From positions 536,324 through 600,323 of the forward strand of contig JAUXUT010000149.1 in NCBI GenBank assembly GCA_030680695.1: a DNA stretch of 64,000 bases, given 5' to 3'. This stretch comes from a bacterium. GTDB lineage: Bacteria; Patescibacteriota; Minisyncoccia; Phycocordibacterales; UBA6065. Under the pieces are notes generated by a model. It made no database searches. It had not been told where the DNA came from and saw nothing but the letters and a program-made list of their open reading frames with translations. A program made the translations under genes and the position numbers. Shown here in pieces: positions 1 through 64,000 of this stretch (positions are counted from its first letter, which is position 1; each line of letters starts with the position of its first letter).

Positions 1-57
1 AATCCCTTGTGCGCAGATATCATACCTAATGGCCGATAAAGAACGGCTGAAGATTTA

Positions 58-870
58 TTAAAAACCGAGTTTCCACAATGCGTTCGCGTTCTCGACAAGC
101 TGTCGACGAAACGGGACTGGGTCTTCGCCTTTGATGCTCGCCATTTTGTCTGCTACTTCTCGCACAAAAATAGGCTCGCATCTTTTGCCCCGGTTCGGTA
201 CCGGAGCGACATACGGACAGTCAGTTTCAGACATGATACGGTCATTGGGTACAGCTTTCACCAAAGCCTCATACTGCTTGGCAAAAGTCACAACACCTGT
301 GAACGACAAGTGGAAACCAAGGTCAATGAATGCTTTGGCTTGTTCGACCGAACCAGCAAAAAAATGTGCGTCGCCACGAAGTTTATCCCCCGCCTTGGCT
401 TTGTACTCGGTCAATATCGCGAGCGTATCATCATATGCATCCCTATCCGCGCCAGATCGCACATGAAGCATAAGTGGCAGGTCGAGCTTGAGGGCGAGAT
501 CGATCTGCTCTAGAAATACCTTCTTCTGCAAGGCGCGACCGACCTCGTCTTTCGTATGGAAATAATCTAGTCCACATTCGCCAATACCGACAACCTTACC
601 CTTTGGTGCAAATGCAAATGATTCGCAATAAGCCGACGCATCGAATTTCTCTTCTTCTACATGGATTGGATGAAGGCCGATGATGGCGTAAACACCTTCA
701 GGATATTCACGTGTCATATCAATCGCTTTCTTGGACATATCTAGTCCTGTGCCGACATTTATCATCCAGACCTTTGCATCGAGGGCACGTTTTATCGTCT
801 CGTGCCTGTCGCCATCAAAATCGCGAAAATTAACGTGGGAGTGGATGTCTATGTATTCAGGGCGATTCAT
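58..870 (-). CDS. tatD: TatD family metal-dependent hydrolase/DNase
   Basis: 270 aa ORF; N-terminal IDIHSHVNF/ HxH motif and overall TatD-like layout (DxH..E..H..D). Confidence 0.8.
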   Translation of the reverse strand: MNRPEYIDIHSHVNFRDFDGDRHETIKRALDAKVWMINVGTGLDMSKKAIDMTREYPEGVYAIIGLHPIHVEEEKFDASAYCESFAFAPKGKVVGIGECGLDYFHTKDEVGRALQKKVFLEQIDLALKLDLPLMLHVRSGADRDAYDDTLAILTEYKAKAGDKLRGDAHFFAGSVEQAKAFIDLGFHLSFTGVVTFAKQYEALVKAVPNDRIMSETDCPYVAPVPNRGKRCEPIFVREVADKMASIKGEDPVPFRRQLVENANALWKLGF

Positions 871-885
871 GAGTACAGCCTACCC

Positions 886-2355
886 TTATTCCTTGCGTAG
901 GAAAAGCGGCGCATCAGGCATCTTGTTGTCTCGCGCCATCGTATATATAGCCTCGGCGGTTTGCGGCATGATCGGTCTCAACAGAACCGCGATCTCGGCC
1001 ACGCGAAGCACGAGGTCCTTAATAATTTCCTGCGCAGCGGTTTTGTCGGTCTTAACGAGCTTGAACGGTGCCTTTTCTTGTATAAGAGCATCGGCCTCGC
1101 CTATCTTTTTCCACACGATGCTGGTAGCTGCAGATATATCGAATGAATCTAACGCCTTTGCGTACGCAGGGTCTGCAACAACATCGGTAAGAAGAACGGG
1201 CCCATCGAGATTTGTCGATGCCATCTTCATGACACGGCTCGCCAAATTACCTATGCCATTTGCAAGGCCAGAATTGTACGAGGCTTTAAAACGTTCGATG
1301 GTGAACGGCGAGTCCTCGAACGAGCCAATTTCGCGTGCAAGAAAATATCGCAGGGTGTCAGTGCCGTATTCATTGACGACGTCGAGCGGACTGACTGCAT
1401 TGCCGAGAGATTTCGACATCTTCACGCCGCCTTCAGCTGTGATGAATCCATTAATGACAATGGTGTGACTATTTGGGAGACCTGCCGCGAAGAGCATCGC
1501 TTGCCACATAGCCGATTGGAATCTGGTATTGTCCTTGCCGCAATACTGCGTCGGGGTGCCATTGGTCCAAAAACGTTCGAATGTTGCCGCGTCGTCTGGC
1601 CATCCAAAAGTTGATATGTAACTCGTAAGTGCATCAAACCACACATACATGACATGATCTTCATCACCTGGAACCGGTACTCCCCATGCCATCTTGGATT
1701 TGAGGCGCGATATGCTGAAATCTTCGAGGCCACGCTTCACGAACTCGCGCATCTCGTTGAGACGGAATCCTGGAACCACATAGCTCCTTCCCTCTTTCTC
1801 TGCGGCGTCATAAAGGGCGAGCAGTTTGTCACCAAACGATGAATACTTGAAGAAATAATTCTCCTCTTCGCGAATTTCTAGATCACGATTCTGGTGTATT
1901 GGGCATTTGCCGTCCACTAGGTCAGATTCGGTCTTGTTTTCTTCACACCCAACACAGTATTTGGCCTTATATGCTTTCTTATATATAAATCCGTTGGCCT
2001 GCACAAGTTTCCAAAACTCTGTCGCGGCCTTCTCGTGCTTCGCCTCGGTGGTGCGTATGAAATGAGGCTCAACGGCCCCCTCGCCCACACCAAGACCAAG
2101 CTTCGGCAGAAGCTCTTTGAAGGTTTGTGCATATGCGTCAACATATTCCCGAACGGGTTTCCCTTCTTTCTGTGCAGCCTCGTATAGTTTCTGGCCGTGC
2201 TCGTCGGTGCCGGTGTTGAAATAAACATCGTATCCTTGCGACTTCTTCCAACGAGCAATAATGTCGGCGCGCACGAATTCAAGCGCGTGACCCATATGGG
2301 CCTCGGCATTCACGTATGGGAGTGTCGTCGTTATGTAGAAAGGCTTTGCTGACAT
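886..2355 (-). CDS. metG: methionine--tRNA ligase (short form)
   Basis: 489 aa; class I aaRS HMGH (HIGH) motif near N-terminus, KMSKS motif (VKMSKSLGN), Zn knuckle CVGCEENKTESDLVDGKCP. Confidence 0.9.
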   Translation of the reverse strand: MSAKPFYITTTLPYVNAEAHMGHALEFVRADIIARWKKSQGYDVYFNTGTDEHGQKLYEAAQKEGKPVREYVDAYAQTFKELLPKLGLGVGEGAVEPHFIRTTEAKHEKAATEFWKLVQANGFIYKKAYKAKYCVGCEENKTESDLVDGKCPIHQNRDLEIREEENYFFKYSSFGDKLLALYDAAEKEGRSYVVPGFRLNEMREFVKRGLEDFSISRLKSKMAWGVPVPGDEDHVMYVWFDALTSYISTFGWPDDAATFERFWTNGTPTQYCGKDNTRFQSAMWQAMLFAAGLPNSHTIVINGFITAEGGVKMSKSLGNAVSPLDVVNEYGTDTLRYFLAREIGSFEDSPFTIERFKASYNSGLANGIGNLASRVMKMASTNLDGPVLLTDVVADPAYAKALDSFDISAATSIVWKKIGEADALIQEKAPFKLVKTDKTAAQEIIKDLVLRVAEIAVLLRPIMPQTAEAIYTMARDNKMPDAPLFLRKE

Positions 2356-2383
2356 TGATTTGGTCTATACTCCGAAACTAGTT

Positions 2384-3490
2384 CTAAGCGGTCGAGGTTC
2401 TGCTTTTATGTATGTCATCGAGGAATTCCACGAGCATGGAAGAAAGTGGAACCGACAAGATCATGCCGAGAAGTCCGGCGAGCTCGAAACCGATGAGGAG
2501 CGAAAGAATAACGAGAATCGGTGGAACGCCAACAATTTTCTTTACGACAAGCGGATAAATGAGATGATTCTCGAACTGTTGGATGATGAGATACAATCCA
2601 GCAACAATGAGCGCGGCCGATGTACCGCCGTCAACATATCCAGCAGCAACCGCGGGGATGGCTGCAATGATCGGGCCGAATAGCGGTATCATTTCCAATA
2701 TTGCTGCGAGTACGGCAAAGAGAAGCGCATTTTTTATACCAAGCACCGTAAGGCCAAGGTACACAAGCACACCAACCACAAGGGCGAGCACAATTTGGCC
2801 TTGCATCCACAAACCAATTTTTGTTTGTGTCCTTTTCCAGAGACCGATGACGTAGACCTCGTGCTTTCGTGGTGCGACGATACGTAAGAATTTCTCTATA
2901 CCGTCTTCTTGAACGGCCAAGTAAAAAGATAGAACGATAATGAGTATGAATGAGAGGATGCCACCGAAAGCCGAGCTCGCCGAATGGACGAATCCGGCAG
3001 ACACGCTTGAAATGGCCTCGTCGATGCCTGAAACAAGACTTGAAACGGATATTCTGCCCGAGTCGGTTTGAACCGCGGCACGAGACGCTTCGATGTCATT
3101 AGACACGCTCACAGCAACCGCAGACGCACGTTCAACTTCTTCCTCGCCAAAAGGATTCCATAGAGACACACTGTTGATATAGTCGGGTACGGAGCTAAGA
3201 AACGCCGACGTGTCCCGCAACAGTGGTGGAACGAAATAATAGAAGGCGCTTACAAACATGACGCCAAGAAGGGCGTAGATAATGAGTACCGAAAATACGC
3301 GCGGTATACCGTGGCGAATAATCCATTTCGCGGCCGGCTCGACTGCCGAGGCAATAACAACAGCAGTAAGCACAACGAGTACGAGACCCTTGAGTTGGAA
3401 GAGCAAAAAGGCCATGAATATGAGGAATATGGCCTTGGCAATAGTGCCAGCGGTTATCTCGATGTTGAATGTTTTGGGCGCCTCTTGCAT
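2384..3490 (-). CDS. AI-2E family transporter (PerM/UPF0118) membrane protein
   Basis: 368 aa polytopic membrane protein with typical AI-2E arrangement of hydrophobic segments. Confidence 0.7.
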   Translation of the reverse strand: MQEAPKTFNIEITAGTIAKAIFLIFMAFLLFQLKGLVLVVLTAVVIASAVEPAAKWIIRHGIPRVFSVLIIYALLGVMFVSAFYYFVPPLLRDTSAFLSSVPDYINSVSLWNPFGEEEVERASAVAVSVSNDIEASRAAVQTDSGRISVSSLVSGIDEAISSVSAGFVHSASSAFGGILSFILIIVLSFYLAVQEDGIEKFLRIVAPRKHEVYVIGLWKRTQTKIGLWMQGQIVLALVVGVLVYLGLTVLGIKNALLFAVLAAILEMIPLFGPIIAAIPAVAAGYVDGGTSAALIVAGLYLIIQQFENHLIYPLVVKKIVGVPPILVILSLLIGFELAGLLGMILSVPLSSMLVEFLDDIHKSRTSTA

Positions 3491-3502
3491 GGGCCCATCA
3501 TA

Positions 3503-4774
3503 CTATGCGGTTAGCGCTTTTGAAACCGCAGATTTGTCGATTCCCTTCCCGATTGCGGCAAAGGTCAGTTTCTTTGGATCGAACATGAAATTAGCAACGC
3601 GTCGGACGTCGGTTGGTGTAATAGCGGCAATAATGGCGTCGATTTCTTCCGGTGTTCGTATCTTATCGGACGTTATTTCCTGCACCCCAAAGAATTCTGC
3701 CACGCTGTCGGAAGTCTCGAGGCCCATGAGCTTGCCCGCCCTCATGATTTCTTTAACCTTGGCGAGTTCATGATTTGGCACATCCTCATCACAAAGTTTT
3801 TTGGCCTCGGCCAGGATTGCCGCGGCAATTTCCGGCACACGTGAATGGGTAGTGCCAGTTGCGATAGTGAAATTTCCGAACGAGCGACGGGTCTCGTGGC
3901 TCGCCGACACGTAATATCCCGAACCCAATTCGTCACGCAGACGCACAAACAGGCGCGAACTCATTCCTCCAACCAATATGGCGCGTATGACAGATGCGAT
4001 GTATCGATCTGGGTGTGACTTATTAAAGGTTCTCCATGATACGAGAATATGGGCCTGATCAGTTTCCTTATCAAGATAAACTTCTTCTGGGCCTTCCTGT
4101 ACACGGTCGCGCGTCGCAAATTCTGGTCCAATCACCCCTTCATCGGCTTTGGCAAAAGCTTTCTCGGCCCAAGAAAGCATCTTTGTTTCCTCAACACCGC
4201 CTGCAATTATGACTGCGGTATTGGCCGCCTTATACTGGCAAGACCGATACTTTATTAAATCATCGCGCGTTATGGACGATACCGTTTCCTTGGTTCCAAT
4301 AACAGACCGCTCGGCTGGCTCTCCCTTGTACATATGAATGCGCAGGGCGTCGGCGACTTTTTCCTGGTTATCGTCGTTGTACATGTCTATTTCGCCCAAC
4401 ACGACGCCCTTCTCTTTCGCTATCTCCTTATCTGGGAATATTGAATCGAGATATATGTCAGAGACAATGTCTGCGACTTTTTCGAAATGTTTAATGTCGG
4501 CCTTCGCATAGTAAGCCGTGATTTCTTGATCGGTGAAAGCGTTGTACACCGAACCCATGTTGTCGAGCTCCGTAGATATAGCAGTCGCAGCCGGACGTTT
4601 CGTTGTGCCTTTAAAGCACATGTGTTCCAAAAAATGCGAAATACCGGACTTCTCAGGATCTTCGTAAAAACCGCCCGTGCCCACGCCGACGAAGACAGTA
4701 ACGGTAGGGTTGGCCGGCATAGGAACCGTAATCACGCGGGTGCCGTTTTTTAGGATGGTGCGAGTGTGTTTCAT
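3503..4774 (-). CDS. M16 family zinc peptidase (pitrilysin/insulinase-like)
   Basis: 423 aa; inverted zinc motif HFLEH (HxxEH) near N-terminus. Confidence 0.8.
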   Translation of the reverse strand: MKHTRTILKNGTRVITVPMPANPTVTVFVGVGTGGFYEDPEKSGISHFLEHMCFKGTTKRPAATAISTELDNMGSVYNAFTDQEITAYYAKADIKHFEKVADIVSDIYLDSIFPDKEIAKEKGVVLGEIDMYNDDNQEKVADALRIHMYKGEPAERSVIGTKETVSSITRDDLIKYRSCQYKAANTAVIIAGGVEETKMLSWAEKAFAKADEGVIGPEFATRDRVQEGPEEVYLDKETDQAHILVSWRTFNKSHPDRYIASVIRAILVGGMSSRLFVRLRDELGSGYYVSASHETRRSFGNFTIATGTTHSRVPEIAAAILAEAKKLCDEDVPNHELAKVKEIMRAGKLMGLETSDSVAEFFGVQEITSDKIRTPEEIDAIIAAITPTDVRRVANFMFDPKKLTFAAIGKGIDKSAVSKALTA

Positions 4775-4893
4775 GCCCTTAAGTGTAGCATTATGGCCCT
4801 ATCTTTGTGCTTGACTTTTTATACTAATGTGTGATATAATAGAATGATAGATTCATTTCACAACAAACAAAACAGGCGCGCGACCTGAACGGG

Positions 4894-5172
4894 TTGGATA
4901 CCCGAATTCGCGCTGTCATAAAAATGAAAAGCGTACTGTTATTCTTTCTGCTAACGCTCGCAATTTCCCCGATCGCAGAAGCTCGAGGGAGAACTTATCT
5001 TCCTGGACGCATCTCCAAGGAAAGAATCGAGCAGCAGAAAAGAGAAGCTGAGAAAGCCAAAACTTTCTTCATATACTTCTGGGGCGCAGTAATCTCCATC
5101 GGATCTTGCTGGTTCATCGCATCGGTGGCTGAATCAATCGTCAGCACACCGAAAAAAGGCCGTCCTGTGTGA
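4894..5172 (+). CDS. small hypothetical membrane/secreted protein
   Basis: 92 aa ORF with N-terminal hydrophobic segment and a second hydrophobic segment; no recognisable family. Confidence 0.25.
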   Translation: MDTRIRAVIKMKSVLLFFLLTLAISPIAEARGRTYLPGRISKERIEQQKREAEKAKTFFIYFWGAVISIGSCWFIASVAESIVSTPKKGRPV

Positions 5173-5205
5173 CGGACTTTCTGTTTAAGTAACTATCTGG
5201 TCCTA

Positions 5206-6561
5206 TTATCTGCCCAGCTTCTGCGCGAGATACGATACCAGGTCATCGAGCTTCACGCTTTCCTGTGCGCCGGTGTCGCGATCGCGAACGGTGACGGGTG
5301 ATCCATCCTTTTCAATAGTGGCGAAATCAACGGTGACACAGAACGGTGTGCCGATTTCATCTTGCTTGCGGTATCGCTTGCCGATTGATCCAGTGGTGTC
5401 ATATTCAACGGTGCTGCCATTTTTCGCGAACTCCTTGCGCAAAACCTGATGCAACTCCTTGGCCTTGGCCGTGAGGGCGTCTTTATTTTTTAGAAGTGGA
5501 AACACGGCGACTTTAATCGGGGCGACTGCCGGCGAAAGTTTGAGGTATTCGCGCTTCTCTCCCCCGAGCTCGTCCTGGGTATACGCCGATGTCAGCACGG
5601 CGAGCACGGTGCGGTCGACGCCGAACGACGGCTCGATGCAGTGCGGCACGAAGCGAACTTTCTTTTCCTCGTCGTAATATGACAAGTCCGTGCCGGACGC
5701 AGTGCTGTGCGCCTTGAGGTCAAAGTCGGTGCGATAAGCGAGACCGTACAACTCTGTCTTGCCAAACGGATAATCGAATTCAAAGTCGATAGTTCGTTTC
5801 GAGTAATGAGCAAGGTCACCAGGTGCGATTTCGTGCTCGTGGACCTTGTCCTGTGGTAAGCCGACGTCTTGTGTGTATGCGTGGACCTCTTTCACGAAAT
5901 GATTAAACGTCTCTTCCCAGTTTGCTGGATCAACGAAGTATTCGATCTCCATCTGCTCGAATTCGCGAGTGCGGAATATAAAGTCACGCGGAGAAATTTC
6001 GTTTCGGAATGCCTTGCCGATTTGAGCCATGCCGAACGGGAGCTTCGGGTGCATGGTATCGAGGACATTTTTAAAGTTCACGAACATGCCCTGGGCTGTT
6101 TCTGGGCGCAGATATGAAACTGATGACTCGTCCTGGGTCGCGCCAACATTAGTTTGAAACATCATGTTGAACTGACGTTCTTCGCCAAGCTTGCCACCGC
6201 ATTCTGGGCACTCCTTTTTGTCGCGGAGGGTCGCTTCGAGCTGATCGGCGCGGAATCGACGTTTGCATTTCGCGCACTCGACGAGCGGGTCAGCAAAACC
6301 ACCAACGTGTCCAGACGCCTTCCAGACATTCTGATTCATGAGAATCGCTGCATCCATGCCGTACATATCATCACGGTCATCAACGAAACGTTTCCACCAG
6401 AGCGTCTTTATGTTGTTTTTAAGAGCAACACCAAGTGGGCCATAATCCCAAGTTCCGGCAAGGCCGCCATAGATTTCTGAACCTTGGAATATGAAACCTC
6501 GCCTCTTGAGAAGAGATGAGAGGTTTTCCATGACGTCTGGCTGGGTTGGTTTATTGCTCAT
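5206..6561 (-). CDS. glyQS: glycine--tRNA ligase (dimeric, class II)
   Basis: 451 aa; conserved GlyRS N-terminus (RRGFIFQGSEIYGGLAGTWDYGPLG), class II motifs. Confidence 0.9.
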   Translation of the reverse strand: MSNKPTQPDVMENLSSLLKRRGFIFQGSEIYGGLAGTWDYGPLGVALKNNIKTLWWKRFVDDRDDMYGMDAAILMNQNVWKASGHVGGFADPLVECAKCKRRFRADQLEATLRDKKECPECGGKLGEERQFNMMFQTNVGATQDESSVSYLRPETAQGMFVNFKNVLDTMHPKLPFGMAQIGKAFRNEISPRDFIFRTREFEQMEIEYFVDPANWEETFNHFVKEVHAYTQDVGLPQDKVHEHEIAPGDLAHYSKRTIDFEFDYPFGKTELYGLAYRTDFDLKAHSTASGTDLSYYDEEKKVRFVPHCIEPSFGVDRTVLAVLTSAYTQDELGGEKREYLKLSPAVAPIKVAVFPLLKNKDALTAKAKELHQVLRKEFAKNGSTVEYDTTGSIGKRYRKQDEIGTPFCVTVDFATIEKDGSPVTVRDRDTGAQESVKLDDLVSYLAQKLGR

Positions 6562-6588
6562 GCTTTTATAAATAAGTTTCTTTTGATA

Positions 6589-8550
6589 TTAAGGTTGTAC
6601 GATGTCGTCTCCGTTTTTCCAATACAGATCGGTCGAGATTCGGGTGGTGAGTGCGGCGGCGGTCGATCGAACAATCACGCCAGCAAACGAGTCTGTTCCG
6701 GTGACTTGGGTCTGACTGAGAAGTCCTGGGGCTATACCGACATCGGACAGACTTGGTACAAGGCCGACCTGGAACGATACCTGTTTCGGTGCAGAGTTTG
6801 CAGGAATGTCTCCGATAAGCCATGTGACCTGGCCGCCTACGGTGTTGTAGGAAAGGTTAGTATCCGAAGGACTCCACTTACCCAACCATTCAACACCTTG
6901 CGGCAAGATTCCGGCAACCTGCGCATCGCTCACACTATTCGAAGAGTTAGAAACTGTCCATACGATGGTATATGTCGTTTGTTTGTTGACCTGAGGCGGG
7001 ATAGAACCTGAGTTGATGAAAGCTCCCTGGGAATACAAGGCTCGCGAGGTAATGCCAATGCTTGAAGCGAGGCGTGCGGTCCTTGTCACGGCGGTAACAA
7101 CATTACGGGAAACACCCAATTCGTCAGTTCGGCTGCCTGATGCTGAAACGGCTACGGTTACGCTTGGGTTAGAAACTGCTTGTCCTGGAGCCGAGCGCAA
7201 TGAGGCGAATGTGAAGCTAACACGACTCGACTCACCTGGCGCAATGGATGCAAGGCCCTGCACACGGCCCGCTTCCCATATAACGACGTCCCTCGCGGAA
7301 TCATAATATCCACCTGATGCACTGATGGATTTGCGGTCGAGGGCATTGCCTGTGAGTTTCGCCTCGATGCGGGCATTGTCGATACGAGTAGAGCTGTTGT
7401 TAGTCCACGCCACGTCGACACGCACGGTATCTCCTGGCTGGGTGGCGATGTCTCCCCTTACCCCATTGAATGTGAGGTCGATGCCGAGGAACGGCCTCTC
7501 GATCACGAAAGCACGGTCGCGCGAAACGATGACAGTAGCTATTTCGCGCTCATTATTTTCATCCCTTAATCCCACGTTCGCATGGATGACGCGTTCTTCG
7601 CCGTCCTCGCCGGACACAATTGCCTTGAAAGATATGGTTCGACGTGCGCCTGGTGCGAGGTCCCCGATACGCCAAACGTTGTCTCCGTATGCGGGCTTTA
7701 TATCTCCTGGCACAATCTGGAATCCAAATGGGTAGTCGAGTGACAGAAGTAAATCACGCATTGGTTGGGCGCTGTTGGACACGACGGTCACAGATACGTC
7801 GGTGGCTTGTCCTGCAAGAACCCTGTCGAGTGAATCTATGGAAACAATTACTGGCGACGACGAAATCCTGATGTTATAAGGCTTTTCTTTCCTGAATATC
7901 GCGTTCGAATTTGGTGTGCGATATTCGACGATAAATGAAACCTTGCGCTCGTCCCCTTCTTGGCCGAACATTATAGCCGAGATAGATTTCTGCACGACTT
8001 GTCCTGGGGCGATGTCCCCGACCGATACACGTAAACGAGAAAGGTCCTTTGTTGGATTATTCGGATCTTTTGCTCCTTCAGGGAATTGGATGATGAGGTC
8101 AACTAGTTCAATCTTTTCAGCGTTCTTGTTAACAATGGCTGTTGTGAGAAGAATCGGCTCGCCTCCGGTCACAGATGCTGGGCCTTCGATCAAGATGTCA
8201 ATGTTGTTTGCTGAAACGAAATTAGTACCTCGCAAAAGAGAAAATCCTGCTATGGCAAGTGCGATAACAAGAAATGCGCCACAGGCCGCGAGTATAAGTT
8301 TGTATGTTTTGCGGTGGCCACCATCCATATGAGGCATGACGTTCACTGGACCGGACATATCTATGGCCTGTTCAAGTTCCTGATTGGTGTCCTGGTCATT
8401 AGAAACTGGCTCGTTTTGCCAGCCAGACGGTGTGTTGTGAGTTTCCCGGCCCTGTATGTCGTGTCGTTCCGGCTCATGGGCTTCGGAATCTCTCGAATAA
8501 AGGCTTTTTTTGGCCCGGTCGAGCGGGCTTCGCTTGTCGCTTTCAAACAT
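6589..8550 (-). CDS. hypothetical membrane-anchored surface protein
   Basis: 653 aa; charged N-terminal region, single TM (YKLILAACGAFLVIALAIAGFSLL), long Thr/Ser/Val-rich extracytoplasmic region. Confidence 0.5.
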   Translation of the reverse strand: MFESDKRSPLDRAKKSLYSRDSEAHEPERHDIQGRETHNTPSGWQNEPVSNDQDTNQELEQAIDMSGPVNVMPHMDGGHRKTYKLILAACGAFLVIALAIAGFSLLRGTNFVSANNIDILIEGPASVTGGEPILLTTAIVNKNAEKIELVDLIIQFPEGAKDPNNPTKDLSRLRVSVGDIAPGQVVQKSISAIMFGQEGDERKVSFIVEYRTPNSNAIFRKEKPYNIRISSSPVIVSIDSLDRVLAGQATDVSVTVVSNSAQPMRDLLLSLDYPFGFQIVPGDIKPAYGDNVWRIGDLAPGARRTISFKAIVSGEDGEERVIHANVGLRDENNEREIATVIVSRDRAFVIERPFLGIDLTFNGVRGDIATQPGDTVRVDVAWTNNSSTRIDNARIEAKLTGNALDRKSISASGGYYDSARDVVIWEAGRVQGLASIAPGESSRVSFTFASLRSAPGQAVSNPSVTVAVSASGSRTDELGVSRNVVTAVTRTARLASSIGITSRALYSQGAFINSGSIPPQVNKQTTYTIVWTVSNSSNSVSDAQVAGILPQGVEWLGKWSPSDTNLSYNTVGGQVTWLIGDIPANSAPKQVSFQVGLVPSLSDVGIAPGLLSQTQVTGTDSFAGVIVRSTAAALTTRISTDLYWKNGDDIVQP

Positions 8551-8585
8551 AGGGAAAGTATATCATGCGCCCTGACGCGGCCTTA

Positions 8586-9155
8586 TTAGAGCTGGCTTTC
8601 TTGCAGAGCTTTATTAATCGCCGGCACGATGGACTTGATATTCGCCTTTGCAGTTGCAAGAGAGTTGTCTGGCACGAGGCGTTCTATGTCGAGATATCCA
8701 AGTACCGACAGTGCACGTGCGAGGATGAGGCTTTCGAATGCTTGCATGTCTTCGGCTGGAACCTCGCTTTCAAAAAGGCCGGAGAGGGCGGCGAAAAGTC
8801 TATCGTTCTTTTCTTCGCCTTGCACCAGACGTTTGGTTAGGCTGAAAATGCGCGCGCGGGCATTTTGCATGGCGCGTGAAGGCGCCGCGTCCGAACCTGT
8901 TGTGGCTAACGCCACAGGCGTTTCGGGCGCGGCGCCGGTGATTCGCCAGAATTCCTTGCCACGAACAAGAGACAATGAAAGGAACGAATAGTCCGTGAGG
9001 CTGTATCGAAGTTTGGACGCAAGGAGCCTGACACCCTGGGCACGAGCGCGTATGAGTCCGAAATCCTCTGTATATATAAGGTATGTCTTGCTCGTTTCTC
9101 CAGACGGTGTGGACCAGAGAAGGAAACCCTTTGTTGAATAAATGCGATACGACAT
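8586..9155 (-). CDS. recO: DNA repair protein RecO-like
   Basis: Start taken at MSYRIYSTKG; N-terminal OB-fold pattern KGFLLWSTPSGETSKTYLIYTEDFGLIRARAQG matches the RecO N-terminus (GIVL..ygEt..i..ltre.G.i...a.Ga). Confidence 0.5.
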   Translation of the reverse strand: MSYRIYSTKGFLLWSTPSGETSKTYLIYTEDFGLIRARAQGVRLLASKLRYSLTDYSFLSLSLVRGKEFWRITGAAPETPVALATTGSDAAPSRAMQNARARIFSLTKRLVQGEEKNDRLFAALSGLFESEVPAEDMQAFESLILARALSVLGYLDIERLVPDNSLATAKANIKSIVPAINKALQESQL

Positions 9156-9198
9156 GTAGTCAGATTGTATCAAATAGGATTTGGGGTAATGTTGATGC

Positions 9199-10350
9199 AT
9201 GCCAGAGCTACCAGAAGTACAAACAACCGTTGATGGAATCGAAGCCCACACAAAAGGCCTAATAATCGCGGATGCGTGGACAGATTACGGGAGCAAATTC
9301 CATATCGGTAAAAACAATATCGCCAATCCAGAATTTTTCACAAAGTTCCGCAAGTCCGTGAAAGGCGCAAAAATTGCCAAGGCCCATCGCCGCGGCAAAA
9401 ACGTGCTCGTAGACCTCGACAACGGCAAGACGATCATCATCCACATGAAGATGACGGGGCACGTCATGTACGGCTCGTACAAAAAGCTCGCCAAAAAAGA
9501 CCCTCAAGGCGAGCAGTGGAGACCGACAGATTCAAAAAACGCAGCTCTCAATGATCCTTTCAATCGATTCATACACCTCGTCCTTCCCTTCACCAACGGT
9601 AAATCTCTCGTTCTGTCTGATATGCGCAAGTTCGCCAAGGTGTCGCTCGCTGATACCCAGGACTTGGCACTTTCTGAACACTTATCGACCCACGGACCAG
9701 AGCCGCTCGACAAAGACTTCACCGCCGAGACATTCAAGGGTGCATTGATGAAACGTCCTCGCGGCAAGATAAAACAAACGATGATGGATCATACAATCGT
9801 GTCTGGCATCGGAAACATATATTCGGACGAAATACTTTGGCGTGCGGGCGTCCATCCATTGCGTAAAGTCGAGGACGTCAACAACAAAGAATGGAAATTG
9901 CTGTACAAGGCCATGCGCGAAACACTTCTGCGCGGCATAGACTTCGGAGGAGATTCCATGTCTGACTACCGAAACATATTGGGCGAGCGCGGAAAGTTCC
10001 AAAATGAACATAATGCCTATCAAAAAACTGGTGAACGCTGTAAAAAACGCGGCTGTAGCGGAACCATATGCCGTATAAAGGTCGGCGGCCGCAGTGGACA
10101 CTACTGCGACAAACATCAGCACTGGGCTTATAATACCCGCCATGGACATCTTCAAGGGACTATTCAAAGAATTCGGCTGGTTTTTCAACCTTCTCATAGG
10201 CCTCAGCATCATCTGGTTCTTCACCGGCGGATATCTGAGCGAGACGGCCAAGGAAGGACCTTACCTCAAACCACCCGCCCCACTCGATACAGGCGAGGCA
10301 TACGGGGGCAAACTCACCAATACGGCGATAGCGCCAAAACAGACTCTTAA
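9199..10350 (+). CDS. mutM: formamidopyrimidine-DNA glycosylase (Fpg/MutM) with an unusual ~85-aa read-through tail
   Basis: Begins MPELPEVQTTVDG (catalytic Pro2/Glu3); H2TH region; C-terminal zinc finger CKKRGCSGTICRIKVGGRSGHYCDKHQ at ~aa 275-300. No stop codon follows the zinc finger, so the ORF continues to 10350 and overlaps the next gene. Confidence 0.8.
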   Translation: MPELPEVQTTVDGIEAHTKGLIIADAWTDYGSKFHIGKNNIANPEFFTKFRKSVKGAKIAKAHRRGKNVLVDLDNGKTIIIHMKMTGHVMYGSYKKLAKKDPQGEQWRPTDSKNAALNDPFNRFIHLVLPFTNGKSLVLSDMRKFAKVSLADTQDLALSEHLSTHGPEPLDKDFTAETFKGALMKRPRGKIKQTMMDHTIVSGIGNIYSDEILWRAGVHPLRKVEDVNNKEWKLLYKAMRETLLRGIDFGGDSMSDYRNILGERGKFQNEHNAYQKTGERCKKRGCSGTICRIKVGGRSGHYCDKHQHWAYNTRHGHLQGTIQRIRLVFQPSHRPQHHLVLHRRISERDGQGRTLPQTTRPTRYRRGIRGQTHQYGDSAKTDS

Positions 10351-11113
10351 TCTGCCAGATGCGCCGGGAATCGTTATTCGCGACATTGATCGTGTCATTC
10401 AAAACTTCGTCGAACAATCAAGGGACGCGATAAAGCTTCATGAAGTCTCGATCCTTTCAAAAAACGCGTACATCGACGGAGTTGCTGGTGCGGGCGCCAA
10501 AGACGCCCAAAAGGAATGGTTGCGAATTGTCGCTTCACCGTCTCTCAAGGGCACGGTGAATGTGAGTAACCTCACCTTAACTGGCGGCGGCTATGGAGTA
10601 TCGGCACGCCTGCCACAGGCGGTGAATCTAACCGTTCTTGGTTCGACATACAAAAAGTCTGATGTGATGATGCCGGCCAAAGGCGTCGCCATCGTATCAA
10701 CTGGCAAGTCCCCTATCGGCACGTCGTTTCGTGTGAACATGTGCACGGGATACCTCGGCCAGTTCCAAAGCTACGTCCCCGCGCTCGCACAAGAATGCCC
10801 AAGCCCGGCCGCAAAGCTCGTCGCCTATGGCCTCGGCAACGATGCTTCTTGCAAAGCCTTTGTTGAAAAGTTGCCTAAATGCCGCGCATACAACGGATCA
10901 TATCCATCAAACATATCTGCTGCGTGCCGCGCATTCGTGTCTGGCGAGCTCTCATATAATTCGTGCGTAGCAAAACACCAAGACAGTGTAGGATTCTATA
11001 AGGACGAGTGGAGACTGTTCCTCGAAGAAAAAGACGAGCTTTGGAAACAGAAGGGCGAAATCATACGCCTCCACGACAGGACTGGTAATGCGATTGATGC
11101 GGTTACGTATTAA
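10142..11113 (+). CDS. hypothetical Cys-rich membrane-anchored secreted protein
   Basis: Start at MDIFKGLFKEFGWFFNLLIGLSIIWFF (TM/signal anchor); C-terminal half has 8 Cys. An upstream ATG at 10094 is also possible. Confidence 0.5.
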   Translation: MDIFKGLFKEFGWFFNLLIGLSIIWFFTGGYLSETAKEGPYLKPPAPLDTGEAYGGKLTNTAIAPKQTLNLPDAPGIVIRDIDRVIQNFVEQSRDAIKLHEVSILSKNAYIDGVAGAGAKDAQKEWLRIVASPSLKGTVNVSNLTLTGGGYGVSARLPQAVNLTVLGSTYKKSDVMMPAKGVAIVSTGKSPIGTSFRVNMCTGYLGQFQSYVPALAQECPSPAAKLVAYGLGNDASCKAFVEKLPKCRAYNGSYPSNISAACRAFVSGELSYNSCVAKHQDSVGFYKDEWRLFLEEKDELWKQKGEIIRLHDRTGNAIDAVTY

Positions 11114-11592
11114 TCAAACCAGCGGAACAAGACGATACCTGCCGATACCGATACATTAAGCGACTCTTTCATGCCGCGCATGGGGATTTCAGCCACGATG
11201 TCTGCCTTGGCGAGGTTGGTAGACGGCACTCCATCTACCTCATTCCCGAATACGACGAGTGTTTTCTTGCCCGGCTTAAACTTTTTATAATCTATTGATG
11301 TGGGTGATTGTTCAACACAGACAATCTGGAATCCCTCGCTCTTGAGCTTCTTCATAAGGGCCGCGGGCGACTTCTTCGCTTCCCATGGCAACGTATTCTC
11401 GGAACCTAATGCGCATTTGGCGAAATCAGTGCGGTGTTTGCCGAAACGATCCACGGGTGTGGGTGTGTAACCAGTCAAATAGATATGCGAGGCGCCAATG
11501 GCGTCTGCCGTGCGAAAAATGGCGCCTGTGTTGTATACGGATCGGATGTCGTGGAGGAGGATGCGGACATCTCGCATGGAAACTGTCTTCAT
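11110..11592 (-). CDS. SpoU/TrmH family (SPOUT) RNA 2'-O-methyltransferase
   Basis: 160 aa; SPOUT motifs (NTGAIFRTADAIGA, VFGNEVDGV, SLNVSVSAGIVLF). Confidence 0.75.
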   Translation of the reverse strand: MKTVSMRDVRILLHDIRSVYNTGAIFRTADAIGASHIYLTGYTPTPVDRFGKHRTDFAKCALGSENTLPWEAKKSPAALMKKLKSEGFQIVCVEQSPTSIDYKKFKPGKKTLVVFGNEVDGVPSTNLAKADIVAEIPMRGMKESLNVSVSAGIVLFRWFD

Positions 11593-11656
11593 GTCCGCCC
11601 ACCAAGAATCGAACTTGGGACCATCTCCTTAAAAGGGAGCTGCTCTACCGACTGAG
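11584..11656 (-). tRNA. tRNA-Lys (anticodon TTT), no encoded CCA
   Basis: Reverse-complement folds as a cloverleaf: acceptor CCGCCCA/TGGGCGG, D-arm GCTC-AGTCGGTA-GAGC, anticodon stem/loop GCTCC-CTTTTAA-GGAGA, T-arm CCAAG-TTCGATT-CTTGG. Confidence 0.85.
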
Positions 11657-11714
11657 CTATGGGCGGGAAATACTGACAACAATAGTGACAATGGCGATAA
11701 TAGCGCAAAGAGGC

Positions 11715-12455
11715 CTATAGGTCGAGGGCGAGCTTCTCGAGCTCGTGCTCAAACTGGCCCTGGCCGCGGTGAGCTCGATGATACATATGAACGAGTTTCG
11801 AGAGCAAGCCGTCCACCTCGCCAGGTTTCCAAACGGAAAGGGCGCGCTTTGCTTTGCTGTACACGAACGGATTGAGACCGGCCTCGCCCGCGGACGCAGA
11901 CTTTTCGGCAAGGGCGAGCGATTTGGCCTGCCAGAACAGTATGCCGTGAATTTCTTCGGGCACCGCATCGTGGTCGAGGGCATCACGAAGCATGACCCAA
12001 AGTTTTTTCTTGTCCTTGTTGGCGAGCGCATCGGCCATTGGAAAAAGGCTTGAAGATTCTTTGGCCTTTGCTGCGCCTTCCTCGAGCGCGTATTCCTGAA
12101 CCTTCTCGGCTCGTTTATCGAGTTTCTTTAAAACCTCTTTGGTGAGCTTCCCTTCCGAGAATATGAAAATGTTTGGGGATTCGGCGATGGCATCTATCTT
12201 GTCCATGACCATATCGCGCACGTCTGGCACCTCGAGCGTGCGGTCCATCAATATGATCTGCTTGTTCTCGAAAAGACCTTGGGATTGTGTGAGTTCCTCC
12301 AATTTCTCTGGCGTCACCTGATCGCCCGTCAAAGTCCCCGCGGCGGCATCCGGTTTCTTTTCCTTAAGTGCATCAAACAGAGCGCGTGATTTCTCGCGCG
12401 CCAAATCCGTGTCGGTGCCGTAGATGACGTATAGCATCGTAGATAAGTGTATCAT
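11715..12455 (-). CDS. holA: DNA polymerase III delta subunit-like (short HolA)
   Basis: N-terminus MLYVIYGTD typical of HolA; C-terminal helical domain (LFPMADALANKDKKKLWVMLRDAL..EEIHGILFWQAKSL). Confidence 0.6.
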   Translation of the reverse strand: MIHLSTMLYVIYGTDTDLAREKSRALFDALKEKKPDAAAGTLTGDQVTPEKLEELTQSQGLFENKQIILMDRTLEVPDVRDMVMDKIDAIAESPNIFIFSEGKLTKEVLKKLDKRAEKVQEYALEEGAAKAKESSSLFPMADALANKDKKKLWVMLRDALDHDAVPEEIHGILFWQAKSLALAEKSASAGEAGLNPFVYSKAKRALSVWKPGEVDGLLSKLVHMYHRAHRGQGQFEHELEKLALDL

Positions 12456-12506
12456 TCCGGTCGGGCGACTTGCACGCGCATATCATGTACGTTATTATGT
12501 ACATAT

Positions 12507-12858
12507 GAACGTAAAGACAACTATATCAACCACCGAGGCGCGCAAGAGGCTTTTCGATATCGTCGACGAGGTGTCTTCCCCTGCGGTCGTTTACACCCTT
12601 ACCGAACGCGGCCGCCCAAAGGCAGTCATTATGTCGGCCGAAGAATATGAATCCTGGGTCGAAACAATGGAAGTGATGCGGGAATTTCCTAACCTAGACA
12701 AAGACGTACGGGAGACTCGACAGGCTTGGAAGACCGGCGCATGGAAGAAATGGTCTGTGTATCGGGGTATGGTGAACGGTAAACTGGTTTTTAACGACAA
12801 GCCAAAATTGAATGTATACGCTCGTACTAAAACAAAACGTAAGAAAGAAACTCGATAA
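12507..12858 (+). CDS. Phd/YefM family type II antitoxin
   Basis: MNVKTTISTTEARKRLFDIVDEV...AVVYTLTERGRPKAVIMSAEEYESWVETMEVM matches the Phd/YefM fold signature. The ORF tail overlaps the toxin start by 47 nt. Confidence 0.7.
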
Positions 12859-13063
12859 GCTCGATGAAAGCCTACAGAGGCGAATCGGACTAGCTTTTGA
12901 GAAATTAATGACGGACCCTTTCCAGGGCAAAAAACTTGAGGGTAAATACAAAGGCCTGCGGTCCCTGCGCGTCTGGCCTTACCGGATCATATATGAAATC
13001 AGGAATCGTGAACTTATCGTGACAATCATCGCGGTAGCGCACAGAAAAGATGCGTATCGATAG
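12812..13063 (+). CDS. RelE/ParE family type II toxin
   Basis: 83 aa; MYTLVLKQNVRKKLDKLDESLQRRI ... YRIIYEIRNRELIVTIIAVAHRKDAY is the canonical RelE/ParE pattern. Confidence 0.75.
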   Translation: MYTLVLKQNVRKKLDKLDESLQRRIGLAFEKLMTDPFQGKKLEGKYKGLRSLRVWPYRIIYEIRNRELIVTIIAVAHRKDAYR

Positions 13064-13090
13064 CAAACAAAAAGGGCTCTGTTGAGCCCT
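13063..13090 (-). terminator. intrinsic terminator after polA (GGGCTCTGTTGAGCCC hairpin + T-tract on minus strand)
   Basis: Perfect 6-bp stem with TGTT loop; minus-strand reading is followed by TTTTTGTTTG. Confidence 0.6.
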
Positions 13091-13151
13091 ACAACCGTTG
13101 CATCAAAAAATCTAAACGCTTCCTTGTGCGCGCCTAAGCAGAAGGAGGCGT

Positions 13152-15575
13152 TTAGATTTTCTCCATTTCACCCCAATTCTCACCCATCTTCGCCTCGGCC
13201 GCGATGGTGATTCCATATATGTCTTTCGGCGAGATGATGCCTTCCATAATCTCTTTGATGTCGGGCACGATTGTGCGTGCGACCTCGTCTTTGGCTTCAA
13301 TCACGATTTCGTCGTGTATCTGCATGAGGATGCGCGCCTTGTCGGTTAGTTTCTTGTCCTCGAGGTATTTCTGAATGCGAATCATGGCGAGCTTTACAAT
13401 GTCAGCCTCGGTGCCCTGTATCGGTGCGTTGATTGCCATGCGTTCGGCGGCTGCGCGGATGAACGGGAGCTTGGACTTGAGCCCTTCAAAATATCGGCGG
13501 CGGCCGAAGAATGTTTCGGTGTATCCCTTGCGGGCGGCGTCGGCTTTTACCGCGTCGAGGTATCCCGCAAGTCCATGGAACTTCTCGAAATACTCGTTAT
13601 AAAACTTCTGGGCAGCCTTGCGATCAACACCCATGTTTTTTTGCAGAGCGGTCACACCCATGCCGTACATCACGCCGAAGTTGATAACCTTAGCCTGATT
13701 GCGCATTGTTTTGGTTACCGATTCTACCGGAACGCCGAAAACCTGTGCGGCAACCGCGGCGTGAACGTCTTCTCCCCTGCGGAAGATGTCTATGAATTTA
13801 TCGTCCTTTGATAAAAAGGCTGCGATGCGCAATTCGATTTGAGAATAATCAAAGGCGAGCAGTTTCCAGCCTTTTTCGGCGATGAAAGCGTTTCGAATTC
13901 GGCGGCCGAGGTCGCTTCGGTTTGGAATGTTTTGGATTGAAGGGTCTTTGGTTGCCATGCGGCCTGTCGCGGCGCCTGTTTGTATCGAGGTTGGATGAAC
14001 GCGGCCGTTCTCGTCGGCAAGTTTTGGAATGGTCTCTATGTAGGTACCGAGAAGTTTAGCGAGCTCGCGGTATTTAAGGATTTCACCGATGATCGGATGC
14101 TCTTCGGAAAGTTTCTCGAGTTCTGATTCCTTGGTTGAAAGCGCGCCGCCCGCGGTCTTTTTCTGACGACCCTTGGTCGGTTTGAGGCCGAGCTTTACGA
14201 AAAGTATCTCGCCCAACTGTTTTGGTGAAGCAATATTGAATTCCACGCCAGCCATACTGTGTATAGATTTCTCGAGGGTTTCGAGTTCTTTACGGTACTC
14301 GGTGCCGAGTTTTTCCAAATACTTCACGTCGATTTTAACGCCGTCCTCTTTCATTTTGTCGAGAATCGGGATAAGGGGTTTTTCTATATCTTCATAGACT
14401 TTCTTGGCGCCTTTTTGTTCGAGTGTGGCCTCGAGAATGCCGTACGCATCATTGAAAGTCTTTGCTCTGGTGTACTCGATGAGGTCGTTCGGCTCTGGGT
14501 CGGTCCTATTCGAATCGACGAGAAAAAGCATGATCAAGGCCTCTTTCAACTTGTTACCGTCCGCGTCCGACATGTCTACGGGCGCTTCGGACAAGGTCGC
14601 ATCAGCGAGCGACGCCGAGGGGCCGTCTGCGGCCAACACCTCCCTGCCCAGGGCGTTCTTGAGCTTGATGGCCATGGTGCGGAATTCAAGCGCCGTGAAA
14701 AGCGCGGCGGCCTTGTCCACATCGACGGCGTCTTTCCATTTTTTCTCTGGCAATTTGAAATCTATCGGTGCGTCGCGGCGAATGGTGGCCAGCACTTTTG
14801 AAAATTCTGCGTCATCTTGTCCTTTTTCGAGAAGCTCGATGACGCGAGGAGTCAATCCCGCCTCGATAAAATCTTCTTTATTATTTCTTAATTTTTTATA
14901 TATCTCCTCGATCGAACCAAACTTTGTAATGAGCGTTGTGGCCGTTTTATCGCCGATGCCTTTGATACCGACAATGTTGTCAGACGGGTCACCGCGCAGG
15001 CCTTTGTAGTCTGGCAAAAGGGCTGGCCCGAATCCGTATCGTTCAACGACGCCCTTCTCGTCATAAATAATCATATCTTTAATGCCCTTCTTCAGTGTGT
15101 ACACGCGCACGCGTTCACCAGAAACGAGCTGAAGGGTGTCCATATCGCCCGATGCGATGATGATTTCGAGGCCTTTATCTTTCTGCCAATCCTTTCTGGT
15201 GAGTTCGACGATGGTGCCAAGCATGTCATCCGCCTCGAACCCTTCCAGATCGTAAATAGGGATGCTGAGGCACTCGAATATCTCGCGGCTCCGGAGGATT
15301 TGCGATACAAGGGCATCGTCGGTCTTTGCTCGTCCTGCTTTGTAGTCCTTGTAGGCGACGTGGCGATGTGTTGGTTTCGGCAAGTCATAAGCCGCGACGA
15401 TATAGTCGGGTTTAAGTTGTTCGACCGCCGAAAGAATCATAGTTGAAAGCCCGTACAAAGCGCCGGTTGGCTCGCCTTTGGAGGTCGCAAAATCAGGTAG
15501 CGCATGATACGCGCGGTGCAATATGGCATGTGAATCGAGAAGGATGAGGCGCTTCATGGGCCTATTATAGCCCAC
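13152..15575 (-). CDS. polA: DNA polymerase I (5'-3' exonuclease + polymerase domains; short form)
   Basis: 807 aa; N-terminal 5'-nuclease motifs (LILLDSHAILHRAYHAL), C-terminal family A polymerase motifs (RRxAKxxNFGxxYG, QIHDE). Confidence 0.9.
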   Translation of the reverse strand: MGYNRPMKRLILLDSHAILHRAYHALPDFATSKGEPTGALYGLSTMILSAVEQLKPDYIVAAYDLPKPTHRHVAYKDYKAGRAKTDDALVSQILRSREIFECLSIPIYDLEGFEADDMLGTIVELTRKDWQKDKGLEIIIASGDMDTLQLVSGERVRVYTLKKGIKDMIIYDEKGVVERYGFGPALLPDYKGLRGDPSDNIVGIKGIGDKTATTLITKFGSIEEIYKKLRNNKEDFIEAGLTPRVIELLEKGQDDAEFSKVLATIRRDAPIDFKLPEKKWKDAVDVDKAAALFTALEFRTMAIKLKNALGREVLAADGPSASLADATLSEAPVDMSDADGNKLKEALIMLFLVDSNRTDPEPNDLIEYTRAKTFNDAYGILEATLEQKGAKKVYEDIEKPLIPILDKMKEDGVKIDVKYLEKLGTEYRKELETLEKSIHSMAGVEFNIASPKQLGEILFVKLGLKPTKGRQKKTAGGALSTKESELEKLSEEHPIIGEILKYRELAKLLGTYIETIPKLADENGRVHPTSIQTGAATGRMATKDPSIQNIPNRSDLGRRIRNAFIAEKGWKLLAFDYSQIELRIAAFLSKDDKFIDIFRRGEDVHAAVAAQVFGVPVESVTKTMRNQAKVINFGVMYGMGVTALQKNMGVDRKAAQKFYNEYFEKFHGLAGYLDAVKADAARKGYTETFFGRRRYFEGLKSKLPFIRAAAERMAINAPIQGTEADIVKLAMIRIQKYLEDKKLTDKARILMQIHDEIVIEAKDEVARTIVPDIKEIMEGIISPKDIYGITIAAEAKMGENWGEMEKI

Positions 15576-15581
15576 AGTGCT

Positions 15582-16037
15582 TTATTTAAACGATATCTCC
15601 CGCTCACCTTCGGCACTGCCATCAATGTGGCTGAACTTGATGCGGATTGCATTTGCAGGCAACGCATCACCTATTCTTTCTGGCCATTCGACAAGGATGA
15701 GGTTCGACGGATCGGCAACGGTCTCGTTCCAATGCAATTTTTCAACATCAGCGGCGCTTTCCAGGCGATACGCATCAATATGAATTAATGTTTTCCAATT
15801 CGTCCGGCCCACTTTCGATGCGTCAATGGTAAAACGTTTCTCAATTACAAATGTTGGACTTGTCACATCGTCTTCGAAAACACCAAACGCGGCGGCGAAC
15901 GATTTTGCAAAAGTTGTCTTGCCCGATCCGAGCTCACCCGAAAGGGCGACAATTGTTGCGCCAGATGTGGCTGGCTCGAGCCTTGATGCGAATTCGCGGG
16001 CAATAGCGGCCGTTTCTGTGAGGGATTTAGATATCAT
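15582..16037 (-). CDS. tsaE: tRNA threonylcarbamoyladenosine biosynthesis protein TsaE
   Basis: 151 aa; P-loop GELGSGKTTF followed by SPTFV motif characteristic of YjeE/TsaE. Confidence 0.8.
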   Translation of the reverse strand: MISKSLTETAAIAREFASRLEPATSGATIVALSGELGSGKTTFAKSFAAAFGVFEDDVTSPTFVIEKRFTIDASKVGRTNWKTLIHIDAYRLESAADVEKLHWNETVADPSNLILVEWPERIGDALPANAIRIKFSHIDGSAEGEREISFK

Positions 16038-16064
16038 GGGTCCATTCTATATATAAATTCAGCC

Positions 16065-16100
16065 ATAAAAAAGAGGCCCCCGCTTTCGCAAAGGGCCTCT
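16065..16100 (-). terminator. intrinsic terminator downstream of the lipoprotein gene
   Basis: AGAGGCCC...GGGCCTCT 8-bp stem preceded by AAAAAAG on the plus strand, which is a T-tract on the minus strand. Confidence 0.55.
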
Positions 16101-16122
16101 GAGAGTGTGGGCCTGCTTGTGG

Positions 16123-16551
16123 CTAACCCGAGCGGTGTTCACCTTTGTAGGGTGCCCACTCGCGATGCCAATAGTCCCGAGAATTACCGGGACGGAACGA
16201 CCTCGAGGCGGTGCCTGTGAGGGTCGTACCGACATAGTATTCGACGGTGACGACCACCGTATCGTTTTGAAGGACTATGCATGGCGATGTCGCGTGAACG
16301 GCACCGCCCGGATAAGACGACTGATACGTCGCCGATTTCCCTGCGGGAAACACGGTGATGTATGCGCGCATCGTTTCAGACGGGTAACGGTTGGCGATGT
16401 GGACGCCGGACCGGTGGGTATACCCCGACTCGATCCTTGTCCCCATGGCATGGGTCGTGATGACCCCGCGTTCCTTCTCGACGACGACCTGGCAACCAGA
16501 CGCTGTGAACATGACAAGCAGGCTGACAATGAACAGGGTGATAATTTTCAT
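16123..16551 (-). CDS. hypothetical lipoprotein (GC-rich gene)
   Basis: Signal peptide MKIITLFIVSLLVMFTASGC with lipobox Cys; by eye the gene is markedly more GC-rich than its neighbours. Confidence 0.5.
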   Translation of the reverse strand: MKIITLFIVSLLVMFTASGCQVVVEKERGVITTHAMGTRIESGYTHRSGVHIANRYPSETMRAYITVFPAGKSATYQSSYPGGAVHATSPCIVLQNDTVVVTVEYYVGTTLTGTASRSFRPGNSRDYWHREWAPYKGEHRSG

Positions 16552-16640
16552 GGTAAAGACTGAGTTTGGTACGTGGGCGTGGTGCCCACGGTTTCATCTT
16601 CTATTATATCATATACAGGATATTTGTCAATAGCATAAAA

Positions 16641-18356
16641 ATGGCCATAAAACGATACAATATCACCATGACTGTTACCTTCGATGAAGAAAAGCAGGAC
16701 CGCAAGCTAGACGAATTCCATAAACAGGAAGAGAAGGACCTCGCGCAAATCCTCGCATCGCGTTATGGGCTCGAGTATGCGGACCTTACCCCTTTGCATA
16801 TAGACATGGATGCATTGCGTGTCATAGACGAGAAAGAGGCGCGCGCAGCAAAAGTTGCCCCATACAGCGTGATCGGACGAAAAATAAAAGTTGCTGTTTT
16901 GTCACCGGCCAATGAACAGACTCAACAAATCATCCGTCTCATTCAATCAAAAGGATTTGAAGTGACGCCTGTCGTCACTTCCCCAACAAGCCTGGCCAAG
17001 GTGTACACGAGCTATGCCGATCTTTCTTTCTCGACCGAAACAAGGGCCGGTGCGTTTGATATATCAAGCGAAGATATAAAAATATATCTCGATGAGATAC
17101 ATTCCATGGAAGACGTTCGTGTCCGTCTCGACGAGGTGGTTAAATTAAAGAAAGGTTTCCGTATATCAAAGATTCTTGAAATTGTTCTGTCGGGTGCGCT
17201 CGCGACCAAGGCGTCTGACATCCACGTTGAACCAGAAGAAGCGTTCGCTCGCCTACGATATCGCCTCGATGGCGTCTTGACCGACGTTATGAATTTCGAT
17301 CTTGAGACTTTTGCGCTCTTGGTATCTCGCATCAAACTTCTTTCTGGACTAAAACTCAATGTGAAAAGCGAGGCCCAGGATGGCCGTTTTAGCGTAAAGC
17401 TCGGTGGGGAGGATATTGAAATCCGAACTTCGGCCCTGCCTGGTGCATATAACGAATCCATTGTTATGCGATTGCTCAATCCAAAATCGATTCAGGTGCC
17501 GCTCGAAGAGCTTGGTATACCGAAAAAACTCCTTGGAATTTTGCTCGAGGAAATCAAAAAACCTAATGGCATGATCCTTACCACTGGACCGACTGGTTCC
17601 GGAAAGACCACGACTCTGTATGCGTTCCTGCGCAAGATTCACACGCCAGATGTGAAGATCATCACCATCGAAGACCCTATCGAATACCATCTCCCTGGTA
17701 TCGTTCAGACCCAAACCCACGCACAAAAGGGATACACCTTCGCGCTCGGCCTACGTAGCGCCCTGCGTCAGGACCCCGATGTCATCATGGTCGGTGAAAT
17801 TCGCGACAGCGAGACGGCAAACACGGCCATTGATTCGGCGCTCACGGGGCACCTCGTCTTCTCGACTTTGCACACCAATTCTGCCGCTGGATCGTATCCA
17901 CGTCTTGCCGAACTCGGTGTTAACCCTCGCACCATGTCGTCGGCGATCAATATCACGCTCGCACAACGATTGGTCCGAACACTTTGTCCGTATTGTAAAA
18001 AAGAAGAAGTGCTCGCTGGTGCAGACAAAGAAAAAGTCGACCGAATTCTCGCATCTATTGTAGATAAGTCAGAAATACCACCTGAAATAGCTGGCGGTAC
18101 GACCAAATTGTGGAAATCTGTCGGTTGCGACAAATGCAACATGACTGGATATAAAGGCCGTATCGGTGTCTACGAGGGCATCATAACAACGCCGGATATC
18201 GACAAGGCCCTCCAGGTCGAATCAAATGCCGACGATATACAAAAGGCCGCCATTTCCCAGGGCATCCTGACCCTGACTCAAGACGGTGTATTGAAGGCGC
18301 TTCGTGGCATAACCACAATAGACGAGCTTGAGCGAGTCATAGACCTGTCGGCCTAG
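16641..18356 (+). CDS. pilB: type II/IV secretion ATPase (PilB/GspE family)
   Basis: Walker A GPTGSGKTTTLYAFL, Asp/His boxes, tetracysteine motif CPYCKKEE...CDKCNMTGYKGRIGVYEG; N-terminal T2SSE_N-like domain. Start chosen at MAIKRYN; the ORF track starts at 16566. Confidence 0.85.
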   Translation: MAIKRYNITMTVTFDEEKQDRKLDEFHKQEEKDLAQILASRYGLEYADLTPLHIDMDALRVIDEKEARAAKVAPYSVIGRKIKVAVLSPANEQTQQIIRLIQSKGFEVTPVVTSPTSLAKVYTSYADLSFSTETRAGAFDISSEDIKIYLDEIHSMEDVRVRLDEVVKLKKGFRISKILEIVLSGALATKASDIHVEPEEAFARLRYRLDGVLTDVMNFDLETFALLVSRIKLLSGLKLNVKSEAQDGRFSVKLGGEDIEIRTSALPGAYNESIVMRLLNPKSIQVPLEELGIPKKLLGILLEEIKKPNGMILTTGPTGSGKTTTLYAFLRKIHTPDVKIITIEDPIEYHLPGIVQTQTHAQKGYTFALGLRSALRQDPDVIMVGEIRDSETANTAIDSALTGHLVFSTLHTNSAAGSYPRLAELGVNPRTMSSAINITLAQRLVRTLCPYCKKEEVLAGADKEKVDRILASIVDKSEIPPEIAGGTTKLWKSVGCDKCNMTGYKGRIGVYEGIITTPDIDKALQVESNADDIQKAAISQGILTLTQDGVLKALRGITTIDELERVIDLSA

Positions 18357-18446
18357 ATCACTGGCCGATTTGCCTCGCCCCTGTTCGTGTGTCGCTTTGA
18401 AAAAACTAGGTTGCAGGAGACAATACGAAGAGTAGTATTGAGCCCA

Positions 18447-18493
18447 GAAAAGAAAAAGCCCGCCGGGACATCATTGGACGTCAGTGGCGGGCT
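18447..18493 (-). terminator. minus-strand intrinsic terminator (GCCCGCC...GGCGGGC stem + TTTTTCTTTT)
   Basis: 7-bp GC stem with a large loop; the minus strand is followed by a T-tract. No annotated minus-strand gene lies upstream of it. Confidence 0.4.
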
Positions 18494-18690
18494 CGTTCCA
18501 GAACATAAATCTCCAAGCGATACTTAGTGACATGCATCATAAAGCTAAGGTGAGTCCTTAGGATAGGCCCAGTAAAAACACCGAGGTGTTTAACCAGACC
18601 GTCCCGAGAATGACACCTAGTAAACCGTAAGGTTCAATCGCTTAGAGATTTATACTCTGGAGCAATGGATTTCAATACTCACTCTGTCAC
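18494..18690 (-). ncRNA. candidate ~190-nt small RNA (unclassified)
   Basis: Promoter-like TTGAAA-15/16nt-TATAAAT on the minus strand near 18655-18685 and a terminator at 18447-18493. The 5' segment AAGCGAT can pair with ATCGCTT just upstream of the terminator. No RNase P, tmRNA or SRP motifs found. Confidence 0.25.
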
Positions 18691-18716
18691 TTCTATCTTA
18701 GCATAAAGCATCTAAT

Positions 18717-19760
18717 ATGTCAAGTACCTCTGAGACAAAGAAGACGGTAGGTGAAAATAATGGCCAAGATAAAGGCTCCTTTGGCAAGGACGAACTTTTT
18801 CTTGATACGACATTACGTCCAACGACCTGGGACGAGTACGTCGGCCAAAAAGGCGTTAAAGATAACCTCAAGGTGCTCTTGCGTGCTGCTTCTGAACGAA
18901 AACATCCGCCAGAGCACATCCTTTTCTATGGTCCACCGGGCCTAGGCAAGACAACACTCGCCCACCTTATCGCCCGCGAGACGTCGTCGCAGATAAAAGT
19001 GACATCCGGGCCTTCGATCGAGAAAGTTGGTGACCTTGCATCGATTCTCACCAACCTTGCGCCTGGTGACATGCTCTTCATCGACGAAATCCATCGACTT
19101 AACAAGGCGATCGAGGAAGTTCTCTACCCTGCCATGGAATCTGGTTCGCTCGACATCATAATTGGCAAGGGTCCGTCGGCACGTACTATTCAATTGGAGT
19201 TGCCGCCCTTCACCCTGTTGGCCGCAACGACGCGCATTGCTCTCCTTTCGGCGCCATTGCGCTCGCGATTCAGCGGCGGGACGTTCAAGCTGGAATTTTA
19301 TACGAATGATGAAATACAGCAGATTATCCATAGATCTGCCAAGATGCTTGGTATCGATATAGACAAGGCATCGGCGCATAAAATCGCTCAACGAAGCCGT
19401 TATACGCCGCGCACAGCAAACTTCCTTTTGAAACGCGTGCGTGACCTCGCCCAGGTTGAAAAAGTGCCGCTGTCGCCAGAAATCGTAGAAAAAACTCTTG
19501 TTATGCTTGGGATAGATGAGTTGGGGCTTAATCAGGCCGACCGGGATCTCTTGAAGACGCTTATAAACAAATTTGCTGGTGGCCCGGTCGGCCTCAATAC
19601 CTTGGCGGCGTCGCTTGCCGAAGAAGAAGCAACCGTAGAAGAAGTACATGAACCATACCTACTCCAGCTCGGTCTCATCGAACGAACTCCGCGTGGCAGA
19701 AAAGCGACGGACAAAGCCTTCACTCACTTGAATATCAAAAATATCGGTTTAGGATTGTAA
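18717..19760 (+). CDS. ruvB: Holliday junction ATP-dependent DNA helicase RuvB
   Basis: 347 aa; Walker A GPPGLGKTTLAHLIA, Walker B DEIHRL, sensor motifs, C-terminal winged helix. Confidence 0.9.
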   Translation: MSSTSETKKTVGENNGQDKGSFGKDELFLDTTLRPTTWDEYVGQKGVKDNLKVLLRAASERKHPPEHILFYGPPGLGKTTLAHLIARETSSQIKVTSGPSIEKVGDLASILTNLAPGDMLFIDEIHRLNKAIEEVLYPAMESGSLDIIIGKGPSARTIQLELPPFTLLAATTRIALLSAPLRSRFSGGTFKLEFYTNDEIQQIIHRSAKMLGIDIDKASAHKIAQRSRYTPRTANFLLKRVRDLAQVEKVPLSPEIVEKTLVMLGIDELGLNQADRDLLKTLINKFAGGPVGLNTLAASLAEEEATVEEVHEPYLLQLGLIERTPRGRKATDKAFTHLNIKNIGLGL

Positions 19761-19777
19761 TCTAATCACACAAAAGC

Positions 19778-20305
19778 ATGGCTGGACACAACAAATGGTC
19801 ACAGATCAAGCACAAGAAAGCTAAGACGGATGGTGCCAAGTCCAAACTGTATTCTAAATACTCAAAACTTATATCTGCTGAGGCGCAGAATGTTAAAGGT
19901 GACCGAAATTCTCCGTCACTCCGCGCTTTGATTGAACGAGCCAAGGCCGAGGATGTAACGAATGACGTCATAGAGAGAGCCGTGAAAAAGGCGTCTGAGC
20001 CTGGTGCGGCGCTTGAAACCATAACGTACGAGGCCTATGGACCGGGTGGATGTGCCCTAATAATCGAGGCCCTTACCCAGAACAAGAATAAGGCCGCTCA
20101 GGAAGTGAAACATATTCTTTCTGATAATGGTTATTCACTTGCCGCCCCGGGCAGTGCGTCATGGGCGTTCACACGTGAAGGTGCGGAATGGAAGCCCTCT
20201 ATGACTGTGGCCCTCGAAGACGCGGATCTTGTCTTGCTCGAGAAGCTTGTAAATGACCTTGAGGCTAATGATGAGGTTCAGGAGGTGTTTACTAACGTGG
20301 AATAG
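19778..20305 (+). CDS. YebC/PmpR family transcriptional regulator-like protein (short, 175 aa)
   Basis: Canonical N-terminus MAGHNKWSQIKHKKAKTDGAKSK and YEAYGPGGCALIIEALTQNKNKAAQEVKHIL motif; about 65 aa shorter than typical YebC. Confidence 0.75.
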   Translation: MAGHNKWSQIKHKKAKTDGAKSKLYSKYSKLISAEAQNVKGDRNSPSLRALIERAKAEDVTNDVIERAVKKASEPGAALETITYEAYGPGGCALIIEALTQNKNKAAQEVKHILSDNGYSLAAPGSASWAFTREGAEWKPSMTVALEDADLVLLEKLVNDLEANDEVQEVFTNVE

Positions 20306-20362
20306 TATTTCTTAACTTCGTTTTACCTCTTGCCTCGTGGGTTGTCCGTATTAGAATGGGTG

Positions 20363-20549
20363 GTGAGAAGTTCGGTCGTGCCGATCTGCCGGGATAGTAG
20401 GCAGGACTCCGCCAATTTGCATGCACGGAGACGAGGAGGTGTTCGGTAAAACGAACTGCCCCAGGCCCCTGAAAAGGCCGAATCGCGAGACAGTACTAAA
20501 GCTGAGACGATCTCTTCTCAAGCACCCGTTCGCGGGTGCTTTTATTTTG
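20363..20549 (+). ncRNA. candidate ~190-nt small RNA between yebC-like gene and ruvC (unclassified; 6S- or SRP-like architecture possible)
   Basis: Promoter-like TTGCCT-16nt-TAGAAT at about 20329-20356; strong terminator AGCACCCG-TTCG-CGGGTGCT + TTTATTTT at 20522-20549; 5' TGAGAAG can pair with CTTCTCA just before the terminator; internal hairpins (GTTCG-GTAAAA-CGAAC). Confidence 0.3.
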
Positions 20550-20563
20550 CTATCATACGCCAC

Positions 20564-21064
20564 ATGAGACTCCTCGCCCTCGATCCAGGATACGAGCGAC
20601 TCGGCATCGCCGTGCTTGATAAGCCTGCGCCAGGGAAAGGTGCACGTGGCGAGAAGGAAACCCTCGTATATTCAGATTGCTTTAAGACTGACAAAAACCT
20701 CCCTCACAGCGAACGTCTTGGACTCGTCGGCGCCGAACTGTCGCGCATCATAGACGAGTTCGCCCCGCAGGCGGTTTGCCTTGAATCCTTGTTTTTCTCT
20801 AAGAATCAGACAACGGCGATAAAAGTTGCAGAAGCTCGAGGTGTGATATTGTATCTCGCCGCCAAGGCTGGCCTGCCTGTGTATGAATACAATCCGATGG
20901 AAATAAAAGTTGCTGTTACTGGGTACGGTAAAAGCGATAAACCATCTGTCATTGCCATGACGGAACGTCTCATCAAGATAAACAAGAAGATCCGCCACGA
21001 CGACGAATATGACGCGATCGCTGTTGGTCTCACATGTTTCGCGGTAGAGCGATTCGCAGCATAA
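20564..21064 (+). CDS. ruvC: crossover junction endodeoxyribonuclease RuvC
   Basis: 166 aa; N-terminal LALDPGYERLGIAVL (catalytic Asp), RNase H-like fold motifs. Confidence 0.85.
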   Translation: MRLLALDPGYERLGIAVLDKPAPGKGARGEKETLVYSDCFKTDKNLPHSERLGLVGAELSRIIDEFAPQAVCLESLFFSKNQTTAIKVAEARGVILYLAAKAGLPVYEYNPMEIKVAVTGYGKSDKPSVIAMTERLIKINKKIRHDDEYDAIAVGLTCFAVERFAA

Positions 21065-21138
21065 AGGTTATCCACATGCTTGCCACTCTTCCCAAGCAAA
21101 AGTATCTTTGGTAATAATATGGCGACATACACGAAAAC

Positions 21139-21417
21139 ATGGCACGAAAAAAGATCGAAAAAAGAATAGAAGAGGAAACACTGCTGACGATGCCGGCTGT
21201 TGCTCCTGTGGCCGCTTCCGTCGTCACTCCACGCGAAACCGAGGAAAATGAGGACCAGGAGGACGACAGCGACCCAAGCCCAAAAAAGGTGGCTTCTGAC
21301 GATGACGAACACCCTAACGAGGATGCTGAAGAAGGTTTTGGTATCGAAGGTGAAGAGGGTGAGGAAGAAGAAAATCCCCTCAGTGATTTCATGAGTGAAG
21401 AGGAAGAAAGCTGGTAA
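21139..21417 (+). CDS. hypothetical highly acidic protein
   Basis: 92 aa, extremely D/E-rich C-terminal half; no family recognised. Could be non-coding. Confidence 0.3.
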   Translation: MARKKIEKRIEEETLLTMPAVAPVAASVVTPRETEENEDQEDDSDPSPKKVASDDDEHPNEDAEEGFGIEGEEGEEEENPLSDFMSEEEESW

Positions 21418-21432
21418 CCTATATTGAGGCAG

Positions 21433-22656
21433 CTAACTTATACGTATTTTTATAAAACGGTGCTTGCCCACCTTGAGGTCAAGGTCCGCGGACACCTTGA
21501 AGTCTGGTGTCTCAATTGGTTTTCCGGCGGCAACGTCCTTAATCGCGCCACCTTCGATTAGGCGCCTGAAATCGGTCTTGGACGAGACAATTCCATTTAC
21601 GAGTAGAATATCAACAAGGGCCGTACCTATCGCAACCTTAGCCTCTTGGGCGTCCTCAGGCATGCCCCCTTCGGTGAATGCACCAACAAATGAGGCCTTC
21701 GCTTTCTCGGCAGCTGTATTGCCATGATATAAACCAGCCACAGCGAGAGCGAGCCTTTGCTTTACATCGCGTGGGTTTCCACCGGCAGCTAAAAATGCCT
21801 GTTCCTTGGTGATTTCTTCCTCGGAAACCATAGTGCAAAGTTCAAACCCAGGAATAATCATGTTGTCAGGCCAGCTCATTACCTTGCCAAACATTTCTTC
21901 GGCGCTGTCCTGCATAGTAATCATGTTGCCTTCGGTCTTACCCATCTTCTTACCAGAAGAATCCACAAGCAACTTGGTTGCGATGACGGCCTTCTCTTTA
22001 TCTTTCATTGAACGCATGAGGTCTCGGCCAGCAAGCATGTTGAAAGTTTGGTCGTTACCGCCGATTTCTGCATCGACATCCATGGCCACACTGTCATAGC
22101 CCTGCATCAACGGATACAAGAATTCGTGCATGAACACTGGTTTTCCTTGATCCATTCTGGCGCGGAACATATCTCGCTTGAGCATTTGATCAACCGTCAT
22201 ATTTGATGCAAGTCGAACAACATCAGCAAAACCCATCTTATCCAGCCACTTGCTATTGAACTTAAATTTTGCGGCATTAGCCCCAGAAAAAGACAGAAAA
22301 GTTGAGGCTTGTTTCTTGTACAAAGAAAGATTTTTAAGAACATCTTTTCGTGAGAGCTGTTTCCTCGCAGCCATCTTGTCTGAAGGGTCTCCAATCATGG
22401 CTGTGAAATCCCCCATAAGAAGTATGACCTGGTGGCCCATCTTTTGAAGAGCGGCGAGCTTCATTATTGGTATGGCGTGACCCATATGAAGTGTCGGTCC
22501 GGTCGGATCTATGCCGAGATATATCGTAAGTCTCTTGCCGCTTGCCAAAGATTTACCAAAAGCCTCTTTGGATGGAAAAATCGCCTCAACCCCCCGAGAA
22601 AGAAAATTTTCGATGGCCTTTGGATCAGTGTTTGGCTTTGGGCGAGAGAATATCAT
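21433..22656 (-). CDS. tyrS: tyrosine--tRNA ligase
   Basis: 407 aa; HIGH-type motif (HMGH), KMGKT (KMSKS), C-terminal S4-like RNA-binding domain. Confidence 0.85.
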   Translation of the reverse strand: MIFSRPKPNTDPKAIENFLSRGVEAIFPSKEAFGKSLASGKRLTIYLGIDPTGPTLHMGHAIPIMKLAALQKMGHQVILLMGDFTAMIGDPSDKMAARKQLSRKDVLKNLSLYKKQASTFLSFSGANAAKFKFNSKWLDKMGFADVVRLASNMTVDQMLKRDMFRARMDQGKPVFMHEFLYPLMQGYDSVAMDVDAEIGGNDQTFNMLAGRDLMRSMKDKEKAVIATKLLVDSSGKKMGKTEGNMITMQDSAEEMFGKVMSWPDNMIIPGFELCTMVSEEEITKEQAFLAAGGNPRDVKQRLALAVAGLYHGNTAAEKAKASFVGAFTEGGMPEDAQEAKVAIGTALVDILLVNGIVSSKTDFRRLIEGGAIKDVAAGKPIETPDFKVSADLDLKVGKHRFIKIRIS

Positions 22657-22729
22657 GAGAACACTTTATCATAGCCGTATTTTGTTGTCTTGTAGGCCGT
22701 CTCTGTAGGTGATATCTTAGACCATACCC

Positions 22730-25276
22730 ATGAAGAAAAGCTTCTTTGCCAGGGCCAAGCGCCATTTTAAGTCACACACCAAGCAGGATGTCCTAATACT
22801 GCTCGCCTGCATCGCCTGTATTGCCATAGGAATAGTCGTTCTCTGGATCTCATCCTTCCGCCTCCCAGACATCTCATCTTTCGACCAACGCAAGGTCTCT
22901 GAATCAACCAAAATATATGATCGCACCGGCGAAGTGCTGCTCTTCGACCTGCACGACAGTGTGAAAAGAACTGTGGTGTCGAGCGACGACATCTCTGAAA
23001 ACCTCAAAAAGGCAACTATTGCTATTGAGGATGATCGTTTCTATGAACACATCGGTGTCAGGCCAATGGCGTTTCTTCGTGCTGTTATTGTAAACATAAA
23101 AGACGGCGGATTTAGCCAGGGAGGTTCTACCATCACACAGCAAGTTGTTAAAAACACCCTGCTCACCGCGGACAAAAGCCCGAGCAGAAAAATAAAAGAG
23201 TGGGTCTTGGCTGTGAAACTTGAAAAACTCATCAGCAAGGAACGGATCCTTGAAATATACCTCAACGAAAACCCTTACGGTGGAAATATTTATGGTGTGC
23301 AGGAAGCATCGAGACAATTCTTCGGCAAAACAGCCAAGGACGTGACACTTGCAGAAGCTTCTTATCTTGCAGCGATTCCCCAGGCGAGCACCTTCTATTC
23401 ACCTTATGGTCCAAATCGTGACAGACTTGAGGCGCGTAAAAACCTTGTGCTATCACGCATGTTCGATCAAGGACTCATAACCAAAGAAGAATATGATGTA
23501 GCAAGATCTGAATCGGTTGTATTCCAAGAACGCGGCACCTTCGGAATAAAAGCGGCTCACTTTGTGTTTTTTGTTAAAGACCACCTGGAAGGGATTCTTG
23601 GTAAGGGAGCTCTTGATAACGAGGGTTATAAAATCATAACAACCCTTGATGCGGGACTACAGACGGCAAATGAAGAAATAATCAAATCTTCGGCCCTTCA
23701 AAACAAAATCAATTTCGAAGCTGAGAATGCGGCCCTGATTGCCCTGGATCCGAAAACCGGGGACATCCTATCTATGGTGGGATCTCGCGACTATTTCGAT
23801 AAAGAGATAGACGGTCAATTCAATGCGGCGATTGCTCCTAATCGCCAACCTGGATCAACCATGAAACCGATAATATATGCCCAGGCTTTTTCTGAGGGCT
23901 ACACTGATGACACCGTACTTTTCGATGTACAGACAGAATTCAGTGCGCAGTGTGACAAAGATGGAAAACCACTCAACCCAAGCGCTGACCCAAAGGTGTG
24001 TTACCGCCCACAAAACTACGATGATACCTTCAGAGGACCAATAACCCTACGTGATGCCCTCGCCCAATCAATAAACGTCCCTGCTGTAAAACTCCTGTAT
24101 CTTGCAGGAATCACTGATTCAATAAACCTGGCTCGCCAAATGGGGATAACAAGTCTTGGTGGTGCTAATCAGTACGGTCTCACCCTTGTTTTAGGAGGTG
24201 GTCAGATATCCCTCCTAGAAATGACGAGTGCTTATGGGGTGTTTGCGAACGACGGGTTCCGTGTTCCTTATCGATCAGTACTCCAGGTATTTGATTCGAG
24301 TGGTAATGAGGTTAGACTGCCTGCCCAAAAAACCACACGTGCGCTCGACCAAAATGTCGCAAGAACAATATCGAATATACTCTCAGATAACGTGGCAAGA
24401 ACTCCTGGTTATGGGCCTAATTCGATACTTTACTTCCCTAATCGAGACGTCGCTGTAAAAACAGGTACCACCAATGAGTCTCGTGACGCCTGGACCATTG
24501 GGTACTCGCCAAACATCGTTGTTGGTATCTGGGCCGGAAATAATGATAATCGGCCCATGGTGAAGCGTGTGGCGGGCCAGATAGTGGCTCCTATATGGAA
24601 CCGTGCAATGACTGAAGCTCTTAAATCTCTGCCCGACGAAAGGTTCGTAAATCCAACCAAACCAGATCCAATGACTCTTAAGCCTGTTATGAAGGGTGTT
24701 TGGCAGGGTGGTGACGCGTATGTGATAGATAAGATCTCGGGAAAGCTCGCCACCAACTTTACCCCATATGAAGCACGTGAGGAAAGGGTTGTGCCTGGTA
24801 TACACACAATTCTTTACTGGCTCGACAAAAATAATCCACTTGGCGACAAACCATTCAACCCAGCATCAGACCCTCAGTTTGATAGGTGGGAGTACGCTGT
24901 ACGTAAATGGGCGGCCGAACGGGGTTATGTTGATGGTGACAGATCAATAATCCCAACGCAGATGGATGATGTGCATACCTCTGCCAGCGCCCTAAAAATA
25001 GAGGTGCAAAACTTGTCTGGTGAAACTGAATATGATCCATATGAAAACCTGTCCGTATTCGTATCATCTTCTGGTATCTATCCACTCACACAGGTGAGCC
25101 TATACCTAAACGGCACACTGTTTGGAACCGTGAGGGAACAGCCGTTTGTTTTTAGGTTCAGCCCACAAGACATCCCAGGTCTAGGAGAAAGGAATGAGGT
25201 TCGTGTTGTTGGCACCGACAGTGTGTATAACAGCGCCGAAGATGAAGCTGTGTTGCGAGTCAGACTAGACGGCTAA
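22730..25276 (+). CDS. mrcA: class A penicillin-binding protein (PBP1A; glycosyltransferase + transpeptidase)
   Basis: 848 aa; N-terminal TM anchor; GT51 motifs (EDDRFYEHIGV, ..KERILEIYLNENPYGGNIYGV); transpeptidase SxxK (STMKP), SxN, KTGT; C-terminal extension domain. Confidence 0.9.
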   Translation: MKKSFFARAKRHFKSHTKQDVLILLACIACIAIGIVVLWISSFRLPDISSFDQRKVSESTKIYDRTGEVLLFDLHDSVKRTVVSSDDISENLKKATIAIEDDRFYEHIGVRPMAFLRAVIVNIKDGGFSQGGSTITQQVVKNTLLTADKSPSRKIKEWVLAVKLEKLISKERILEIYLNENPYGGNIYGVQEASRQFFGKTAKDVTLAEASYLAAIPQASTFYSPYGPNRDRLEARKNLVLSRMFDQGLITKEEYDVARSESVVFQERGTFGIKAAHFVFFVKDHLEGILGKGALDNEGYKIITTLDAGLQTANEEIIKSSALQNKINFEAENAALIALDPKTGDILSMVGSRDYFDKEIDGQFNAAIAPNRQPGSTMKPIIYAQAFSEGYTDDTVLFDVQTEFSAQCDKDGKPLNPSADPKVCYRPQNYDDTFRGPITLRDALAQSINVPAVKLLYLAGITDSINLARQMGITSLGGANQYGLTLVLGGGQISLLEMTSAYGVFANDGFRVPYRSVLQVFDSSGNEVRLPAQKTTRALDQNVARTISNILSDNVARTPGYGPNSILYFPNRDVAVKTGTTNESRDAWTIGYSPNIVVGIWAGNNDNRPMVKRVAGQIVAPIWNRAMTEALKSLPDERFVNPTKPDPMTLKPVMKGVWQGGDAYVIDKISGKLATNFTPYEAREERVVPGIHTILYWLDKNNPLGDKPFNPASDPQFDRWEYAVRKWAAERGYVDGDRSIIPTQMDDVHTSASALKIEVQNLSGETEYDPYENLSVFVSSSGIYPLTQVSLYLNGTLFGTVREQPFVFRFSPQDIPGLGERNEVRVVGTDSVYNSAEDEAVLRVRLDG

Positions 25277-25521
25277 CGCACATCAATAATCTTTAGGTCT
25301 GGGTTTTCTGAGAGGCGCCTAAGTAGGGCGCCTTTCTTTATAAAAACTAATGCTTGGGCTGTGGAGTTTGCTTTTATATAAAGCACTCCGCGGCGAAGTT
25401 CGAACTTAATATCATTAATACCGCAAACATCTTTTAATGCGGTGTTTATAGCATCATTAGAATCCTTTGATTGTTTCTCGAGTTTTGAGAACCTTTTAAG
25501 GTAATCGGTGATGTTAAACAT
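25273..25521 (-). CDS. DUF721/DciA-like protein
   Basis: 82 aa; C-terminal LRRGVLYIKANSTAQALVFIKKGALLRRL resembles the DUF721 signature (GVLxVxxxSxAWxxxL); located immediately downstream of dnaN. Confidence 0.5.
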   Translation of the reverse strand: MFNITDYLKRFSKLEKQSKDSNDAINTALKDVCGINDIKFELRRGVLYIKANSTAQALVFIKKGALLRRLSENPDLKIIDVR

Positions 25522-25539
25522 TGGTTTATAAAACCAACC

Positions 25540-26640
25540 TTATCTGTTCATAGGCATCACAAGATACATAAAGGATCGGTCTGTGACACCGTGTATAACA
25601 AGGGGCTTGTTTGCTCCTCCAAGAGAGAGCGAGAGGCTGTCTGCGTCGATGGACTGGAAACAGTCGGCAATGTATCGGTAATTGAAATTGATATCAACGT
25701 CCTGCCCAGTAACACTTGCGTCCATTGAGTTTGTGTATTCCCCAACATCACTGTTCTTTGTTGAAACAACAAATGATTTCTTTGATGGTGTGGCTTTTAT
25801 ATTGACCTGATTGAATTTATCCGAGAAAACATTGGATGTTTTGAGTGAGTCAACAAGGTCTTGTTTAAGTACAATAACCTCGGTTATAAAAGCTTTTGGC
25901 ACTATTTGTTTATAGTCTGGGAACGTGGCGTCAACCACCCTAGACATCAAATACATGTCTTTTGCCTCAAAAGCAATCTGGTTTTTATCAAAAAGGACTT
26001 GTATATCTTCTGTTGAAGTTTCTAGTGATTTTATAATGTCTAAAACATTCTTGGCTGGAATAATAACCGATGGAAAATCAAGTGTGTCTTTCACTTTCAC
26101 CTTCTTTTCTGCAAGACGAAATGAATCTGTTGATACAAAAACTAGATCAGATCCATCTTTGTAGATATACACACTAGCAAGCTCTGGTTTAATGCTTGAT
26201 GTTGATGCGCTATATACAACAGATTTTAGGCCCTTAACAAGGGTTTTTGGGTTTATTTCTATTGTTTTTTGAGATTCAAGCTTTGGAATTGATGGGAAGT
26301 CTTCTGGAGAAAACGTTTTAATAAGAGTTGTGTTGGATGGTGTGGATACCAATGCATTACCATCTTTTGTTTCAAGGGTGATGTTTTTTTCGCGATGAAG
26401 ACCCGAAAGAAGGGAGCTTAGAACAGCGCCATGGAGAGCTATCTCACCTTCTTCAGACACTTTTGCTGGAACAACTATTTCTATGCCGCAATCAAGGTTT
26501 GTTGCGCGTATAGTAAGAGCGCTTTTGGAGGCCTTCATGTGTATACAGGACAATATCGGCAAAGAAAGATTTTTGCCGGTTAACCTATCAGCTTTTGCGA
26601 TCCCCTCTATTAACTTATCTTTTATACACTCGATTTTCAT
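25540..26640 (-). CDS. dnaN: DNA polymerase III beta subunit (sliding clamp)
   Basis: 366 aa; typical three-domain clamp layout beginning MKIECIKDKLIEGI. Confidence 0.9.
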   Translation of the reverse strand: MKIECIKDKLIEGIAKADRLTGKNLSLPILSCIHMKASKSALTIRATNLDCGIEIVVPAKVSEEGEIALHGAVLSSLLSGLHREKNITLETKDGNALVSTPSNTTLIKTFSPEDFPSIPKLESQKTIEINPKTLVKGLKSVVYSASTSSIKPELASVYIYKDGSDLVFVSTDSFRLAEKKVKVKDTLDFPSVIIPAKNVLDIIKSLETSTEDIQVLFDKNQIAFEAKDMYLMSRVVDATFPDYKQIVPKAFITEVIVLKQDLVDSLKTSNVFSDKFNQVNIKATPSKKSFVVSTKNSDVGEYTNSMDASVTGQDVDINFNYRYIADCFQSIDADSLSLSLGGANKPLVIHGVTDRSFMYLVMPMNR

Positions 26641-26872
26641 ATCCCCAGTATATCTTCTATTTTCTTTATAAAACTAAAACTATTCCTATTAAAGGTGTGG
26701 ATATGTGGATAACACACTCAACGGCCTTATATAAACATATAACACCAACCCAGAATCTCAGAACCTGTTGAATAAACTTTGATTTATCCACCACCACTGA
26801 AATGAACACCGAACCAATCCGTCTTATACCCAATCTGTCCCCAACAAACCAACACAGAAAACCACAGGTTAT
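26641..26872. promoter_or_regulatory. candidate oriC (DnaA-box cluster + AT-rich DUE) in dnaA-dnaN spacer
   Basis: TGTGGATAT-TGTGGATAA tandem (one perfect consensus box), TTATCCACC and TTATCTACA boxes, plus an AT-rich stretch (TATCTTCTATTTTCTTTATAAAACTAAAACTATTCCTATTAAA). Confidence 0.6.
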
Positions 26873-28294
26873 CTACATGATAAGAGACCGGATATGATTC
26901 AACTCCTGAAGAAGTACGTGGTTGGACTTTATATCCTCCTTTATTTTCTCGCAAGAGTGTATGACGGTTGTATGGTCACGACCACCAAGCTTTTCACCAA
27001 TCGATGGGTACGAGATATTCATATCTTCACGTAAAAGATACATTATTACTTGGCGTGGTTTAACCACCTCTTTTTTACGTGTTTTTTCGTAAATATGACT
27101 TTCGTTTATGTTATAGAAATCGGAAACAAGTTTCACAATATCTTTAACAGAAATAGATTTTTTTGGTTTAAGACTGTTTTTAAGCAGAGCCTTAATATCT
27201 ATAATGTTTAATTCCCTACCCTTAACCTGCATTTGAATGGCTATGGAATTGATTATTCCCTCCAATTCACGGATATTGCCATCTATACTGTGGGCCAAAA
27301 ACTCAATAATCTCTGGGGTGAGGTTTATGCGGCGTTGGGACATTTTAGCCCGCAAAATAGCAAGCCTAGACTCATAATCTGGTGTAGACACATCAACAAT
27401 CATTCCTGCGTTAAAGCGCGATTTTATACGATCTTCTAACTCAGGAATATGGTTGGGGTGCCTATCAGACGAACAAATAAGCTGCTTGTTGTTCTCATGG
27501 AGAGAATTAAAGAGGTGAAAAAACTCTTCTTGCGACTTCTCTTTACTCGAGAAGAATTGAACATCATCCATAATAAGGACGTCGTATTTTCGATAACGCT
27601 CCTTGAAATGATTCGCCCTCCCGAGCTGCAATGAGTTCATATAATCAACAGCAAACCGCTCGGACGTTACGTAGTACACCTTTTTAGATGGATGGTGTTG
27701 TTTGATGTGATTGCCAACAGCCTGTGTAAGGTGTGTTTTTCCACGTCCTGTATCTCCATAGATAAAGAGTGGGTTGTAAGCAACTCCAGGATTTTTCATA
27801 ACAGCCTGCGCCGCAGCATGGGCGAGCTCGTTAAATGGACCAACCACAAAAGAATCAAAAGTATATTTTGGATTAAGGTTGTCTTCTTTGTTTATATAAA
27901 AGTCTTGCAGAGGCAGTTCGAAAGTCGGGGCAAGTACCTTTTTTGGTTCTTCTGCGGCTTCCTGTTTTTTCTCGTTTATCTTACCAATTACGTATTCTAT
28001 AGCCCTCACATCGTTACCGAAGTCACGGAGGTGTTTGAGTACGGTCTTGTGGAACTTGCTAGAAAGCCAATCTTTGGCGAATACGCTCGGAACCGACAGA
28101 TATACGACACCGTCAGATATTTTGTGAATATGAGTCTCCCTAAACCACATCGTGAAATTTCCTTTCGATACGGTGAGTTCGATCGCCCCAAGCACATTCT
28201 CCCAAAGTTTTTTATTATCTATTGAGGCCACAGGTTTTACTTTTTGATATGAGTAAGTATATAGTGCCGTTTGAATCAGAGAACTTGTGAACAA
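26873..28294 (-). CDS. dnaA: chromosomal replication initiator DnaA
   Basis: 473 aa; AAA+ Walker [11 protein letters not shown], Walker B, C-terminal DnaA-box binding HTH (..[11 protein letters not shown]..). Confidence 0.9.
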
Positions 28295-28351
28295 GTCATA
28301 AGTATGTTAATAATATGTGCACAAGCTGTTAATAAGAATTTTCTCTTCGCC

Positions 28352-28489
28352 ATGGCAATCAAGTACAAAACTAAAAACAGGAAGAGGGCTCGAGCCCACG
28401 GTTTCCTCGCTCGCAAGAGCTCCCCTACCGGCAGGAAGGTTATTGCTCGTAGACGACAGAAGGGCCGCAAGAGGATAATTAAGGCTTAA
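28352..28489 (+). CDS. rpmH: 50S ribosomal protein L34
   Basis: [45 protein letters not shown]; classic L34; divergent from dnaA. Confidence 0.85.
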
Positions 28490-28493
28490 AGCC

Positions 28494-28820
28494 ATGCTAC
28501 GCAAGGCAGATCGCCTCGCGTCTCGCGACATAAATCGCCCATCTCAAGGAAAAAGCGTCTTCGGGACGCTTATTTCTATGCGTTTTTTACCATCCGAGCA
28601 CACCAAAGTTTCCGTGGTTGTGTCTAAAAAGGTCGCGCCGACAGCCGTTGGACGCAACCGGATCCGCCGCAGGGTCTATGCTGCTGTGCGAGAAGTGAGA
28701 AATTCACTCAAAAAACCCGCTTTTATAATGATTATGCCCAAGAAAGAGTGCCTTTCTTGCGATATAAGGTCAATCAATGACGAGCTCAAAACCCTTTTTA
28801 ACAAGGCTGGTCTTTCGTGA
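28494..28820 (+). CDS. rnpA: ribonuclease P protein component
   Basis: 108 aa basic protein directly after rpmH with an RnpA-like pattern (RLxxxxDFxxV..G). Confidence 0.8.
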   Translation: MLRKADRLASRDINRPSQGKSVFGTLISMRFLPSEHTKVSVVVSKKVAPTAVGRNRIRRRVYAAVREVRNSLKKPAFIMIMPKKECLSCDIRSINDELKTLFNKAGLS

Positions 28821-28835
28821 TAGTATTGCCCAATC

Positions 28836-29579
28836 ATGATTTCTTTGTATAACACATATATTTACGAGCCCCTCTATAACGGTCTCATCCTTCTTATTGA
28901 TTACCTACCATTCCTTGATGCGGGAATCATTATTATCATATTCACGATTATCGTCCGCATCATAATATTTCCACTTTCTAAAAAAGCGGCTCGCACCCAG
29001 GTCGTCATGAAGGCTCTAGAGCCGGAGTTGAATGCCCTTAAAGAGCGCCACAAGGACGACAAACAAGGTCAGGCTGTCGCCATCATGGGTTTCTACAAAA
29101 AGAACGGTATAAACCCTTTCTCAAGCATTTTTCTTCTCATAATCCAGCTCCCGATCATCTTTGCACTATACAAAATCTTCTACTCAACCGGACTTTCGGC
29201 TGTGAATGGTGAAATACTGTACTCGTTCGTTGCTATGCCGGCCCAAATAAACACCGCCTTTCTCGGATTGTTCGATGTTACACAAAAGAGCGTTGTTCTC
29301 GCTGTCATCGCCGCCGCCTCACAGTTCCTCCAAATTCATTTTTCCATGCCTAAACCCCCAGCAAAGACCGGAAAAGGTGGTTTTCAAGAGGATTTTGCGC
29401 GCAGCATGCATATGCAGATGAAGTACGTCTTTCCCATCTTCATACTTTTCATCGGATATCACGCAGCTGGTGCACTCGCCATATATTGGACCACAAGCAA
29501 CATCTTTATGATCGCTCAGGAGATATATGTACGCAGGGAGCTTGCCAAAGAAATGGCGCTCAAAGAGAAGAAGGTCTAA
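28836..29579 (+). CDS. yidC: membrane protein insertase YidC (short form)
   Basis: 247 aa polytopic membrane protein following rpmH-rnpA; YidC/Oxa1 conserved core. Confidence 0.85.
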   Translation: MISLYNTYIYEPLYNGLILLIDYLPFLDAGIIIIIFTIIVRIIIFPLSKKAARTQVVMKALEPELNALKERHKDDKQGQAVAIMGFYKKNGINPFSSIFLLIIQLPIIFALYKIFYSTGLSAVNGEILYSFVAMPAQINTAFLGLFDVTQKSVVLAVIAAASQFLQIHFSMPKPPAKTGKGGFQEDFARSMHMQMKYVFPIFILFIGYHAAGALAIYWTTSNIFMIAQEIYVRRELAKEMALKEKKV

Positions 29580-30817
29580 AGACCAAAGCGATAGAGCCAG
29601 AGACTCATATCTTTCTTGTTTGTGAATATGATGTGAGAGTCGTCGTTGCTTACGGAAAGCCTAAACATATCCATTTCTTCTAGGGCATCAAACTGAGGAT
29701 CGAGTATAAAGCCGGTGTCGCCTGTTTTCACATCTATTTTCCAAAGACTGTCACTGAAAGACACACTGCCCTGGTACCAGTCGTCCGGATAGGTTCCTGC
29801 TGGTACCACAATAGGCACCGCACAATAAATAATGTTGGCTTCGGTATTGGCCCAAGCGCATTTATCGGCGAGGGTTGCCACTGAAAGGGCCAGGGTGTTA
29901 CGTGATGTGGTGTCGAAAGACGCGGACGCTATACCCCCACCCTGTGCACCGGACATGAAAACATGACTGCTTGAAGGATTAATGTTTCCATTCAATCCCA
30001 ATATTGATGACATTGCGTTAGTGAAAGTTCCAGTTGCGACGTCGAGAATATATCCATATCCATAAACAACACCACTTGGTTTTGTCGAAAGGAACGCCGA
30101 TTTCGCACCATTTCTTGATATAAGCCATCCGGAAATGTCCGACGATAGAGCAACTCGTTTACCTAATCCGTTTACATTCGTCTCAATCAATACACCGCCT
30201 GTGGTCGTTGGGTCTAGGTAAAGGATTTTTCCTGCCGCAACAGCGATTTCAGATATGCTGGCAGGAAGGAAATATCCCTCGAGGGGAGGAGTTGATGTAG
30301 ATGTTGTGCTGGTTACTGTTGAAAGCACACCGTAGAACGATTGAATAGAAGTTCCGTCTTTGAGGTAACGCATAATAACTTCCCTACCGTTGCTAGACCA
30401 CAGTGCCTCATATATTTGGGGAATAGTCACATTCGATATCTTCTGCTCGCCTGTTTCAAAGACTGGTGATTCATAGATGTGGCCAGTGGCTCGATCAACG
30501 AAACGTACAGAGACGGCTTTAGAGCTAGACGAAACAAACGTTGCACCAGCAGCCGGTTCAGCCCAAAGTTTTCGTAGGTTGGGTAGGTATACAGAGCTGT
30601 CGATGTCTATAATACCTGTACCGCCCGTGTCACCAGTTGAAGTTGCTTGGCCCCCTGTGCCACCCTGTCCACTTGGGAATGGGAATAGACCTTGGTCAGT
30701 CTTATTAATAGACGTCGAAGTCGAGTCCTTGTCATACAGGAAAAGGAACCAACCAAGCGTCGCGAGGGCTGTGATTATAAGGAGTATTATTAAGACAATG
30801 AATGTTTTTCGATACAT
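29576..30817 (-). CDS. hypothetical N-terminally anchored extracytoplasmic protein (last gene of T4SS-like operon)
   Basis: 413 aa; TM anchor then Gly/Thr-rich linker and a large repeat-like beta-rich domain. Confidence 0.4.
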   Translation of the reverse strand: MYRKTFIVLIILLIITALATLGWFLFLYDKDSTSTSINKTDQGLFPFPSGQGGTGGQATSTGDTGGTGIIDIDSSVYLPNLRKLWAEPAAGATFVSSSSKAVSVRFVDRATGHIYESPVFETGEQKISNVTIPQIYEALWSSNGREVIMRYLKDGTSIQSFYGVLSTVTSTTSTSTPPLEGYFLPASISEIAVAAGKILYLDPTTTGGVLIETNVNGLGKRVALSSDISGWLISRNGAKSAFLSTKPSGVVYGYGYILDVATGTFTNAMSSILGLNGNINPSSSHVFMSGAQGGGIASASFDTTSRNTLALSVATLADKCAWANTEANIIYCAVPIVVPAGTYPDDWYQGSVSFSDSLWKIDVKTGDTGFILDPQFDALEEMDMFRLSVSNDDSHIIFTNKKDMSLWLYRFGL

Positions 30818-30821
30818 GGGT

Positions 30822-31844
30822 TTATAGGCAACTGCTACAAATTGTTTTTATTCTTTCTGCCGTTTCTTTACGGAAGGTGTCGGCCTCAGTACGTTTGCCG
30901 AAACTTTCTAATCGTGCAGCTGTTTCCTCACCATTCCTTTTCATATGTTCAGCGATTTGGGTGGTATTTACATATTGACCGGTCGATATTTTTTCTCGGT
31001 GTTTATTTAACTGCCAGAGCTGGCCGGTTTTTTGTTGGAATATGTAACGGTCTATATCATTATCTTCGATTGCTTTTTTGTACCGGTCGTCATTGGTGAG
31101 TTCATATGCCGCCACGAGTGATTTTCTTTTTTCATCATAGGCATTCATGCCACTTTGGATTGCCTGATCGACGTTGATCTTAGTTTTAGAGTCCCAATTT
31201 AAGATAGAGCTCTGCATTCTTTCTATGTTTGCTTCTGCAAGGGCTTTGGTTCGAATCGTTGATTCCTTAACTATCAATTCTGCTCGCTCTGTTTTTAACC
31301 GTAATAAGGATGACGAATCTGTGGTGGAGGCAATCTCGGCAGATGCTATTTGTGCGTCATAAGCAGCCATCAGCTCCTTAAGTTCACGTGAGGTTCTCTG
31401 TGCGTCACGAAGCGTTTTTATAGCAGAATCAAGATTTTTTTGCGCAGCAACAAGACCCTGAAGCCTACCCGATCCCCCAGGAAGTCGAAGATTGAAATTA
31501 ACCAGGTCTTTGTTGATAGTTTGCAGAATAATGAATGAGGCAAGGATGACACCAAGTCCAAGGAAGGCATTAGTTATCCTTTCTTTGGCCGCAGATTTGC
31601 TACCAATCGATTCTTGGTACATGTATTCGAAACCGCCCCAGATAATCATGATGACGGCGATCACCGCCCCGATACCGATGGCGAGCCCATACACACCGCT
31701 TATGACTTTTATTGGGTCTGTTACTGTGCCCTCCTTGAACACTCCTGGTAACGTGGTGAGAGGTTTAAAGTCCTCTGCATACACAACACCAGCTGAGATG
31801 GCGAATGTTGCAAGTACCGACAAAACTAGAGCTTTCTTATTCAT
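30822..31844 (-). CDS. pilin-like two-TM protein (TrbC/VirB2-like topology) with C-terminal coiled-coil domain
   Basis: Signal peptide (..AISAGVVYA/ED), then two hydrophobic helices (ISGVYGLAIGIGAVIAVIMIIWGG; FLGLGVILASFIILQTI) as in T4SS pilins, then ~230 aa predicted coiled coil. Confidence 0.35.
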   Translation of the reverse strand: MNKKALVLSVLATFAISAGVVYAEDFKPLTTLPGVFKEGTVTDPIKVISGVYGLAIGIGAVIAVIMIIWGGFEYMYQESIGSKSAAKERITNAFLGLGVILASFIILQTINKDLVNFNLRLPGGSGRLQGLVAAQKNLDSAIKTLRDAQRTSRELKELMAAYDAQIASAEIASTTDSSSLLRLKTERAELIVKESTIRTKALAEANIERMQSSILNWDSKTKINVDQAIQSGMNAYDEKRKSLVAAYELTNDDRYKKAIEDNDIDRYIFQQKTGQLWQLNKHREKISTGQYVNTTQIAEHMKRNGEETAARLESFGKRTEADTFRKETAERIKTICSSCL

Positions 31845-32880
31845 ACCTGATTATTATCGCACTGTTTGCACCCTGCAGAAGTTTTTGGGAGTTCTGTATC
31901 GTGACACCGATTGATGATGCACCCGCTTGCCCTGTTTTTCGCAAGATAACACCACTTCGGTTCTGGAAACTTGGTACGGTCTGACCGTTTAGCTTCCATG
32001 AGTACGATAGTGCAGCACTATTTCTTACAGGAACCGAGAAAAAATAAGGTTCAGCAACAATTTCAACCTCATCGTTCACCAGATTAACAGAACGCAGCAA
32101 AGATTTTTCATAAAGCGTTCCATACAAGCCACTATTCTCGTAAAATACGATTTTCGGCACAATTGGGCTTATGGTCACACTCCTCCTTGCAACGATGTTG
32201 TCGCGAGGAGCGGACACTTCGACCATAATGTCCTCACCAGGACGCAGGTAGCTCGTCTGGGACGTGATAAAAGTGTTCTTACCGTACCCAGATGCGTTTG
32301 CCTGGACCTCGCCGTTCTTACTCCAAGAATATATGAGTTCTTTCGGGTTGATTCTTTTACCAGAGAAATCAACGAATTCTGGTAGTGCGATGACTTTGAA
32401 TGCTCCGTTGTATGAATGAAGAGCCTTACCTTTATAGAAAGGTGGTGTATATGTATCGCTTTCCCATACCAAGGCGACATCAGCTGGGCGTATAACAATA
32501 CTTGTATTGAATGTTCCTGTGCCCACGGTAACGACCGAGACATGGATGGTGCTCATTGACCCAACGCCGCCCGCCCTAGCCGACAATGATTTGAGGCCGA
32601 CGCCACGCTGAACTTCTTTACCATCGATGGACCAAACAACAAGGGCCGAATCAAGGCCCATACTGTAGCTCTGTAGGCGTACATCGAACAACCCGTTTGG
32701 CTGAGGTACTTCAGGTATAAGAGATAGCGTAAGTGGATCAGATATACCTGGTATGGTTTGGGCAGACGCCGAAGATGGCGCGATGATTCCAAAGGCCCAG
32801 GTCAGGGCAAGCGAAGCAATTGTACAGGCTATCGCGAGGGTTATGCGAGGCATACCCTTTAATAATAACACAGGCGACAA
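31837..32880 (-). CDS. hypothetical secreted protein (T4SS-like operon)
   Basis: 347 aa with signal peptide; beta-rich; no family recognised. Confidence 0.4.
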   Translation of the reverse strand: MSPVLLLKGMPRITLAIACTIASLALTWAFGIIAPSSASAQTIPGISDPLTLSLIPEVPQPNGLFDVRLQSYSMGLDSALVVWSIDGKEVQRGVGLKSLSARAGGVGSMSTIHVSVVTVGTGTFNTSIVIRPADVALVWESDTYTPPFYKGKALHSYNGAFKVIALPEFVDFSGKRINPKELIYSWSKNGEVQANASGYGKNTFITSQTSYLRPGEDIMVEVSAPRDNIVARRSVTISPIVPKIVFYENSGLYGTLYEKSLLRSVNLVNDEVEIVAEPYFFSVPVRNSAALSYSWKLNGQTVPSFQNRSGVILRKTGQAGASSIGVTIQNSQKLLQGANSAIIIRYE

Positions 32881-32883
32881 GAC

Positions 32884-34683
32884 TTATTGCGATAGTCTTT
32901 TAGCTTCCTTGATAGCTAGTATCTGTGAAGGGTCGGATGTTATGATTTGGTCTTCGGTATACGAGGCAATGATCTTTATAGCCACGTGTTTAAGGCCAAC
33001 AAAGAATATTCCCTCCCCCACATCTGATTCGAGTAGAAGGTATTTTTCCTCATCAGTAAGATTGAAGACCTGTTGGAGCTTGTCTATAGACGACGGGGAC
33101 TGTTTAAGGAGCACCTGTATGGATGAGTTGGTTATAATCGGCAGTCCATAAGGTGATTTTAAGAAGTCGTCGACATCTTGGGTGATTGTTGCAAGTCCAA
33201 GGAAGTGCTTTCTTCCTCTTTTTGCAAGGCCAAGAAGGAACGAAGCGGTGTCTTCGGATTTCATCATCCACCACGCCTCGTCGATGACAAGGAGGCGTTT
33301 TTTAAGGTTTTTCATGACCGCAGTCTGGATGTATCGCATGACGATGTACATTGCAACTGGTTTGAGGTCGTCTTCCATGTCTCGGAGCGAGAAGACAATG
33401 AACTTCGAGTTGATATCAACGTTAGTTGGTCTGTTGATAAAGCCGGACCATGTTCCCTTGGTGTATTTGGTGAGGCGTTGGACGAGCGATTCCCCACCTT
33501 CCATGCCCGTCAGAACCAGTTCAAAGTCGGAAAGAAGTGGTGCCTGAGCATTGCTGAAGTCGGAATCTGGGGTGATATCTTTTAACGCGTATGTTTCAGT
33601 GATAGCACGGTCAATGATCGCATCTTCTTCGGGGGTGAGGCCACCCATCATGATACGAAAGAGACCGACAAGGTTTATGATGTTTGATCGTAGAACGTCC
33701 GCAGGCGCCTCGTCTTCACGTGGGGTCGGCAGGTCAAACGGATTGATGTGGTGTTCAGAGTTTAGGGATATGTTGAAGTATTTTCCTCCCGTTGCCTCTG
33801 ATAGGAACTCATATTCCTTTTCTGGGTCGATGACAATGACTTCGGTGTCGAACATGAGGGTTCGAAGGATTTCTAGTTTGATCGAATAAGACTTTCCAGA
33901 TCCAGACTTGGCGAAAGTAATCGAGTTGTAGTTTTCAAGGCTGAATCGGTCGAAGAGCACGAGCGACGAATTGTGACGGTTCACACCGTAAAGTATGCCT
34001 TTGTCGGAGGTAAGGTCGAACGAGATGAACGGGAACAGGCTTGAAAGAGGGCTAGAATTAAGCTTGGAATGGACCATGAGCTCGTCCTTGGCAATCGGGA
34101 GGTTGGATTTGTATCCCTGCTCCTGTTGGAAGAGGGCCGGCTTTACATAGACAAGTTTTGATTCAAGCACCGATTTAATTTCGGACTCGGTCTTGTCGAG
34201 TTCGGCCTCTGAGTCAGCATATATTGTGATGTAAACACCGACATCAAAAAGTTTTTCCTGAGCTTGTTGGAGTTGATCGCGGAGCTGTTCCAGATCTTGA
34301 TATGCGGTGTCGAGCATCGGATCGCGTACAAGACCCTTGCTTTCACGTATAGATATCTGGCTTTGTACCTCGGCGACCTTTTTCTGGAACTGACGCAGAA
34401 CGCGTGCGGTTTCGACCGGATGGACAAATATCGAGATGTTGAAGACTTTGTCGAGATTGATGATAGGGGCGAACCAACTTTCGGTGAGGAATCGTGGGTA
34501 CGAGATTACGAAGAATGATCGTACAATTTTGTCACCCAGGTTCAATTCGCGTGGTGTGACCTTGAGTGCCGAAGGAGCAATGACGTCTTTCAGTTCAAGT
34601 ACGCCAGCCTCGTAGATTTCTTGTGGCAACACCGGGGCGATGTTCACCTTGTCCTTCTTTTTGAATATATCGAAAAGTCCCAT
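32884..34683 (-). CDS. VirB4/TraE/Orf16-family conjugal-transfer ATPase, C-terminal ATPase part
   Basis: 599 aa; Walker A FAKSGSGKSY, Walker B LLVIDEAWWMM; collinear with Tn916 Orf16-like VirB4 from the DFIAPS region onward. Confidence 0.8.
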   Translation of the reverse strand: MGLFDIFKKKDKVNIAPVLPQEIYEAGVLELKDVIAPSALKVTPRELNLGDKIVRSFFVISYPRFLTESWFAPIINLDKVFNISIFVHPVETARVLRQFQKKVAEVQSQISIRESKGLVRDPMLDTAYQDLEQLRDQLQQAQEKLFDVGVYITIYADSEAELDKTESEIKSVLESKLVYVKPALFQQEQGYKSNLPIAKDELMVHSKLNSSPLSSLFPFISFDLTSDKGILYGVNRHNSSLVLFDRFSLENYNSITFAKSGSGKSYSIKLEILRTLMFDTEVIVIDPEKEYEFLSEATGGKYFNISLNSEHHINPFDLPTPREDEAPADVLRSNIINLVGLFRIMMGGLTPEEDAIIDRAITETYALKDITPDSDFSNAQAPLLSDFELVLTGMEGGESLVQRLTKYTKGTWSGFINRPTNVDINSKFIVFSLRDMEDDLKPVAMYIVMRYIQTAVMKNLKKRLLVIDEAWWMMKSEDTASFLLGLAKRGRKHFLGLATITQDVDDFLKSPYGLPIITNSSIQVLLKQSPSSIDKLQQVFNLTDEEKYLLLESDVGEGIFFVGLKHVAIKIIASYTEDQIITSDPSQILAIKEAKRLSQ

Positions 34684-34702
34684 GGAAGTTTATTGTAATA
34701 CG

Positions 34703-35338
34703 TTATGAAAGTGGTATTGGCTTCTCTGTATCACCAGGATTGAATATCTTATAGAAGAGCTCGACGATTTCTTCCGTTCCAAGTTCGACTGATCTAACAC
34801 CGCAACGCACAAGGCCCTGGGCCACAACCCCAACACGCTGCTCGAGCTGGCTTCGATGTTCCTCGAATTGGGCAAGACGGTCTTCTGCGCCCTGGGCCTG
34901 GGTTTTCTTTTTGCCGAGGACGCTCGAAATACCACCTGTCGTTATAACGGCCGGACTGTATGGCACGACCACAAAGAATGTTTTGGTCATGATGTTTGAA
35001 TTCTCAGTGAATTTCTTTATGAACTCTATGTATTCACGGGTCTGCATTTTCATGATGTCGGAAACCTGTTCTTTGAGGCGTCCTTCAAGTAACGCTATGT
35101 ATGGCCGTATGTCTAACTTTCTCGATTGGATGAAGATTTGCACCGAAAAGTCGAGTGAGTTGAGGAAGTTCTGGAACTGATAGATGATTGACTGCTGTTC
35201 TTCGGCCGATTTAAGGGCGAAGTTAAGAGATGAGGCCATAACAATCGACCTCAGGGAATTATCCTTGAGGATAACCACCCCCTGCCTTATTTCCTTGATG
35301 GGGACGAATTCTTGAGTTGTCTTTGCGTTGATGGCCAT
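34703..35338 (-). CDS. VirB4-family ATPase, N-terminal domain encoded as a separate ORF (split gene or frameshift)
   Basis: 211 aa; FVPIKEIRQGVVILKDNSLRSIVMASSLNFALKSAEEQQSII..FLNSLDFSVQIF matches the N-terminal domain of Gram-positive VirB4 homologues; ends in TAA 16 nt before the ATG of the ATPase ORF, in a different frame. Confidence 0.7.
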   Translation of the reverse strand: MAINAKTTQEFVPIKEIRQGVVILKDNSLRSIVMASSLNFALKSAEEQQSIIYQFQNFLNSLDFSVQIFIQSRKLDIRPYIALLEGRLKEQVSDIMKMQTREYIEFIKKFTENSNIMTKTFFVVVPYSPAVITTGGISSVLGKKKTQAQGAEDRLAQFEEHRSQLEQRVGVVAQGLVRCGVRSVELGTEEIVELFYKIFNPGDTEKPIPLS

Positions 35339-35362
35339 GATGCGTCTCGACCATTATACGTC

Positions 35363-35800
35363 CTAAAAGGTTTTCTTGCCTGCCTGGTTTTGGGCCGGAT
35401 TCTGGCTTTGTTTGATGTCGAGTGACCAGGTTAGGTCTTTGAGCTTGCTGTCAGAGAGTTTTGGCACATAGAAATCAGGAGCCACAGTCGGGGCCTCTTC
35501 CCTTGTTTCGATCGGCTTGTTTACCTTCTTCCAAATGTACAATTTGTCTCCAAACGCGTATGTAAATGCAGATTCCACCACATTTATGAACGGTTTGTTG
35601 TTAATCTTGTAAAAAGCCAAAGCCGCAGCGAAAGCCATTATCGGAAGAATGAAAATGACGCTTATGAAAAGGTTGCCGATGAGGGTATATACAACAAAAG
35701 AAAGGCCTGCCCCGCCGACGAGGTATATGAACTGTTTTATCGTGAGGGGGCCAAATATCTTGTCTTCAACCTCTATGAATTGGGGTACCTGGAATCTCAT
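35363..35800 (-). CDS. PrgI/VirB3-like small membrane protein
   Basis: 145 aa; N-terminus MRFQVPQFIEVEDKIFGPLTIKQFIYLVGG followed by two TM helices, matching the PrgI-family signature; immediately upstream of VirB4. Confidence 0.6.
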   Translation of the reverse strand: MRFQVPQFIEVEDKIFGPLTIKQFIYLVGGAGLSFVVYTLIGNLFISVIFILPIMAFAAALAFYKINNKPFINVVESAFTYAFGDKLYIWKKVNKPIETREEAPTVAPDFYVPKLSDSKLKDLTWSLDIKQSQNPAQNQAGKKTF

Positions 35801-35804
35801 GAGT

Positions 35805-36236
35805 TTATTGGATTGGTTCTCGATATGGGTCCACGGTCGTTTTCTTTGTTGGCATGTTTACCGGCTCAGTTAACTTACCTTCGATGAAGTCGTGGGCGAT
35901 GGCATGGTCATCAGCCGGTGGTGTCATCACAGGATGAACAGCCGGCGTCGGATTTTCTATTTCGGCGAGGATGTCTTCTTTAGCCATACTGTTGACTCTT
36001 TGTGAACTTTCAACAACTGATTTTCTAGCCGGAATAAATATTTCAACATTTATATCGGTGGTAAGGTCGATAGCGTCTTCAGCTGATAGGTTAAGATGGT
36101 CCTCGATTATCGAGATGAAGTCATCACTCTGGCTTTGACCAGATATAACTTTATCTACTTCCTCAGCCAGCACGCCGAGTTGATCGATGTGTAGTCCGAA
36201 TTTATCACCAATTTTTTTTAAGGTTGGGTTATCCAT
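35805..36236 (-). CDS. hypothetical acidic protein (T4SS-like operon)
   Basis: 143 aa; no family recognised. Confidence 0.35.
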   Translation of the reverse strand: MDNPTLKKIGDKFGLHIDQLGVLAEEVDKVISGQSQSDDFISIIEDHLNLSAEDAIDLTTDINVEIFIPARKSVVESSQRVNSMAKEDILAEIENPTPAVHPVMTPPADDHAIAHDFIEGKLTEPVNMPTKKTTVDPYREPIQ

Positions 36237-36238
36237 GC

Positions 36239-38605
36239 TTAGGTATATTGCTCATCATCATCTTCTGCGTCTGCATCTGGGCCAGCAGGTGTTGTTGGGG
36301 TAGCTGATTTTGGTTCCCTTCCCCCCCTTTTACCCTTTTTACCCTTTTGTTTGTTGCCTTCGATTGAATCAAATTCATCCTGTTCTTTTTTTAGCTCAGC
36401 TTTCTTTTTTTGAAGTTCAGCTGCAAGACCATCTTTACCGTCTGTTCGAGGCCTAAAACCCTTATCAACGACTTGCTTGCCAGAGGCATCAAGTACAGGT
36501 TTTCCGTTGTCCGTTCTCGGCTTTTCATAGTATTCATGACCGATTCTGTCCTTTCTGATTATATCTCCAATAGAGTCGGTGTCGCCCTTCTCTGATTTTA
36601 ACATCGCTTGTTTTTTGGTCACCACATCAGTCATACCCATAACCCTTCCAATCCTTTCATCTTGGTGTTTTTTGTACTTTGAGTAGCTATTTATTTTCTT
36701 TGCCTCGCTCCTTATTTTATCTTTCTCGGCCTGCGTCATCTTTCCTGTTTCTCTGTCGACTTGTCCCATTAGGGCGGCGGTTTCTTCTGGTGATTCGGCA
36801 GAATTAGCTTTGTGTAGCAATGCGGCTACCTTATTTTTCTTCATCATGCTCTCAAGTTCATTCTGCATACGTATTTTTTCTAGCCTAAGTGCCGCATTCA
36901 TCTTATCCACATCATCTGTCTTGGCGGCATTTTCAAGGTGGGCCATCGCGATTTGCTCGGCAATGATCTGGTTGCTTATACCAGTACTTGCTTTCTTAGC
37001 ATCCTCAACATTAGCCTTTCTGTACGCGGCATGTGCGTTATCAGTTATATCTTCGAAGGCGCTCGAATATCCCTTACCGGCGACGCCGGCGTTCATTGCT
37101 TTGTAAATAGAATCATCCTGGCGCATAGCTGCATAGCGGGCCCTGTTCTCTTCACCAGCCTTTCCTTTACCGAGATTCTTTTCTGCCCACTCCTTCTCTT
37201 TTTCCTTGAAATCTTCGACACCTGATTTAAATCCACCCTCCTCAATTTTACCAACCTTAGTTGCATCAAGTTTCACACCGGCTATATCTAGCTTTCCTCC
37301 GAGGGCACCCATCATGCTGCCGCCCGCTGTTGTTTTGCGTGCGTCAAAACTCGAAGATGCCATTTTGTTGGTCGCAGCAAGCTGCATTCTTCCCGCAAAG
37401 CCCCTCATACCGCCTTCGGCCGCTTTAGCCTGCAGGGCACCCATAGACTCTTTGTCTTGGGTGTAATTGAACGCTCTGCGTCCAATGGTTTGTCTTCCGA
37501 ATGCACCACCAAGACCAGCTATACCTCCGACGGCGATGCCGGTCGCATTCTTTGCTATGTTTGCGATAGAGCTACCGATCTCACCACTATTATCTTTGGC
37601 CACCTGAAGAGCTTTGAGCAGCATCATAATTATGATGATGAATATGACGTAGTTGACCGGTGTGAATTCTGTGCTCGCGGCGTCATTACCGAAGACAAGT
37701 GCGTCGAATCGATCGACCATGAAAAGGGTTATGTATAGGAATAGGAAGAACATTGGCAGCATCATGAGCTGCTTAAGCATCTCGTCCCACCACTTCCCTG
37801 CTTGTTTACTATAATCACCTAATGAGAAGAAAGGTCCAGTGAACCCTATCGGTGCGGTAATGAGGAGTATCATGAACGCTACAATACGGCCGACAATAAG
37901 GAAGACCATATGGAAGAATACATATATCGCAACACAGATTAGAGCAAATAGAAGTACACCTTGGGTGAAGGACTGCAAAGAGAAAGACTTCATGCTAAAG
38001 AAATCACTAAGGCTTGTCCCTGGCCCACCTGAAGTTTGCGTGAGTTTTTCCATCTGGAGTGTTGCACGTACCGACGAGCTCATACTCGATCCATCGCCGA
38101 GATTTTTTATGCCTTGCACGAGCCACGCGGTGACAACGTTGCTTGTGTCGATCATTATTTTCGTAAAGAAAAGGCTGAAGTTGAGGAGCAGTGCTGCCAT
38201 AAGAACACCAGCGATGGTTCTTTTCACCGAAGCGAGGTTTCCGATATTGAGAATAGTTTTTATACCCTCATAGATAAGTATGAAGATAAAGATCATGTTC
38301 GCGAGATCGCGTACAATGCTCCAGGTGATTCCTATGGCTTCTGAATTATAAAAACTCGGGTCGAGTGATAGTGAAACAGCGGTGTCGATAATGAGACCGA
38401 GGAGTTGCAAAATCAAGCCGCCAATTGGTATGAGCACCCACCAGAATATTTTTCCGATAAGTCCATAGAAAATATCAATACCACCAGTTAGGAGGCTCAG
38501 GGCAGCATCGGCAACTTGGGCGTTAGCCTGATGTGGCGCGAAGAAAACACCCGCAGCGACAAGGATGGTCGTTATAAGGAAAAATTGAGAGACGAGCTTT
38601 CTCAT
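36239..38605 (-). CDS. VirB6/TrbL-like polytopic membrane protein with long charged coiled-coil C-terminal domain
   Basis: 788 aa; signal peptide, then at least six hydrophobic helices in the first ~380 aa; C-terminal ~380 aa K/E/A-rich coiled coil. Confidence 0.5.
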   Translation of the reverse strand: MRKLVSQFFLITTILVAAGVFFAPHQANAQVADAALSLLTGGIDIFYGLIGKIFWWVLIPIGGLILQLLGLIIDTAVSLSLDPSFYNSEAIGITWSIVRDLANMIFIFILIYEGIKTILNIGNLASVKRTIAGVLMAALLLNFSLFFTKIMIDTSNVVTAWLVQGIKNLGDGSSMSSSVRATLQMEKLTQTSGGPGTSLSDFFSMKSFSLQSFTQGVLLFALICVAIYVFFHMVFLIVGRIVAFMILLITAPIGFTGPFFSLGDYSKQAGKWWDEMLKQLMMLPMFFLFLYITLFMVDRFDALVFGNDAASTEFTPVNYVIFIIIIMMLLKALQVAKDNSGEIGSSIANIAKNATGIAVGGIAGLGGAFGRQTIGRRAFNYTQDKESMGALQAKAAEGGMRGFAGRMQLAATNKMASSSFDARKTTAGGSMMGALGGKLDIAGVKLDATKVGKIEEGGFKSGVEDFKEKEKEWAEKNLGKGKAGEENRARYAAMRQDDSIYKAMNAGVAGKGYSSAFEDITDNAHAAYRKANVEDAKKASTGISNQIIAEQIAMAHLENAAKTDDVDKMNAALRLEKIRMQNELESMMKKNKVAALLHKANSAESPEETAALMGQVDRETGKMTQAEKDKIRSEAKKINSYSKYKKHQDERIGRVMGMTDVVTKKQAMLKSEKGDTDSIGDIIRKDRIGHEYYEKPRTDNGKPVLDASGKQVVDKGFRPRTDGKDGLAAELQKKKAELKKEQDEFDSIEGNKQKGKKGKRGGREPKSATPTTPAGPDADAEDDDEQYT

Positions 38606-38700
38606 CCCTAATATTGTACTACAAAATTAAAGTCTGGTGTAAGTAGTCTACTTGGCCTGTCTAAAAAACGGTCAATGAGCGTCCCAACCCATATCGATCA

Positions 38701-41220
38701 TTATCGAATTAATACGGGAATTGGTTTAATATTCTGTGAAGAGAAATCAAAAGCGATACCAGATAGACCACCACCACCATAAGAGCTGGTTTGAGCGACT
38801 AAGCCACTGCCCCCAGGTTGAACCTGAACAACAGCCGGCACGGTGAACTTAATCGTTCCCACCGAAAGCACCGCACCATCAGATCCTTTGGCGGTTACAC
38901 GTGTTGTGTACGACGCACCAGGCGGCAGGGTTTTGAGTTGGCCAGTGAGAATGATTCTAGAATCATGGCTTGGCCCAGTCGAGACACCAGTGAAAGTTAT
39001 ACTGCTATTTGATGCTGGTTGGAAATTACGCGTTACACCATTCTGCTTCATGCTGATGGTGATTTGAGAAAATGCATCATCAAATGTTACTGGCTGTCCC
39101 GTTGATGATTCGAATGCGACCTCGAGAGATCCGATACTCCTATCTGCGGGTGAACTCACGCTTATTTCAGCACCGAACACATCACCGGATTTGGCGGTAC
39201 CGGTTTGGCTGGCCACAGTCACTGGGCTATTTGGATCGTTATTGGTCGAAGAAGATTGGCTTGGAGAGTCAGGTTTCTGGTTCGTGGCCGTTCCAGTTGT
39301 TGATGCCGCCCCCATGACTTCTATAACCTCAACCTCTGCGAGTTCGAGTGGTCTGTAACACGAAGCATTTCCACTATAACTTTGGTAATGCTCGTTACAT
39401 GACTTTACCGCAGCGTTTTTTTGTATTCTAATTGCGGATGCATTCTGATTTACTGGAACAACGATTGGGTTATTTGTTTGACCACCGTCAATTACCGAAC
39501 TCAACCAGACTTCCCCAGCAGAAGTCTTGGCCGATATGGTGAACATGCCCAGGCTGTCGGCCCCAGATTTATCTGACACTTTCCAGATTCGAATTTCTTG
39601 TATTTTTCTGGTCTGTCCAAGGTTCACTTCCCACCACGGATTTGCATCGTCCTCGTATGTTGATGATCCTTTCACATACTGATTGGTTTGTGTAATTCCA
39701 TCTACGGCGCCACCAGGATTCGTGCCCGATGATTGGCTTGTTGGTTTAAGTAATGCGGCGTTTGCCGTGGCGTTGCCAGAACTAAACGCGCTTACAAGGG
39801 ACGCCTGTTGTTGGCTTTGTTGGTTGGTACTTGCAGTTATACCCGCATTCGCCGCTTCGTTTATGTTCCGTATGTTCGGATTAGATTCGCTGGTGAAAAG
39901 ACCTTGTGCCTCGCCTATGCTACCGATTCGGTAATCATCGAGCTCTGTGCCAGCACCGATATCAGTAGATGCTGGAAGCGCTGTTCCATAGTATTGGGCG
40001 CGATAACGATCGAGATACGTCGGACCGCTCGTCGAACGTTTTTTAGACAGGCCAAGTAGGCCGCTTGCACCTGAAATGGCTTTCTGCGCAATTTGGTTGA
40101 GGGTTGCGGCGATAACATGGTCTATTTCGGTCGCAACAGCAGACTGAATTTCAGATTGACCAAGCACAGAGCTCAATTTATCAGCAATGATTTTACCAGG
40201 AGTTTTTGTGGTCATCTTACCGGGCTTACATTGAGGCTTGGAGTCAAAATTGCTGGTAAACTCAGATAATGTTGCGGGGCTGGCATTGAAACTAGTTTCA
40301 GACGCAAGATAGTTTGTTAGGTTCTCATCCATAATCTGTTGTGATGTAATTGCAACAGAGAACGGATTGATGGACGCAGTACCTACTGAAGGATTACTGA
40401 TGTTTGCATTTGAAGCCGCAACCGTACGAGCCCGCGCCTCGCCCGCGCTCTCATATTCATCGCATGTGTCGAAGTTCAAAAATCCCGATCCAATTGTGAT
40501 TTTTTTCTCTTGTATATTTTTTGCACGCCCCGCTCTTTGGGCTAGTTCTGATTCCGCGACTAGGTAAGCACCATATACATTGTTTGTTGGCCTGGCGGTC
40601 AGACTTAGCCAATTATCCCAACCGGCACCACCGTTGTTTTGTACAAAGTTTTCGATATTGTCACCGATTTTGCTAAGGGTACAAGTAATTCTATCTTGAA
40701 ACGGGCGGCTGTATTTGAGGGCGAGCTCAAGGCGAATTTTGAAAGAAAAGTCTTTACAAAGGAAGCCGAGCTCCGTTCCTTCGATAAATGTACCCATTAC
40801 CTGGTCAGCAGCATTAAGGAGGGTTCCCTCAAAATCGGTGACAAACAAAGGTTTACCCTCAAAGCCGCTGTTCACCCAGTTCACAACACTTGCACCGATA
40901 TTACGTATAAGCGCAATAACAAGGGCTTGCCCAAGAGGTTTTAATATACACGTAGTAAGCGTATTTGTATTTACACTTCCCCCTGAGAAGATGTCGCCCA
41001 AGAATCGGCCAACGTTGGCAGATGGAACGCCCACAGCTTCTTGGACTGAACCAGGGGCTTGTGTGGCGGCGGATGTGGTAAAGGCCGCGGCGCATGCGGC
41101 AACTGTTCCAGACTGGGCCGATACCTGGCGGGGCTGAGCAAGAAGGCCTGCTGGGACCATCAAAGACGCGATGATTGCGAAACAGATTACGTGCGCTGAT
41201 AGATTTTTCATGAAGCTCAT
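38701..41220 (-). CDS. large secreted protein with F5/8 type C (discoidin) domain
   Basis: 839 aa; signal peptide; discoidin-domain signature ...GAVDGITQTN..SSTYEDDANPWWEVNLGQTRKIQEIRIW...; Ig-like C-terminal region. Confidence 0.55.
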   Translation of the reverse strand: MSFMKNLSAHVICFAIIASLMVPAGLLAQPRQVSAQSGTVAACAAAFTTSAATQAPGSVQEAVGVPSANVGRFLGDIFSGGSVNTNTLTTCILKPLGQALVIALIRNIGASVVNWVNSGFEGKPLFVTDFEGTLLNAADQVMGTFIEGTELGFLCKDFSFKIRLELALKYSRPFQDRITCTLSKIGDNIENFVQNNGGAGWDNWLSLTARPTNNVYGAYLVAESELAQRAGRAKNIQEKKITIGSGFLNFDTCDEYESAGEARARTVAASNANISNPSVGTASINPFSVAITSQQIMDENLTNYLASETSFNASPATLSEFTSNFDSKPQCKPGKMTTKTPGKIIADKLSSVLGQSEIQSAVATEIDHVIAATLNQIAQKAISGASGLLGLSKKRSTSGPTYLDRYRAQYYGTALPASTDIGAGTELDDYRIGSIGEAQGLFTSESNPNIRNINEAANAGITASTNQQSQQQASLVSAFSSGNATANAALLKPTSQSSGTNPGGAVDGITQTNQYVKGSSTYEDDANPWWEVNLGQTRKIQEIRIWKVSDKSGADSLGMFTISAKTSAGEVWLSSVIDGGQTNNPIVVPVNQNASAIRIQKNAAVKSCNEHYQSYSGNASCYRPLELAEVEVIEVMGAASTTGTATNQKPDSPSQSSSTNNDPNSPVTVASQTGTAKSGDVFGAEISVSSPADRSIGSLEVAFESSTGQPVTFDDAFSQITISMKQNGVTRNFQPASNSSITFTGVSTGPSHDSRIILTGQLKTLPPGASYTTRVTAKGSDGAVLSVGTIKFTVPAVVQVQPGGSGLVAQTSSYGGGGLSGIAFDFSSQNIKPIPVLIR

Positions 41221-41238
41221 GTTGGAATCAATTATAAC

Positions 41239-42204
41239 TTATCGTATCAACACATATCCACTTTCTTGTGCAGAGAAGGTGATACCCATGGTCCGCATGT
41301 AAGCCCTGGTTTTCAGGGTGGCTGCCGTCAGCACATTGAGCATTTCTTCATATTGACCTATTTTCGAATACGCACCAATAGGGTCGGTACTCAAAGTTGA
41401 TATGCCAACAGCGATATCGCGACTCATTTGTAAACCTTGGATGAATTCAGAGTGGGCCGACGCGATTCCTGCTGGAACCAGTATCACAATAAGCGAATCA
41501 ATCATTTTGTTATATCTGGTGATGATGCGGGCCAGAAGATCTGTATCACCAGAAGCGGGTGTACCTGTGAGCATGCGTTCAAGCACGGTAAATTCGAATT
41601 CACTCGGGTCAGCCGCTGGTGTTGAAAGGATCTTGCCGAGGGTGTTTCCGTATACGCGTAATGCGACAGCGCTGTTATCCGACGAGATATTAAGCATCGA
41701 CACATCAAATGGCTTTACGGTAGTATCGTATTCAAGATTGATTAGCTCTGCTGCTATTGCCTCGCTTAATTCATCATTTATTTCAGCGCCAGAGCTTTTG
41801 GCCTCTATGTATCGCATGAAAAGCTCTTGCGAGAAGCGGTCTGTTGCGGTCGGTACATACATATTTGTCGATGTGGTCGCCTGGATGGTGGCGCTTTCCC
41901 CAGGACCATAAACGAGCGGGTTGCGATTGGCCTTAATTTCATCATTGTCATTCATCCTGTCACCGTCGGTGTCGGGGTTGTTGGGATCAGTGCCATAGAT
42001 GGCTTCCTCCCAGTCTTTAAGGCCATCTCCATCAGTGTCGAGCTCGAGCGACCTTTTAATCATGTCGGCTGCAATGACTGATTTATCTTTCGGTGTCTCC
42101 TCTGGAAGATTGGTGGCAAAAAGTGTACCAACAATGATACAGATTGCGACAATAAGAGCGATGCCAATTTTTGTGCCCAAAAAAGAGAATACACGACGTA
42201 TCAT
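41239..42204 (-). CDS. membrane-anchored protein with thrombospondin type-3-like calcium-binding repeats
   Basis: 321 aa; N-terminal TM; DTDGDGLKDWEEAIYGTDPNNPDTDGDRMNDNDE (DxDxDG repeats). Confidence 0.5.
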   Translation of the reverse strand: MIRRVFSFLGTKIGIALIVAICIIVGTLFATNLPEETPKDKSVIAADMIKRSLELDTDGDGLKDWEEAIYGTDPNNPDTDGDRMNDNDEIKANRNPLVYGPGESATIQATTSTNMYVPTATDRFSQELFMRYIEAKSSGAEINDELSEAIAAELINLEYDTTVKPFDVSMLNISSDNSAVALRVYGNTLGKILSTPAADPSEFEFTVLERMLTGTPASGDTDLLARIITRYNKMIDSLIVILVPAGIASAHSEFIQGLQMSRDIAVGISTLSTDPIGAYSKIGQYEEMLNVLTAATLKTRAYMRTMGITFSAQESGYVLIR

Positions 42205-42241
42205 TTCATAAGTATATCACTTTGTTGCTATACTTACGCTT

Positions 42242-43348
42242 GTGAATAGAAAAAAGGCAATATGGATTATAGCTATAGGACTCATTGTGGTCGCAATTGT
42301 CGTCCTCTGGCTTTTCATGAGGACCAAGACTGATGTCCCTGTTGACGAGCCAGGTCCTGAGTGCCCTTTTTTCCAAACAAGTAACCCTTCTGCCCCGTGT
42401 TATTTGCCTTCAGGGGTAATAGACACACCAGAACCAACAACAGGAACAACTGTTCCGGCCACTTTTCCAGCCCAATGTGCGGATGAGGCCACGGTTATAG
42501 ATAGAAACGAATGTGTGACGGTATTGGCGGCTGAGTCTCGCCGGATCGACGCCTGTGAATTTGTTGTAGGTTCGCTCGCTAAGGCATCTTGTCTTAACGG
42601 TGTAATACAGAAGCCAGTTATCCTGCCCCAAGCACCAGATGCGTACCAAAATTATTTAGAGGTGTTTGTTAAAGGCCCTGTTTCAACCGTAGAAGTCCCT
42701 CGTGTTGTTACGAGTTCCGGTATCCCAGACATGCCTGTTGCAACCACAACAGATTCACGATTCACGATGGAGGGTTTTGTGAACCGTGCGACTACAGACG
42801 CTGAATTAAAGGTATTTGCCCTATCCCATTATCAGGCCAAGCCGGGTGAAACGGTGCAGGTATACGGTTCGGGATTTGTTTATCCAAGCACAGTGATGGT
42901 CGGTTCGATACCAATTCATGGCCTTCGCAGTGTCGACGGGTTCTCTTTGTCATTCACTGCACCATCATCGACCGGTGAATACGAAATTTCAGTTACGAAT
43001 TCAAAAGGATCGTCGGGGAGTGCTCGCCCAAAGCTATTGATTACTGATAGTCCTGCTCCACGACCACAAATAACCAGCGCCTCCCCTTCTATTGTTGATG
43101 TGTCTGGAGAAGTCACATTAACTGGAATTGGATTTATGGACACCAACATTATCACCACCACTCTCGGTGTAGTTCAAAATGTGTCTTCGAATGGGACGAG
43201 CCTCCGTTTCCGTATCGCTGACCTCACAGTGGTCTCACAAGTTAAAGATTTACCAGAAGTGAAGGGTATGAGGGTACCTGTTGGTGTATATGTGAATAAC
43301 GCTAATGGATTCAACCAAGACTTATTTTATTTCGATGTACAATTCTAA
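42242..43348 (+). CDS. hypothetical membrane-anchored extracytoplasmic protein
   Basis: 368 aa; N-terminal TM, Cys-containing region, Ig/IPT-like beta-rich C-terminus. Confidence 0.4.
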   Translation: MNRKKAIWIIAIGLIVVAIVVLWLFMRTKTDVPVDEPGPECPFFQTSNPSAPCYLPSGVIDTPEPTTGTTVPATFPAQCADEATVIDRNECVTVLAAESRRIDACEFVVGSLAKASCLNGVIQKPVILPQAPDAYQNYLEVFVKGPVSTVEVPRVVTSSGIPDMPVATTTDSRFTMEGFVNRATTDAELKVFALSHYQAKPGETVQVYGSGFVYPSTVMVGSIPIHGLRSVDGFSLSFTAPSSTGEYEISVTNSKGSSGSARPKLLITDSPAPRPQITSASPSIVDVSGEVTLTGIGFMDTNIITTTLGVVQNVSSNGTSLRFRIADLTVVSQVKDLPEVKGMRVPVGVYVNNANGFNQDLFYFDVQF

Positions 43349-43349
43349 T

Positions 43350-43739
43350 ATGCGTTTCACCCAGATATTAATGGTTTTATCGGTCATTGCTGCATTATTG
43401 ATAATGCCGGCACGTGTTGACGCTCAGGTTCCTCCACTTTTACCGTTTGGTGGATGGTTGATTACTCCTATTCCGTGCACATGTAGCTTAACAACATGGA
43501 ACTGGTACGCTCCACTTTATCTCGCCGCCTCAGTTCCAGTTACCGGACCCATGACATATGTTCCATACGCAACTGTGCCGTTCGCAAATTTTCTTGTCAT
43601 AGTTCCAGCTACTCCGCACAAGGGCGCGTATATACCAGGTGTTCCAGCTTGTTGGGTTGGATTCCCTCCGTTCTGTGTTCCTTTGCCAAATATTGGTGTC
43701 ATTGGTTTTATGGGCACTGGATTACCTGGGGGTAAGTAG
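43350..43739 (+). CDS. hypothetical small secreted Pro/Cys-rich protein
   Basis: Start at MRFTQILMVLSVIAALLIMPARVDA (signal peptide); mature part Pro-, Trp-, Cys-rich. Confidence 0.35.
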   Translation: MRFTQILMVLSVIAALLIMPARVDAQVPPLLPFGGWLITPIPCTCSLTTWNWYAPLYLAASVPVTGPMTYVPYATVPFANFLVIVPATPHKGAYIPGVPACWVGFPPFCVPLPNIGVIGFMGTGLPGGK

Positions 43740-43779
43740 GGTTTTGAGTTTGCGGGATTTTTTTGCGCAGGTTTGTGAT

Positions 43780-44559
43780 TTATTGCGCGAGCTTTATCCA
43801 GATATCGAGAGACACATCTTCTGCACGTGCGTTATCGTCGAGGCCGAGCGCCTTGAACTTCTGGGCAACTTGGTCTTTAGGCATGACCGAGGTGAGATTA
43901 CCGGCGAGCTTTTTTCGTTTCTGGGCGAAGCCGGCCTTTACGGTCTCAAAGAAACGGGACTCATCTGTCGTGTTCGCAAATGGCATTTTGATGTCTGACA
44001 ATTTGAGTACCGCAGAATCTACATTCGGTATTGGGAAAAAGTTTCCACGTGATACGTTCATGACAAGTGACGGTGTTGCATAGACTTTCACCGACAGGGA
44101 CAGGATGCTTTCCTTGCCGTCGCGGGCGATGATACGGTCCGCTACTTCTTTTTGAACCATAAGGATCATAGAGTCCGGCTTGTCATCGATCGACAGGAAC
44201 TGACGGATAATCTGACCGGTGATGTAATACGGGATATTCGCGATTACCTTGTAATGGCCCTTGATACGTATCGATACAGCATCCATAGATTCGAGCACAT
44301 CGCCGTGAATGAGAACCAAATCGCCGCGAGAAATTTCTGGTTTAAAACGCGTCGCGAGAAGAGGTATAAGACGATCGTCTTTTTCGACGGCAATGACGTG
44401 CGCACCAGCCCTGAGGAGAGCCGCAGTAAGGACGCCTTTACCTGGACCGATTTCAATAACCTGCTCGCCCGGAGTGATTTCTCCAGCCATGACAATTCCA
44501 CCCACGACACGTTCGGATATGAGGAAATTTTGCCCGAGGGACTTTTTTGCGAATGCCAT
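43780..44559 (-). CDS. rsmA: 16S rRNA (adenine1518/1519-N6)-dimethyltransferase
   Basis: 259 aa; KSLGQNFL start, SAM-binding VIEIGPGKGVLT. Confidence 0.9.
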   Translation of the reverse strand: MAFAKKSLGQNFLISERVVGGIVMAGEITPGEQVIEIGPGKGVLTAALLRAGAHVIAVEKDDRLIPLLATRFKPEISRGDLVLIHGDVLESMDAVSIRIKGHYKVIANIPYYITGQIIRQFLSIDDKPDSMILMVQKEVADRIIARDGKESILSLSVKVYATPSLVMNVSRGNFFPIPNVDSAVLKLSDIKMPFANTTDESRFFETVKAGFAQKRKKLAGNLTSVMPKDQVAQKFKALGLDDNARAEDVSLDIWIKLAQ

Positions 44560-44573
44560 CTGCCTATACTGCC

Positions 44574-46514
44574 TTATATATCGAAATAAATCACTTTTCC
44601 ACCCGCTCGCACCTTTTCTTCGTGCGCAAGATGTTCGTCTGGTATGTCTAGTACGAATTCCGATGGGACGGCCATTTGGCGTGATCCGAATATGGTTCGT
44701 ATCGATGCATACGACAAGTAGAGGCGTTTTTTCGCACGGGTCAAGGCAACATAAAATAGCCGTCGCTCTTCTTCCTCGTCCCGTTTAGAGCCATTTTTCG
44801 ATTCCATGCCGCGATGTGGGAAGAGGTCCTGTTCAAGTCCTGTGATAAAAACATATTCAAATTCTAGTCCTTTGGACGCATGCACAGTCATAAGTCGCGT
44901 AGCACGTTTTTCTTCCTCCATCTCGTCTTGGTCTGTGGCGAGGGCCGCGTCTTCAAGGAGCTTTGAAATACCCTCGCCCTGCGGCATGACATCGTATCTC
45001 ATGGCGAGCGACGCGAGCTCCTTTATGTTTTCGAGCCGTTCGAGATCCTCGTCCGTGCCGTCTTTGAGCATATCCTCGAGACCACTGTACTTCACGACGA
45101 ATTTCACGACCTCGGACGGTCGCTCAGTTTCTGATTTTTGGCGAATCTCATCAAGAAGGACATTGAACTGCCTCCATTTTTCTTGATGGGCCGGTGACAT
45201 GGCGTCGATCATGCCAGAGAAAATCTTGGCCATGCTCACCTTACCAATTCCACGTGGCGGCACATTGATGATGCGTTCGATGTCGGTTATGGAATCGCGG
45301 TTAAGGGCCGCGCGGACGAACGACAGCACATCACGCACCTCTTTTCGTTCGAAGAATTTCACACCGAGCACCTGGTAGTCGAGACCTTTATCAATCATTG
45401 CTTCTTCGAGGGCGCGCGACTGAAAGTTTGCGCGGTACAGGACTGCAATTTCTCGTGGGTCTACCCCATTTTCTATGAGCTCTGCTGCTGTTGCGGCGAC
45501 AAATCGCGCCTCATCACCTTCATCGAAGGCCTGATACAGTTTTATCTTCTCGCCCGGGCCCTGTCTTGTGAACAGATTTTTCTCGAATCGATTCTTGTTT
45601 TTCTTAATAATATGGTTTGCCGCCTCAAGGATAGTCTGGGTCGAACGATAGTTCTCTTCAAGGGTGACCATTTTCGCTCCCGGGAAGTCGCGTTCGAAAT
45701 TAAGGATATTTTTGATGTCTGCGCCGCGCCAGCTGTATATGTTTTGATCGACGTCCCCCACAACACAGATGTTTTTGGACTCACCCGTGATGAGTTTGGC
45801 GATGGAATATTGCACCTTATTTGTATCCTGATACTCGTCGATATGCACATATTTCCAGAGCGATGTGTATCTGATACGCACTTCCTCGATCTCGAGCAAC
45901 TCCTTTGCCTTGAGAAGTAAGTCGTCGAAGTCTAGGGCTTTCTCCTTTTTAAGCGCTACCTCGTATTTCTGCCAGGCTTTCCAGACGATTTCGCGCATAT
46001 ATTCATTGCCGACGGTCTCACTGAACTTATCGACGTTCATACAGTTCCCCTTTTCCTTCGAGATGATGGAGAGGATTACTGATGGATCGTATTGCTTTGG
46101 ATCAAGACCCATTTCGACCACGGCGGCCTTTACGGCTCGACGGGAATCGCTGCGGTCGAAGATTGTGAAATGACGAGTAAGACCAAGTCGCTGGGCATTT
46201 TCCTTGATTATGTGAACACCGAGCGAATGGAAGGTGCTTACGAACGGTCGTTCGTTGAAAGACAGAGGAAGGTTGAGTTCCTTGTCTTTGGCGATGAGCG
46301 CCATGACGCGTTCGCGCATTTCTTTGGCTGCTTTGTTAGTGAACGTGATGGCGAGGATGTTTTTTGGCGCAGTTCCCTGTTTTATTAGATGGAGGATGCG
46401 GTATGTGACGGTCTTGGTCTTGCCTGCACCCGCCCCAGCAAGGATGAGCACCGGTCCAATCGTCGTTTGGGCGGCTTCCCTTTGCTTTTCGTTGAGGTCG
46501 GAGAGGTAAGTCAT
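44574..46514 (-). CDS. pcrA: ATP-dependent DNA helicase (UvrD/PcrA/Rep family)
   Basis: 646 aa; helicase motif I AGAGAGKTKT, SF1 motifs throughout. Confidence 0.9.
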   Translation of the reverse strand: MTYLSDLNEKQREAAQTTIGPVLILAGAGAGKTKTVTYRILHLIKQGTAPKNILAITFTNKAAKEMRERVMALIAKDKELNLPLSFNERPFVSTFHSLGVHIIKENAQRLGLTRHFTIFDRSDSRRAVKAAVVEMGLDPKQYDPSVILSIISKEKGNCMNVDKFSETVGNEYMREIVWKAWQKYEVALKKEKALDFDDLLLKAKELLEIEEVRIRYTSLWKYVHIDEYQDTNKVQYSIAKLITGESKNICVVGDVDQNIYSWRGADIKNILNFERDFPGAKMVTLEENYRSTQTILEAANHIIKKNKNRFEKNLFTRQGPGEKIKLYQAFDEGDEARFVAATAAELIENGVDPREIAVLYRANFQSRALEEAMIDKGLDYQVLGVKFFERKEVRDVLSFVRAALNRDSITDIERIINVPPRGIGKVSMAKIFSGMIDAMSPAHQEKWRQFNVLLDEIRQKSETERPSEVVKFVVKYSGLEDMLKDGTDEDLERLENIKELASLAMRYDVMPQGEGISKLLEDAALATDQDEMEEEKRATRLMTVHASKGLEFEYVFITGLEQDLFPHRGMESKNGSKRDEEEERRLFYVALTRAKKRLYLSYASIRTIFGSRQMAVPSEFVLDIPDEHLAHEEKVRAGGKVIYFDI

Positions 46515-46769
46515 GGATGAATTCTAACACTCACATGCTTACCACCCTATTTTGCTTTAAAATGGCTCAATGGGGCCATTTTTGTGTTGTGGGGATATCG
46601 AGTGGACAAAGTGGTTTGACTTACAGGGACATGCGAGTATAGTTATGAAGCACCGAAATGACTGAATGACTGAAATATGGCTCAACAGAGCCATACAACA
46701 TCTGAAATTGAGGTAAATTCTGGATAAATTAAGAGTATTTCTTGGTTTCTCAACATAGCTCCCGCCCAC

Positions 46770-47816
46770 TTGTCTGCTAAAGAGGGCCGCACGGAGATTT
46801 CACGGCCTATTATCAAGCTTTACTTTGTAAAGCTTGCGTTCGTTTTTAGTCTTTTGGCCGGCTTCCTTACCCCGATGGGCGTATCCGCAGGGGTATTTTC
46901 ATTCATTGGTAGTCTTGTGTCGAGCAAGGAAGCAGATGCTGGCATTCGAGAGTTCACTTCTCAGAACATGCCGCTTCTTCAAGCGTCTTATAACCCAAAT
47001 ATGACGAGCGAGGCCGAGATAGCCATGGTTGATGGCAGCGCTCTCATCCAGGAGGCTGGTGTGAACGGCACACAGGCAGATCTTCTTGGTTCTAAATCAA
47101 CCCAGATTAGCCTTTACGTTGTGCGCCAAGGCGATTCCCTGTCGCAGGTCGCAAAAATGTTCGGCGTTTCTGTAAATACCATTGTATGGGCAAACGACAT
47201 CAAGAAAGGACTTATACGTGAAGGTGATGAGCTCGTCATTCTCCCTATAACCGGTGTATCTCATACCGTGACAAAGGGTGACACCATTCGTTCAATTGCG
47301 ACAAAATATAAGGCTGATATGGGCGATATCCTTTCATATAACAGTCTCAAATCAGACGCGGTACTTGCCGTTGGAAGTACGATTATGATCCCTGACGGTG
47401 AAGTAATCGCCCCTGTTGTAAATTCAACCAGTGTTACGTCGCCCCTACGCAGCGCTGGCGGGCCTCTCTATAAAGACTATTTCACACGACCTCTCGTTGG
47501 TGGATCAAAGAGCCAAGGACTTCACGGAAACAACGCCGTTGATTTCGGCGCCCCAACCGGCACACAGATTCTTGCTGCAGCAGATGGTGTTGTCATCATC
47601 GCCCGCTCATCTGGATATAACGGTGGTTATGGATCATACATCGTAATCAGCCATCCAAATGGTACCCAGACGCTCTATGCGCATGCGAGCCGCGTGACTG
47701 TGTCTCAGGGCGACACTGTGTCCAAGGGTCAGGCCATAGGAACCGTGGGTTCTACGGGTAAGTCTACTGGTCCACATCTTCACTTCGAGGTTCGTGGTGC
47801 GACAAACCCATTCTAA
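46770..47816 (+). CDS. LysM-domain M23 family metallopeptidase
   Basis: Two LysM repeats (YVVRQGDSLSQVAKMFGVSVNTIVWAN; HTVTKGDTIRSIATKYKADMGDILSYN); C-terminal M23 motifs (HxxxD..., HLHFEV). Confidence 0.85.
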   Translation: MSAKEGRTEISRPIIKLYFVKLAFVFSLLAGFLTPMGVSAGVFSFIGSLVSSKEADAGIREFTSQNMPLLQASYNPNMTSEAEIAMVDGSALIQEAGVNGTQADLLGSKSTQISLYVVRQGDSLSQVAKMFGVSVNTIVWANDIKKGLIREGDELVILPITGVSHTVTKGDTIRSIATKYKADMGDILSYNSLKSDAVLAVGSTIMIPDGEVIAPVVNSTSVTSPLRSAGGPLYKDYFTRPLVGGSKSQGLHGNNAVDFGAPTGTQILAAADGVVIIARSSGYNGGYGSYIVISHPNGTQTLYAHASRVTVSQGDTVSKGQAIGTVGSTGKSTGPHLHFEVRGATNPF

Positions 47817-47817
47817 T

Positions 47818-49362
47818 TCAAAGCTTTCTTTGTCGATATTGAAGCGCCTCCAAAATGTGAGGCGCTTTTGTTTTATCGGAGCCTTCGAGGTCTGCAATGG
47901 TACGAGCCAGTCGTATGACACGGTGTATTCCACGACCGGACAGACCGTATTGTCGAGCAGCTTGTTCGAGTATAGATATGCCGTCTGATGATAGGAGTAC
48001 CGCCGCCTGCATATCTTTGGCTGGCAGCATCGAGTTCAATCGATAGTTTCCACCGAGCATAAGAGCTCTGTCCGCCTGCATTTTTCTTGCCCTTGTTACT
48101 GTTTTACGCACAATGTCTTTGTTATGAGATTGGTGATCAAGACGTGCGAGCTTTTCTCTGTCTACTTTTGACACTTCGATCCACATATCGATGCGATCAG
48201 CGATAGGTCCGGATATTTTTTTCTCGTATCGGTTGATTTCCTTGGCGCTGCACGAGCAAATCAGTTCTGTTGATCCACGATTGCCACATGGACACGGATT
48301 CATTGCCGCGACGAGTATGAAGTTTGCTGGGAATGTGGCCGCACCACGTGCCCGAGAGAATGATATGACCCCTTCTTCTAGTGGTTGACGTAGCGCCTCG
48401 AGGACTTCACGTTTGAATTCAGGGAACTCGTCCATAAACAACACACCGCGATGAGCCAGAGTTATCTCGCCTGGTTTCGGTATTGATCCACCACCTATGA
48501 TGGAGCTTGCCGAAGACGTGTGGTGGGGTGAACGCACCGGTGCTGTTGTTACCATGCCGCCATTAAGGCCACCTGCGACTGAATGTATTTCAGTGGCTTC
48601 GACCATGTCATTAAATGAAAGTGGAGGCAGGATACTGTGCAACGCCCGCGCGAGCATGGTTTTACCGGTTCCTGGCGGCCCAGACAGCGCGATGTTGTGG
48701 CCGCCTGCGGCAGCTATCATAATGGCCCGTTTAGCGGCATCTTGTCCGACGATATCGTCAATCGTGACTCCGTGGCCGTCCAGAAATTCTGTAGTCGTAT
48801 CGTCTTGATTATGGATTGAGAATGGAGTGACAGGGATCGTTTCTGTGGACTGGAGGTGGTCTATTGCTTGTCGCAGGGATGATACACCGAATACTAATAT
48901 ACCCTCTACGATGGCTGCCTCGATAGCATTTTCTTCCGGCACGAACAATTCCTTGAATCCTGCAGTTTTGGCGGCTCGCGCAAAAGATAATACACCGTTA
49001 ACCGGCCTTACACTGCCATCGAGCGACAGCTCGCCCACAAAGAGTTTTCCATCTGATTCGAAAGATATTTCCCCGGCCGCGAGAAGGTATCCAAGAGCTA
49101 TCGGCAAGTCGAAAGCCGGGCCGCCTTTTCTTGTTTGGGCTGGGGCAAGCGAAACAACAATTTTGGCGTTTGTTTGTCTCGGTGATTTGAAACCAGAATT
49201 TTTTATAGCTGCGGATACGCGGTCTTTCGATTCGTCGACGGCTTTATCCGGAAGACCAACAATCGAGAACGAGTGTAGACCGCGAGATATGTCCGTCTCG
49301 ACTGATATTATTTCCGCTTGTAATAATCTGACCTGTGCACTTGATATATGTGAGAATGGCAT
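47818..49362 (-). CDS. comM: YifB/ComM family Mg-chelatase-like AAA+ ATPase
   Basis: 514 aa; N-terminal Lon-like/ChlI domain, Walker A SGPPGTGKTMLA, C-terminal domain. Confidence 0.85.
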   Translation of the reverse strand: MPFSHISSAQVRLLQAEIISVETDISRGLHSFSIVGLPDKAVDESKDRVSAAIKNSGFKSPRQTNAKIVVSLAPAQTRKGGPAFDLPIALGYLLAAGEISFESDGKLFVGELSLDGSVRPVNGVLSFARAAKTAGFKELFVPEENAIEAAIVEGILVFGVSSLRQAIDHLQSTETIPVTPFSIHNQDDTTTEFLDGHGVTIDDIVGQDAAKRAIMIAAAGGHNIALSGPPGTGKTMLARALHSILPPLSFNDMVEATEIHSVAGGLNGGMVTTAPVRSPHHTSSASSIIGGGSIPKPGEITLAHRGVLFMDEFPEFKREVLEALRQPLEEGVISFSRARGAATFPANFILVAAMNPCPCGNRGSTELICSCSAKEINRYEKKISGPIADRIDMWIEVSKVDREKLARLDHQSHNKDIVRKTVTRARKMQADRALMLGGNYRLNSMLPAKDMQAAVLLSSDGISILEQAARQYGLSGRGIHRVIRLARTIADLEGSDKTKAPHILEALQYRQRKL

Positions 49363-49443
49363 TCCGAGAGTCTAGCAACCGGGTGTTCAAGGCAGCATAA
49401 AGACCTCATGAAGAGGTCTTTATATTTTTCAAGAAACCTTTTC

Positions 49444-49827
49444 TTATTCTCGCGGATTGTCTTTGTGTGCGAGGCACGTGAGCGCCGCTGGATTTGCCTC
49501 CAAACGCTCTTGTTCGATTGGTTTGCCACTTACGACGCAGATTCCGTATGTGCCAGCCTTGATTCTTTCGAGGGCGCTTTTCACATCGTTATACTGAACC
49601 TCGAGCTGTTTGAGGATAGCAGTGTTCGATTCGTAGCTTTCGATGTTATCAGCGATATCAGCAGCGTCCGAAGCAGAAACATCCACTTCACCAGAGGTTG
49701 CTTCCCAGTCTTTTGGATTATCAGGATTGACCTGGCCGACGCTTTTGAGTTCGGTTTCGAGCGTCTGGAGTTCCTTCTCCAGCTTATTCTTGAAGTATTC
49801 AGTATCTACAGATGGGTTCATTTTCAT
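49444..49827 (-). CDS. DksA/TraR family protein (degenerate zinc finger)
   Basis: Coiled-coil N-terminus and C-terminal GTYGICVVSGKPIEQERLEANPAALTC matching the DksA/TraR motif, with only 2 of the 4 Cys. Start taken at MKMNPS. Confidence 0.6.
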   Translation of the reverse strand: MKMNPSVDTEYFKNKLEKELQTLETELKSVGQVNPDNPKDWEATSGEVDVSASDAADIADNIESYESNTAILKQLEVQYNDVKSALERIKAGTYGICVVSGKPIEQERLEANPAALTCLAHKDNPRE

Positions 49828-49852
49828 GGGGGTAATAATATAGGTTAAGACG

Positions 49853-51016
49853 TTATTGCACAATACGGACCGCAAGCAGCCTGTCGATAAGGTATTTTAG
49901 GGTTTCAACATCGGTCGCTATGACTATTGTGTTTTGGTCGGCGAACGCATAAGCGAGGATTGGTTGGCCATTAGATCCGCGCAGAATGCGTGCGTCGATG
50001 TTCGCAACTACAGAATCTTCAAAAACATCGCTTTTAGTCGATATTGTCGCCTCTTTTGGGTGAGCAACTTGGATGAGCTTGATAAGGTCATCACGCATGT
50101 CGCCTTCCCATTCGAGCATCCCTGCATAAGCGTTTTGGAAGAATGAGTTTTTGAATATGAGGAAAGGTGCGTTCCGATTAAAGACGTATGAACCGAGCAT
50201 ATATTCCGAAGACAATGAACGGATTAGTCTGCCTGGTATTTTGGTATTGGCCAAGAATGCCGAAGGGGATGCTATTACTGTGGTTGTACCGAACGGTAAC
50301 GGTATAACTGCATATATTTGGCCAATATTTACTGATGCGCGGTCGAGGGCTTCCCCGGCGAGTGTAATCGTGTCTTTTTCTGGATCGAGTTTTACTGTTG
50401 TTATGCCATCGTACGGAATGAGGGTGCGTACAACTAGGTTTTCCGGCAAGTTTGATCGAGGGGCCGGAGCGTTCGTAGTGAGCCAGTAGTAAGCCCCACC
50501 CCCAGCCAACATCAGAATAATTAGTATTGTCGCAAGAAGCAGTAATGGGAATTTCTTTTCTCCACTATCATATTGTATCGGCGTACCAGATGTTTCCTTG
50601 CGTTTCTGTTCTGCTACCACCATCTGTGTTTTCGAGATGTTTTGATAACGCACAGCTTCTTCGGCATCAGTCTTGAAGGTACGAAGAGGTTTGATGGACG
50701 GATCGTTTTTAACAGGTACGGCTGGACTCGTTGAATTCGATCCGCCAGGTTTGAATGATTCCTCGCTGAGTTCCAGGGGTTCGTCTTTTGGTGGCTGCGG
50801 CACTGGCACCACAGGTTTCACAGGAATCGTTTTTGGCAGGTTTTCCGTTTCTGTTATGACGTCTGCTTTGGCCGCGGTTGTTTCAGGTGTACCGAATTCG
50901 TTGTCTTCAGCCACACGAGAACTGTCGAGCACATCAATGCCCTCGTCGTGGAGTCCACCCATGGTCGAGCTCTCCATCTCTTTCTTTTCGTCCTTCTTCT
51001 CGGGTTCCATATACAT
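49853..51016 (-). CDS. hypothetical membrane-anchored protein
   Basis: 387 aa; acidic/Pro-rich N-terminal region, single TM (FPLLLLATILIILMLAGGGAYYW), extracytoplasmic C-terminal domain. Confidence 0.4.
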   Translation of the reverse strand: MYMEPEKKDEKKEMESSTMGGLHDEGIDVLDSSRVAEDNEFGTPETTAAKADVITETENLPKTIPVKPVVPVPQPPKDEPLELSEESFKPGGSNSTSPAVPVKNDPSIKPLRTFKTDAEEAVRYQNISKTQMVVAEQKRKETSGTPIQYDSGEKKFPLLLLATILIILMLAGGGAYYWLTTNAPAPRSNLPENLVVRTLIPYDGITTVKLDPEKDTITLAGEALDRASVNIGQIYAVIPLPFGTTTVIASPSAFLANTKIPGRLIRSLSSEYMLGSYVFNRNAPFLIFKNSFFQNAYAGMLEWEGDMRDDLIKLIQVAHPKEATISTKSDVFEDSVVANIDARILRGSNGQPILAYAFADQNTIVIATDVETLKYLIDRLLAVRIVQ

Positions 51017-51101
51017 ATCATAGCAAAAAGCCGCTAGGCCTTCGGCCTAGCGGCTTTTATTTAATCGTGATGAGATACACCCACGGATGCCACAGGTGTC
51101 T

Positions 51102-51815
51102 TTAGCGGATCTTGCGAATGACTTTGGTCATACGGCCTGGGCGTGATGGTGGTTGCTGGCGAGGTCCTGGTGCCTTTTGGGCCGGTTCCTCTTGTATATC
51201 ATCGCCTTTATCAATGCCGTGATCGTCTTGGGGTCCGCGATTATTTCTGTCGCCGCGATTTCCACGGGTTCCTGCTCCCCCACTGTTTCCACCGCGTCGT
51301 TCGTTGAATCGGCCGCCAATTACATATCGGCTTGGATCTGAATCGAGATCAATGAAATCATCAGTCGCTTCTTTTAATTTGCCCGATGCTGACTTGCCGA
51401 AGGTTATAACCTCGACCTGACAACCCTGCATTTTAAGGTATTCAACAAGCGGTACGAAGTCGCCGTCGCCTGATGCGAGCACAACAACGTCGAGTTTAGC
51501 CGCGAGTTTCACGGCGTCGATGGCGAGACCAACGTCCCAGTCCGCCTTTTTTGAGCCAGATGAAAATATCTGTAGGTCCTTGGTTTTAGTTTCGATGCCC
51601 ATTTTATTGAGCGCGTCGAAAAAGTTGCTTTCCTCGCCTGATTCCGTCGTAATGACGTATGCGATTGCACGCACAAGTTGGCGTTCTGCAAGGGCGGTTT
51701 CGAGCACTTCACCGAAGTTTACGCGGCCATGATGAAGGTTCTTGGCGCTGTGATATAGGTTTTGCGCATCAATGAATATACCAACGCGCTGATCCTTATG
51801 TTTAATTACTGACAT
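51102..51815 (-). CDS. NYN-domain (LabA-like/PIN-like) protein
   Basis: 237 aa; GIFIDAQNLYHS...DVVVLASGDGDFVPLV NYN signature; Gly/Arg-rich C-terminal tail. Confidence 0.75.
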   Translation of the reverse strand: MSVIKHKDQRVGIFIDAQNLYHSAKNLHHGRVNFGEVLETALAERQLVRAIAYVITTESGEESNFFDALNKMGIETKTKDLQIFSSGSKKADWDVGLAIDAVKLAAKLDVVVLASGDGDFVPLVEYLKMQGCQVEVITFGKSASGKLKEATDDFIDLDSDPSRYVIGGRFNERRGGNSGGAGTRGNRGDRNNRGPQDDHGIDKGDDIQEEPAQKAPGPRQQPPSRPGRMTKVIRKIR

Positions 51816-51936
51816 TTGTTTAAAAAATTAAAGATATCGGAAAAAGTCCGATGTTATTAAAAATGCACCATGCTGACGCGAATTGAATCGCAACCCGGAA
51901 CGAAGACTCCGCCGAGAGGCGGAGCGAGTTCGGTTG

Positions 51937-52206
51937 TTATTTTACCTTGAGCTCGAGCTTCTTGGCGAGCGCGAGATAGCGCTTCGGGTGCTTGGTCTGA
52001 AGGTATTTGATGTGGTTCTGCCTGTCTGCGACCATGGCGAGGAGGCCTCGGCGTGAGTGCTTGTCCTTGTCGTGCTTCTTGAGGTGTCGAGCGAGCTCCT
52101 CGATTTTTGATGTGAGGAGAGCGACCTGAACCTCAGGCGAGCCCGTGTCTTTGTCGTGAACGGCAGAAACCTTGATTACCTTTGACTTCTTTATCGTTGA
52201 AAGCAT
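51937..52206 (-). CDS. rpsO: 30S ribosomal protein S15
   Basis: Start at MLSTIKK; DTGSPEVQVALLTSKIEELARHLKKHDKDKHSRRGLLAMV matches S15. Confidence 0.85.
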   Translation of the reverse strand: MLSTIKKSKVIKVSAVHDKDTGSPEVQVALLTSKIEELARHLKKHDKDKHSRRGLLAMVADRQNHIKYLQTKHPKRYLALAKKLELKVK

Positions 52207-52299
52207 GGTACCCCCTATCTTAGCATATATGGAGCTAAATTGCAAGCCCCGCGCTTACTACAGCCCTGTGTCGCCTTTTTTGCTATAATATTGTGCGAC

Positions 52300-53238
52300 A
52301 TGGCATCACTACGCGAACTAAAGACGCAATTCCTCGAATATATCGAAATCGAGAAGGGTCGGAGTATAAAGACCGTCCAAAATTATGATCATTATCTGAC
52401 GCGTTTTCTCGCCTTTATCAAGAAAGACGACGCAAAGTCGATTACAGATACGTCGGTGAGAGAGTTTCGCCTGTGGCTTAATCGCCAACCGGCTGGTAAT
52501 GCGCGCACCGGTCCCAATCGTGGTAGCGCGGGAACTCTCAAGAAAAAGACGCAGAATTATTATCTCATCGCTTTACGCGCTTTTCTTAAATATTTGGCTC
52601 GCCAAGGAGTTTCTTCCCTTTCACCAGAACGTATCGAGCTCGCCAAGGTCGGCGACCGGCACATCGAGTTTATGAATGACGAAGAATTGCATCGCTTACT
52701 TGAAGCGCCTGACGGCTCAGATCTCAAATCACTGCGAGACAGAGCCATATTATGGGCGCTTTTCTCTACAGGCTTGCGTGTGTCAGAGCTCTGTTCCCTT
52801 CCGCGCGATATCGACCTTTCGGCCGAAGGCATACCGGTGCGCGGCAAGGGCGACAAAGTGCGCGTCGTATTTTTTTCTGATGCGGCCAAGGCGGCCATCA
52901 AGGCATATCTCAACAAGCGTGACGATATGGACGATTCTCTGTTCGTAAAAGTTGGAGTTGAAAAACGAAGCGGCGGCGAATCACTTCCCCTCACCACACG
53001 ATCGATTGAAAGGATTGTGAAGTTGTACGCGACAAAGGCTGGCATTATGACCAAACGAGTGACACCCCACGTTTTGCGCCATTCGTTCGCTACTGATTTG
53101 TTGAGCAATGGGGCCGATTTACGTGCCGTGCAGGATCTTCTTGGTCACGCCAACATCAGCACCACACAGATATACACTCACGTCACCGACGCGCATTTGC
53201 GGAACGTCCACAAACAGTTTCACAACAAGAAGAAGTAG
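52300..53238 (+). CDS. xerC: tyrosine site-specific recombinase XerC/XerD-like
   Basis: C-terminal catalytic motifs ...HVLRHSFATDLLSNGADLRAVQDLLGHANISTTQIYTHV (R..H..R..Y); N-terminal SAM-like domain. Start chosen at MASLRE. Confidence 0.8.
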   Translation: MASLRELKTQFLEYIEIEKGRSIKTVQNYDHYLTRFLAFIKKDDAKSITDTSVREFRLWLNRQPAGNARTGPNRGSAGTLKKKTQNYYLIALRAFLKYLARQGVSSLSPERIELAKVGDRHIEFMNDEELHRLLEAPDGSDLKSLRDRAILWALFSTGLRVSELCSLPRDIDLSAEGIPVRGKGDKVRVVFFSDAAKAAIKAYLNKRDDMDDSLFVKVGVEKRSGGESLPLTTRSIERIVKLYATKAGIMTKRVTPHVLRHSFATDLLSNGADLRAVQDLLGHANISTTQIYTHVTDAHLRNVHKQFHNKKK

Positions 53239-53285
53239 AAGAAAAATAGCCTGTCGAACACCAGTCTTTCTGGTATTATTGCGGC

Positions 53286-54083
53286 ATGAAGATCGTATCT
53301 TGGAATGTGAACGGCATCCGCGCGGTGCACAAGAAAGGCCTTTTTCTTCCTTTCATCGACCAGTACCAGCCGGATATTCTGTGTCTTCAAGAAACTAAGG
53401 CCGAGCAAGGCCAGGTCGAAATAGACCTGTCTGGATACGAAGAATATTGGAATTCAGCCCAAAAGAAGGGCTATTCTGGTACGGCCATATTCACGAAAGT
53501 GAAGCCCGTCGCGATAATTAACGGCATTCCAGACCATATATGCGAGAAGTACGGCCTCATTGCTGATGAATACGGTGATCCACGCACCGAAGGCCGCGTT
53601 ATAGCCGCAGAATTCAAGGATTTTTTCCTTGTGACGGTATACACACCTAACGCCAAGGAGGATTTAAGCCGCATTCCATTGCGACATCGACAGTGGGATC
53701 CCGCGTTTCTCGCCTATTGCAAGGAACTCGAGAAAAAGAAGCCAGTCGTATTTTGTGGCGATCTCAATGTGGCCCATACTCCAGACGACCTCGCCCGACC
53801 AAAAGAAAATGTTGGACTCAAAGGTTTCACTGATGAAGAGCGAGAAGGATTTCAGAATTTTATCGACGCTGGTTTCATCGATACCTTCAGAATTTTTCAT
53901 AAAGGTAACGGCTTCTATACATGGTGGTCGCACTTTGCGAATGCCCGCGCACGCAACGTCGGATGGCGTATCGATTATGTACTTGTATCCGCATCATTTT
54001 CAGAAAAAGTGAAGTCTGCCGGAATCCTTCCTGAGGTTCTTGGATCAGATCACTGCCCCGTATTCGTGAATATGGCTTTGTAA
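53286..54083 (+). CDS. xth: exodeoxyribonuclease III (AP endonuclease)
   Basis: 265 aa; MKIVSWNVNGIRA start, ExoIII/EEP motifs, C-terminal SDHCPV. Confidence 0.9.
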   Translation: MKIVSWNVNGIRAVHKKGLFLPFIDQYQPDILCLQETKAEQGQVEIDLSGYEEYWNSAQKKGYSGTAIFTKVKPVAIINGIPDHICEKYGLIADEYGDPRTEGRVIAAEFKDFFLVTVYTPNAKEDLSRIPLRHRQWDPAFLAYCKELEKKKPVVFCGDLNVAHTPDDLARPKENVGLKGFTDEEREGFQNFIDAGFIDTFRIFHKGNGFYTWWSHFANARARNVGWRIDYVLVSASFSEKVKSAGILPEVLGSDHCPVFVNMAL

Positions 54084-54167
54084 GGCCTCTTTTACAGATG
54101 TCCTTTATTTAAAGTTATCCCCACATCATGTCCTTTACATGTCTTTTACGACTGCTACAATATATCC

Positions 54168-54470
54168 AGGCCAGTACGGAGAACTTCTTGCCGACCCCGG
54201 CGTAGAGGATCTCCCTGAAAAAGAGTTCTTTCTACATAGTCGGTAATCGTTTAAGGTTTGGTCTTGGGCAAGCGCTACGCGCGGCCCACTCGAGTCGAGA
54301 GACTCAAAAAAGGAAATAACCTCGAAAGCGAGTACACGTCGACGGCCCTGCCGCTGCAGGCATGAATTAAATTATTTTTCGGCCATCACGGGTAGGATCA
54401 CCTCCCCATGTACTCACTCTAGCGGTTATTTCGAAGCCGCTGGCAACTCATCAAGCCGGCGGTTTTTTGT
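54168..54470 (+). ncRNA. candidate ~300-nt RNA (unclassified) with its own promoter and terminator
   Basis: Sigma70-like promoter TTTACA-16nt-TACAAT at about 54132-54160; strong intrinsic terminator CCGCTGGC-loop-GCCGGCGG + TTTTTTGTTTG at 54437-54470; GC-rich structured interior; only tiny ORFs (longest ~35 aa). Confidence 0.3.
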
Positions 54471-54506
54471 TTGTAAAATACGACAGGATTGAATACAATT
54501 AAATAC

Positions 54507-54537
54507 GTAAAACGGCTCGGTTGAGCCGTTTTTGTCT
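54507..54537. terminator. bidirectional intrinsic terminator (AAAACGGCTC-GGTT-GAGCCGTTTT) after cca
   Basis: Perfect 10-bp palindromic stem flanked by A-tract and T-tract; immediately downstream of the cca stop on the minus strand. Confidence 0.65.
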
Positions 54538-56035
54538 ATTCAACGCCGTGTTTGCCACGTATTTTGGCCAACTCTTCTTCTTCGGCTTTTTGTTTTTTAT
54601 CCTTCCCTATCGCGGCAAGTTTTTTCAGAGCCATGTCGTCTAGTTTTACCAGTTCCTGTGCACGAGTCTCCATGTAATCGGTTGTATTTTTAGTCGGATC
54701 CTCCAATGCTTCTTCGAGCAACGCGTGCAGGATAAAACCAATCTTTGCATTAGGTGCCATCCCGGTGAGTTCCATAATTCTGTTACCGTCAATCTTGAGC
54801 ATCCCGACGGACACTGGATCTCGCAAAGCCTCTTCAATCATCGAGCGGTATTTACGCAGTCGATACGGATTCTCCTTTGGCCGTCCAGTTCCAATGCGAT
54901 CACAGACACGAATATTCATAAGGTCCCAGATATTGTCGTCACCGACATTTGCGACCATTCGGCGTACGGCCGATAGAGTTATGGTCTCGGTATCCGAGAA
55001 AAACATGTGCCAACGGACCAGTTTCACGACTTTTTCGACGATTTTCGTCGAAAAAGCTAGGTTTTTAAGGATTTTTTCAGTCATTCTTGCCCCAACCACT
55101 TCATGGCCGTAAAACGTGTATTGATTTGTTTCACGTGAAAACCTGCGGGTGGCTGGTTTGCCAATGTCGTGAAACAGAGCAGCAAGGCGGATTTCAAGGT
55201 CATATTCCTTATCTGCGGCATGTTGCACGGTGCGCAGAAGGTGTTCCCAAACATCATATGCGTGGGCCTGGGTTTGTTTCACACCGACTCCCTCTTCTAG
55301 TTCTGGGGCTATAAATGGCAGTATCCCGAGCTCATGACACAAAATAAGCGCATTCATCGGCACTGGCGACATGATTATGCGGCAGAACTCATCACGAATA
55401 CGCTCTTTTGCAATATGAGAAAGAAGGCCAGAATGAGTCTTTAGAGCCTCCAAAGTCCCCTTTTCTATTGAAAAATCGAGCTCTGAGGCCAATCTAACCG
55501 CCCTCATGATACGTAACGCGTCCTCGGAAAATCGTTCATGGGCGTCACCAACGGTCCTGATTAAGCCATCTTTAAGGTCTTTAAGGCCTTCAAATCCATC
55601 AATAATGTTTCCCGTGAAACCATCCCTCCCCTCTTCGATGTCTAGAGCGAGCGCATTGATAGTAAAATCACGACGCTTGAGATCATCCTCGATATTCGTG
55701 CTAAAGGACACGGCGTCCGGGCGGCGCTTGTCGCTATATGCTGATTCAAGTCGGAATGGCGTAACCTCGATTACTTTGAGTCGCTCGTCTTCCGTTTCAT
55801 CATTCACCACTCCGACCGTGCCGTATTTGTTCTCGTAAAAAGTGTGCGTGAATACCTTTTGTATTTCTTCAGGTGTGGCGTCAGTGGTCACATCCCAGTC
55901 TTTTGGGACCTTGCCGAGCAACAGATCACGAACACACCCTCCTACCAGACAAGCCTTATAATTAGCCGTTTTTAGGCCTTCTGTCACACGTGAAACCTCA
56001 CGTGGGATTTGGAGCGAGAGGATTTTCGTTTCCAT
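54536..56035 (-). CDS. cca: CCA-adding tRNA nucleotidyltransferase with HD domain
   Basis: 499 aa; Pol-beta-like NTase motif GGCVRDLLLGKVPKDWDVTT, C-terminal HD domain (HDIGK). Confidence 0.85.
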   Translation of the reverse strand: METKILSLQIPREVSRVTEGLKTANYKACLVGGCVRDLLLGKVPKDWDVTTDATPEEIQKVFTHTFYENKYGTVGVVNDETEDERLKVIEVTPFRLESAYSDKRRPDAVSFSTNIEDDLKRRDFTINALALDIEEGRDGFTGNIIDGFEGLKDLKDGLIRTVGDAHERFSEDALRIMRAVRLASELDFSIEKGTLEALKTHSGLLSHIAKERIRDEFCRIIMSPVPMNALILCHELGILPFIAPELEEGVGVKQTQAHAYDVWEHLLRTVQHAADKEYDLEIRLAALFHDIGKPATRRFSRETNQYTFYGHEVVGARMTEKILKNLAFSTKIVEKVVKLVRWHMFFSDTETITLSAVRRMVANVGDDNIWDLMNIRVCDRIGTGRPKENPYRLRKYRSMIEEALRDPVSVGMLKIDGNRIMELTGMAPNAKIGFILHALLEEALEDPTKNTTDYMETRAQELVKLDDMALKKLAAIGKDKKQKAEEEELAKIRGKHGVE

Positions 56036-56101
56036 GATTATGCGCCTATATTACTATAGTTTTTTGATTTTTGTCCGCTTTGAACGTATGATGTGACAAT
56101 C

Positions 56102-56173
56102 GCTCCCGTGGTGAAATGGATATCACAACGGTCTTCGGAACCGTCGTTGGGGGTTCGAATCCCTCCGGGAGCA
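56102..56173 (+). tRNA. tRNA-Arg (anticodon TCG), no encoded CCA
   Basis: Cloverleaf: acceptor GCTCCCG/CGGGAGC, anticodon stem-loop ACGGT-CTTCGGA-ACCGT, T-arm GGGGG-TTCGAAT-CCCTC. Confidence 0.8.
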
Positions 56174-56218
56174 CAAATAGATAGTTGGGTTTTGTTTTTT
56201 CTTCGCGTTCGTGTAATA

Positions 56219-56289
56219 TTGTCCCTATGCGGGTATCGTTTAGTGGTAGGACACGTCCTTGCCAAGGATGAGGTGAGAGTTCGATTCTC
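56219..56289 (+). tRNA. tRNA-Gly (anticodon GCC), no encoded CCA
   Basis: Acceptor GCGGGTA/TACCCGC, anticodon stem-loop CGTCC-TTGCCAA-GGATG, T-arm GAGAG-TTCGATT-CTCTC. Confidence 0.85.
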
Positions 56290-56682
56290 TCTACCCGCAC
56301 AAGATCGCGATAGTTGTAATAAAGTTGTAATAAAAATGTGTAAAGGTCGTCTTCGGGCGACCTTTATGCTTATACGGCGTTTTATTAAGCTTGGTCAAAC
56401 ATCAAAATCAAGAAACTAAGATAATATAAAGCGATTTTGGATAACTGGGGATAACTCTGGGGATAGTGTTTAAAAGACAATACCCCGAATTGGCATGAAA
56501 AACACACTTTTGTCCTTAAAAGGCCTAAGTAGAGCCGTAGTTTAGGAATTTGAATTTCTCATGAATTTAACATAATGTTTCATATGAAACGTGGATAAGC
56601 CCGTTTCACGTGAAAACAGCCTTTATGCGGATTTTATTCTTTATTTAGGCTCTGTTGAGCCCTCATTTGTCATAATGGACCC

Positions 56683-57084
56683 ATGAAAACATTCACATCC
56701 AAGAGTCAGAAGTTGGGGTTGTTGGGCGAGGATATAGTCTGTAAATACCTACGGGATAGGGGATTTACTATCATAGAACGAAATTATACAAAGAAGTGGG
56801 GCGAGATCGATATCATCGTGGCAAAGGAAGGGATGATCCGTTTTATCGAGGTTAAGTCCGCGACAAGAGATCTTGGTCCAAACAATCATGTCCTTGATGC
56901 GGCAGACCTGCACAGACCAGAAGATGGGATGCATGCGGCAAAGCGTCGCAGACTATCGAGAACAATACAGACCTATATGGCTTCAATGGGGGATATTGAA
57001 TGGCATTTCGACGTCGCCTGCATACTAATAGACCCAGAACGAAGGCGAGCGAGGATAAAAATAATGGACGATATTGTGCTTTAA
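56683..57084 (+). CDS. yraN: YraN family (UPF0102) endonuclease
   Basis: 133 aa; GEDIVCKYLRDRGFTIIERNY..GEIDIIV...IRFIEVK pattern of YraN. Confidence 0.75.
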   Translation: MKTFTSKSQKLGLLGEDIVCKYLRDRGFTIIERNYTKKWGEIDIIVAKEGMIRFIEVKSATRDLGPNNHVLDAADLHRPEDGMHAAKRRRLSRTIQTYMASMGDIEWHFDVACILIDPERRRARIKIMDDIVL

Positions 57085-57143
57085 GGTGCGCGCCGATTAG
57101 ATTTTCTGGGCCCTATCTGCTAGTATGTGGGAACTGAAAAGTA

Positions 57144-57219
57144 CGGGGCGTGGTGTAACGGCTAACATGCTTGACTTGGGATCAAGTGACTCCGGGTTCG
57201 AATCCCGGCGCCCCGACCA
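57144..57219 (+). tRNA. tRNA-Pro (anticodon TGG) with genomically encoded CCA
   Basis: Acceptor CGGGGCG/CGCCCCG, anticodon stem-loop CTTGA-CTTGGGA-TCAAG, T-arm CCGGG-TTCGAAT-CCCGG, then ACCA. Confidence 0.85.
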
Positions 57220-57221
57220 TA

Positions 57222-57527
57222 ATGGAATCTGCGAAATTTACGCGGACAATAGAGGACTTCACGTGCGAGCACTGCGGCAGGGAGGTTAAAGGAAACGGCT
57301 ATACGAATCATTGCCCGGCTTGTCTTTGGTCTAAACACGTCGATATCAACCCTGGTGACAGGGCGGCGTCCTGTGGAGGCATGATGGAGCCCGTATGGGC
57401 TGGCAAGGACGGCGTTAAGAACATGATTCTGCATCGATGTGCGCTTTGCGGATACGAGCGGCGCAAGGAACTCGTCCCAGATGATGATTTTGATGTGTTT
57501 GTGCGTATATCGGCATTGGTGCGATAG
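57222..57527 (+). CDS. RNHCP domain protein
   Basis: Start at MESAKF right after tRNA-Pro; contains CEHCGREVKGNGYTNHCPACLWSKH and a second CxxC (HRCALCGYER), the RNHCP-domain signature. Confidence 0.6.
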   Translation: MESAKFTRTIEDFTCEHCGREVKGNGYTNHCPACLWSKHVDINPGDRAASCGGMMEPVWAGKDGVKNMILHRCALCGYERRKELVPDDDFDVFVRISALVR

Positions 57528-57836
57528 GGAATAGTTAGTCAAGACATGATGACGAACGAGGCATCAACGGCCCTTTGACAGTCTTTTTATGTGTTTCCTA
57601 ATGAAATTGTGACTGAAAGAAAAAACAAATAGAAGGCGAATAGAAAACGCCAAACACGACATCCTAGATATTTAGTAACCAGACACGGAATATGTCAAAC
57701 CCAAAAGCTGATTTTGACAGATCAGGCTCGTCGTTTCTCTTTTTAACTGGTGCTTACAACCGGGTGTATGCTTTCGATACGGTAGGTTGTGCGAAAGCAA
57801 CACCTGCCGCAGGCCTTATCAATTGATAACATCACT

Positions 57837-57926
57837 ATGAACAACAATCCAAATCAACCAAATCAGCCTAATAATCCGAACCAACCAAAGAAGCCAGGCC
57901 AGCAGGATGTGCCACCACAGAATTAA
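57837..57926 (+). CDS. possible 29-aa Asn/Pro/Gln-rich small peptide
   Basis: ATG...TAA ORF MNNNPNQPNQPNNPNQPKKPGQQDVPPQN followed immediately by a strong terminator; no obvious SD; coding status uncertain. Confidence 0.2.
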   Translation: MNNNPNQPNQPNNPNQPKKPGQQDVPPQN

Positions 57927-57931
57927 AACAA

Positions 57932-57968
57932 AAAGCCCTCGGCATATGCCGAGGGCTTTTGCTTTGGA
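57932..57968 (+). terminator. intrinsic terminator (AGCCCTCGGC-ATAT-GCCGAGGGCT + TTTTGCTTTGG)
   Basis: Perfect 10-bp inverted repeat followed by a T-rich tract on the plus strand. Confidence 0.7.
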
Positions 57969-58001
57969 AATGACGTGTGTTTGTGCTAGATTAGAGCAAC
58001 T

Positions 58002-58072
58002 GCGGGCGTAATTTAGTGGTAGAATGACTGCCTTCCAAGCAGTAAGTCCGGGTTCGATTCCCGGCGCCCGCA
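58002..58072 (+). tRNA. tRNA-Gly (anticodon TCC), no encoded CCA
   Basis: Acceptor GCGGGCG/CGCCCGC, anticodon stem-loop ACTGC-CTTCCAA-GCAGT, T-arm CCGGG-TTCGATT-CCCGG. Confidence 0.85.
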
Positions 58073-58100
58073 CACTTACTCAGATAATCGATCATTCCAA

Positions 58101-58676
58101 ATGCAACTCATGTTCCTCAAGAAAACCTCATCACTATTCCTTTCGACAGCTCTTGCCCTCGGCTTTCTTTCTGTTGGAATCCCTTCTGCCCATGCCTGCT
58201 CGTGCATGATGCCTGTTCTGCCACAGGACGCCCTTGTTCAAACAGATGCAGTGTTTGTCGGTACGGTTACCATGGTTGTGCCAAAAGATGATGACATGAA
58301 CCGCGTTGTTTCGTTCGATGTGGATCGTTCATGGAAAGGCGTTACCACAAAATCTGTATCCATAGGGACCGCTCGCGATTCCGCGGCTTGCGGCATTGAT
58401 TTTGAGGCGGGGAAGACCTATGTGGTCTACGCCTATGAAAGTGATGAAGGCGGCTTGTGGGCGGGTCTTTGCTCCAGGACGCATGAAGTCGTTGTCGAAG
58501 GCATTGAGGCAGATGAAGATGTCATGGCTCTTGGCACCACAACCATCACAATCGCTGACCCTGAGCCGCACCAGTCAGCAATGGCAAGTGGGGCAGTTAC
58601 TTTGGTAATAGGCCTGGTGGCCGTGGTGGCCGGTATCGGAGCCTTCAGACTATTTGGGACTAAAAAAGCGGAGTAG
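58101..58676 (+). CDS. TIMP/NTR-like domain protein with signal peptide and C-terminal TM anchor
   Basis: Signal peptide ends ..PSAHA/CSC; mature N-terminus CSCMMPVLPQDALVQTDAVFVGTV resembles the TIMP N-terminus (CSCxPxHPQxAFCxxDxVIRAK); C-terminal TM (AVTLVIGLVAVVAGIGAF). Confidence 0.4.
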   Translation: MQLMFLKKTSSLFLSTALALGFLSVGIPSAHACSCMMPVLPQDALVQTDAVFVGTVTMVVPKDDDMNRVVSFDVDRSWKGVTTKSVSIGTARDSAACGIDFEAGKTYVVYAYESDEGGLWAGLCSRTHEVVVEGIEADEDVMALGTTTITIADPEPHQSAMASGAVTLVIGLVAVVAGIGAFRLFGTKKAE

Positions 58677-58687
58677 ACGAACGGCAA

Positions 58688-58722
58688 ACAAAAATCCCGC
58701 CATATGGCGGGATTTTTGTTTT
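58688..58722. terminator. bidirectional intrinsic terminator (AAAAATCCCGCC-ATAT-GGCGGGATTTTT)
   Basis: Perfect palindrome between the convergent TIMP-like gene (+) and hup (-). Confidence 0.7.
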
Positions 58723-58736
58723 CGAAAGAATGAGTC

Positions 58737-59009
58737 TTACTTAACTGCGTCTTTGAGAGCCTTTGCTGCGCGGAACTTAGGAACCTTCATTGCTGGGACC
58801 GAGATGGATTCACCGGTTCGAGGATTTCGAGCCTGGCGAGCCTTTCGGGTCTTTACCGAGAAGATGCCGAGACCTGCGATCGATACTTCGTCGCCCTTCT
58901 TGAGGCCGCCGACGATAGAATCGAAGACGGTGTCTACGACCTGCTCTGCCTGGACCTTGGTGGTGTTAAGAACGCCGTGTACTACTTCTACGATTGCTGC
59001 TTTGTTCAT
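58737..59009 (-). CDS. hup: HU family DNA-binding protein
   Basis: Start at MNKAAIVE; GLGIFSVKTRKARQARNPRTGESISVPAMKVPKFRAAKALKDAV matches the HU beta-arm. Confidence 0.8.
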   Translation of the reverse strand: MNKAAIVEVVHGVLNTTKVQAEQVVDTVFDSIVGGLKKGDEVSIAGLGIFSVKTRKARQARNPRTGESISVPAMKVPKFRAAKALKDAVK

Positions 59010-59190
59010 TCGTTTATGAGAGCTAACTGATAATCGACTAACATCTCGGGTCTCGAGAGGTTGTGGTCTGCAAATAAGTATATAAGAGGCCGTATTTTGC
59101 GCAAATGCTAAAAAATGGCTCTGTTGACAACTTTTACTGTAAAACAAAAATATGGCCCTGTTGAGCCGTATTTATGCCGTCGGTTTTCAA

Positions 59191-60717
59191 CTATCTGGCG
59201 AATTCTACGACGCGTGATTCTCTGATGACAGTTACCTTTATCTCTCCTGGGTACTTTAGGTCTTTCTCGATTTTTTCTGCGATCGATCGACCCATGCTCC
59301 TTGCTTCGAGGTCGTTCACTTCTTCTGGCTTCACGAAAATACGTATTTCTCGACCTGCTTGGAGTGCATATGACTTCTCTACACCCTTGAATCCTGACGC
59401 GATTGCTTCCAGTTCTTGCAGTCTCTTGATGTAATTCTCGACTGAGTCACGGCGTGCACCAGGACGAGCACCAGAAATGGCGTCGGCGGTCTGGACGATG
59501 ATTGATTCCACAGTTTCGTATGGATATTCTTCGTGGTGGGCCTGCATGGCTTTGATTATGGCCTCGTCCGTTCCGAATTTTTGCAATATTCTGCGTCCGA
59601 TTTCAACATGAGTACCCTGAACTTCGTGGTCTAGGGCCTTGCCGATGTCGTGAACGAGGGCCCCGGCCTTGGCCACGGCTACGTTAGCGCCCAGTTCCTC
59701 GGCTATCATACCGGCGATATGAGTCATTTCGATTGAGTGTTGGAGCACGTTCTGGCCGTATGAGGTCCTGAAATAGAGGCGCCCAAGGATGGCCACGATA
59801 CGCGGATCGAGATTATGGACACCTGTTTCGAATGTTGCCTGCTCGCCCTTTTCCTTTATGACCTTATTGATATCTTCACGAGCTTTCTCGACGACCTTCT
59901 CGATCTTGGCTGGCTGTATACGCCCATCAACGAGAAGCGCCTCAAGTGCCATACGAGCAATTTGTCGACGAATAGGGTCGAAAGACGAGAGGACGATGGC
60001 GCCCGGTGTGTCATCTACGATTATTTCTACACCAGTAGCGCGTTCAAAGCTCTTGATGTTACGGCCCTCCTTACCGATTATTTTCCCTTTGATTTCATCA
60101 GAAGGGAGGTGGATTGTAGTCGAGAACACATCATTCGTGACCGAATTTGCCAGACGCTGAATGGCTGTCGCAACAATTTCTTTTGCGCGTTCCTCGAGTT
60201 TATCTCCGTTCGTTGTTTCGAGCTTCCTCATACGCACAACAAGATCCTCCTCGTACTTCTTCTCGATTGTCTTTACGAGCTCATCTTTGGCGTCAGCTTC
60301 AGATATATGAGCGGCGCGTTCCAACGCAGATTTACTATCCGAGAGCATTTCGTCTGCGCGTTCCTTTATCTCGCGTATTTCCTGTGCCTTGGCTTTAAGG
60401 CTTTCTACTTCTGAATCGATGTCCGCCTGACGTTTTTCGAGCGAGTCCTCTTTTTTAATGAGGCGTTCTTCCTGGGCTTTGAGTTTATCTTCTTTTTCTT
60501 TCGCTTCCTGACGCAGTTCTTTGAGGGTCTCTGCGGCGCTTTCTTCTGCTTCAAGAAGGACTTTTTTCGCGGCCTCTTGGGCCTTGAGTTCCATCTCCTT
60601 TATCTCTATTTCGAGCGAGTTGCGTTTACGGCTCGCCACCAACACTCGTAGGTAATATCCGATACCCATTCCGCCGAGACAGGCGAGTATGAGCAGAGCG
60701 ATCACTTTCAACGACAT
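59191..60717 (-). CDS. rny: ribonuclease Y
   Basis: 508 aa; N-terminal TM, coiled coil, KH domain (IIGKEGRNIKSFERATGVEIIVDD), HD domain (HSIEMTHIAGMIAEELG...LVHDIGK). Confidence 0.9.
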   Translation of the reverse strand: MSLKVIALLILACLGGMGIGYYLRVLVASRKRNSLEIEIKEMELKAQEAAKKVLLEAEESAAETLKELRQEAKEKEDKLKAQEERLIKKEDSLEKRQADIDSEVESLKAKAQEIREIKERADEMLSDSKSALERAAHISEADAKDELVKTIEKKYEEDLVVRMRKLETTNGDKLEERAKEIVATAIQRLANSVTNDVFSTTIHLPSDEIKGKIIGKEGRNIKSFERATGVEIIVDDTPGAIVLSSFDPIRRQIARMALEALLVDGRIQPAKIEKVVEKAREDINKVIKEKGEQATFETGVHNLDPRIVAILGRLYFRTSYGQNVLQHSIEMTHIAGMIAEELGANVAVAKAGALVHDIGKALDHEVQGTHVEIGRRILQKFGTDEAIIKAMQAHHEEYPYETVESIIVQTADAISGARPGARRDSVENYIKRLQELEAIASGFKGVEKSYALQAGREIRIFVKPEEVNDLEARSMGRSIAEKIEKDLKYPGEIKVTVIRESRVVEFAR

Positions 60718-60915
60718 ATTTTTTTGTAAGGCCGACCGACGAGAAGTTCTGGATGAAAGGGGACGTGGAGCGGTTAGACGGAAGTGGGTGGTGAGGCGGG
60801 AGTGATTGTATTCAAAGAGAGCGAGAGCTCGGCGACCGAACCGGAAAATTAAATGGTAACGATTTTATACTACGATACCTATTTAATAATGGCAAGGGCC
60901 ATTTACCAGAGTTAT

Positions 60916-61494
60916 CTACAAGAGAACCTTGTCGATGATGCCGTACTTTTTCGCCTCTTCTGCATCGAGGAAAAAGTCGCGGTCGACATCCTTCTCAATC
61001 TGAGCGAGCGGCTTTCCAGTGTTATCGGCGAGAAGTTTGTTGAGACGTTCGCGCGTTTTCAGGATGTGCTTTGCGGTGATGGCAATGTCGGATGCCTGGC
61101 CCTCGATTCCTCCGAGCGGCTGATGGATCATGACCTCGGCATTTGTGAGTGCGTATCGCTTACCTTTTTTGCCGGCTGAAAGAATGACCGCGCCCATCGA
61201 TGCGGCAATGCCGACGCAAACGGTCGAGACATCGTTCTTGATGTGGTTCATCGTGTCGATGATGGCGAGTCCAGCAGTGACCGATCCACCTGGCGAGTTT
61301 ACATAAAGTGAGATTTCTTTCTTTGGGTCTTCGGACTGTAGGAAGAGAAGCTGTGCGATGACCGTGTTCGCAACATGATCGTCGATTGGGCCCGAAAGGA
61401 AAATAATATTTTCTTTAAGCAGGCGCGAGTAGATATCGTACGCGCGCTCGCCGAGACTGGTCTTTTCAATGACTGTTGGTATGAGTATGGACAT
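60916..61494 (-). CDS. clpP: ATP-dependent Clp protease proteolytic subunit
   Basis: 192 aa; catalytic Ser in GIAASMGA, His/Asp motifs, typical ClpP N-terminus. Confidence 0.9.
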
Positions 61495-61611
61495 GGCGTT
61501 TGTGGTTAGATATGCCCACGATATAGGAAATATAAGGGTTTTGCAAAGACTTGACTTTTAACTACTTAGGGTGTATAATTGATAAAGATAGTGAATCGAG
61601 CCCTTTAACAA

Positions 61612-61682
61612 TATTTGCGAAGTATAGTTGCGGAATAAAGGCTGTTTTAAGCCGAGGGGCCGACTCAAGTTGCCTTTATTCC
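61612..61682. repeat. 20-bp perfect inverted repeat (TATAGTTGCGGAATAAAGGC / GCCTTTATTCCGCAACTATA) with 29-nt spacer
   Basis: Seen directly in the sequence; lies between divergent clpP and the DGR target gene and overlaps the most upstream possible start of the target ORF. Confidence 0.7.
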
Positions 61683-61786
61683 GCAACTATATCGTTAGCC
61701 TGAAGCTGATAAGCATCCTCGGTCCCGCTTTTGCGGATACTAAGGATGACACAGTGGATGGTCCGCGTGACGTTGCGGCTACTACC

Positions 61787-62353
61787 ATGGAAAAGTGTGA
61801 AAATGCTACGACGGCCCAGTTTCTCCAGCTCGTCGCCCGGTTCGCCCAGGTTCTGCCCCTTGATGCCGACAAGGCCGAGGCGCAGAAGGCCATCGAGAAC
61901 GAAGACGATCCCTTGTGGATCGCGATCAAATCTCGGTTCACCAAGAAGGTCCAACAGGTCGTCAAAAGCCTGAAAGACATGATCGCCCTTGGCCACTACG
62001 ACTGGGTCAACTCGGACATCAACGAGAAGAACTTCGGTCTGGAGGCCCTGGTTTTGGGCGAAGGAGCCGAACTCTTCCATTTCGATCACAATATCTTTTC
62101 GGAGGATGCGATCGCAAAAATGGCAGAGAAGGGCTTCAAGCCTGGCACGCTCGGAGATCTCCTGGTCTACGGGGCCAAAAACCCCGAGGAACAGAAGAAA
62201 TACCCGATTGTGGCCTTGGGTTCCGTTGCGAGCGTCGGTGGCGAGCGCTACGTGGCTTGCCTCGACTGGAACGATTCCGAGCGCGGCCTGCGCCTCCGCT
62301 GGTTCGACGACGACTGGCGTGGCGACTGCCGGTTCCTGGCGGTTCGCAAATAA
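61787..62353 (+). CDS. DGR target protein (variable C-terminus: ...CLDWNDSERGLRLRWFDDDWRGDCRFLAVRK)
   Basis: ORF whose last 130 bp (VR) is a near-copy of the downstream template repeat, with all differences at template adenines. Start uncertain (ATG 61787 chosen; ORF track begins at 61628). Confidence 0.6.
   Translation: MEKCENATTAQFLQLVARFAQVLPLDADKAEAQKAIENEDDPLWIAIKSRFTKKVQQVVKSLKDMIALGHYDWVNSDINEKNFGLEALVLGEGAELFHFDHNIFSEDAIAKMAEKGFKPGTLGDLLVYGAKNPEEQKKYPIVALGSVASVGGERYVACLDWNDSERGLRLRWFDDDWRGDCRFLAVRK
62220..62349 (+). repeat. DGR variable region (VR)
   Basis: 130 bp, 113/130 identical to TR; all 17 mismatches are VR non-A opposite TR A; identical GC-rich 3' end (CCGGTTCCTGGCGGTTCGCAA). 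Confidence 0.85.
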
Positions 62354-62696
62354 GTTCTTCGGTGCTAGGGCTTTGGTCCTTGCACTTTGACTCTTGGACC
62401 CTTTGAAACTTTCCGAATTTATTCGGCGGGTGGAGGAGGGTCCTTTTGTTATAATAATTTACGACAGATGAAAAATCCTCGGTTACGGCTTTGGATAATC
62501 TGTCCGCAACGCCAGAAAAGAGAGTTTCCGTGGTTAAGGCTCCGGAGAGAGTTTTTCTGGTTTTGTTAAAAACAAAATTAAGAACAGTTGGTATGGAGAG
62601 CTATGCAACGAACAATGTTGCTTATACCAAAATACAGCCCCGGGAGCATTCCATGGGGAGCTCGAAGGGCAGTGGGGTAGACGGCTTCCAATACGA

Positions 62697-62826
62697 GTTC
62701 CGTTGCGAACGTCAATGGCGAGCGCAACGTGGCTTGCCTCGACAGGAACGATTCCAAGCGCAACCTGAACCTCAACTGGTTCGACAACGACTGGAATGGC
62801 AACTACCGGTTCCTGGCGGTTCGCAA
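62697..62826 (+). repeat. DGR template repeat (TR)
   Basis: Adenine-rich copy with 9 AAC/AAT codons in the VR reading frame; preceded by an in-frame TAG, so it is not an intact gene copy. Confidence 0.85.
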
Positions 62827-62847
62827 CTTTTTACATTTCTCCCGGGA

Positions 62848-63264
62848 TCATCTTTCGGGAGTTTTGTTTGCCAGCTGGCGCTTCCAGCCGCCGAGCATCC
62901 TGCCTATCTCGAAGAGGCTTTCCGATATGACGGCGTATTTGTTCGTATCAATGGCCTTCGTATCCCACGCTAACGTAACGAGGAGCTTCAGAAGGTCTAC
63001 TCTACTGATGCACCTGTTGAGCAGTATCGTCTTCTCGGCTATCTGCGAATAGCTCGCGAGAAAGCAATATTCGATCGACGAGAGGAACATGTCGTCTATC
63101 TTCGAGCCGAGGGTATATCGGCTCGCTTTCGGGAAATGGGTCAGATGATTCTGCCATATCCCATACGCATCCTTTAACTTAAGGATGACGGGAATAAGCT
63201 TTGGTTGCGAAAATTCGAGGGGGGGGGTACGCTTCGAGGTATGGGACGGGTTCAATTTACTCAT
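62848..63264 (-). CDS. avd: Avd-like four-helix-bundle protein (DGR accessory variability determinant)
   Basis: 138 aa; ..FPKASRYTLGSKIDD..S and ..FEIGRMLGGWKRQ match the four-helix-bundle/23S-rRNA-IVS protein family used by DGRs; lies between TR and RT on the opposite strand; the 5' end overlaps the RT start, so the true start may be internal. Confidence 0.6.
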   Translation of the reverse strand: MSKLNPSHTSKRTPPLEFSQPKLIPVILKLKDAYGIWQNHLTHFPKASRYTLGSKIDDMFLSSIEYCFLASYSQIAEKTILLNRCISRVDLLKLLVTLAWDTKAIDTNKYAVISESLFEIGRMLGGWKRQLANKTPER

Positions 63265-64000
63265 ACCTATAACGATATCATTTCGCTCGAGAATTTACTC
63301 GGCGCATGGAAGGAGTTCAGGAAGGGCAAGCGGAAGAAGAAGGATGTGCAGGAATTCGAGATAAGATTGACGGACAATCTCTTCGCCTTGCATCTCGAGT
63401 TAGCAGAGCGACGCTACGAACATGGAGGCTATCATGCGTTCAACATCTCTGATCCAAAGCCTCGCAATATACATAAAGCTATCGTACGCGACAGGCTCCT
63501 GCATCACGCACTGTACCGGACGCTCTACCCCTTTTTCGACAGGTCGTTTATAGCAGATTCTTATTCATGCAGGGACGGTAAAGGAACGCATAGGGCGATG
63601 ACCCGATTCATCAGTTTTGGCTGCAAGGTCTCCAAGAATAATACAAGGACATGCTGGGTTCTGAAGTGCGACGTCCGGAAATTCTTTGCGTCCATCGACC
63701 ATGAGATTCTTTTTAAAATCCTCTCAGACTTTATCGAGGACAAAGATATCTTAAATCTTTTACGAAAAGTCGTGGGAAGCTTCAGTAGCGGAAAGACAGG
63801 GACAGGTCTTCCGCTCGGCAATCTCACCTCTCAGCTCCTTGTCAATATCTATTTGAACCAATTCGATCAGTTCGTTAAGCATCGAATCAAAGCCCGTTAT
63901 TACATTCGTTACGCCGATGATTTCGTCCTGCTGTCAGACGATAGGGATTTTCTCGAATCATGCATCCCTCGCATATCAAATTTTCTCAAAGAAAACCTTA
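63241..64000 (+). CDS. DGR-type reverse transcriptase (partial, continues beyond window)
   Basis: N-terminus closely resembles Bordetella-phage bRT (ISLENLLGAWKEF.., EPKPR-like DPKPR, SYSCRDGKGTHRAM); RT motif 4 as LGNLTSQ (DGR hallmark, SQ rather than SP); motif 5 YADDFVLL. Confidence 0.85.
   Translation, partial: MGRVQFTHTYNDIISLENLLGAWKEFRKGKRKKKDVQEFEIRLTDNLFALHLELAERRYEHGGYHAFNISDPKPRNIHKAIVRDRLLHHALYRTLYPFFDRSFIADSYSCRDGKGTHRAMTRFISFGCKVSKNNTRTCWVLKCDVRKFFASIDHEILFKILSDFIEDKDILNLLRKVVGSFSSGKTGTGLPLGNLTSQLLVNIYLNQFDQFVKHRIKARYYIRYADDFVLLSDDRDFLESCIPRISNFLKENL

Follow-up and report, generated by a model that had tools for sequence, protein, structure and literature searches.

A probable Paceibacteria version of the Patescibacteria type IV secretion system in a conserved chromosomal operon

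The ten-gene operon described here, which lies in a 64,000-nucleotide stretch of bacterial DNA (hereafter the window), most likely encodes the Paceibacteria form of a type IV secretion system (T4SS) specific to Patescibacteria, a system derived from monoderm conjugation machinery of the MPF_FATA class and maintained as a fixed, vertically inherited chromosomal operon by the replication origin. Its genes are predicted to encode the core of a membrane translocon, i.e. a tentatively assigned VirB6-like protein, a PrgI/VirB3 protein and a VirB4 that is split into a TrsD-like protein and an ATPase, together with five lineage-specific envelope or surface proteins (the products of genes 1, 2, 4, 8 and 10; Table 1). 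The organism is an ultrasmall Paceibacteria/Parcubacteria (CPR) bacterium, close to Taylorbacteria MAGs, and is not a Saccharibacterium. Origin-near, relaxase-less T4SSs of Patescibacteria have already been published (Wang et al. 2023; Quiñonero-Coronel et al. 2025) and, since a non-conjugative, probably host-contact T4SS was described for this group in 2023-2025, the operon is a rediscovery. What we add is modest: a three-repeat protein, a TolB-like anchored protein, a lectin-bearing protein with an unclassified helical domain, and the long, variable C-terminal extension of the pilin.

Table 1. Features of the operon and its surroundings, in window coordinates
Feature	Position	Strand	Description	Basis
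Gene 1	41239..42204	-	321 aa, N-terminally membrane-anchored, TSP3 (calcium-binding) repeats	PF18884
Gene 2	38701..41220	-	839 aa (836 aa from alternative start), secreted, lectin/discoidin-like domain	profiles and AF2
Gene 3	36239..38605	-	788 aa, extended VirB6-like polytopic membrane protein (tentative)	topology, position, sub-threshold matches
Gene 4	35805..36236	-	143 aa, acidic soluble protein, position-conserved family	HMM from loci
Gene 5	35363..35800	-	145 aa, PrgI/VirB3-like membrane protein	PF12666
Gene 6	34703..35338	-	211 aa, TrsD-like, free-standing VirB4 N-terminal-domain homologue	NCBIfam profiles
Gene 7	32884..34683	-	599 aa, VirB4 ATPase (MPF_FATA/CD1110 family) without N-domain	NF045971
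Gene 8	31837..32880	-	347 aa (338 aa from alternative start), secreted/anchored, three tandem repeats	alignment
Gene 9	30822..31844	-	340 aa, VirB2-like T4SS pilin domain and C-terminal extension	PF18895
Gene 10	29576..30817	-	413 aa, N-terminally membrane-anchored, Gly/Thr-rich linker and TolB-like domain	family profile
TIG protein	42242..43348	+	368 aa, TIG-domain (IPT/TIG) membrane-anchored surface protein, divergent	PF01833
LysM-M23 protein	46770..47816	+	LysM and M23 peptidoglycan endopeptidase	Peptidase_M23 E=2e-32, LysM E=5.5e-22
DnaA-box cluster	26696..26877		dnaA-dnaN intergenic region	box search
dnaA	26873-28294
dnaN	25540-26640
Recombinase	52240-53238		tyrosine recombinase, Xer-like	full-length alignment to XerC/XerD/XerA models

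Operon layout and translocon core

The operon is a run of co-directional minus-strand ORFs at positions 29576-42204, whose ends agree exactly with those in the initial annotation. Spacers range from -8 to 24 bp, genes 2 and 3 (95 bp) being the exception, the GC content is near that of the flanks, and an independent gene caller gave the same genes on the public contig of the same genome. The tightly packed cluster first described is thus borne out, but with ten genes rather than nine. Its bracketing by yidC and ksgA holds in terms of synteny, except that two plus-strand ORFs, the TIG protein and one of 144 aa, intervene between the operon and ksgA. The reading of the locus as a Gram-positive-style T4SS is upheld by profile searches of the operon proteins, in which TSP3_bac, PrgI, T4SS_pilin and VirB4 were all confirmed and VirB6 was weak.

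The product of gene 7 matches the CD1110 VirB4 model NF045971 at E=3.9e-111 and 372.6 bits (model positions 185-733 of 752), which exceeds the curated cut-off of 325 bits, as well as P-loop_TraG (E=6.9e-27); in the translation both the Walker A (AKSGSGKS) and the Walker B (LLVIDEAW) motifs are intact. Gene 6 covers positions 2-118 of the CD1110 VirB4 model in a profile search and matches NCBIfam VirB4_plasma (E=1.5e-11, model 101-233) and TrsD (E=4.7e-6), with a precomputed PF26593 TraC-like annotation. The two genes are separated by a 19-nt spacer and differ in reading frame, and gene 6 stands as an ORF of its own, 210-233 aa long, in all 38 loci compared (median identity 65%). The VirB4 ATPase first proposed therefore stands, although its division into genes for 211 and 599 aa had been missed. 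Its supposed collinearity with the Tn916 Orf16-type VirB4 does not stand: TcpF, which we take to be the pCW3 counterpart of Tn916 Orf16, matched only at E=0.0015, whereas the CD1110 (MPF_FATA) model fits above its cut-off. We accordingly rejected the MPF_FA (Tn916 Orf16/pCW3 TcpF) type, for which TcpF scored 16.5 bits where 1100 are required.

Paceibacterota MAGs contain over 100 homologues of gene 7 with a length of about 600 aa. The 120 best relatives listed are 84-100% identical and all derive from uncultured-bacterium or metagenome records; nearly all of those with a named source come from Paceibacterota, Parcubacteria or Taylorbacteria MAGs. Among plasmid VirB4 proteins, even the nearest reach no more than 29-36% identity to gene 7.

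The PrgI/VirB3-like assignment of gene 5 is secured by a PF12666 PrgI match at E=1.2e-11 and 45.4 bits, which exceeds the gathering score of 27; the hydrophobic stretch at aa 23-67 is long enough for two membrane spans, and the gene is present in 37-38 of the 38 loci (median identity 58%). A TcpE/Orf17-type VirB3 was rejected on the comparison of E=0.012 for TcpE with the PrgI value. Gene 3, immediately upstream of the PrgI-TrsD-VirB4 genes, has a signal-like N terminus, six or more hydrophobic segments in its first 338 residues by hydrophobicity scan, and a charged, hydrophilic tail of ~450 aa, with conservation across loci being limited to the membrane half. Its profile matches are all sub-threshold, including NCBIfam Mbov_0396, an ICE transmembrane protein (E=0.0019), and Pfam TrbL/VirB6, which is matched by four of 38 homologues (best E=1.7e-4); the top PDB match of the family profile is TrwI, the VirB6 of R388 (7o3v_F), weakly at E=0.029. 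These signals are nevertheless concordant and, along with the topology and gene position, hint that gene 3 is VirB6-like, as had been claimed.

The pilin-like protein with a signal peptide and two membrane helices that was first noted is indeed encoded by gene 9, the sole pilin-domain ORF within the window, which matches PF18895 T4SS_pilin over aa 46-109 (E=2.5e-7, 31.1 bits; gathering score 26.6, exceeded) and NCBIfam Mbov_0395, a pilin-like protein (E=7e-6). Its pilin part, with the signal peptide and two hydrophobic helices, spans aa ~1-112 (hydrophobic segments 3-24, 44-76 and 89-112) and is followed by a charged, variable extension of ~230 aa. Homologues span 140-474 aa, with conservation confined to the pilin domain. 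Such an extension may not be accommodated in a canonically packed pilus.

Surface and accessory proteins

The TSP3-repeat membrane protein recognized at the outset is gene 1 (PF18884 TSP3_bac E=8.5e-11, aa 56-77), in which aa 4-35 are hydrophobic and the C-terminal ~200 aa form a domain with no known fold assigned; of 38 full loci, 26 have it in the same place, with a median identity of 26%.

The secreted discoidin-domain protein of 839 aa is likewise supported. Its F5_F8_type_C (E=7.9e-6) and F5_F8_type_C_2 (E=6.1e-6) matches each fall slightly below the gathering score, but are backed by a fold match to F-type lectins: an AF2 model of aa 431-839 comprises two beta domains (pLDDT 70-85), for which Foldseek returned the lectin domain of lectinolysin (3lei, target-normalised TM 0.58, rmsd 2.9 A) and also the fucose-binding module 2j22. 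After the signal peptide the protein comprises a family-conserved, Cys-containing and probably helical domain (aa ~85-400), a low-complexity linker and, at aa ~495-635 and ~668-795, two beta-strand domains, the first of which is the F-type-lectin/discoidin-like jelly roll. Across loci the N-domain alone is conserved, the C-terminal part being variable; profile searches gave no Pfam or PDB match for the N-domain, and its AF2 model is poor (pLDDT 48). This domain content makes the gene 2 product a candidate adhesin.

Gene 2 was also considered as a VirB5/TrbJ minor pilin, which would call for sequence or profile similarity past the signal peptide and for a helical-bundle fold, and was rejected on the sequence comparisons. 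Among ten motif-bearing homologues of gene 2, five match DUF4141 (best 1.4e-5) and five match TrbJ (~0.01) N-terminally, in each case sub-threshold; the VirB5-like N-terminal motif is absent from the window's own protein. An HMM of VirB5, made from 11 plasmid proteins, failed to single out the gene 2 family among 4,008 ORFs, the hhalign probability for VirB5 against this family was 1%, and searches of the family profiles against the PDB gave no match at E<=10 in one case and a single chance-level match (E=2.4) in the other.

Gene 4 has no significant Pfam or NCBIfam match and no hydrophobic segment. Its slot is filled in 36 of 36 loci by an ORF of 158-599 aa belonging to a fast-evolving family, an HMM of which matches the window protein at E=2.7e-27. 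Genes 8 and 10 are present in all 38 loci. The three repeats of gene 8, of ~105 aa each, follow an N-terminal hydrophobic segment and all carry a conserved W-x-x-N-G motif, with W82, W185 and W294 invariant in an alignment of 37 sequences; the family profile weakly matches Ig-like phage decoration proteins (Hoc 3shs, E=0.0066), and the repeats are probably Ig-like. Gene 10, whose 3' end overlaps the convergent yidC by 4 bp, has its hydrophobic segment at aa 1-29, and its family profile shows weak similarity to TolB beta-propellers (4r40 at E=0.006, with ~12 TolB entries); a few homologues match PD40/DPPIV_N.

The TIG protein (PF01833 E=1.7e-5), which has an N-terminal hydrophobic helix in its translation, lies between ksgA and gene 1 in just eight of 38 loci, and is possibly an accessory of the operon. 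By sequence, no hydrolase or NTF2 (VirB1- or VirB8-like) domain was found in the ten operon proteins. The LysM-M23 peptidase, 4.6 kb upstream of the operon and with DipM/MepM-like proteins as its best NCBIfam matches, is a candidate for the missing wall-opening role of a VirB1-like protein, or may simply be a cell-division hydrolase; the order M23-uvrD-ksgA-operon is kept wherever the flank extends that far. VirB1-like proteins with M23/LysM domains have been associated with virB4 in Paceibacteria (PMC12102498).

Chromosomal setting and mobility

In 38 Paceibacteria genomes the gene order hardly varies, running uvrD-ksgA-[g1..g10]-yidC-rnpA-dnaA-dnaN. VirB4 identity over the 38 loci is 79-91% (median 82%; DnaA median 60%), and in each of the 37 loci compared it surpasses that of DnaA, DnaN and YidC, whereas the surface proteins diverge fast (26-38% identity). 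This synteny and the conservation of VirB4 over that of DnaA indicate a vertically inherited core locus and not an integrative conjugative element (ICE), in agreement with the chromosomal, non-ICE nature proposed initially; neither a variable insertion site nor a patchy distribution, the hallmarks of an ICE, was seen across the 38 genomes. The dnaA-dnaN intergenic region contains four TTATCCACA-like DnaA boxes (one perfect) in 182 bp, around which GC falls to 0.386; the window as a whole has 29 DnaA-like boxes, where 13.1 +/- 3.7 are expected. This cluster is a probable oriC, and the operon's 3' end is 2.7 kb away.

Pfam and NCBIfam scans of essentially all non-overlapping window ORFs of ~130 aa or more found no relaxase, no VirD4/PcfC/TcpA coupling protein (T4CP) and no ICE-type integrase. 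With respect to the initial statement that relaxase, VirD4 and integrase are all lacking from the window, the first two absences hold, but a tyrosine recombinase does exist; this sole recombinase is Xer-like and lies 10 kb from the operon, beyond housekeeping genes.

That the operon is working conjugation or chromosome-mobilisation machinery, with its relaxase, oriT and coupling protein elsewhere in the genome, is very unlikely. The VirB4, PrgI and TrsD families are otherwise those of Firmicutes/Tenericutes conjugative elements, and in most Patescibacteria VirD4-like genes reportedly lie at a distance from virB4; the same survey, however, found any relaxase in only 103 of 3,035 Patescibacteria genomes (PMC12102498), core-gene synteny around the locus is invariant, with no element-type integrase or att-like boundaries, and conservation of the motor above that of DnaA is the pattern of a housekeeping or essential function rather than of a mobile element. 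We give almost no credence to a decaying, functionless remnant of an ancient integrated conjugative element, which would account for the lack of VirB1, VirB8, T4CP and relaxase in the operon and for a VirB4 that looks truncated and split. The conservation data effectively refute it already, in that ten intact ORFs keep their positions across 38 genomes, the split is universal, and the VirB4 sequences retain both their high identity and the Walker motifs; a homologous cluster is, moreover, essential in Southlakia epibionticum.

Possible function and relation to known systems

VirB4 has an established role in pilus biogenesis. By analogy, the VirB4/TrsD motor, docked at VirB3 and VirB6, would pull pilin out of the membrane and next assemble a pilus or conduit that crosses the cell wall. 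The surface proteins, which evolve fast, and chiefly the lectin-bearing gene 2 product, would recognize the host (basibiont) surface and keep hold of it, and the machine would then transfer macromolecules between both cells with neither a relaxase nor a dedicated coupling protein, and thus would not be a conjugation system. A non-conjugative role in episymbionts has already been proposed for the Patescibacteria T4SS (PMC10633639, PMC12102498, PMC12857230). The same architecture, absence of relaxase and proximity to dnaA/dnaN/rnpA/ksgA are reported in Patescibacteria including Paceibacteria (PMC12102498), and the S. epibionticum cluster is required for epibiotic growth independently of ComEC (PMC10633639, PMC12857230).

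As in Bordetella Ptl, Brucella VirB and Helicobacter ComB, there is no VirD4 coupling protein or relaxase, here within the window; those are, however, diderm MPF_T systems with a VirB7/9/10 outer-membrane core, which is neither present nor expected here. Among these T4CP-less T4SSs, Ptl has Sec-exported proteins as its substrates and ComB imported DNA (PMC12857230). It is conceivable, but unlikely, that the operon encodes a DNA or nucleotide import machine, like ComB or the archaeal Ced, that draws host DNA or other nucleic acid into a cell unable to make nucleotides, an idea raised for Saccharibacteria (PMC11665869) and consistent with the relaxase and T4CP missing from the window, as with ComB, and with a weak P-loop-only CedB match (E=2.3e-9). 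That match spans just ~70 residues of the ATPase core, homologues of ComB7-10 and CedA/CedA1 were not found, and neighbours with roles in DNA metabolism (uvrD/pcrA and the comM-like yifB), which might seem to favour import, are ordinary origin-proximal housekeeping genes. In S. epibionticum, competence needs T4P/ComEC, and ComEC is dispensable whereas the T4SS is essential (PMC12857230).

A more specific version of the host-contact reading, rather doubtful at present, is that an essential, coupling-protein-independent T4SS builds a lectin-tipped pilus or conduit that mainly takes up host material rather than exporting DNA, with gene 2 as a VirB5-like tip adhesin. It draws on the domain architecture, the position of gene 2 immediately ahead of the gene for the VirB6-like protein, the difference in evolutionary rates and a weak N-terminal motif similarity in some gene 2 homologues. 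If true, the C-terminal lectin and beta-sandwich modules of gene 2 would be swapped between lineages to suit host surfaces while the split VirB4 motor stays fixed.

Comparison with the reference systems, S. epibionticum SEML1_0006-0019 (Wang et al. 2023) and the phylum-wide survey (Quiñonero-Coronel et al. 2025), aligns the operon with the Patescibacteria-clade T4SS, with which it shares the order VirB6-like (tentative here), PrgI/VirB3, TrsD-like, VirB4 of ~600 aa, the presence of a VirB2-like pilin in a monoderm, a cluster without relaxase or coupling protein, and a chromosomal site close to dnaA/dnaN/rnpA/ksgA, which is the location described in Paceibacteria. Unlike the Southlakia cluster, it has one long pilin (340 aa, of which 230 aa are the variable extension) rather than six short ones, no NTF2/VirB8-like, lysozyme or peptidase gene detected inside the operon, and Paceibacteria-specific genes for the TSP3, lectin, three-repeat and TolB-like surface proteins. 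A gene for a small polytopic membrane protein that follows virB4 in ~66 of 80 relatives is missing here.

With the conjugative MPF_FATA systems of Firmicutes (CTn2/CD1110, pCF10 Prg/Pcf, pGO1 Trs) the operon shares a VirB4 above the CD1110 cut-off and a PrgI family protein and, with pGO1, a TrsD-like protein. Unlike them, it has a VirB2-like pilin, a core-chromosome site and a VirB4 far removed from the plasmid proteins, and neither a T4CP or relaxase nor a PrgK/TraG-type hydrolase or PrgB-type adhesin was detected. The Mycoplasma ICE models matched were Mbov_0395 (pilin) and Mbov_0396 (VirB6-like), at the values given above, and Mbov_0397 (VirB4, E=1.8e-75), the N terminus of the last being matched by the TrsD-like gene 6 (E=1.5e-11), with all these matches falling below the curated cut-offs. 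Although the Mycoplasma genes, unlike the present operon, belong to an ICE that supplies a transposase and transfer functions of its own, the matches hint that the pilin-like protein is perhaps not unique to Patescibacteria among monoderm-type systems.

Layout of the operon and its motor and translocon genes

The operon is a run of ten co-directional minus-strand ORFs (genes 1 to 10 in transcription order, encoding 321, 839, 788, 143, 145, 211, 599, 347, 340 and 413 aa), with spacers ranging from an 8-bp overlap to 24 bp, except for a 95-bp gap between genes 2 and 3. The boundaries given in the initial annotation match this run exactly, whereas its count of nine genes was one too few. All ten were also called by an independent gene caller on a contig of this genome from a public assembly (Logan SRR13727517, locus L081), where genes 2 and 8 start slightly later. 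Promoter and terminator scans of the operon gave no excess over shuffled sequence, and we therefore make no claim of a transcription unit; an Rfam scan of the window returned five tRNAs and nothing else. The operon is a clean and complete Paceibacteria example of the Patescibacteria type IV secretion system (T4SS).

Pfam and NCBIfam searches, used to identify the components, upheld the earlier assignments of PrgI (gene 5, E=1.2e-11) and of the VirB4 ATPase (gene 7), which scored 372.6 bits against the CD1110 family model (curated cut-off 325) and carries both Walker motifs (A, AKSGSGKS; B, LLVIDEAW). The gene 7 match is confined to positions 185-733 of that model; positions 2-118 are matched by gene 6 (211 aa), which had been left undescribed. 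Gene 6 gave further matches to TrsD (E=4.7e-6) and, with E=1.5e-11, to the N-terminal part of the VirB4 model from the Mycoplasma ICE. Because they match separate parts of one model, genes 6 and 7, which lie 19 nt apart in different frames, are read as a VirB4 split into an N-domain protein and an ATPase, and TrsD and VirB4 are two separate ORFs at every one of the 38 loci compared. The model of TcpF, which we take to be the pCW3 counterpart of Tn916 Orf16, matched gene 7 with E=0.0015 only, and the TcpE match was similarly poor (E=0.012 versus 1.2e-11 for PrgI). The weak TcpF and TcpE matches, together with the strong CD1110 and PrgI matches, thus place the system in MPF_FATA rather than in MPF_FA, the type of Tn916, and the description of the VirB4 as Tn916 Orf16-type is not borne out.

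Gene 3 encodes at least 6 hydrophobic segments in residues 1-338, followed by a charged tail of ~450 aa, and to this extent agrees with the polytopic, tailed VirB6 proposed beforehand; its VirB6 identity derives from weak, sub-threshold profile matches. The protein itself has no Pfam match, but it matched Mbov_0396, a transmembrane protein of the Mycoplasma ICE, below threshold (E=0.0019), the top PDB match of its family profile (38 sequences) was TrwI, the VirB6 of plasmid R388 (E=0.029), and 4 of 38 homologues matched Pfam TrbL/VirB6 (best 1.7e-4). Since these three weak signals agree, and since the gene is directly upstream of PrgI-TrsD-VirB4, we accept it as a putative extended VirB6-like protein.

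Directly after virB4, a small polytopic membrane protein of one family (110-240 aa) is encoded in ~66 of 80 related genomes (e.g. L011:11822-12238). It is absent from the window, with no match at E<1 in the 64 kb, and likewise from the closest relatives (loci L001-L005 and L070).

Pilin and surface proteins

The pilin-like protein of the initial annotation is the product of gene 9, in which a T4SS_pilin domain (aa 46-109; 31.1 bits, gathering score 26.6) is followed by ~230 charged residues; a pilin-domain HMM run over the window found this single copy and no array. Similarly confirmed is the TSP3-repeat membrane protein (gene 1), in which an N-terminal membrane anchor precedes bacterial TSP3 repeats (E=8.5e-11). 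The gene 8 product has an N-terminal signal or anchor and three ~105-aa repeats, each with one invariant tryptophan (W82, W185 and W294), and in a PDB search its family profile weakly matched Ig-like phage decoration proteins. That of gene 10, which also has an N-terminal anchor, weakly matched about a dozen TolB beta-propeller entries in the PDB (best E=0.006), and a few gene 10 homologues match PD40/DPPIV_N. Pfam and NCBIfam searches gave no match for gene 4; nonetheless, its slot is always filled by an ORF in relatives, an HMM of which finds the window protein with E=2.7e-27.

The gene 2 product, described earlier as a secreted discoidin-domain protein, matches F5/8 type C just under the gathering score (E=7.9e-6), and a structure model lends support to the lectin/discoidin reading at the level of the predicted fold. 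Its C-terminal half is modelled as two beta domains (pLDDT 70-85), the first of which superimposes on the F-type lectin module 3lei (target-normalised TM 0.58, rmsd 2.9 A) and on the fucose-binding module 2j22 (26% identity); the second, likewise of beta strands, gave no reliable fold assignment. What is conserved between genomes is the N-terminal domain (aa ~85-400), with conserved cysteines and a W-I-N-S-G-F-x-G-x-P motif, for which profile searches of Pfam and the PDB returned nothing meaningful. An AF2 model of residues 1-430, built from a 17-sequence alignment, was unusable (pLDDT 48), and a repeat homologue search with a 36-sequence alignment as query returned 15 proteins and an alignment that was no deeper.

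Some gene 2 homologues have, after the signal peptide, a VirB5/TrbJ-like motif (AQ-x-VFD-xx-N, e.g. AQTTVFDPTN), which is also present at the start of R388 TrwJ (AQGIPVFDGT). Homologues with the motif gave sub-threshold N-terminal matches to DUF4141 (Pfam, 5 of 10) and TrbJ (NCBIfam, 5 of 10); in Bacteroides conjugative transposons, DUF4141 genes adjoin traJ and are close to traG (PMC10434189). VirB5 HMMs (11 plasmid proteins, full-length and N-terminal) did not single out the gene 2 family among 4,008 ORFs, and profile-profile comparison with VirB5 (hhalign) gave 1% probability, on which grounds we reject VirB5 membership. The motif, which the window protein itself does not have, is a weak lead only.

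Genomic context and rates of divergence

The operon is flanked on one side by dnaN, dnaA, rnpA and yidC, and on the other by a TIG-domain surface protein, ksgA, a pcrA/uvrD helicase, a LysM-M23 peptidase and a yifB/comM-like ATPase. A cluster of four DnaA boxes in the dnaA-dnaN spacer implies a probable origin ~2.7 kb from the operon end. Lying to the right of this probable oriC on the minus strand, the 12.6-kb operon is read in the direction of the origin and meets the replication fork head-on, an orientation kept in 38 of 38 related loci and unusual for a long, highly conserved operon.

Positions of features in the window
Feature	Position	Strand	Remarks
653-aa surface-type protein, DUF11 repeats	6589-8550	-	
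Phd/YefM-type antitoxin domain protein	12424-12858	+	E=1.2e-13; adjoins holA-like and tRNA-Lys genes
PilB-type T2SS/T4P assembly ATPase	16566-18356	+	T2SSE E=6.7e-116, with MshEN domain; 11 kb from operon
Stretch from yebC (short 175-aa form) to ruvC	20306-20563		258 bp
DnaA-box cluster (probable oriC)	26696-26877		Four boxes
T4SS operon	29576-42204	-	Ten genes
Pilin-like match	30822-31844	-	Mbov_0395 model
Site after virB4	32880-32884		
VirB4 match	32884-35338	-	Mbov_0397 model
Transmembrane protein match	36239-38605	-	Mbov_0396 model
Membrane-anchored IPT/TIG protein, large surface-type	42242-43348	+	Divergent from operon; at same position in 8 of 38 relatives only
Tyrosine recombinase	52240-53238	+	Full-length alignment to XerC/XerD/XerA models
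191-aa protein with Pfam TIMP domain	58101-58676	+	E=6.6e-6; 26.5 bits (gathering score 23.1)

In agreement with what had been noted from the sequence, scans of the other large ORFs of the window found no relaxase or VirD4-like protein. The parallel statement that the window has no integrase needs amendment in that it does encode a tyrosine recombinase; however, this is of the Xer type, lies 10 kb from the operon with housekeeping genes in between, and is probably a chromosome-dimer resolvase, not the integrase of an element. A scan with one genome per species yielded 80 loci, every one of them in a Paceibacteria-type MAG with the label Taylorbacteria, Zambryskibacteria, Campbellbacteria or Parcubacteria. 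The 38 whose 10-kb flanks are complete share an essentially unvarying order, uvrD-ksgA-[ten genes]-yidC-rnpA-dnaA-dnaN, which refutes an ICE extending just beyond the window; with the conservation pattern and the Xer-type recombinase, it leads us to reject the operon as an ICE and sustains the earlier view of a chromosomal, non-ICE T4SS. That the operon is conjugation machinery served by distant relaxase and coupling protein (T4CP) genes is unlikely, as the locus behaves as core genome and relaxases are rare in the phylum (PMC12102498).

Median amino-acid identity to the window proteins across the 38 loci was 82% for VirB4 (range 79-91%), 65% for TrsD and 58% for PrgI, compared with 60% for DnaA, 55% for UvrD, 51% for DnaN, 49% for KsgA and 48% for YidC, and 26-38% for the envelope and surface genes plus the small soluble gene 4. 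VirB4 identity exceeded that of DnaA, DnaN and YidC in 37 of 37 loci; the nearest plasmid-borne VirB4 proteins, from Firmicutes and Actinobacteria, are 29-36% identical. The surface genes are conserved in sub-domains only, i.e. the pilin domain of gene 9, the membrane half of gene 3 and the N-domain of gene 2. These conservation data exclude a decaying remnant. A frozen motor coupled to fast-diversifying surface proteins, including a lectin-bearing one, fits a host-recognition machine, and the contrast in rates nominates specific proteins for host-range tests.

Relationship to known systems and proposed role

The profile identities and core synteny support the overall interpretation of the initial annotation, i.e. 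a Gram-positive-style chromosomal T4SS. The operon belongs to a system already published in 2023-2025 and is a correct rediscovery of it; the additions here are the domain annotation of the Paceibacteria-specific accessory genes and the quantified contrast between motor and surface proteins. The homologous cluster of Southlakia epibionticum, which resembles Gram-positive conjugative T4SSs, unusually with pilins and without recognisable coupling or relaxase proteins, is essential for epibiotic growth (Wang et al. 2023, PMC10633639), and its supplementary annotation has the same VirB6/PrgI/VirB4 neighbourhood. A survey of 3,035 genomes (Quiñonero-Coronel et al. 2025, PMC12102498) found the Patescibacteria VirB4 clade to be monophyletic and to fall within MPF_FATA. 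Its most abundant partner was TrsD; PrgI, VirB6 and VirB2-like pilins lay near virB4, relaxases were almost absent, and the Paceibacteria cluster was close to dnaA, dnaN, rnpA and ksgA. A 2025 review restates these points and, speculatively, considers a pilus that would act as a conduit for signals or uptake (PMC12857230); a 2024 perspective called the role completely unknown (PMC11665869). Of all T4SSs, that of the Patescibacteria is the only one known to be essential for the organism carrying it.

The present analyses establish which parts are encoded and how far they are conserved, the lack of DNA-processing genes in the vicinity and a lectin module on a secreted component. Because a role of VirB4 in pilus biogenesis is established in Gram-negative systems, we propose that the VirB4/TrsD motor would sit on a VirB6 platform, anchored there by VirB3, and pull the VirB2-like pilin from the membrane for assembly into a filament or conduit that spans the wall. 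Recognition of the host cell would fall to the rapidly diverging surface proteins, and macromolecules might then pass with no dedicated coupling protein involved, as they do in Ptl, Brucella VirB and ComB. It is possible that the operon is instead a DNA import machine, but this is weakened by the finding that in S. epibionticum ComEC is dispensable and the T4SS essential (PMC12857230).

With respect to the Mycoplasma ICE, three components of the operon match three consecutively numbered models, the pilin-like Mbov_0395, the transmembrane Mbov_0396 and the VirB4 model Mbov_0397, all under their curated cut-offs, suggesting that other wall-less or monoderm systems of the MPF_FATA type may have pilin-like proteins too. 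Elsewhere in the window, no pilus-related match was found among the scanned ORFs neighbouring the PilB-type ATPase (TsaE upstream, RuvB downstream), and the yebC-ruvC stretch has no convincing ORF or Rfam match. A domain of the TIMP family (tissue inhibitor of metalloproteinase), as matched by the 191-aa protein, is odd in a CPR bacterium.

Follow-up and report, generated by a model that had tools for sequence, protein, structure and literature searches.

Is a virB4 gene that is encoded as two open reading frames (ORFs) in different frames a broken gene, an error in the sequence, or simply two genes? [quoted passage not shown] Our results indicate that the locus is very probably the normal two-gene VirB4 of most Patescibacteria (candidate phyla radiation), in a chromosomal and origin-proximal T4SS operon of the monoderm type. 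Ultrasmall Patescibacteria typically have this two-gene form, whose description dates from 2025; the architecture is thus already known, and this locus is an ordinary member. The features on which the analysis is based are listed in Table 1.

Table 1. Positions in the window of the two virB4 ORFs, their junction and motifs, and neighbouring genes.
Feature	Position	Strand	Details and source
Tightly packed operon with split VirB4	29576..41220	minus	ORF list, Pfam
PrgI-family (VirB3-like) membrane protein	35363..35800	minus	145 aa; PF12666, E 1.2e-11, 45.4 bits (cutoff 27)
ORF1	34703..35338	minus	211 aa, ending ...GDTEKPIPLS; TAA stop at 34705-34703 (ORF list)
Intergenic spacer, ORF1 TAA to ORF2 ATG	34684..34702	minus	19 nt, CGTATTACAATAAACTTCC; +1 frame shift
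ORF2	32884..34683	minus	599 aa, N-terminus MGLFDIFKKK (ORF list)
Walker A, AKSGSGKS	33889..33912	minus	ORF2 residues 258-265, intact (motif search)
Walker B, LLVIDE	33277..33294	minus	ORF2 residues 464-469, intact (motif search)
Protein with T4SS pilin domain (VirB2-like)	30822..31844	minus	340 aa; PF18895 T4SS_pilin, 31.1 bits (cutoff 26.6)
dnaA	26873-28294	minus	Pfam Bac_DnaA, DnaA_N, Bac_DnaA_C
dnaN	25540-26640	minus	Pfam DNA_pol3_beta
ksgA (RrnaAD)	43780-44559		Also fits the context reported in PMC12102498

The two adjacent ORFs in different frames, as first described, are borne out by the coordinates and the sequence; their placement on the minus strand was absent from that description. 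The start of ORF1 and the start of ORF2 are 655 nt apart, so that ORF2 lies in the +1 frame relative to ORF1. The letters quoted earlier for the spacer were correct, but its length had been given as 16 nt, three fewer than we count. No Shine-Dalgarno-like motif is evident in the spacer, a promoter and terminator scan found no promoter-like or terminator-like sites in it, and an Rfam scan of the junction returned no match and no structured RNA. Across the whole operon, the counts of promoter and terminator sites did not exceed those in shuffled sequences. The DVIAPSALKV segment was found by motif search at residues 33-42 of ORF2, which places the split point about 32 residues upstream of the motif.

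Judged by its sequence, ORF2 is a VirB4-family ATPase without the first ~185-200 residues. It matches NF045971, the model of the CD1110-family VirB4, over positions 185-733 of 752 (E 3.9e-111; 372.6 bits vs a curated cutoff of 325), and among Pfam families it matches P-loop_TraG (94.6 bits vs a cutoff of 25.8), AAA_10 and DUF87, with TraC_F_IV (23.4 bits, cutoff 28.1) and CagE_TrbE_VirB (16.6 bits, cutoff 21) remaining below threshold. In the PDB, ORF2 matches the VirB4 C-terminal domain 4AG5 (E 5e-37) and also TrwK. The N-terminal domain of TrwK comprises about 400 residues. As the ATPase C-terminal domain, by comparison with 4AG5, begins at about residue 227 of ORF2, the chain retains the second half of the canonical N-terminal domain (about residues 1-225), followed by the RecA-like C-terminal domain (about residues 227-583). 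The complete N-terminal domain is absent from this chain, which begins at about position 185 of NF045971. ORF2 is the 'short' VirB4 of the TrsD-containing subclass, because the missing N-terminal segment is encoded by ORF1.

ORF1 is most probably a TrsD-like, or 'TraC-like' (PF26593), protein, and its counterpart in VirB4 is the N-terminal domain over its first ~200 residues. With the NCBIfam models, it aligns to positions 2-118 of NF045971 (E 2.3e-5), 101-233 of VirB4_plasma (E 1.5e-11) and 4-162 of TIGR00929 (E 8e-4), thereby covering the N-terminal ~120-170 positions of VirB4 models, and ORF2 is the colinear continuation on VirB4_plasma and TIGR00929 as well. The alignment with the TrsD/TraD model NF041427 (E 4.7e-6) is partial, residues 6-125 of ORF1 matching positions 13-142 of 201, and its 26.6 bits lie far under the curated cutoff of 200. 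NCBI labels the small protein 'hypothetical', and a search of the local Pfam-A copy gave no hit to ORF1; the PF26593 label comes from precomputed annotation, which assigns it to the identical protein P0001 and to all 120 listed homologues. Searches of PDB chain sequences with ORF1 and with its 70-sequence profile gave nothing relevant. When the AlphaFold model of ORF1 (pLDDT 85.9) was compared with PDB folds, the top 14 matches were all TrwK/VirB4 chains (probability 1.0, TMq 0.44-0.58); the next match had an E value of 0.27, and no other was significant. A link between ORF1 and TrwK is thus suggested through the predicted fold only, at modest TM scores.

Naturally fused relatives contain both halves in one chain. 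In P0181, a fused relative of 797 aa, ORF1 corresponds to residues 5-214 (47% identity) and ORF2 to residues 225-793 (56% identity), so the two halves are colinear with a short linker between them. The multiple alignment used contains naturally fused proteins only (A4); an alignment made with MAFFT from fused, ORF1-type and ORF2-type proteins together (A3) was discarded, as the fragments were stretched over the whole length. Over its full length, the P0181 model can be aligned with TrwK/VirB4 (810-860 columns, E 1e-24, TM about 0.52), and its pLDDT of 70.5 and pTM of 0.51 represent moderate confidence, so that it gives little information on how the halves pack. About 118 of the 120 best-matching clusters (90% identity) are proteins of 775-807 aa from Colwellbacteria-type Paceibacteria. 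The sequence sets fetched for the analysis were selected on similarity and represent two tight clades. The fused form is carried by this Colwellbacteria-type clade, which is not mentioned in the main text of the 2025 survey of Patescibacteria (PMC12102498), and is a small addition to the known picture. P0289, a protein of 600 aa from the fused clade, was considered as an independent second split and rejected, because a stretch of N in its contig cuts the protein short. Taken together, P0181 and the colinear matches to NF045971, VirB4_plasma and TIGR00929 uphold, far beyond chance, the earlier statement that a full-length VirB4 is covered by the pair of ORFs. The accompanying label, N-terminal domain plus ATPase, was slightly off, ORF1 being the first half of the N-terminal domain only.

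The sequence-only reading had proposed a comparison with orthologous clusters in related genomes. Among 80 GTDB species-representative loci fetched, the split, with a stop and a restart, occurs at the same place in all 80, at identities of 64-85% for ORF1 and 68-91% for ORF2, and the adjacency of the two ORFs is kept throughout. At least 8000 ORF1 homologues were scored, the best 120 of which are all stand-alone proteins of 206-222 aa (75-100% identity); some homologues have long low-complexity C-terminal tails. The C-terminus of ORF1, FNPGDTEKPIPL-x-stop, is invariant in 16 homologues, and most relatives share MG[IL]FDF as the N-terminus of ORF2. The spacer ranges from -4 to 496 nt and is 5 nt or shorter in 42 of the 80 relatives, the frame offsets 0, 1 and 2 are found in 17, 37 and 26 of them, and ORF1 ends in TAA, TAG or TGA. 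At least four relatives (L013, L023, L037 and L066) have an unrelated gene between the halves, of the 23S-rRNA-IVS four-helix-bundle type; PF05635 was confirmed in L013 and L066, and the inserted genes of L023 and L037, which resemble these in sequence, probably belong to the same type. Because synonymous sites are saturated (pS 0.74-0.94), dN/dS is not computable, and selection is given as pN vs pS. With pN at 0.11-0.19 for ORF1 and 0.06-0.10 for ORF2, far below pS, the two halves evolve under strong purifying selection. A naturally split VirB4, as one of the three original answers had it, is what the 80 split loci, the variable spacers and frames and these pN values support.

In the window, ORF1 is a stand-alone small gene with the PrgI gene 24 nt upstream and the short virB4 immediately downstream. 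The operon encodes, in order, proteins of 839, 788 and 143 aa, PrgI, ORF1, ORF2, a protein of 347 aa, the pilin-like protein (second gene downstream of ORF2) and a protein of 413 aa, at successive spacings of 95, 2, 4, 24, 19, 3, -8 and 4 nt. Pfam finds an F5/8 type C domain in the 839-aa protein and no match in the 788-aa protein. Just downstream lie dnaA and dnaN, which give the operon an origin-proximal position on the chromosome, and a setting of virB4 beside dnaA, dnaN and ksgA has been reported for Patescibacteria (PMC12102498). The genes examined included neither a relaxase nor a coupling protein.

The two other answers left by the sequence-only reading are refuted. A recent frameshift or nonsense mutation that broke a continuous virB4 and left a pseudo-system has as its sole support the two adjacent ORFs in different frames that sum to a full-length VirB4, and it is extremely improbable, given that a stop and a restart are shared by all 80 species-level relatives, that the ORF1 C-terminus, the ORF2 N-terminus and the Walker motifs are conserved or intact, that purifying selection is strong on each half and synonymous sites are saturated, and that unrelated genes stand between the halves in some relatives. 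We give equally little credence to a sequencing or assembly indel near 34684-34702 that splits one ORF artificially. The source is indeed a metagenome-assembled genome (P0001 is from a 649-kb contig of it), but the split recurs, with differing spacers, in assemblies made independently in many studies and on many sequencing platforms; an in-frame TAA follows the conserved last residue, and the ATG opens the conserved MG[IL]FDF. A true assembly artefact looks otherwise, as in the case of P0289 with its run of N.

Two further explanations accept the junction as real. Programmed recoding, through stop bypass with a +1 frameshift or through readthrough, could yield some fused full-length VirB4, and it is true that fused forms of ~790 aa are functional in a related clade and that 17 of the 80 relatives have same-frame halves with a stop and a short spacer between them. 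Recoding sites keep their sequence and frame from one relative to the next. The junction considered here varies in both: its spacer measures -4 to 496 nt, every frame offset and all three stop codons occur, and inserted genes are found. No Rfam element or structured RNA is present, and the window would require both a bypass of TAA and a +1 shift within 19 nt. Recoding is therefore very improbable. Somewhat less remote, and still unlikely, is that ORF1 is an independent accessory subunit which shares ancestry with the VirB4 N-terminus and serves as an adaptor or regulator at another site of the machine, without completing the N-terminal domain of ORF2. It would agree with TrsD having no assigned function and standing mostly apart from virB4 in Gracilibacteria (PMC12102498), with the long C-terminal tails of some homologues, and with the tolerance of gene insertions between the halves. 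Against it, ORF1 supplies exactly the segment missing from ORF2, nothing being overlapped or duplicated, in a sizeable related clade the two are joined colinearly via a short linker, the fused model aligns with TrwK end to end, and the order PrgI, ORF1, ORF2 is conserved.

In the favoured two-gene explanation, one operon transcript would give two separate polypeptides. The first gene encodes a cytoplasmic TrsD-like protein of 211 aa, whose counterpart is the opening ~200 residues of the canonical VirB4 N-terminal domain, and the second gene the remainder of VirB4, namely the second half of that domain and the Walker A/B ATPase domain. We infer that the small protein binds non-covalently to the ATPase chain at its N-terminal part, rebuilding the complete N-terminal domain. 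In R388, VirB3 wraps around this domain and VirB4 dimerisation goes through it (PMC9259494), and in the window the VirB3-like PrgI is encoded immediately upstream. The very short spacers of most relatives (TAAnATG, TAAnnnnATG or an ATGA overlap) suggest coupled translation, with the two chains made near 1:1; with the 19-nt spacer of the window, ORF2 would need its own initiation or re-initiation. More tentatively, and with considerable doubt, the first ~200 residues of VirB4 may be regarded as a subunit that can be separated, with a gene boundary that has shifted at least twice: in most Patescibacteria and one subclass of the plasmid systems of Bacillota it stands detached, and in the Colwellbacteria-type clade it was rejoined or never separated. 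The free subunit might then have a role of its own, e.g. in timing the docking of the ATPase on PrgI.

The implications concern mainly annotation, as pipelines and readers are prone to flag such a junction as a frameshifted virB4. A naive reading would make the secretion system a pseudo-system, when it has in fact a standard, selected architecture. Since both forms, fused and split, are present among sister lineages, they also offer natural constructs for probing the detached N-terminal module, which is a modest point.

Among known systems, the VirB3-VirB4 fusions of some diderm systems resemble this locus in that gene boundaries around VirB3 and the VirB4 N-terminal module are plastic. They go in the opposite direction, fusion instead of fission, and at another boundary; PrgI is a separate gene in the window, and the survey of Patescibacteria detected none of these fusions (PMC12102498). 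The full-length VirB4 proteins (TrwK of R388, PDB 7O41/8RTD; the CD1110 family; P0181) share with ORF1 and ORF2 the domain content and order, the fold and the Walker A/B motifs, whereas the chain of the window is cut within its N-terminal domain, at a point corresponding to residues ~214 to ~225 of P0181, so that the enzyme would have to assemble from two polypeptides.

A further comparison is with TrsD/TrsE (MPF_FATA subclass) of pGO1, a staphylococcal plasmid to which PMC12102498 refers as the conjugative prototype. The term TrsD does not occur in the main text of Guglielmini et al. 2014 (PMC4027160), and the homology of TrsD with the VirB4 N-terminus thus comes from PMC12102498, where it is described as remote, together with our own profile and fold matches. 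Plasmids of Bacillota (Geobacillus pGspE55-1 and B. thuringiensis BTB_502p) have the same order of PrgI, small protein and DUF87 ATPase. The N-terminal ~190 aa of their small proteins match ORF1 at 26-31% identity (E down to 1e-19), and their ATPases, of 636-661 aa, are without the N-terminal segment, like ORF2. Their small proteins are longer than ORF1 (318-328 aa), with a 14-nt overlap with the ATPase gene, and, unlike the system in the window, these are plasmid-borne; the two plasmids examined are non-mobilizable (MOB-suite).

The closest likeness is with the T4SS of Patescibacteria themselves. Quinonero-Coronel et al. 2025 described TrsD homologues beside virB4 and found TrsD to be the most abundant T4SS component in these bacteria, with 2,272 homologues, of which 1,664 adjoin virB4; in Gracilibacteria most of them are not adjacent to virB4 (PMC12102498). 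In Ca. Southlakia epibionticum, a TrsD homologue is listed as essential (PMC12102498), and the secretion system was essential for epibiotic growth in the sole Patescibacterium genetically tested (PMC10633639). As in Ca. Southlakia epibionticum ML1 (SEML1_0006-0019; Wang et al. 2023, PMC10633639) and other Patescibacteria, the window has a small TrsD-like gene immediately followed by a short virB4, a cluster that includes PrgI/VirB3-like genes and genes for VirB2-like pilins, with neither relaxase nor coupling protein among the examined genes, and a chromosomal position beside dnaA, dnaN and ksgA. There is no substantive difference, and the window represents one more locus of the Paceibacteria type.

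Two conserved genes with complementary domain content, ORF1 (a TrsD-like or 'TraC-like' protein, PF26593 by precomputed annotation of an identical protein) and ORF2 (an ATPase), lie inside the T4SS operon of the window (Table). As the sequence-only reading had noted, they are adjacent and in different frames, ORF2 being in the +1 frame because the two starts are 655 nt apart; the spacer string it reported was correct, with an actual length of 19 nt and not 16. ORF2 residues 33-42 are DVIAPSALKV. Scans for promoter-like sites, terminator-like sites and Rfam families found none at the junction, and no Shine-Dalgarno motif is evident in the window's 19-nt spacer.

Table. Coordinates of features in the window and in related loci (L numbers)
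Feature	Sequence	Position	Strand	Remarks
ORF1	window	35338..34703	minus	211 aa, C-terminal end ...FNPGDTEKPIPLS, TAA at 34705-34703
ORF2	window	34683..32884	minus	599 aa, N-terminus MGLFDIFKKK
ORF1-ORF2 spacer	window	34684-34702	minus	19 nt, CGTATTACAATAAACTTCC
T4SS operon	window	41220..29576	minus	spacings 95, 2, 4, 24, 19, 3, -8, 4 nt
F5/8 type C protein	window	38701-41220		839 aa
Protein upstream of PrgI	window	36239-38605		788 aa
dnaA and dnaN	window	25540-28294		
ksgA	window	43780-44559		
tRNA gene	window	11594-11666	minus	Rfam, gathering threshold
tRNA gene	window	56102-56173	plus	Rfam, gathering threshold
tRNA gene	window	56229-56299	plus	Rfam, gathering threshold
tRNA gene	window	57144-57216	plus	Rfam, gathering threshold
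tRNA gene	window	58002-58072	plus	Rfam, gathering threshold
Gene between trsD-like gene and virB4	L013	5634-6047		114-134 aa, PF05635 confirmed
Gene between trsD-like gene and virB4	L023	5637-6060		114-134 aa
Gene between trsD-like gene and virB4	L037	4309-4756		114-134 aa
Gene between trsD-like gene and virB4	L066	5634-6100		114-134 aa, PF05635 confirmed
Counterpart of that gene	L036	5622-6120		degraded in appearance
Intein in virB4	L032	6441-8438		
Intein in virB4	L044	6436-8433		
Fused TrsD-like module and VirB4 gene	L081	544-2937		
P0289	L084	1213-1667		run of N

ORF1 had no match in the local Pfam copy and no sequence-level relative in the PDB. Among NCBIfam models, it matched positions 101-233 of VirB4_plasma (E 1.5e-11), 2-118 of the CD1110 VirB4 model (E 2.3e-5) and 4-162 of TIGR00929 (E 8e-4), and, well under the curated cutoff, the TrsD/TraD small conjugation protein model (E 4.7e-6). 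The best 14 PDB folds matching its AlphaFold model (70-sequence alignment, pLDDT 85.9) are all TrwK/VirB4 chains of R388 (probability 1.0, TMq 0.44-0.58), and the next match has an E of 0.27. The sequence of ORF2 identifies it as a VirB4-family ATPase, with matches to Pfam P-loop_TraG, AAA_10 and DUF87, weak sub-threshold ones to TraC_F_IV and the CagE_TrbE_VirB N-domain, in each case at the C-terminal end of the model, and intact Walker A (AKSGSGKS, residues 258-265) and Walker B (LLVIDE, 464-469) motifs. It scores 372.6 bits (cutoff 325) against NF045971, the NCBIfam CD1110-family VirB4, at model positions 185-733 only; in the PDB, 4AG5 (a crystallised VirB4 C-terminal domain) matches residues 227-583 (E 5e-37) and TrwK residues 253-549. 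Given these model-position, PDB and fold matches, ORF1 is the first half of the VirB4 N-terminal domain, and ORF2 its second half plus the ATPase domain. The earlier label, N-terminal domain plus ATPase, was thus near, with the boundary misplaced, as the cut falls inside the N-terminal domain.

An exhaustive ORF1 search of representatives gave 2447 matches; 149 of the top 150 are short (146-443 aa), and the other, P0181, is a 797-aa single chain whose gene follows that of PrgI, close to dnaA, in a Patescibacteria MAG. Its residues 5-214 match ORF1 and residues 225-793 match ORF2 (56% identity), and the cut sits in a short linker (P0181 ...NPATIEKRGEVIGRQGMGGVASIEDVVAP... versus window ...NPGDTEKPIPLS* / MGLFDIFKKKDKVNIAPVLPQEIYEAGVLELKDVIAP...). 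A model of the fused protein, built from 56 P0181-type proteins (pLDDT 70.5, pTM 0.51), aligns end-to-end with full-length TrwK over 810-860 columns (E 1e-24, TM about 0.52). From this alignment and the colinear match, ORF1 and ORF2 together amount to one complete VirB4. When P0181 was the query, 118 of the 120 best clusters were 775-807-aa proteins with PF26593 and P-loop domains, many labelled Ca. Colwellbacteria; VirB4 is split in the window's clade and one protein of that size in a Colwellbacteria-type clade of Paceibacteria. Since the fused clade is nested, by similarity, in a far wider diversity of split forms, and the Bacillota outgroup loci are split too, we infer that secondary fusion is more parsimonious than retained ancestry.

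The sequence-only reading had proposed a naturally split VirB4, a recent frameshift leaving a pseudo-system, or a sequencing error, and a comparison with related genomes. In 80 loci of species-representative genomes, whose ORF1 homologues share 64-85% identity with the window's, we parsed every junction. The ORF1 homologue stops in 80/80 (TAA 62, TAG 13, TGA 5), followed each time by an ORF2 homologue of about 600 aa, mostly starting MG[IL]FDF. The shortest spacer is -4 nt (an ATGA overlap) and the longest 496 nt, with 42 of the 80 at 5 nt or less (commonest lengths 4, 5 and 1), and frame offsets 0/1/2 occur 17, 37 and 26 times. Nonsynonymous differences per site between relatives and window are 0.11-0.19 in ORF1 and 0.06-0.10 in ORF2, with synonymous sites saturated (0.74-0.94). 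This pattern of stops, spacers and selection is that expected, at sequence level, of two separately translated, selected genes.

A change of frame between the ORFs is what a recent frameshift or an assembly indel would leave, but both are incompatible with the same stop and restart in all relatives and with selection on both ORFs; only the natural split survives. A conserved recoding site is likewise incompatible with the range of spacers, the three frame offsets and the complete genes found inside four spacers. In a separate ORF1 search (at least 8000 candidates scored, all E <= 0.001), the best 120 ORF1 matches are all stand-alone proteins of 206-222 aa (75-100% identity) from Paceibacterota/Parcubacteria MAGs, one of them identical and on a 649-kb contig; an alignment of 16 of these 120 shows no variation in the C-terminus, FNPGDTEKPI-P-L-x, as far as the stop. 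A genuine artefact, for contrast, is P0289 (600 aa, fused clade), rejected as a short VirB4 given that a stretch of Ns in the contig deletes the middle of the N-terminal module.

Two of the wedged genes (L013, L066) belong to the 23S-rRNA-intervening-sequence (four-helix-bundle) family, PF05635, which seems to insert at intergenic sites; L036 carries a degraded-looking counterpart. Separately, L032 and L044 hold an intein of about 660 aa with a LAGLIDADG homing-endonuclease domain, at the equivalent of ORF2 position ~265 (Walker A GKS), giving VirB4 ORFs of 1264-1266 aa. Some TrsD-like homologues (P0153, P0169, P0209) have low-complexity C-terminal tails of 100-230 aa, rich in Pro/Ala/Gln/Thr.

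The operon is tightly packed, with a PrgI/VirB3-like gene (PF12666) directly upstream of ORF1 and a T4SS pilin-domain protein downstream. Further upstream, the 788-aa protein, which has no Pfam match, is by position a candidate VirB6-like component, and the 839-aa protein preceding it, a possible adhesin of this system, carries a carbohydrate-binding domain of F5/8 type C (discoidin). The Rfam scan of the window at gathering threshold yielded nothing besides five tRNA genes. Because dnaA and dnaN directly follow the operon and ksgA is nearby, it adjoins the presumed replication origin, a location also described in many Patescibacteria. In the R388 structure, the VirB4 N-terminal domain is wrapped by VirB3, and VirB4 dimerises through the same domain (PMC9259494). 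By analogy, the probable partner of the TrsD-like protein is the N-terminal part of the ATPase chain, whose membrane-proximal platform it would probably form together with PrgI. Most relatives have very short spacers, which suggests that translation of the two genes is coupled.

In the one Patescibacterium examined genetically, the T4SS locus proved essential to growth as an epibiont (Wang et al. 2023, PMC10633639). In the survey of Patescibacteria T4SS by Quinonero-Coronel et al. 2025 (PMC12102498), virB4 is commonly near dnaA, dnaN and ksgA, relaxases are mostly absent, a TrsD homologue is among the essential genes listed for Ca. Southlakia epibionticum ML1, and TrsD outside Patescibacteria is confined to the pGO1 subclass of the MPF_FATA class. 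The fused Colwellbacteria-type clade is a small addition to that survey, as its main text does not mention such proteins. Bacillota plasmids share the window's order of PrgI, small protein and short DUF87 ATPase; their small proteins have 318-328 aa, the N-terminal ~190 aa being 26-31% identical to ORF1. As its layout agrees with both the survey and these plasmid loci, the window locus is an ordinary member of an already described architecture.

Follow-up and report, generated by a model that had tools for sequence, protein, structure and literature searches.

[quoted passage not shown] BoxA recruits NusB/S10 and thereby renders RNA polymerase resistant to Rho, both on rRNA and on CRISPR arrays (PMC7665894). 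The gamma-proteobacterial boxA consensus is GYTCTTTAANA (PMC5725501). A functional boxA in the Legionella CRISPR leader reads GTTCTTTAAAA (PMC7862264), while in the Taylorella rRNA spacer a boxA, TGTTCTTTAACA, is found 3' of a boxB stem-loop (PMC2666751). The CRISPR-array leaders are examples in which a boxA outside of an rRNA operon shields a long untranslated transcript from being ended too early (PMC7665894; PMC7862264). The locus described here is a predicted transcription unit between xth and cca in a 64 kb stretch of Patescibacteriota DNA (hereafter the window, at its full length). In it, a strong conserved promoter is followed by a hairpin in the place of a boxB, by a boxA-like word and by a G/U-rich block, at the head of a predicted transcript that is noncoding and structured, and the boxA core word is the same as in the CRISPR leaders. 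Unlike an rRNA operon, it is not followed by rRNA, and the whole unit spans only 230-550 nt among family members and has a terminator of its own. Unlike a CRISPR array, it has no repeats, spacers or cas genes, and what it is predicted to yield is not an array but a folded RNA.

Three other groups of RNAs invite comparison. Diverged CPR RNase P RNAs (PMC8172020) are similar to the locus with respect to phylum, size range and failure of standard Rfam cutoffs, and an RNase P RNA would fit both the tRNA-maturation neighbourhood (cca and tRNA genes) and the presence of rnpA in the genome. Unlike these RNAs, the transcript gives no score at E ≤ 10 and has neither ordered P4 strands, an end-closing P1 nor a core that crosses clades. 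The 6S and Ms1-type RNAs likewise come from stand-alone genes that each have a promoter and a terminator, and in them too pairing is conserved although the sequence is so only weakly, but the structure predicted here is multi-branched and not a rod with a central bubble. A boxA leader and a DnaA-box promoter are not known as features of the 6S RNA family. Finally, the large bacterial orphan RNAs OLE, ROOL, GOLLD and raiA, which comparative genomics brought to light, resemble this family in that they are restricted to particular lineages, keep their synteny and are backed by covariation. In those RNAs a core is conserved in all members, whereas here only leader signals are common to the family and Rfam has no match.

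The xth-cca locus and its predicted transcription unit

In the window, xth (53286-54083, + strand; Pfam Exo_endo_phos) and the convergent cca (54536-56035, - strand; Pfam PolyA_pol, RNA-binding and HD domains) are separated by a gap of 452 bp. A promoter (54134-54161) on one side and an intrinsic terminator (54437-54472) and a bidirectional terminator (54509-54532) on the other flank approximately 300 nt without a credible ORF. The predicted transcript occupies 54166-54472 on the + strand; its start is placed at about 54168, in a conserved CAG context, and its 3' end lies in a T-run. This region folds at -116 kcal/mol with a z-score of -6.4 relative to dinucleotide shuffles, compared to -3.2 for the reverse strand. 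All gap ORFs are 35 aa or shorter. The longest are two of exactly this length (54139-54246 and 54258-54365, the latter with a TTG start), and no ORF of at least 25 aa was found on the minus strand of the gap.

The intrinsic terminator (+ strand) has an 8-bp stem, a 10-nt loop and a U-run: CCGCTGGC (54437-54444) pairs with GCCGGCGG (54455-54462) through 8 pairs, one of them U-G, and TTTTTTGTTT trails the stem to reach 54472. A standard terminator scan skipped this element because it limits loops to 8 nt or fewer, and it was found with a scan of our own. The second terminator, AAAACGGCTCGGTTGAGCCGTTTT (54509-54532), forms 10 pairs, adjoins the cca stop codon at 54536 and is kept in the window's clade. 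As it is flanked by an A-run and a T-run, it is predicted to be bidirectional, serving the convergent cca and backing up the terminator of the RNA.

An earlier reading of the window made from its letters alone (the sequence-only reading) had proposed this promoter-to-terminator unit as a candidate structured RNA, and conservation, compensatory changes and null Rfam and ARAGORN scans now support it. Its two neighbours agree with the Pfam domains, and both of its terminators, the 8-bp stem with a T-run and the bidirectional element for cca, were recovered. The promoter was given with the correct hexamers and 16-nt spacer (TTTACA, TACAAT) but at 54132-54160, which is off by 1-2 nt. The ~35-aa ORF that it described as the longest and as overlapping the promoter is that at 54139-54246, with its ATG inside the promoter, although a second ORF of 35 aa is also present. 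The description of the interior as GC-rich was overstated, with a GC content of 0.48 within the unit versus 0.44 in the flanks. The DnaA box and repeated boxes of the promoter, the boxA-like element and the clade-specific body did not figure in that reading.

Promoter module

The promoter is of the sigma-70 type (54134-54161, + strand; 10/12 match), with TTTACA, a 16-nt spacer, TACAAT and a TG upstream of the -10. It is the best promoter-like site that a promoter scan found within 53000-56500, and both hexamers (-35 and -10) are kept throughout the family, as is the distance between them. Upstream at 54115-54123 (+ strand) lies a DnaA-box-like sequence, TTATCCCCA, with one mismatch. In most relatives this sequence is a perfect TTATCCACA, and other variants (TTATGCACA, TTTTCCACA and ATATCCACA) are all near TTWTNCACA. 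The box is constantly 5 bp upstream of GTCCTTTAC, and its promoter-side position is fixed in 34 of 36 syntenic loci and in at least 120 metagenome contigs. Canonical DnaA boxes are also clustered beside dnaA, in the dnaA-dnaN spacer of the window, and it is therefore presumed that the DnaA protein of this organism recognises that word.

Two direct repeats, TGTCCTTTA(C) and TGTCTTTTA(C), are located 11 bp apart at 54129-54148 (+ strand), where they overlap the -35 and look like an operator. A Pho-box-like response-regulator site was also considered for them, as a lead only. A further exact TGTCCTTTA box at 54099-54107 (+ strand) corresponds to half of an 18-bp palindrome, TGTCCTTTATAAAGGACA, which is found at the equivalent position in relatives L002, L011 and L029 and in L003 with a single mismatch. 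The second box copy is inverted in other clades (TAAAGGACA) and placed directly upstream of the -10. The GTCCTTTAC boxes form 11-bp direct repeats, inverted repeats with a separation or, slightly upstream, an 18-bp perfect palindrome; such arrangements point to a dimeric factor. The module, present in one copy at each of the 36 syntenic loci, has the order (A)GTTATCCACA, 4-5 nt, TGTCCTTTACA (of which the -35 TTTACA is part), a second TGTCYTTTA or the inverted TAAAGGACA, TAnAAT and the CAG start region. Based on this organization, we infer that the promoter is probably controlled by DnaA and by a dimeric or tandem repeat-binding factor, although a 9-bp match to a DnaA box says nothing by itself on binding.

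Distribution and synteny of the family

A search with Xth, using one genome per GTDB species, yielded 80 Saccharibacteria/Patescibacteria MAGs. In 36 of these (including the window), an ORF-poor gap of 290-1100 nt precedes a convergent cca, and every one of these gaps contains the promoter module. In approximately 10 genomes, the module is found at the cca end of the gap and points toward xth, from which it follows that the gene has been inverted within the same slot. A similar picture emerged when the exact pattern TTATCCACA-N5-GTCCTTTAC (23 bp) was searched in metagenomes: it was found in at least 120 contigs and, where the flanking sequence suffices, nearly always adjoins xth and/or cca in either orientation. 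This synteny persists even where Xth is only ~40% identical to the protein encoded in the window. Taken together, more than 150 genomes and contigs have kept the unit.

The units end 230-550 nt downstream of the promoter (median ~290) in a hairpin followed by a U-run, and a comparable ...GCGG(C)TTTT terminator is found in all family members with enough sequence. The CAG start context is also kept across the family. The only features common to the whole family are the promoter module, the CAG start region, the boxA-like element and the terminator.

The boxA-like element and the putative leader

A boxA-like sequence, GTTCTTTCTAC, is located at 54225-54235 (+ strand); its core GTTCTTT (54225-54231) matches the consensus at 7/7 positions, whereas the 3' part is weaker, reading CTAC where the consensus has AANA, so that only the 7-nt core matches the gamma-proteobacterial consensus. 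Across the family, the consensus of the element is (U/A)GUUCUUU[ACG]AAAA. GTTCTTT is present in 92 of 143 family RNAs, compared to 5 for its reverse complement, and counted as occurrences it is found 115 times in the sense orientation and 5 times in antisense. Similarly, 22 of the 36 loci of the unbiased synteny set contain it, against an expectation of 1.2. The word is not enriched over the window as a whole (12 observed, 12.3 expected). In Bacillus, GTTCTYT is bound by SinR, and an operator of the SinR type was considered for GTTCTTT, as a lead only.

GUUCUUU is the sole word common to transcripts across the family. Its position is mostly +5 to +85 relative to the predicted start. An A-rich stretch comes next, and a duplicate of the word is often found at a distance of 10-11 nt. 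The element has the consensus word of a boxA and lies, in the sense orientation, in the 5' part of a predicted untranslated transcript. In about one quarter of the members, a second boxA-like copy is present near the 3' end. GUUCUUU is usually directly 3' of a hairpin of variable length, which most members have between the start and the word; in the window, this hairpin (54178-54214, + strand) is in the position of boxB and is present in both the MFE and centroid structures, though a boxB carries no signature in its sequence by which this hairpin could be recognised as one. In about one quarter of the members, boxA is within 25 nt of the start and there is consequently no room for a hairpin. 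On the 3' side, a G/U-rich block, AGTCGGTAATCGTTTAAGGTTTGGTC, occupies the position of boxC at 54238-54263 (+ strand). L002 and L003, which are the closest relatives, have the identical block, and L018 has a changed but recognisable one (alignments A1 and A3). Because the boxA word matches, the first 60-150 nt can be read as an rrn-type leader, with the hairpin, boxA and the G/U-rich block as its parts in the window.

By analogy with these leaders, GUUCUUU may be bound by Nus factors. A Pfam search of 29 window ORFs found no Nus factors and no Rho, and tblastn with an approximate E. coli NusB query gave no match in the window and related loci. Similarly, no rRNA genes that could serve for a boxA comparison were found in the 1.5 Mb examined. 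The sequence GGGUAGG(C), which resembles the RNase P L15 sequence, is found 3' of boxA in several clades (16 of 77 RNAs). As it occurs only in the 3' half in the window, it is not a family-wide feature.

Predicted structure of the RNA body

RNAalifold analysis of 8 sequences identified a 3' domain with internal hairpins at 54313-54432 (+ strand). Its outer helix is formed by GAAATA (54313-54318) and TATTTC (54427-54432), and its inner helix by GCGAGTACA and TGTACTC. The consensus structure of the window's clade (alignment A3, the same 8 sequences) has 39 pairs. That of a second clade (alignment A4, 18 sequences) has 54 pairs: besides a 5' helix it contains a long-range helix, formed by CAUCC-UU-CNGUU-G-CU and AG-G-AANNG-UYU-GGAUG, as well as an inner helix, a hairpin and the terminator. 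In the window's clade 89.8% of cells are paired versus 76.7% in shuffles, with slid partners at 30-46%, and 22 pairs are changed on both sides versus 11.2 in shuffles, while in the second clade 84.8% of cells are paired versus 71.8% in shuffles, with slid partners at 38-45%, and 44 pairs are changed on both sides versus 25.1 in shuffles; in each clade 0 of 500 shuffles reach the paired or the changed values, although the contrast with the controls is inflated in both cases because the structures were derived from the alignments used for the pair counts. Helices 3-5 of the window's clade are 88-94% paired, and of the 16 pairs that they contain 10 have changed at both partners.

Across clades the picture is different. 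A covariance model of the second-clade core (R1), searched over ~1.36 Mb (the window and loci L001-L180), recovers the second clade at 79-106 bits as well as one other locus (L106), and has no match in the window's clade or in other clades. BLAST clustering also splits the RNA bodies into separate clusters. Because R1 detects only the second clade and L106, no RNA core spans the family, and this is uncommon among RNAs whose molecular function is fixed. At the level of sequence comparison, then, the helices of the body are backed by compensatory changes within each clade, and the body differs between clades.

Known RNA classes and coding potential

At the gathering score, Rfam 15 identified only five tRNAs in the whole window and only tRNAs in 36 related loci. 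When the threshold was relaxed to E ≤ 10 for the window gap and for the distant homologue L013, only noise was obtained (microRNA and snoRNA models on single hairpins). ARAGORN found no tmRNA in the window and 36 family loci and no tRNA in the family loci. Several specific candidates were rejected. For tmRNA there is neither a tRNA-like domain nor a tag reading frame, and both ARAGORN and Rfam are null. SRP RNA has no match at the gathering score or at E ≤ 10, and 6S RNA has no Rfam match, the consensus structures being multi-branched with a 5' hairpin that closes locally. RNase P RNA was sought with RF00010 and RF00011 and through its P4 strands (GGAAAGUCC ... ACAGAA/GGCUUA), with no match at E ≤ 10 in the window region and L013. 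It was also sought through a P1 and a shared core, but the 5' strand pairs locally as helix 1 and the core of one clade is absent from other clades. The gap was likewise rejected as a replication origin, as dnaA, dnaN, rnpA, yidC and clustered DnaA boxes are located at 25.5-29.6 kb. A small-protein gene is not supported either, as the similarity favors no frame or strand and the 35-aa ORF at 54139-54246 has its ATG upstream of the -10. All-frame peptide clustering found no frame-specific conserved peptide among relatives, in which the median longest sense ORF is 35 aa.

The sequence-only reading could match the transcript to neither RNase P RNA, tmRNA nor SRP RNA, and these exclusions hold in the searches with Rfam at E ≤ 10 and with ARAGORN. 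Of the checks that it suggested, the Infernal/Rfam scan left both the window RNA and its relatives without an Rfam 15 match, and the covariation comparison with relatives turned up compensatory changes in two clades that 0 of 500 shuffles equal. A conserved small protein in relatives, one of the findings that it named as speaking against an RNA, did not emerge, as there is no frame-specific peptide common to them.

Alternative explanations

We consider it quite improbable that the transcript is a highly diverged housekeeping RNA, of which RNase P RNA would be the most plausible, followed by 6S RNA, SRP RNA or tmRNA. This possibility is raised by the presence of rnpA in the window (28494-28820, by Pfam), yet no RNase P RNA was found there; since the window is only 64 kb, the true rnpB may lie elsewhere. 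CPR RNase P RNAs are diverged, and Rfam cutoffs failed to capture 10 of 35 of them (PMC8172020), and PGAP annotated only 2 ncRNAs in an oral TM7 genome (PMC8830319). The locus also adjoins cca and tRNA genes, and some members carry AGGAAUAGUCC, which is similar to the P4 strand AGGAAAGUCC. In the second clade, however, the AGGAA strand is downstream of its partner, the wrong order for P4, and the 5' end is paired to nearby sequence and not to the 3' end, leaving no helix that closes both ends. No core is common to the clades, whereas the core regions of RNase P are universal, and some transcripts are only ~230 nt with leader and terminator included. The RNase P, 6S, SRP and tmRNA models all fail to score at E ≤ 10 on the window RNA and L013, and ARAGORN likewise reports no tmRNA. 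Slightly less probable is a decaying remnant of the leader and spacer of an rRNA or tRNA operon, without function, from which the stable-RNA gene has moved away. In its architecture the unit corresponds to an rrn leader, the evolution of the body is as rapid as that of rRNA spacers, and rRNA genes are often unlinked in CPR bacteria (PMC8172020). Against this, an intact promoter and terminator persist across lineages in which Xth is ~40% identical, pairing is maintained within clades by compensatory change, and a functionless remnant should decay in genomes as small as these.

An explanation at the level of the DNA is about as improbable as a housekeeping RNA. Here the locus would be a cluster of protein sites (the DnaA box and the GT(C/T)CTTT boxes) and the RNA would be incidental; versions of this idea, which together deserve no more credence, are DnaA titration, a secondary-origin-like element and a switch under heavy operator control, with GTTCTTT as a weaker version of the promoter box. 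The promoter module is indeed better conserved than the transcript, GTTCTTTAC and the promoter box GTCCTTTAC are one base apart, and tandem DnaA boxes plus the same boxes are found in another gap (56301-56682), at a distance of 2 kb, and in the homologues of that gap. GTTCTTT is nevertheless strand-specific (115 versus 5) and its distance from the promoter is variable, while a correctly spaced -10 and a terminator are never missing. Compensatory helix changes that include G-U pairs, folding that is asymmetric between the strands and a probable origin beside dnaA, 26 kb away, also argue against it. Least credible of all is a small protein, such as one encoded by the 35-aa ORF at 54139-54246. 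In several relatives, ORFs of 15-77 aa do begin at the ATG of an ATGTC(C/T)TTT box, but their frames stop at unrelated positions and the only residues in common are the promoter-encoded MSF. Peptide similarities are equal in all frames and on both strands, and no Shine-Dalgarno sequence with a start codon is conserved. Because the ATG of the 35-aa ORF is upstream of the -10, it would not be transcribed.

Proposed mechanism

Based on these comparisons, we favor, with a probability of roughly 80%, the explanation that 54166-54472 (+ strand) encodes a stand-alone structured noncoding RNA of ~300 nt, belonging to a family absent from Rfam 15 and found in the xth/cca slot of many Saccharibacteria, that is made and folded as follows. 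Synthesis would start at the highly conserved sigma-70-type promoter, in which a DnaA box is followed after 5 bp by GTCCTTTAC repeats placed over the -35, an arrangement whose conservation is seen throughout the alignments. DnaA and a dimeric or tandem repeat-binding factor would control this promoter. The nascent RNA would first form the 5' hairpin and then expose single-stranded GUUCUUU(N)AAA, the match to boxA. Binding of NusB/S10 to boxA would make the polymerase resistant to Rho and to pausing and would aid folding of the RNA, by analogy with rRNA and CRISPR leaders, and the Nus-modified polymerase would allow a long untranslated RNA to be finished. The body would then fold into clade-specific helices, which are maintained by compensatory substitutions, and transcription would stop at the intrinsic terminator, predicted from its sequence.

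We take the RNA not to be a catalytic housekeeping RNA. Our best guess is a stable RNA with a regulatory or scaffold role, the synthesis of which would be linked to growth and to replication status. A more specific version, which we put forward as a doubtful one, is that of a Saccharibacteria-specific stable RNA that is made in the manner of a miniature rRNA operon from a DnaA-wired promoter and that acts via boxA or as a subunit of an RNP. The comparison with a miniature rRNA operon draws on the strong conserved promoter, the leader of the boxB/boxA/boxC type and, in some members, the second boxA at the 3' end. Because only the putative Nus-binding leader is invariant while the body need only stay folded, the RNA could act through boxA itself.

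Conclusions

By the conservation of its sequence and pairing, the locus is very probably a real gene for a structured noncoding RNA of ~300 nt that belongs to an uncatalogued family widespread in Saccharibacteria. A literature search found no validated small RNAs for Saccharibacteria, and a 2022 preprint on the TM7x transcriptome reports none in that strain (bioRxiv 10.1101/2022.03.25.485537). The 23-bp promoter pattern provides a simple marker for locating the locus in metagenomes, and the conserved promoter, with its DnaA box and GTCCTTTAC repeats, may be usable for studying transcription control. Saccharibacteria have recently been made genetically tractable. The flanking proteins are only 40-80% identical across the carrier lineages. 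That a 300-nt noncoding unit is kept in one slot of tiny, densely coded genomes makes it very likely that it does something important. If the boxA-like element functions as proposed, a stand-alone structured RNA would join rRNA, CRISPR arrays and a few mRNAs among the transcripts with boxA/Nus antitermination. If the RNA does act through boxA, it might titrate NusB/S10 or serve as a readout of Nus availability, and in this way link ribosome synthesis with replication status in these epibionts of reduced genome; another possibility is that it is the RNA subunit of a ribonucleoprotein.

Genes surrounding the RNA locus

The predicted structured RNA lies among genes of RNA metabolism (window 51102-60717). 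The gene order is NYN-domain protein (51102-51815), S15, XerC-like recombinase, Xth, the RNA itself, CCA-adding enzyme, four tRNAs, YraN/UPF0102 (56683-57084) and RNase Y (59191-60717), and ClpP follows next. Further away, dnaN (25540-26640, - strand), dnaA (26873-28294, - strand), rnpA (28494-28820, + strand) and yidC (28836-29579, + strand) were identified with Pfam. The replication origin probably lies in this region (25540-29579), which is AT-rich and has a cluster of DnaA boxes in the dnaA-dnaN spacer (26696-26712, 26784-26792 and 26869-26877). As rnpA is present, the genome encodes the RNase P protein; its partner, the RNase P RNA, is absent from the 64-kb window.

A PrgI-family gene (35363-35800, - strand) adjoins three ORFs with the same orientation, 143, 788 and 839 aa long, and the whole (35363-41220) resembles a cluster for type IV secretion. 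Of its proteins, Pfam was run on the PrgI-family protein and the 143-aa ORF, and only the former gave a match.

Alternative pairings and terminator hairpins

A hairpin, AGCGG...CCGCU, is found at 54421-54441, and its CCGCU overlaps the 5' arm of the RNA terminator stem. In addition, GGTTATTTC (54424-54432) pairs with the upstream GAAATAACC. Near the terminator these pairings (54420-54462) are mutually exclusive, and they might form a switch. The arrangement GCGR-N9-11-CCGC is also found in relatives, where the loop often contains a degenerate word resembling boxA. A separate hairpin word, GGCTC-NNNN-GAGCC, occurs in the forms GGCTCGGTTGAGCC and GGCTCTGTTGAGCC at 54513-54526 and 56648-56661. 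It is common to the cca terminator and the 56.6-kb gap, is seen in relatives too, and may be a common terminator or repeat element.

A second conserved gap and related boxes

The gap between tRNA-Gly and yraN (56301-56682) is a second non-coding region with conservation; homologues include L029:7380-7560, L005:7900-8100 and L033:8380-8560 (related loci, each in its own numbering). It contains DnaA-box-like repeats in tandem (56436-56454 and 56590-56598, - strand) and TGTCYTTWA boxes (56471-56479 and 56511-56519). Hairpins are also present, and so are two palindromes, GTTTCATATGAAAC (56577-56590) and TTTCACGTGAAA (56604-56615). Homologous gaps in relatives carry two to three TGTGGATAA boxes in tandem, plus TAAAGGACA or the palindrome TGTCCTTTATAAAGGACA. 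The two factors proposed for the RNA promoter, DnaA and a box-binding factor, may also act here; the gap might serve to titrate DnaA, act as a regulated promoter or encode a further RNA.

In several relatives, GTTTCAYRTGAAAC-type palindromes lie in the interval that separates the terminator of the RNA from the stop codon of cca (L005:5200-5369, L008:5150-5248, L032:5100-5157, L034:5100-5167 and L054:2040-2100). The window has none in that interval; its own are at 56.58-56.62 kb instead. Some relatives have further tandem TGTCCTTTA / TGTCTTTTA boxes at a distance of 3-4 kb from the RNA gene, where a coding region ends and tRNA genes are close by (L020:8700-8760 and L011:8130-8170). Because of these distant boxes, the putative box-binding factor may control a small set of genes.
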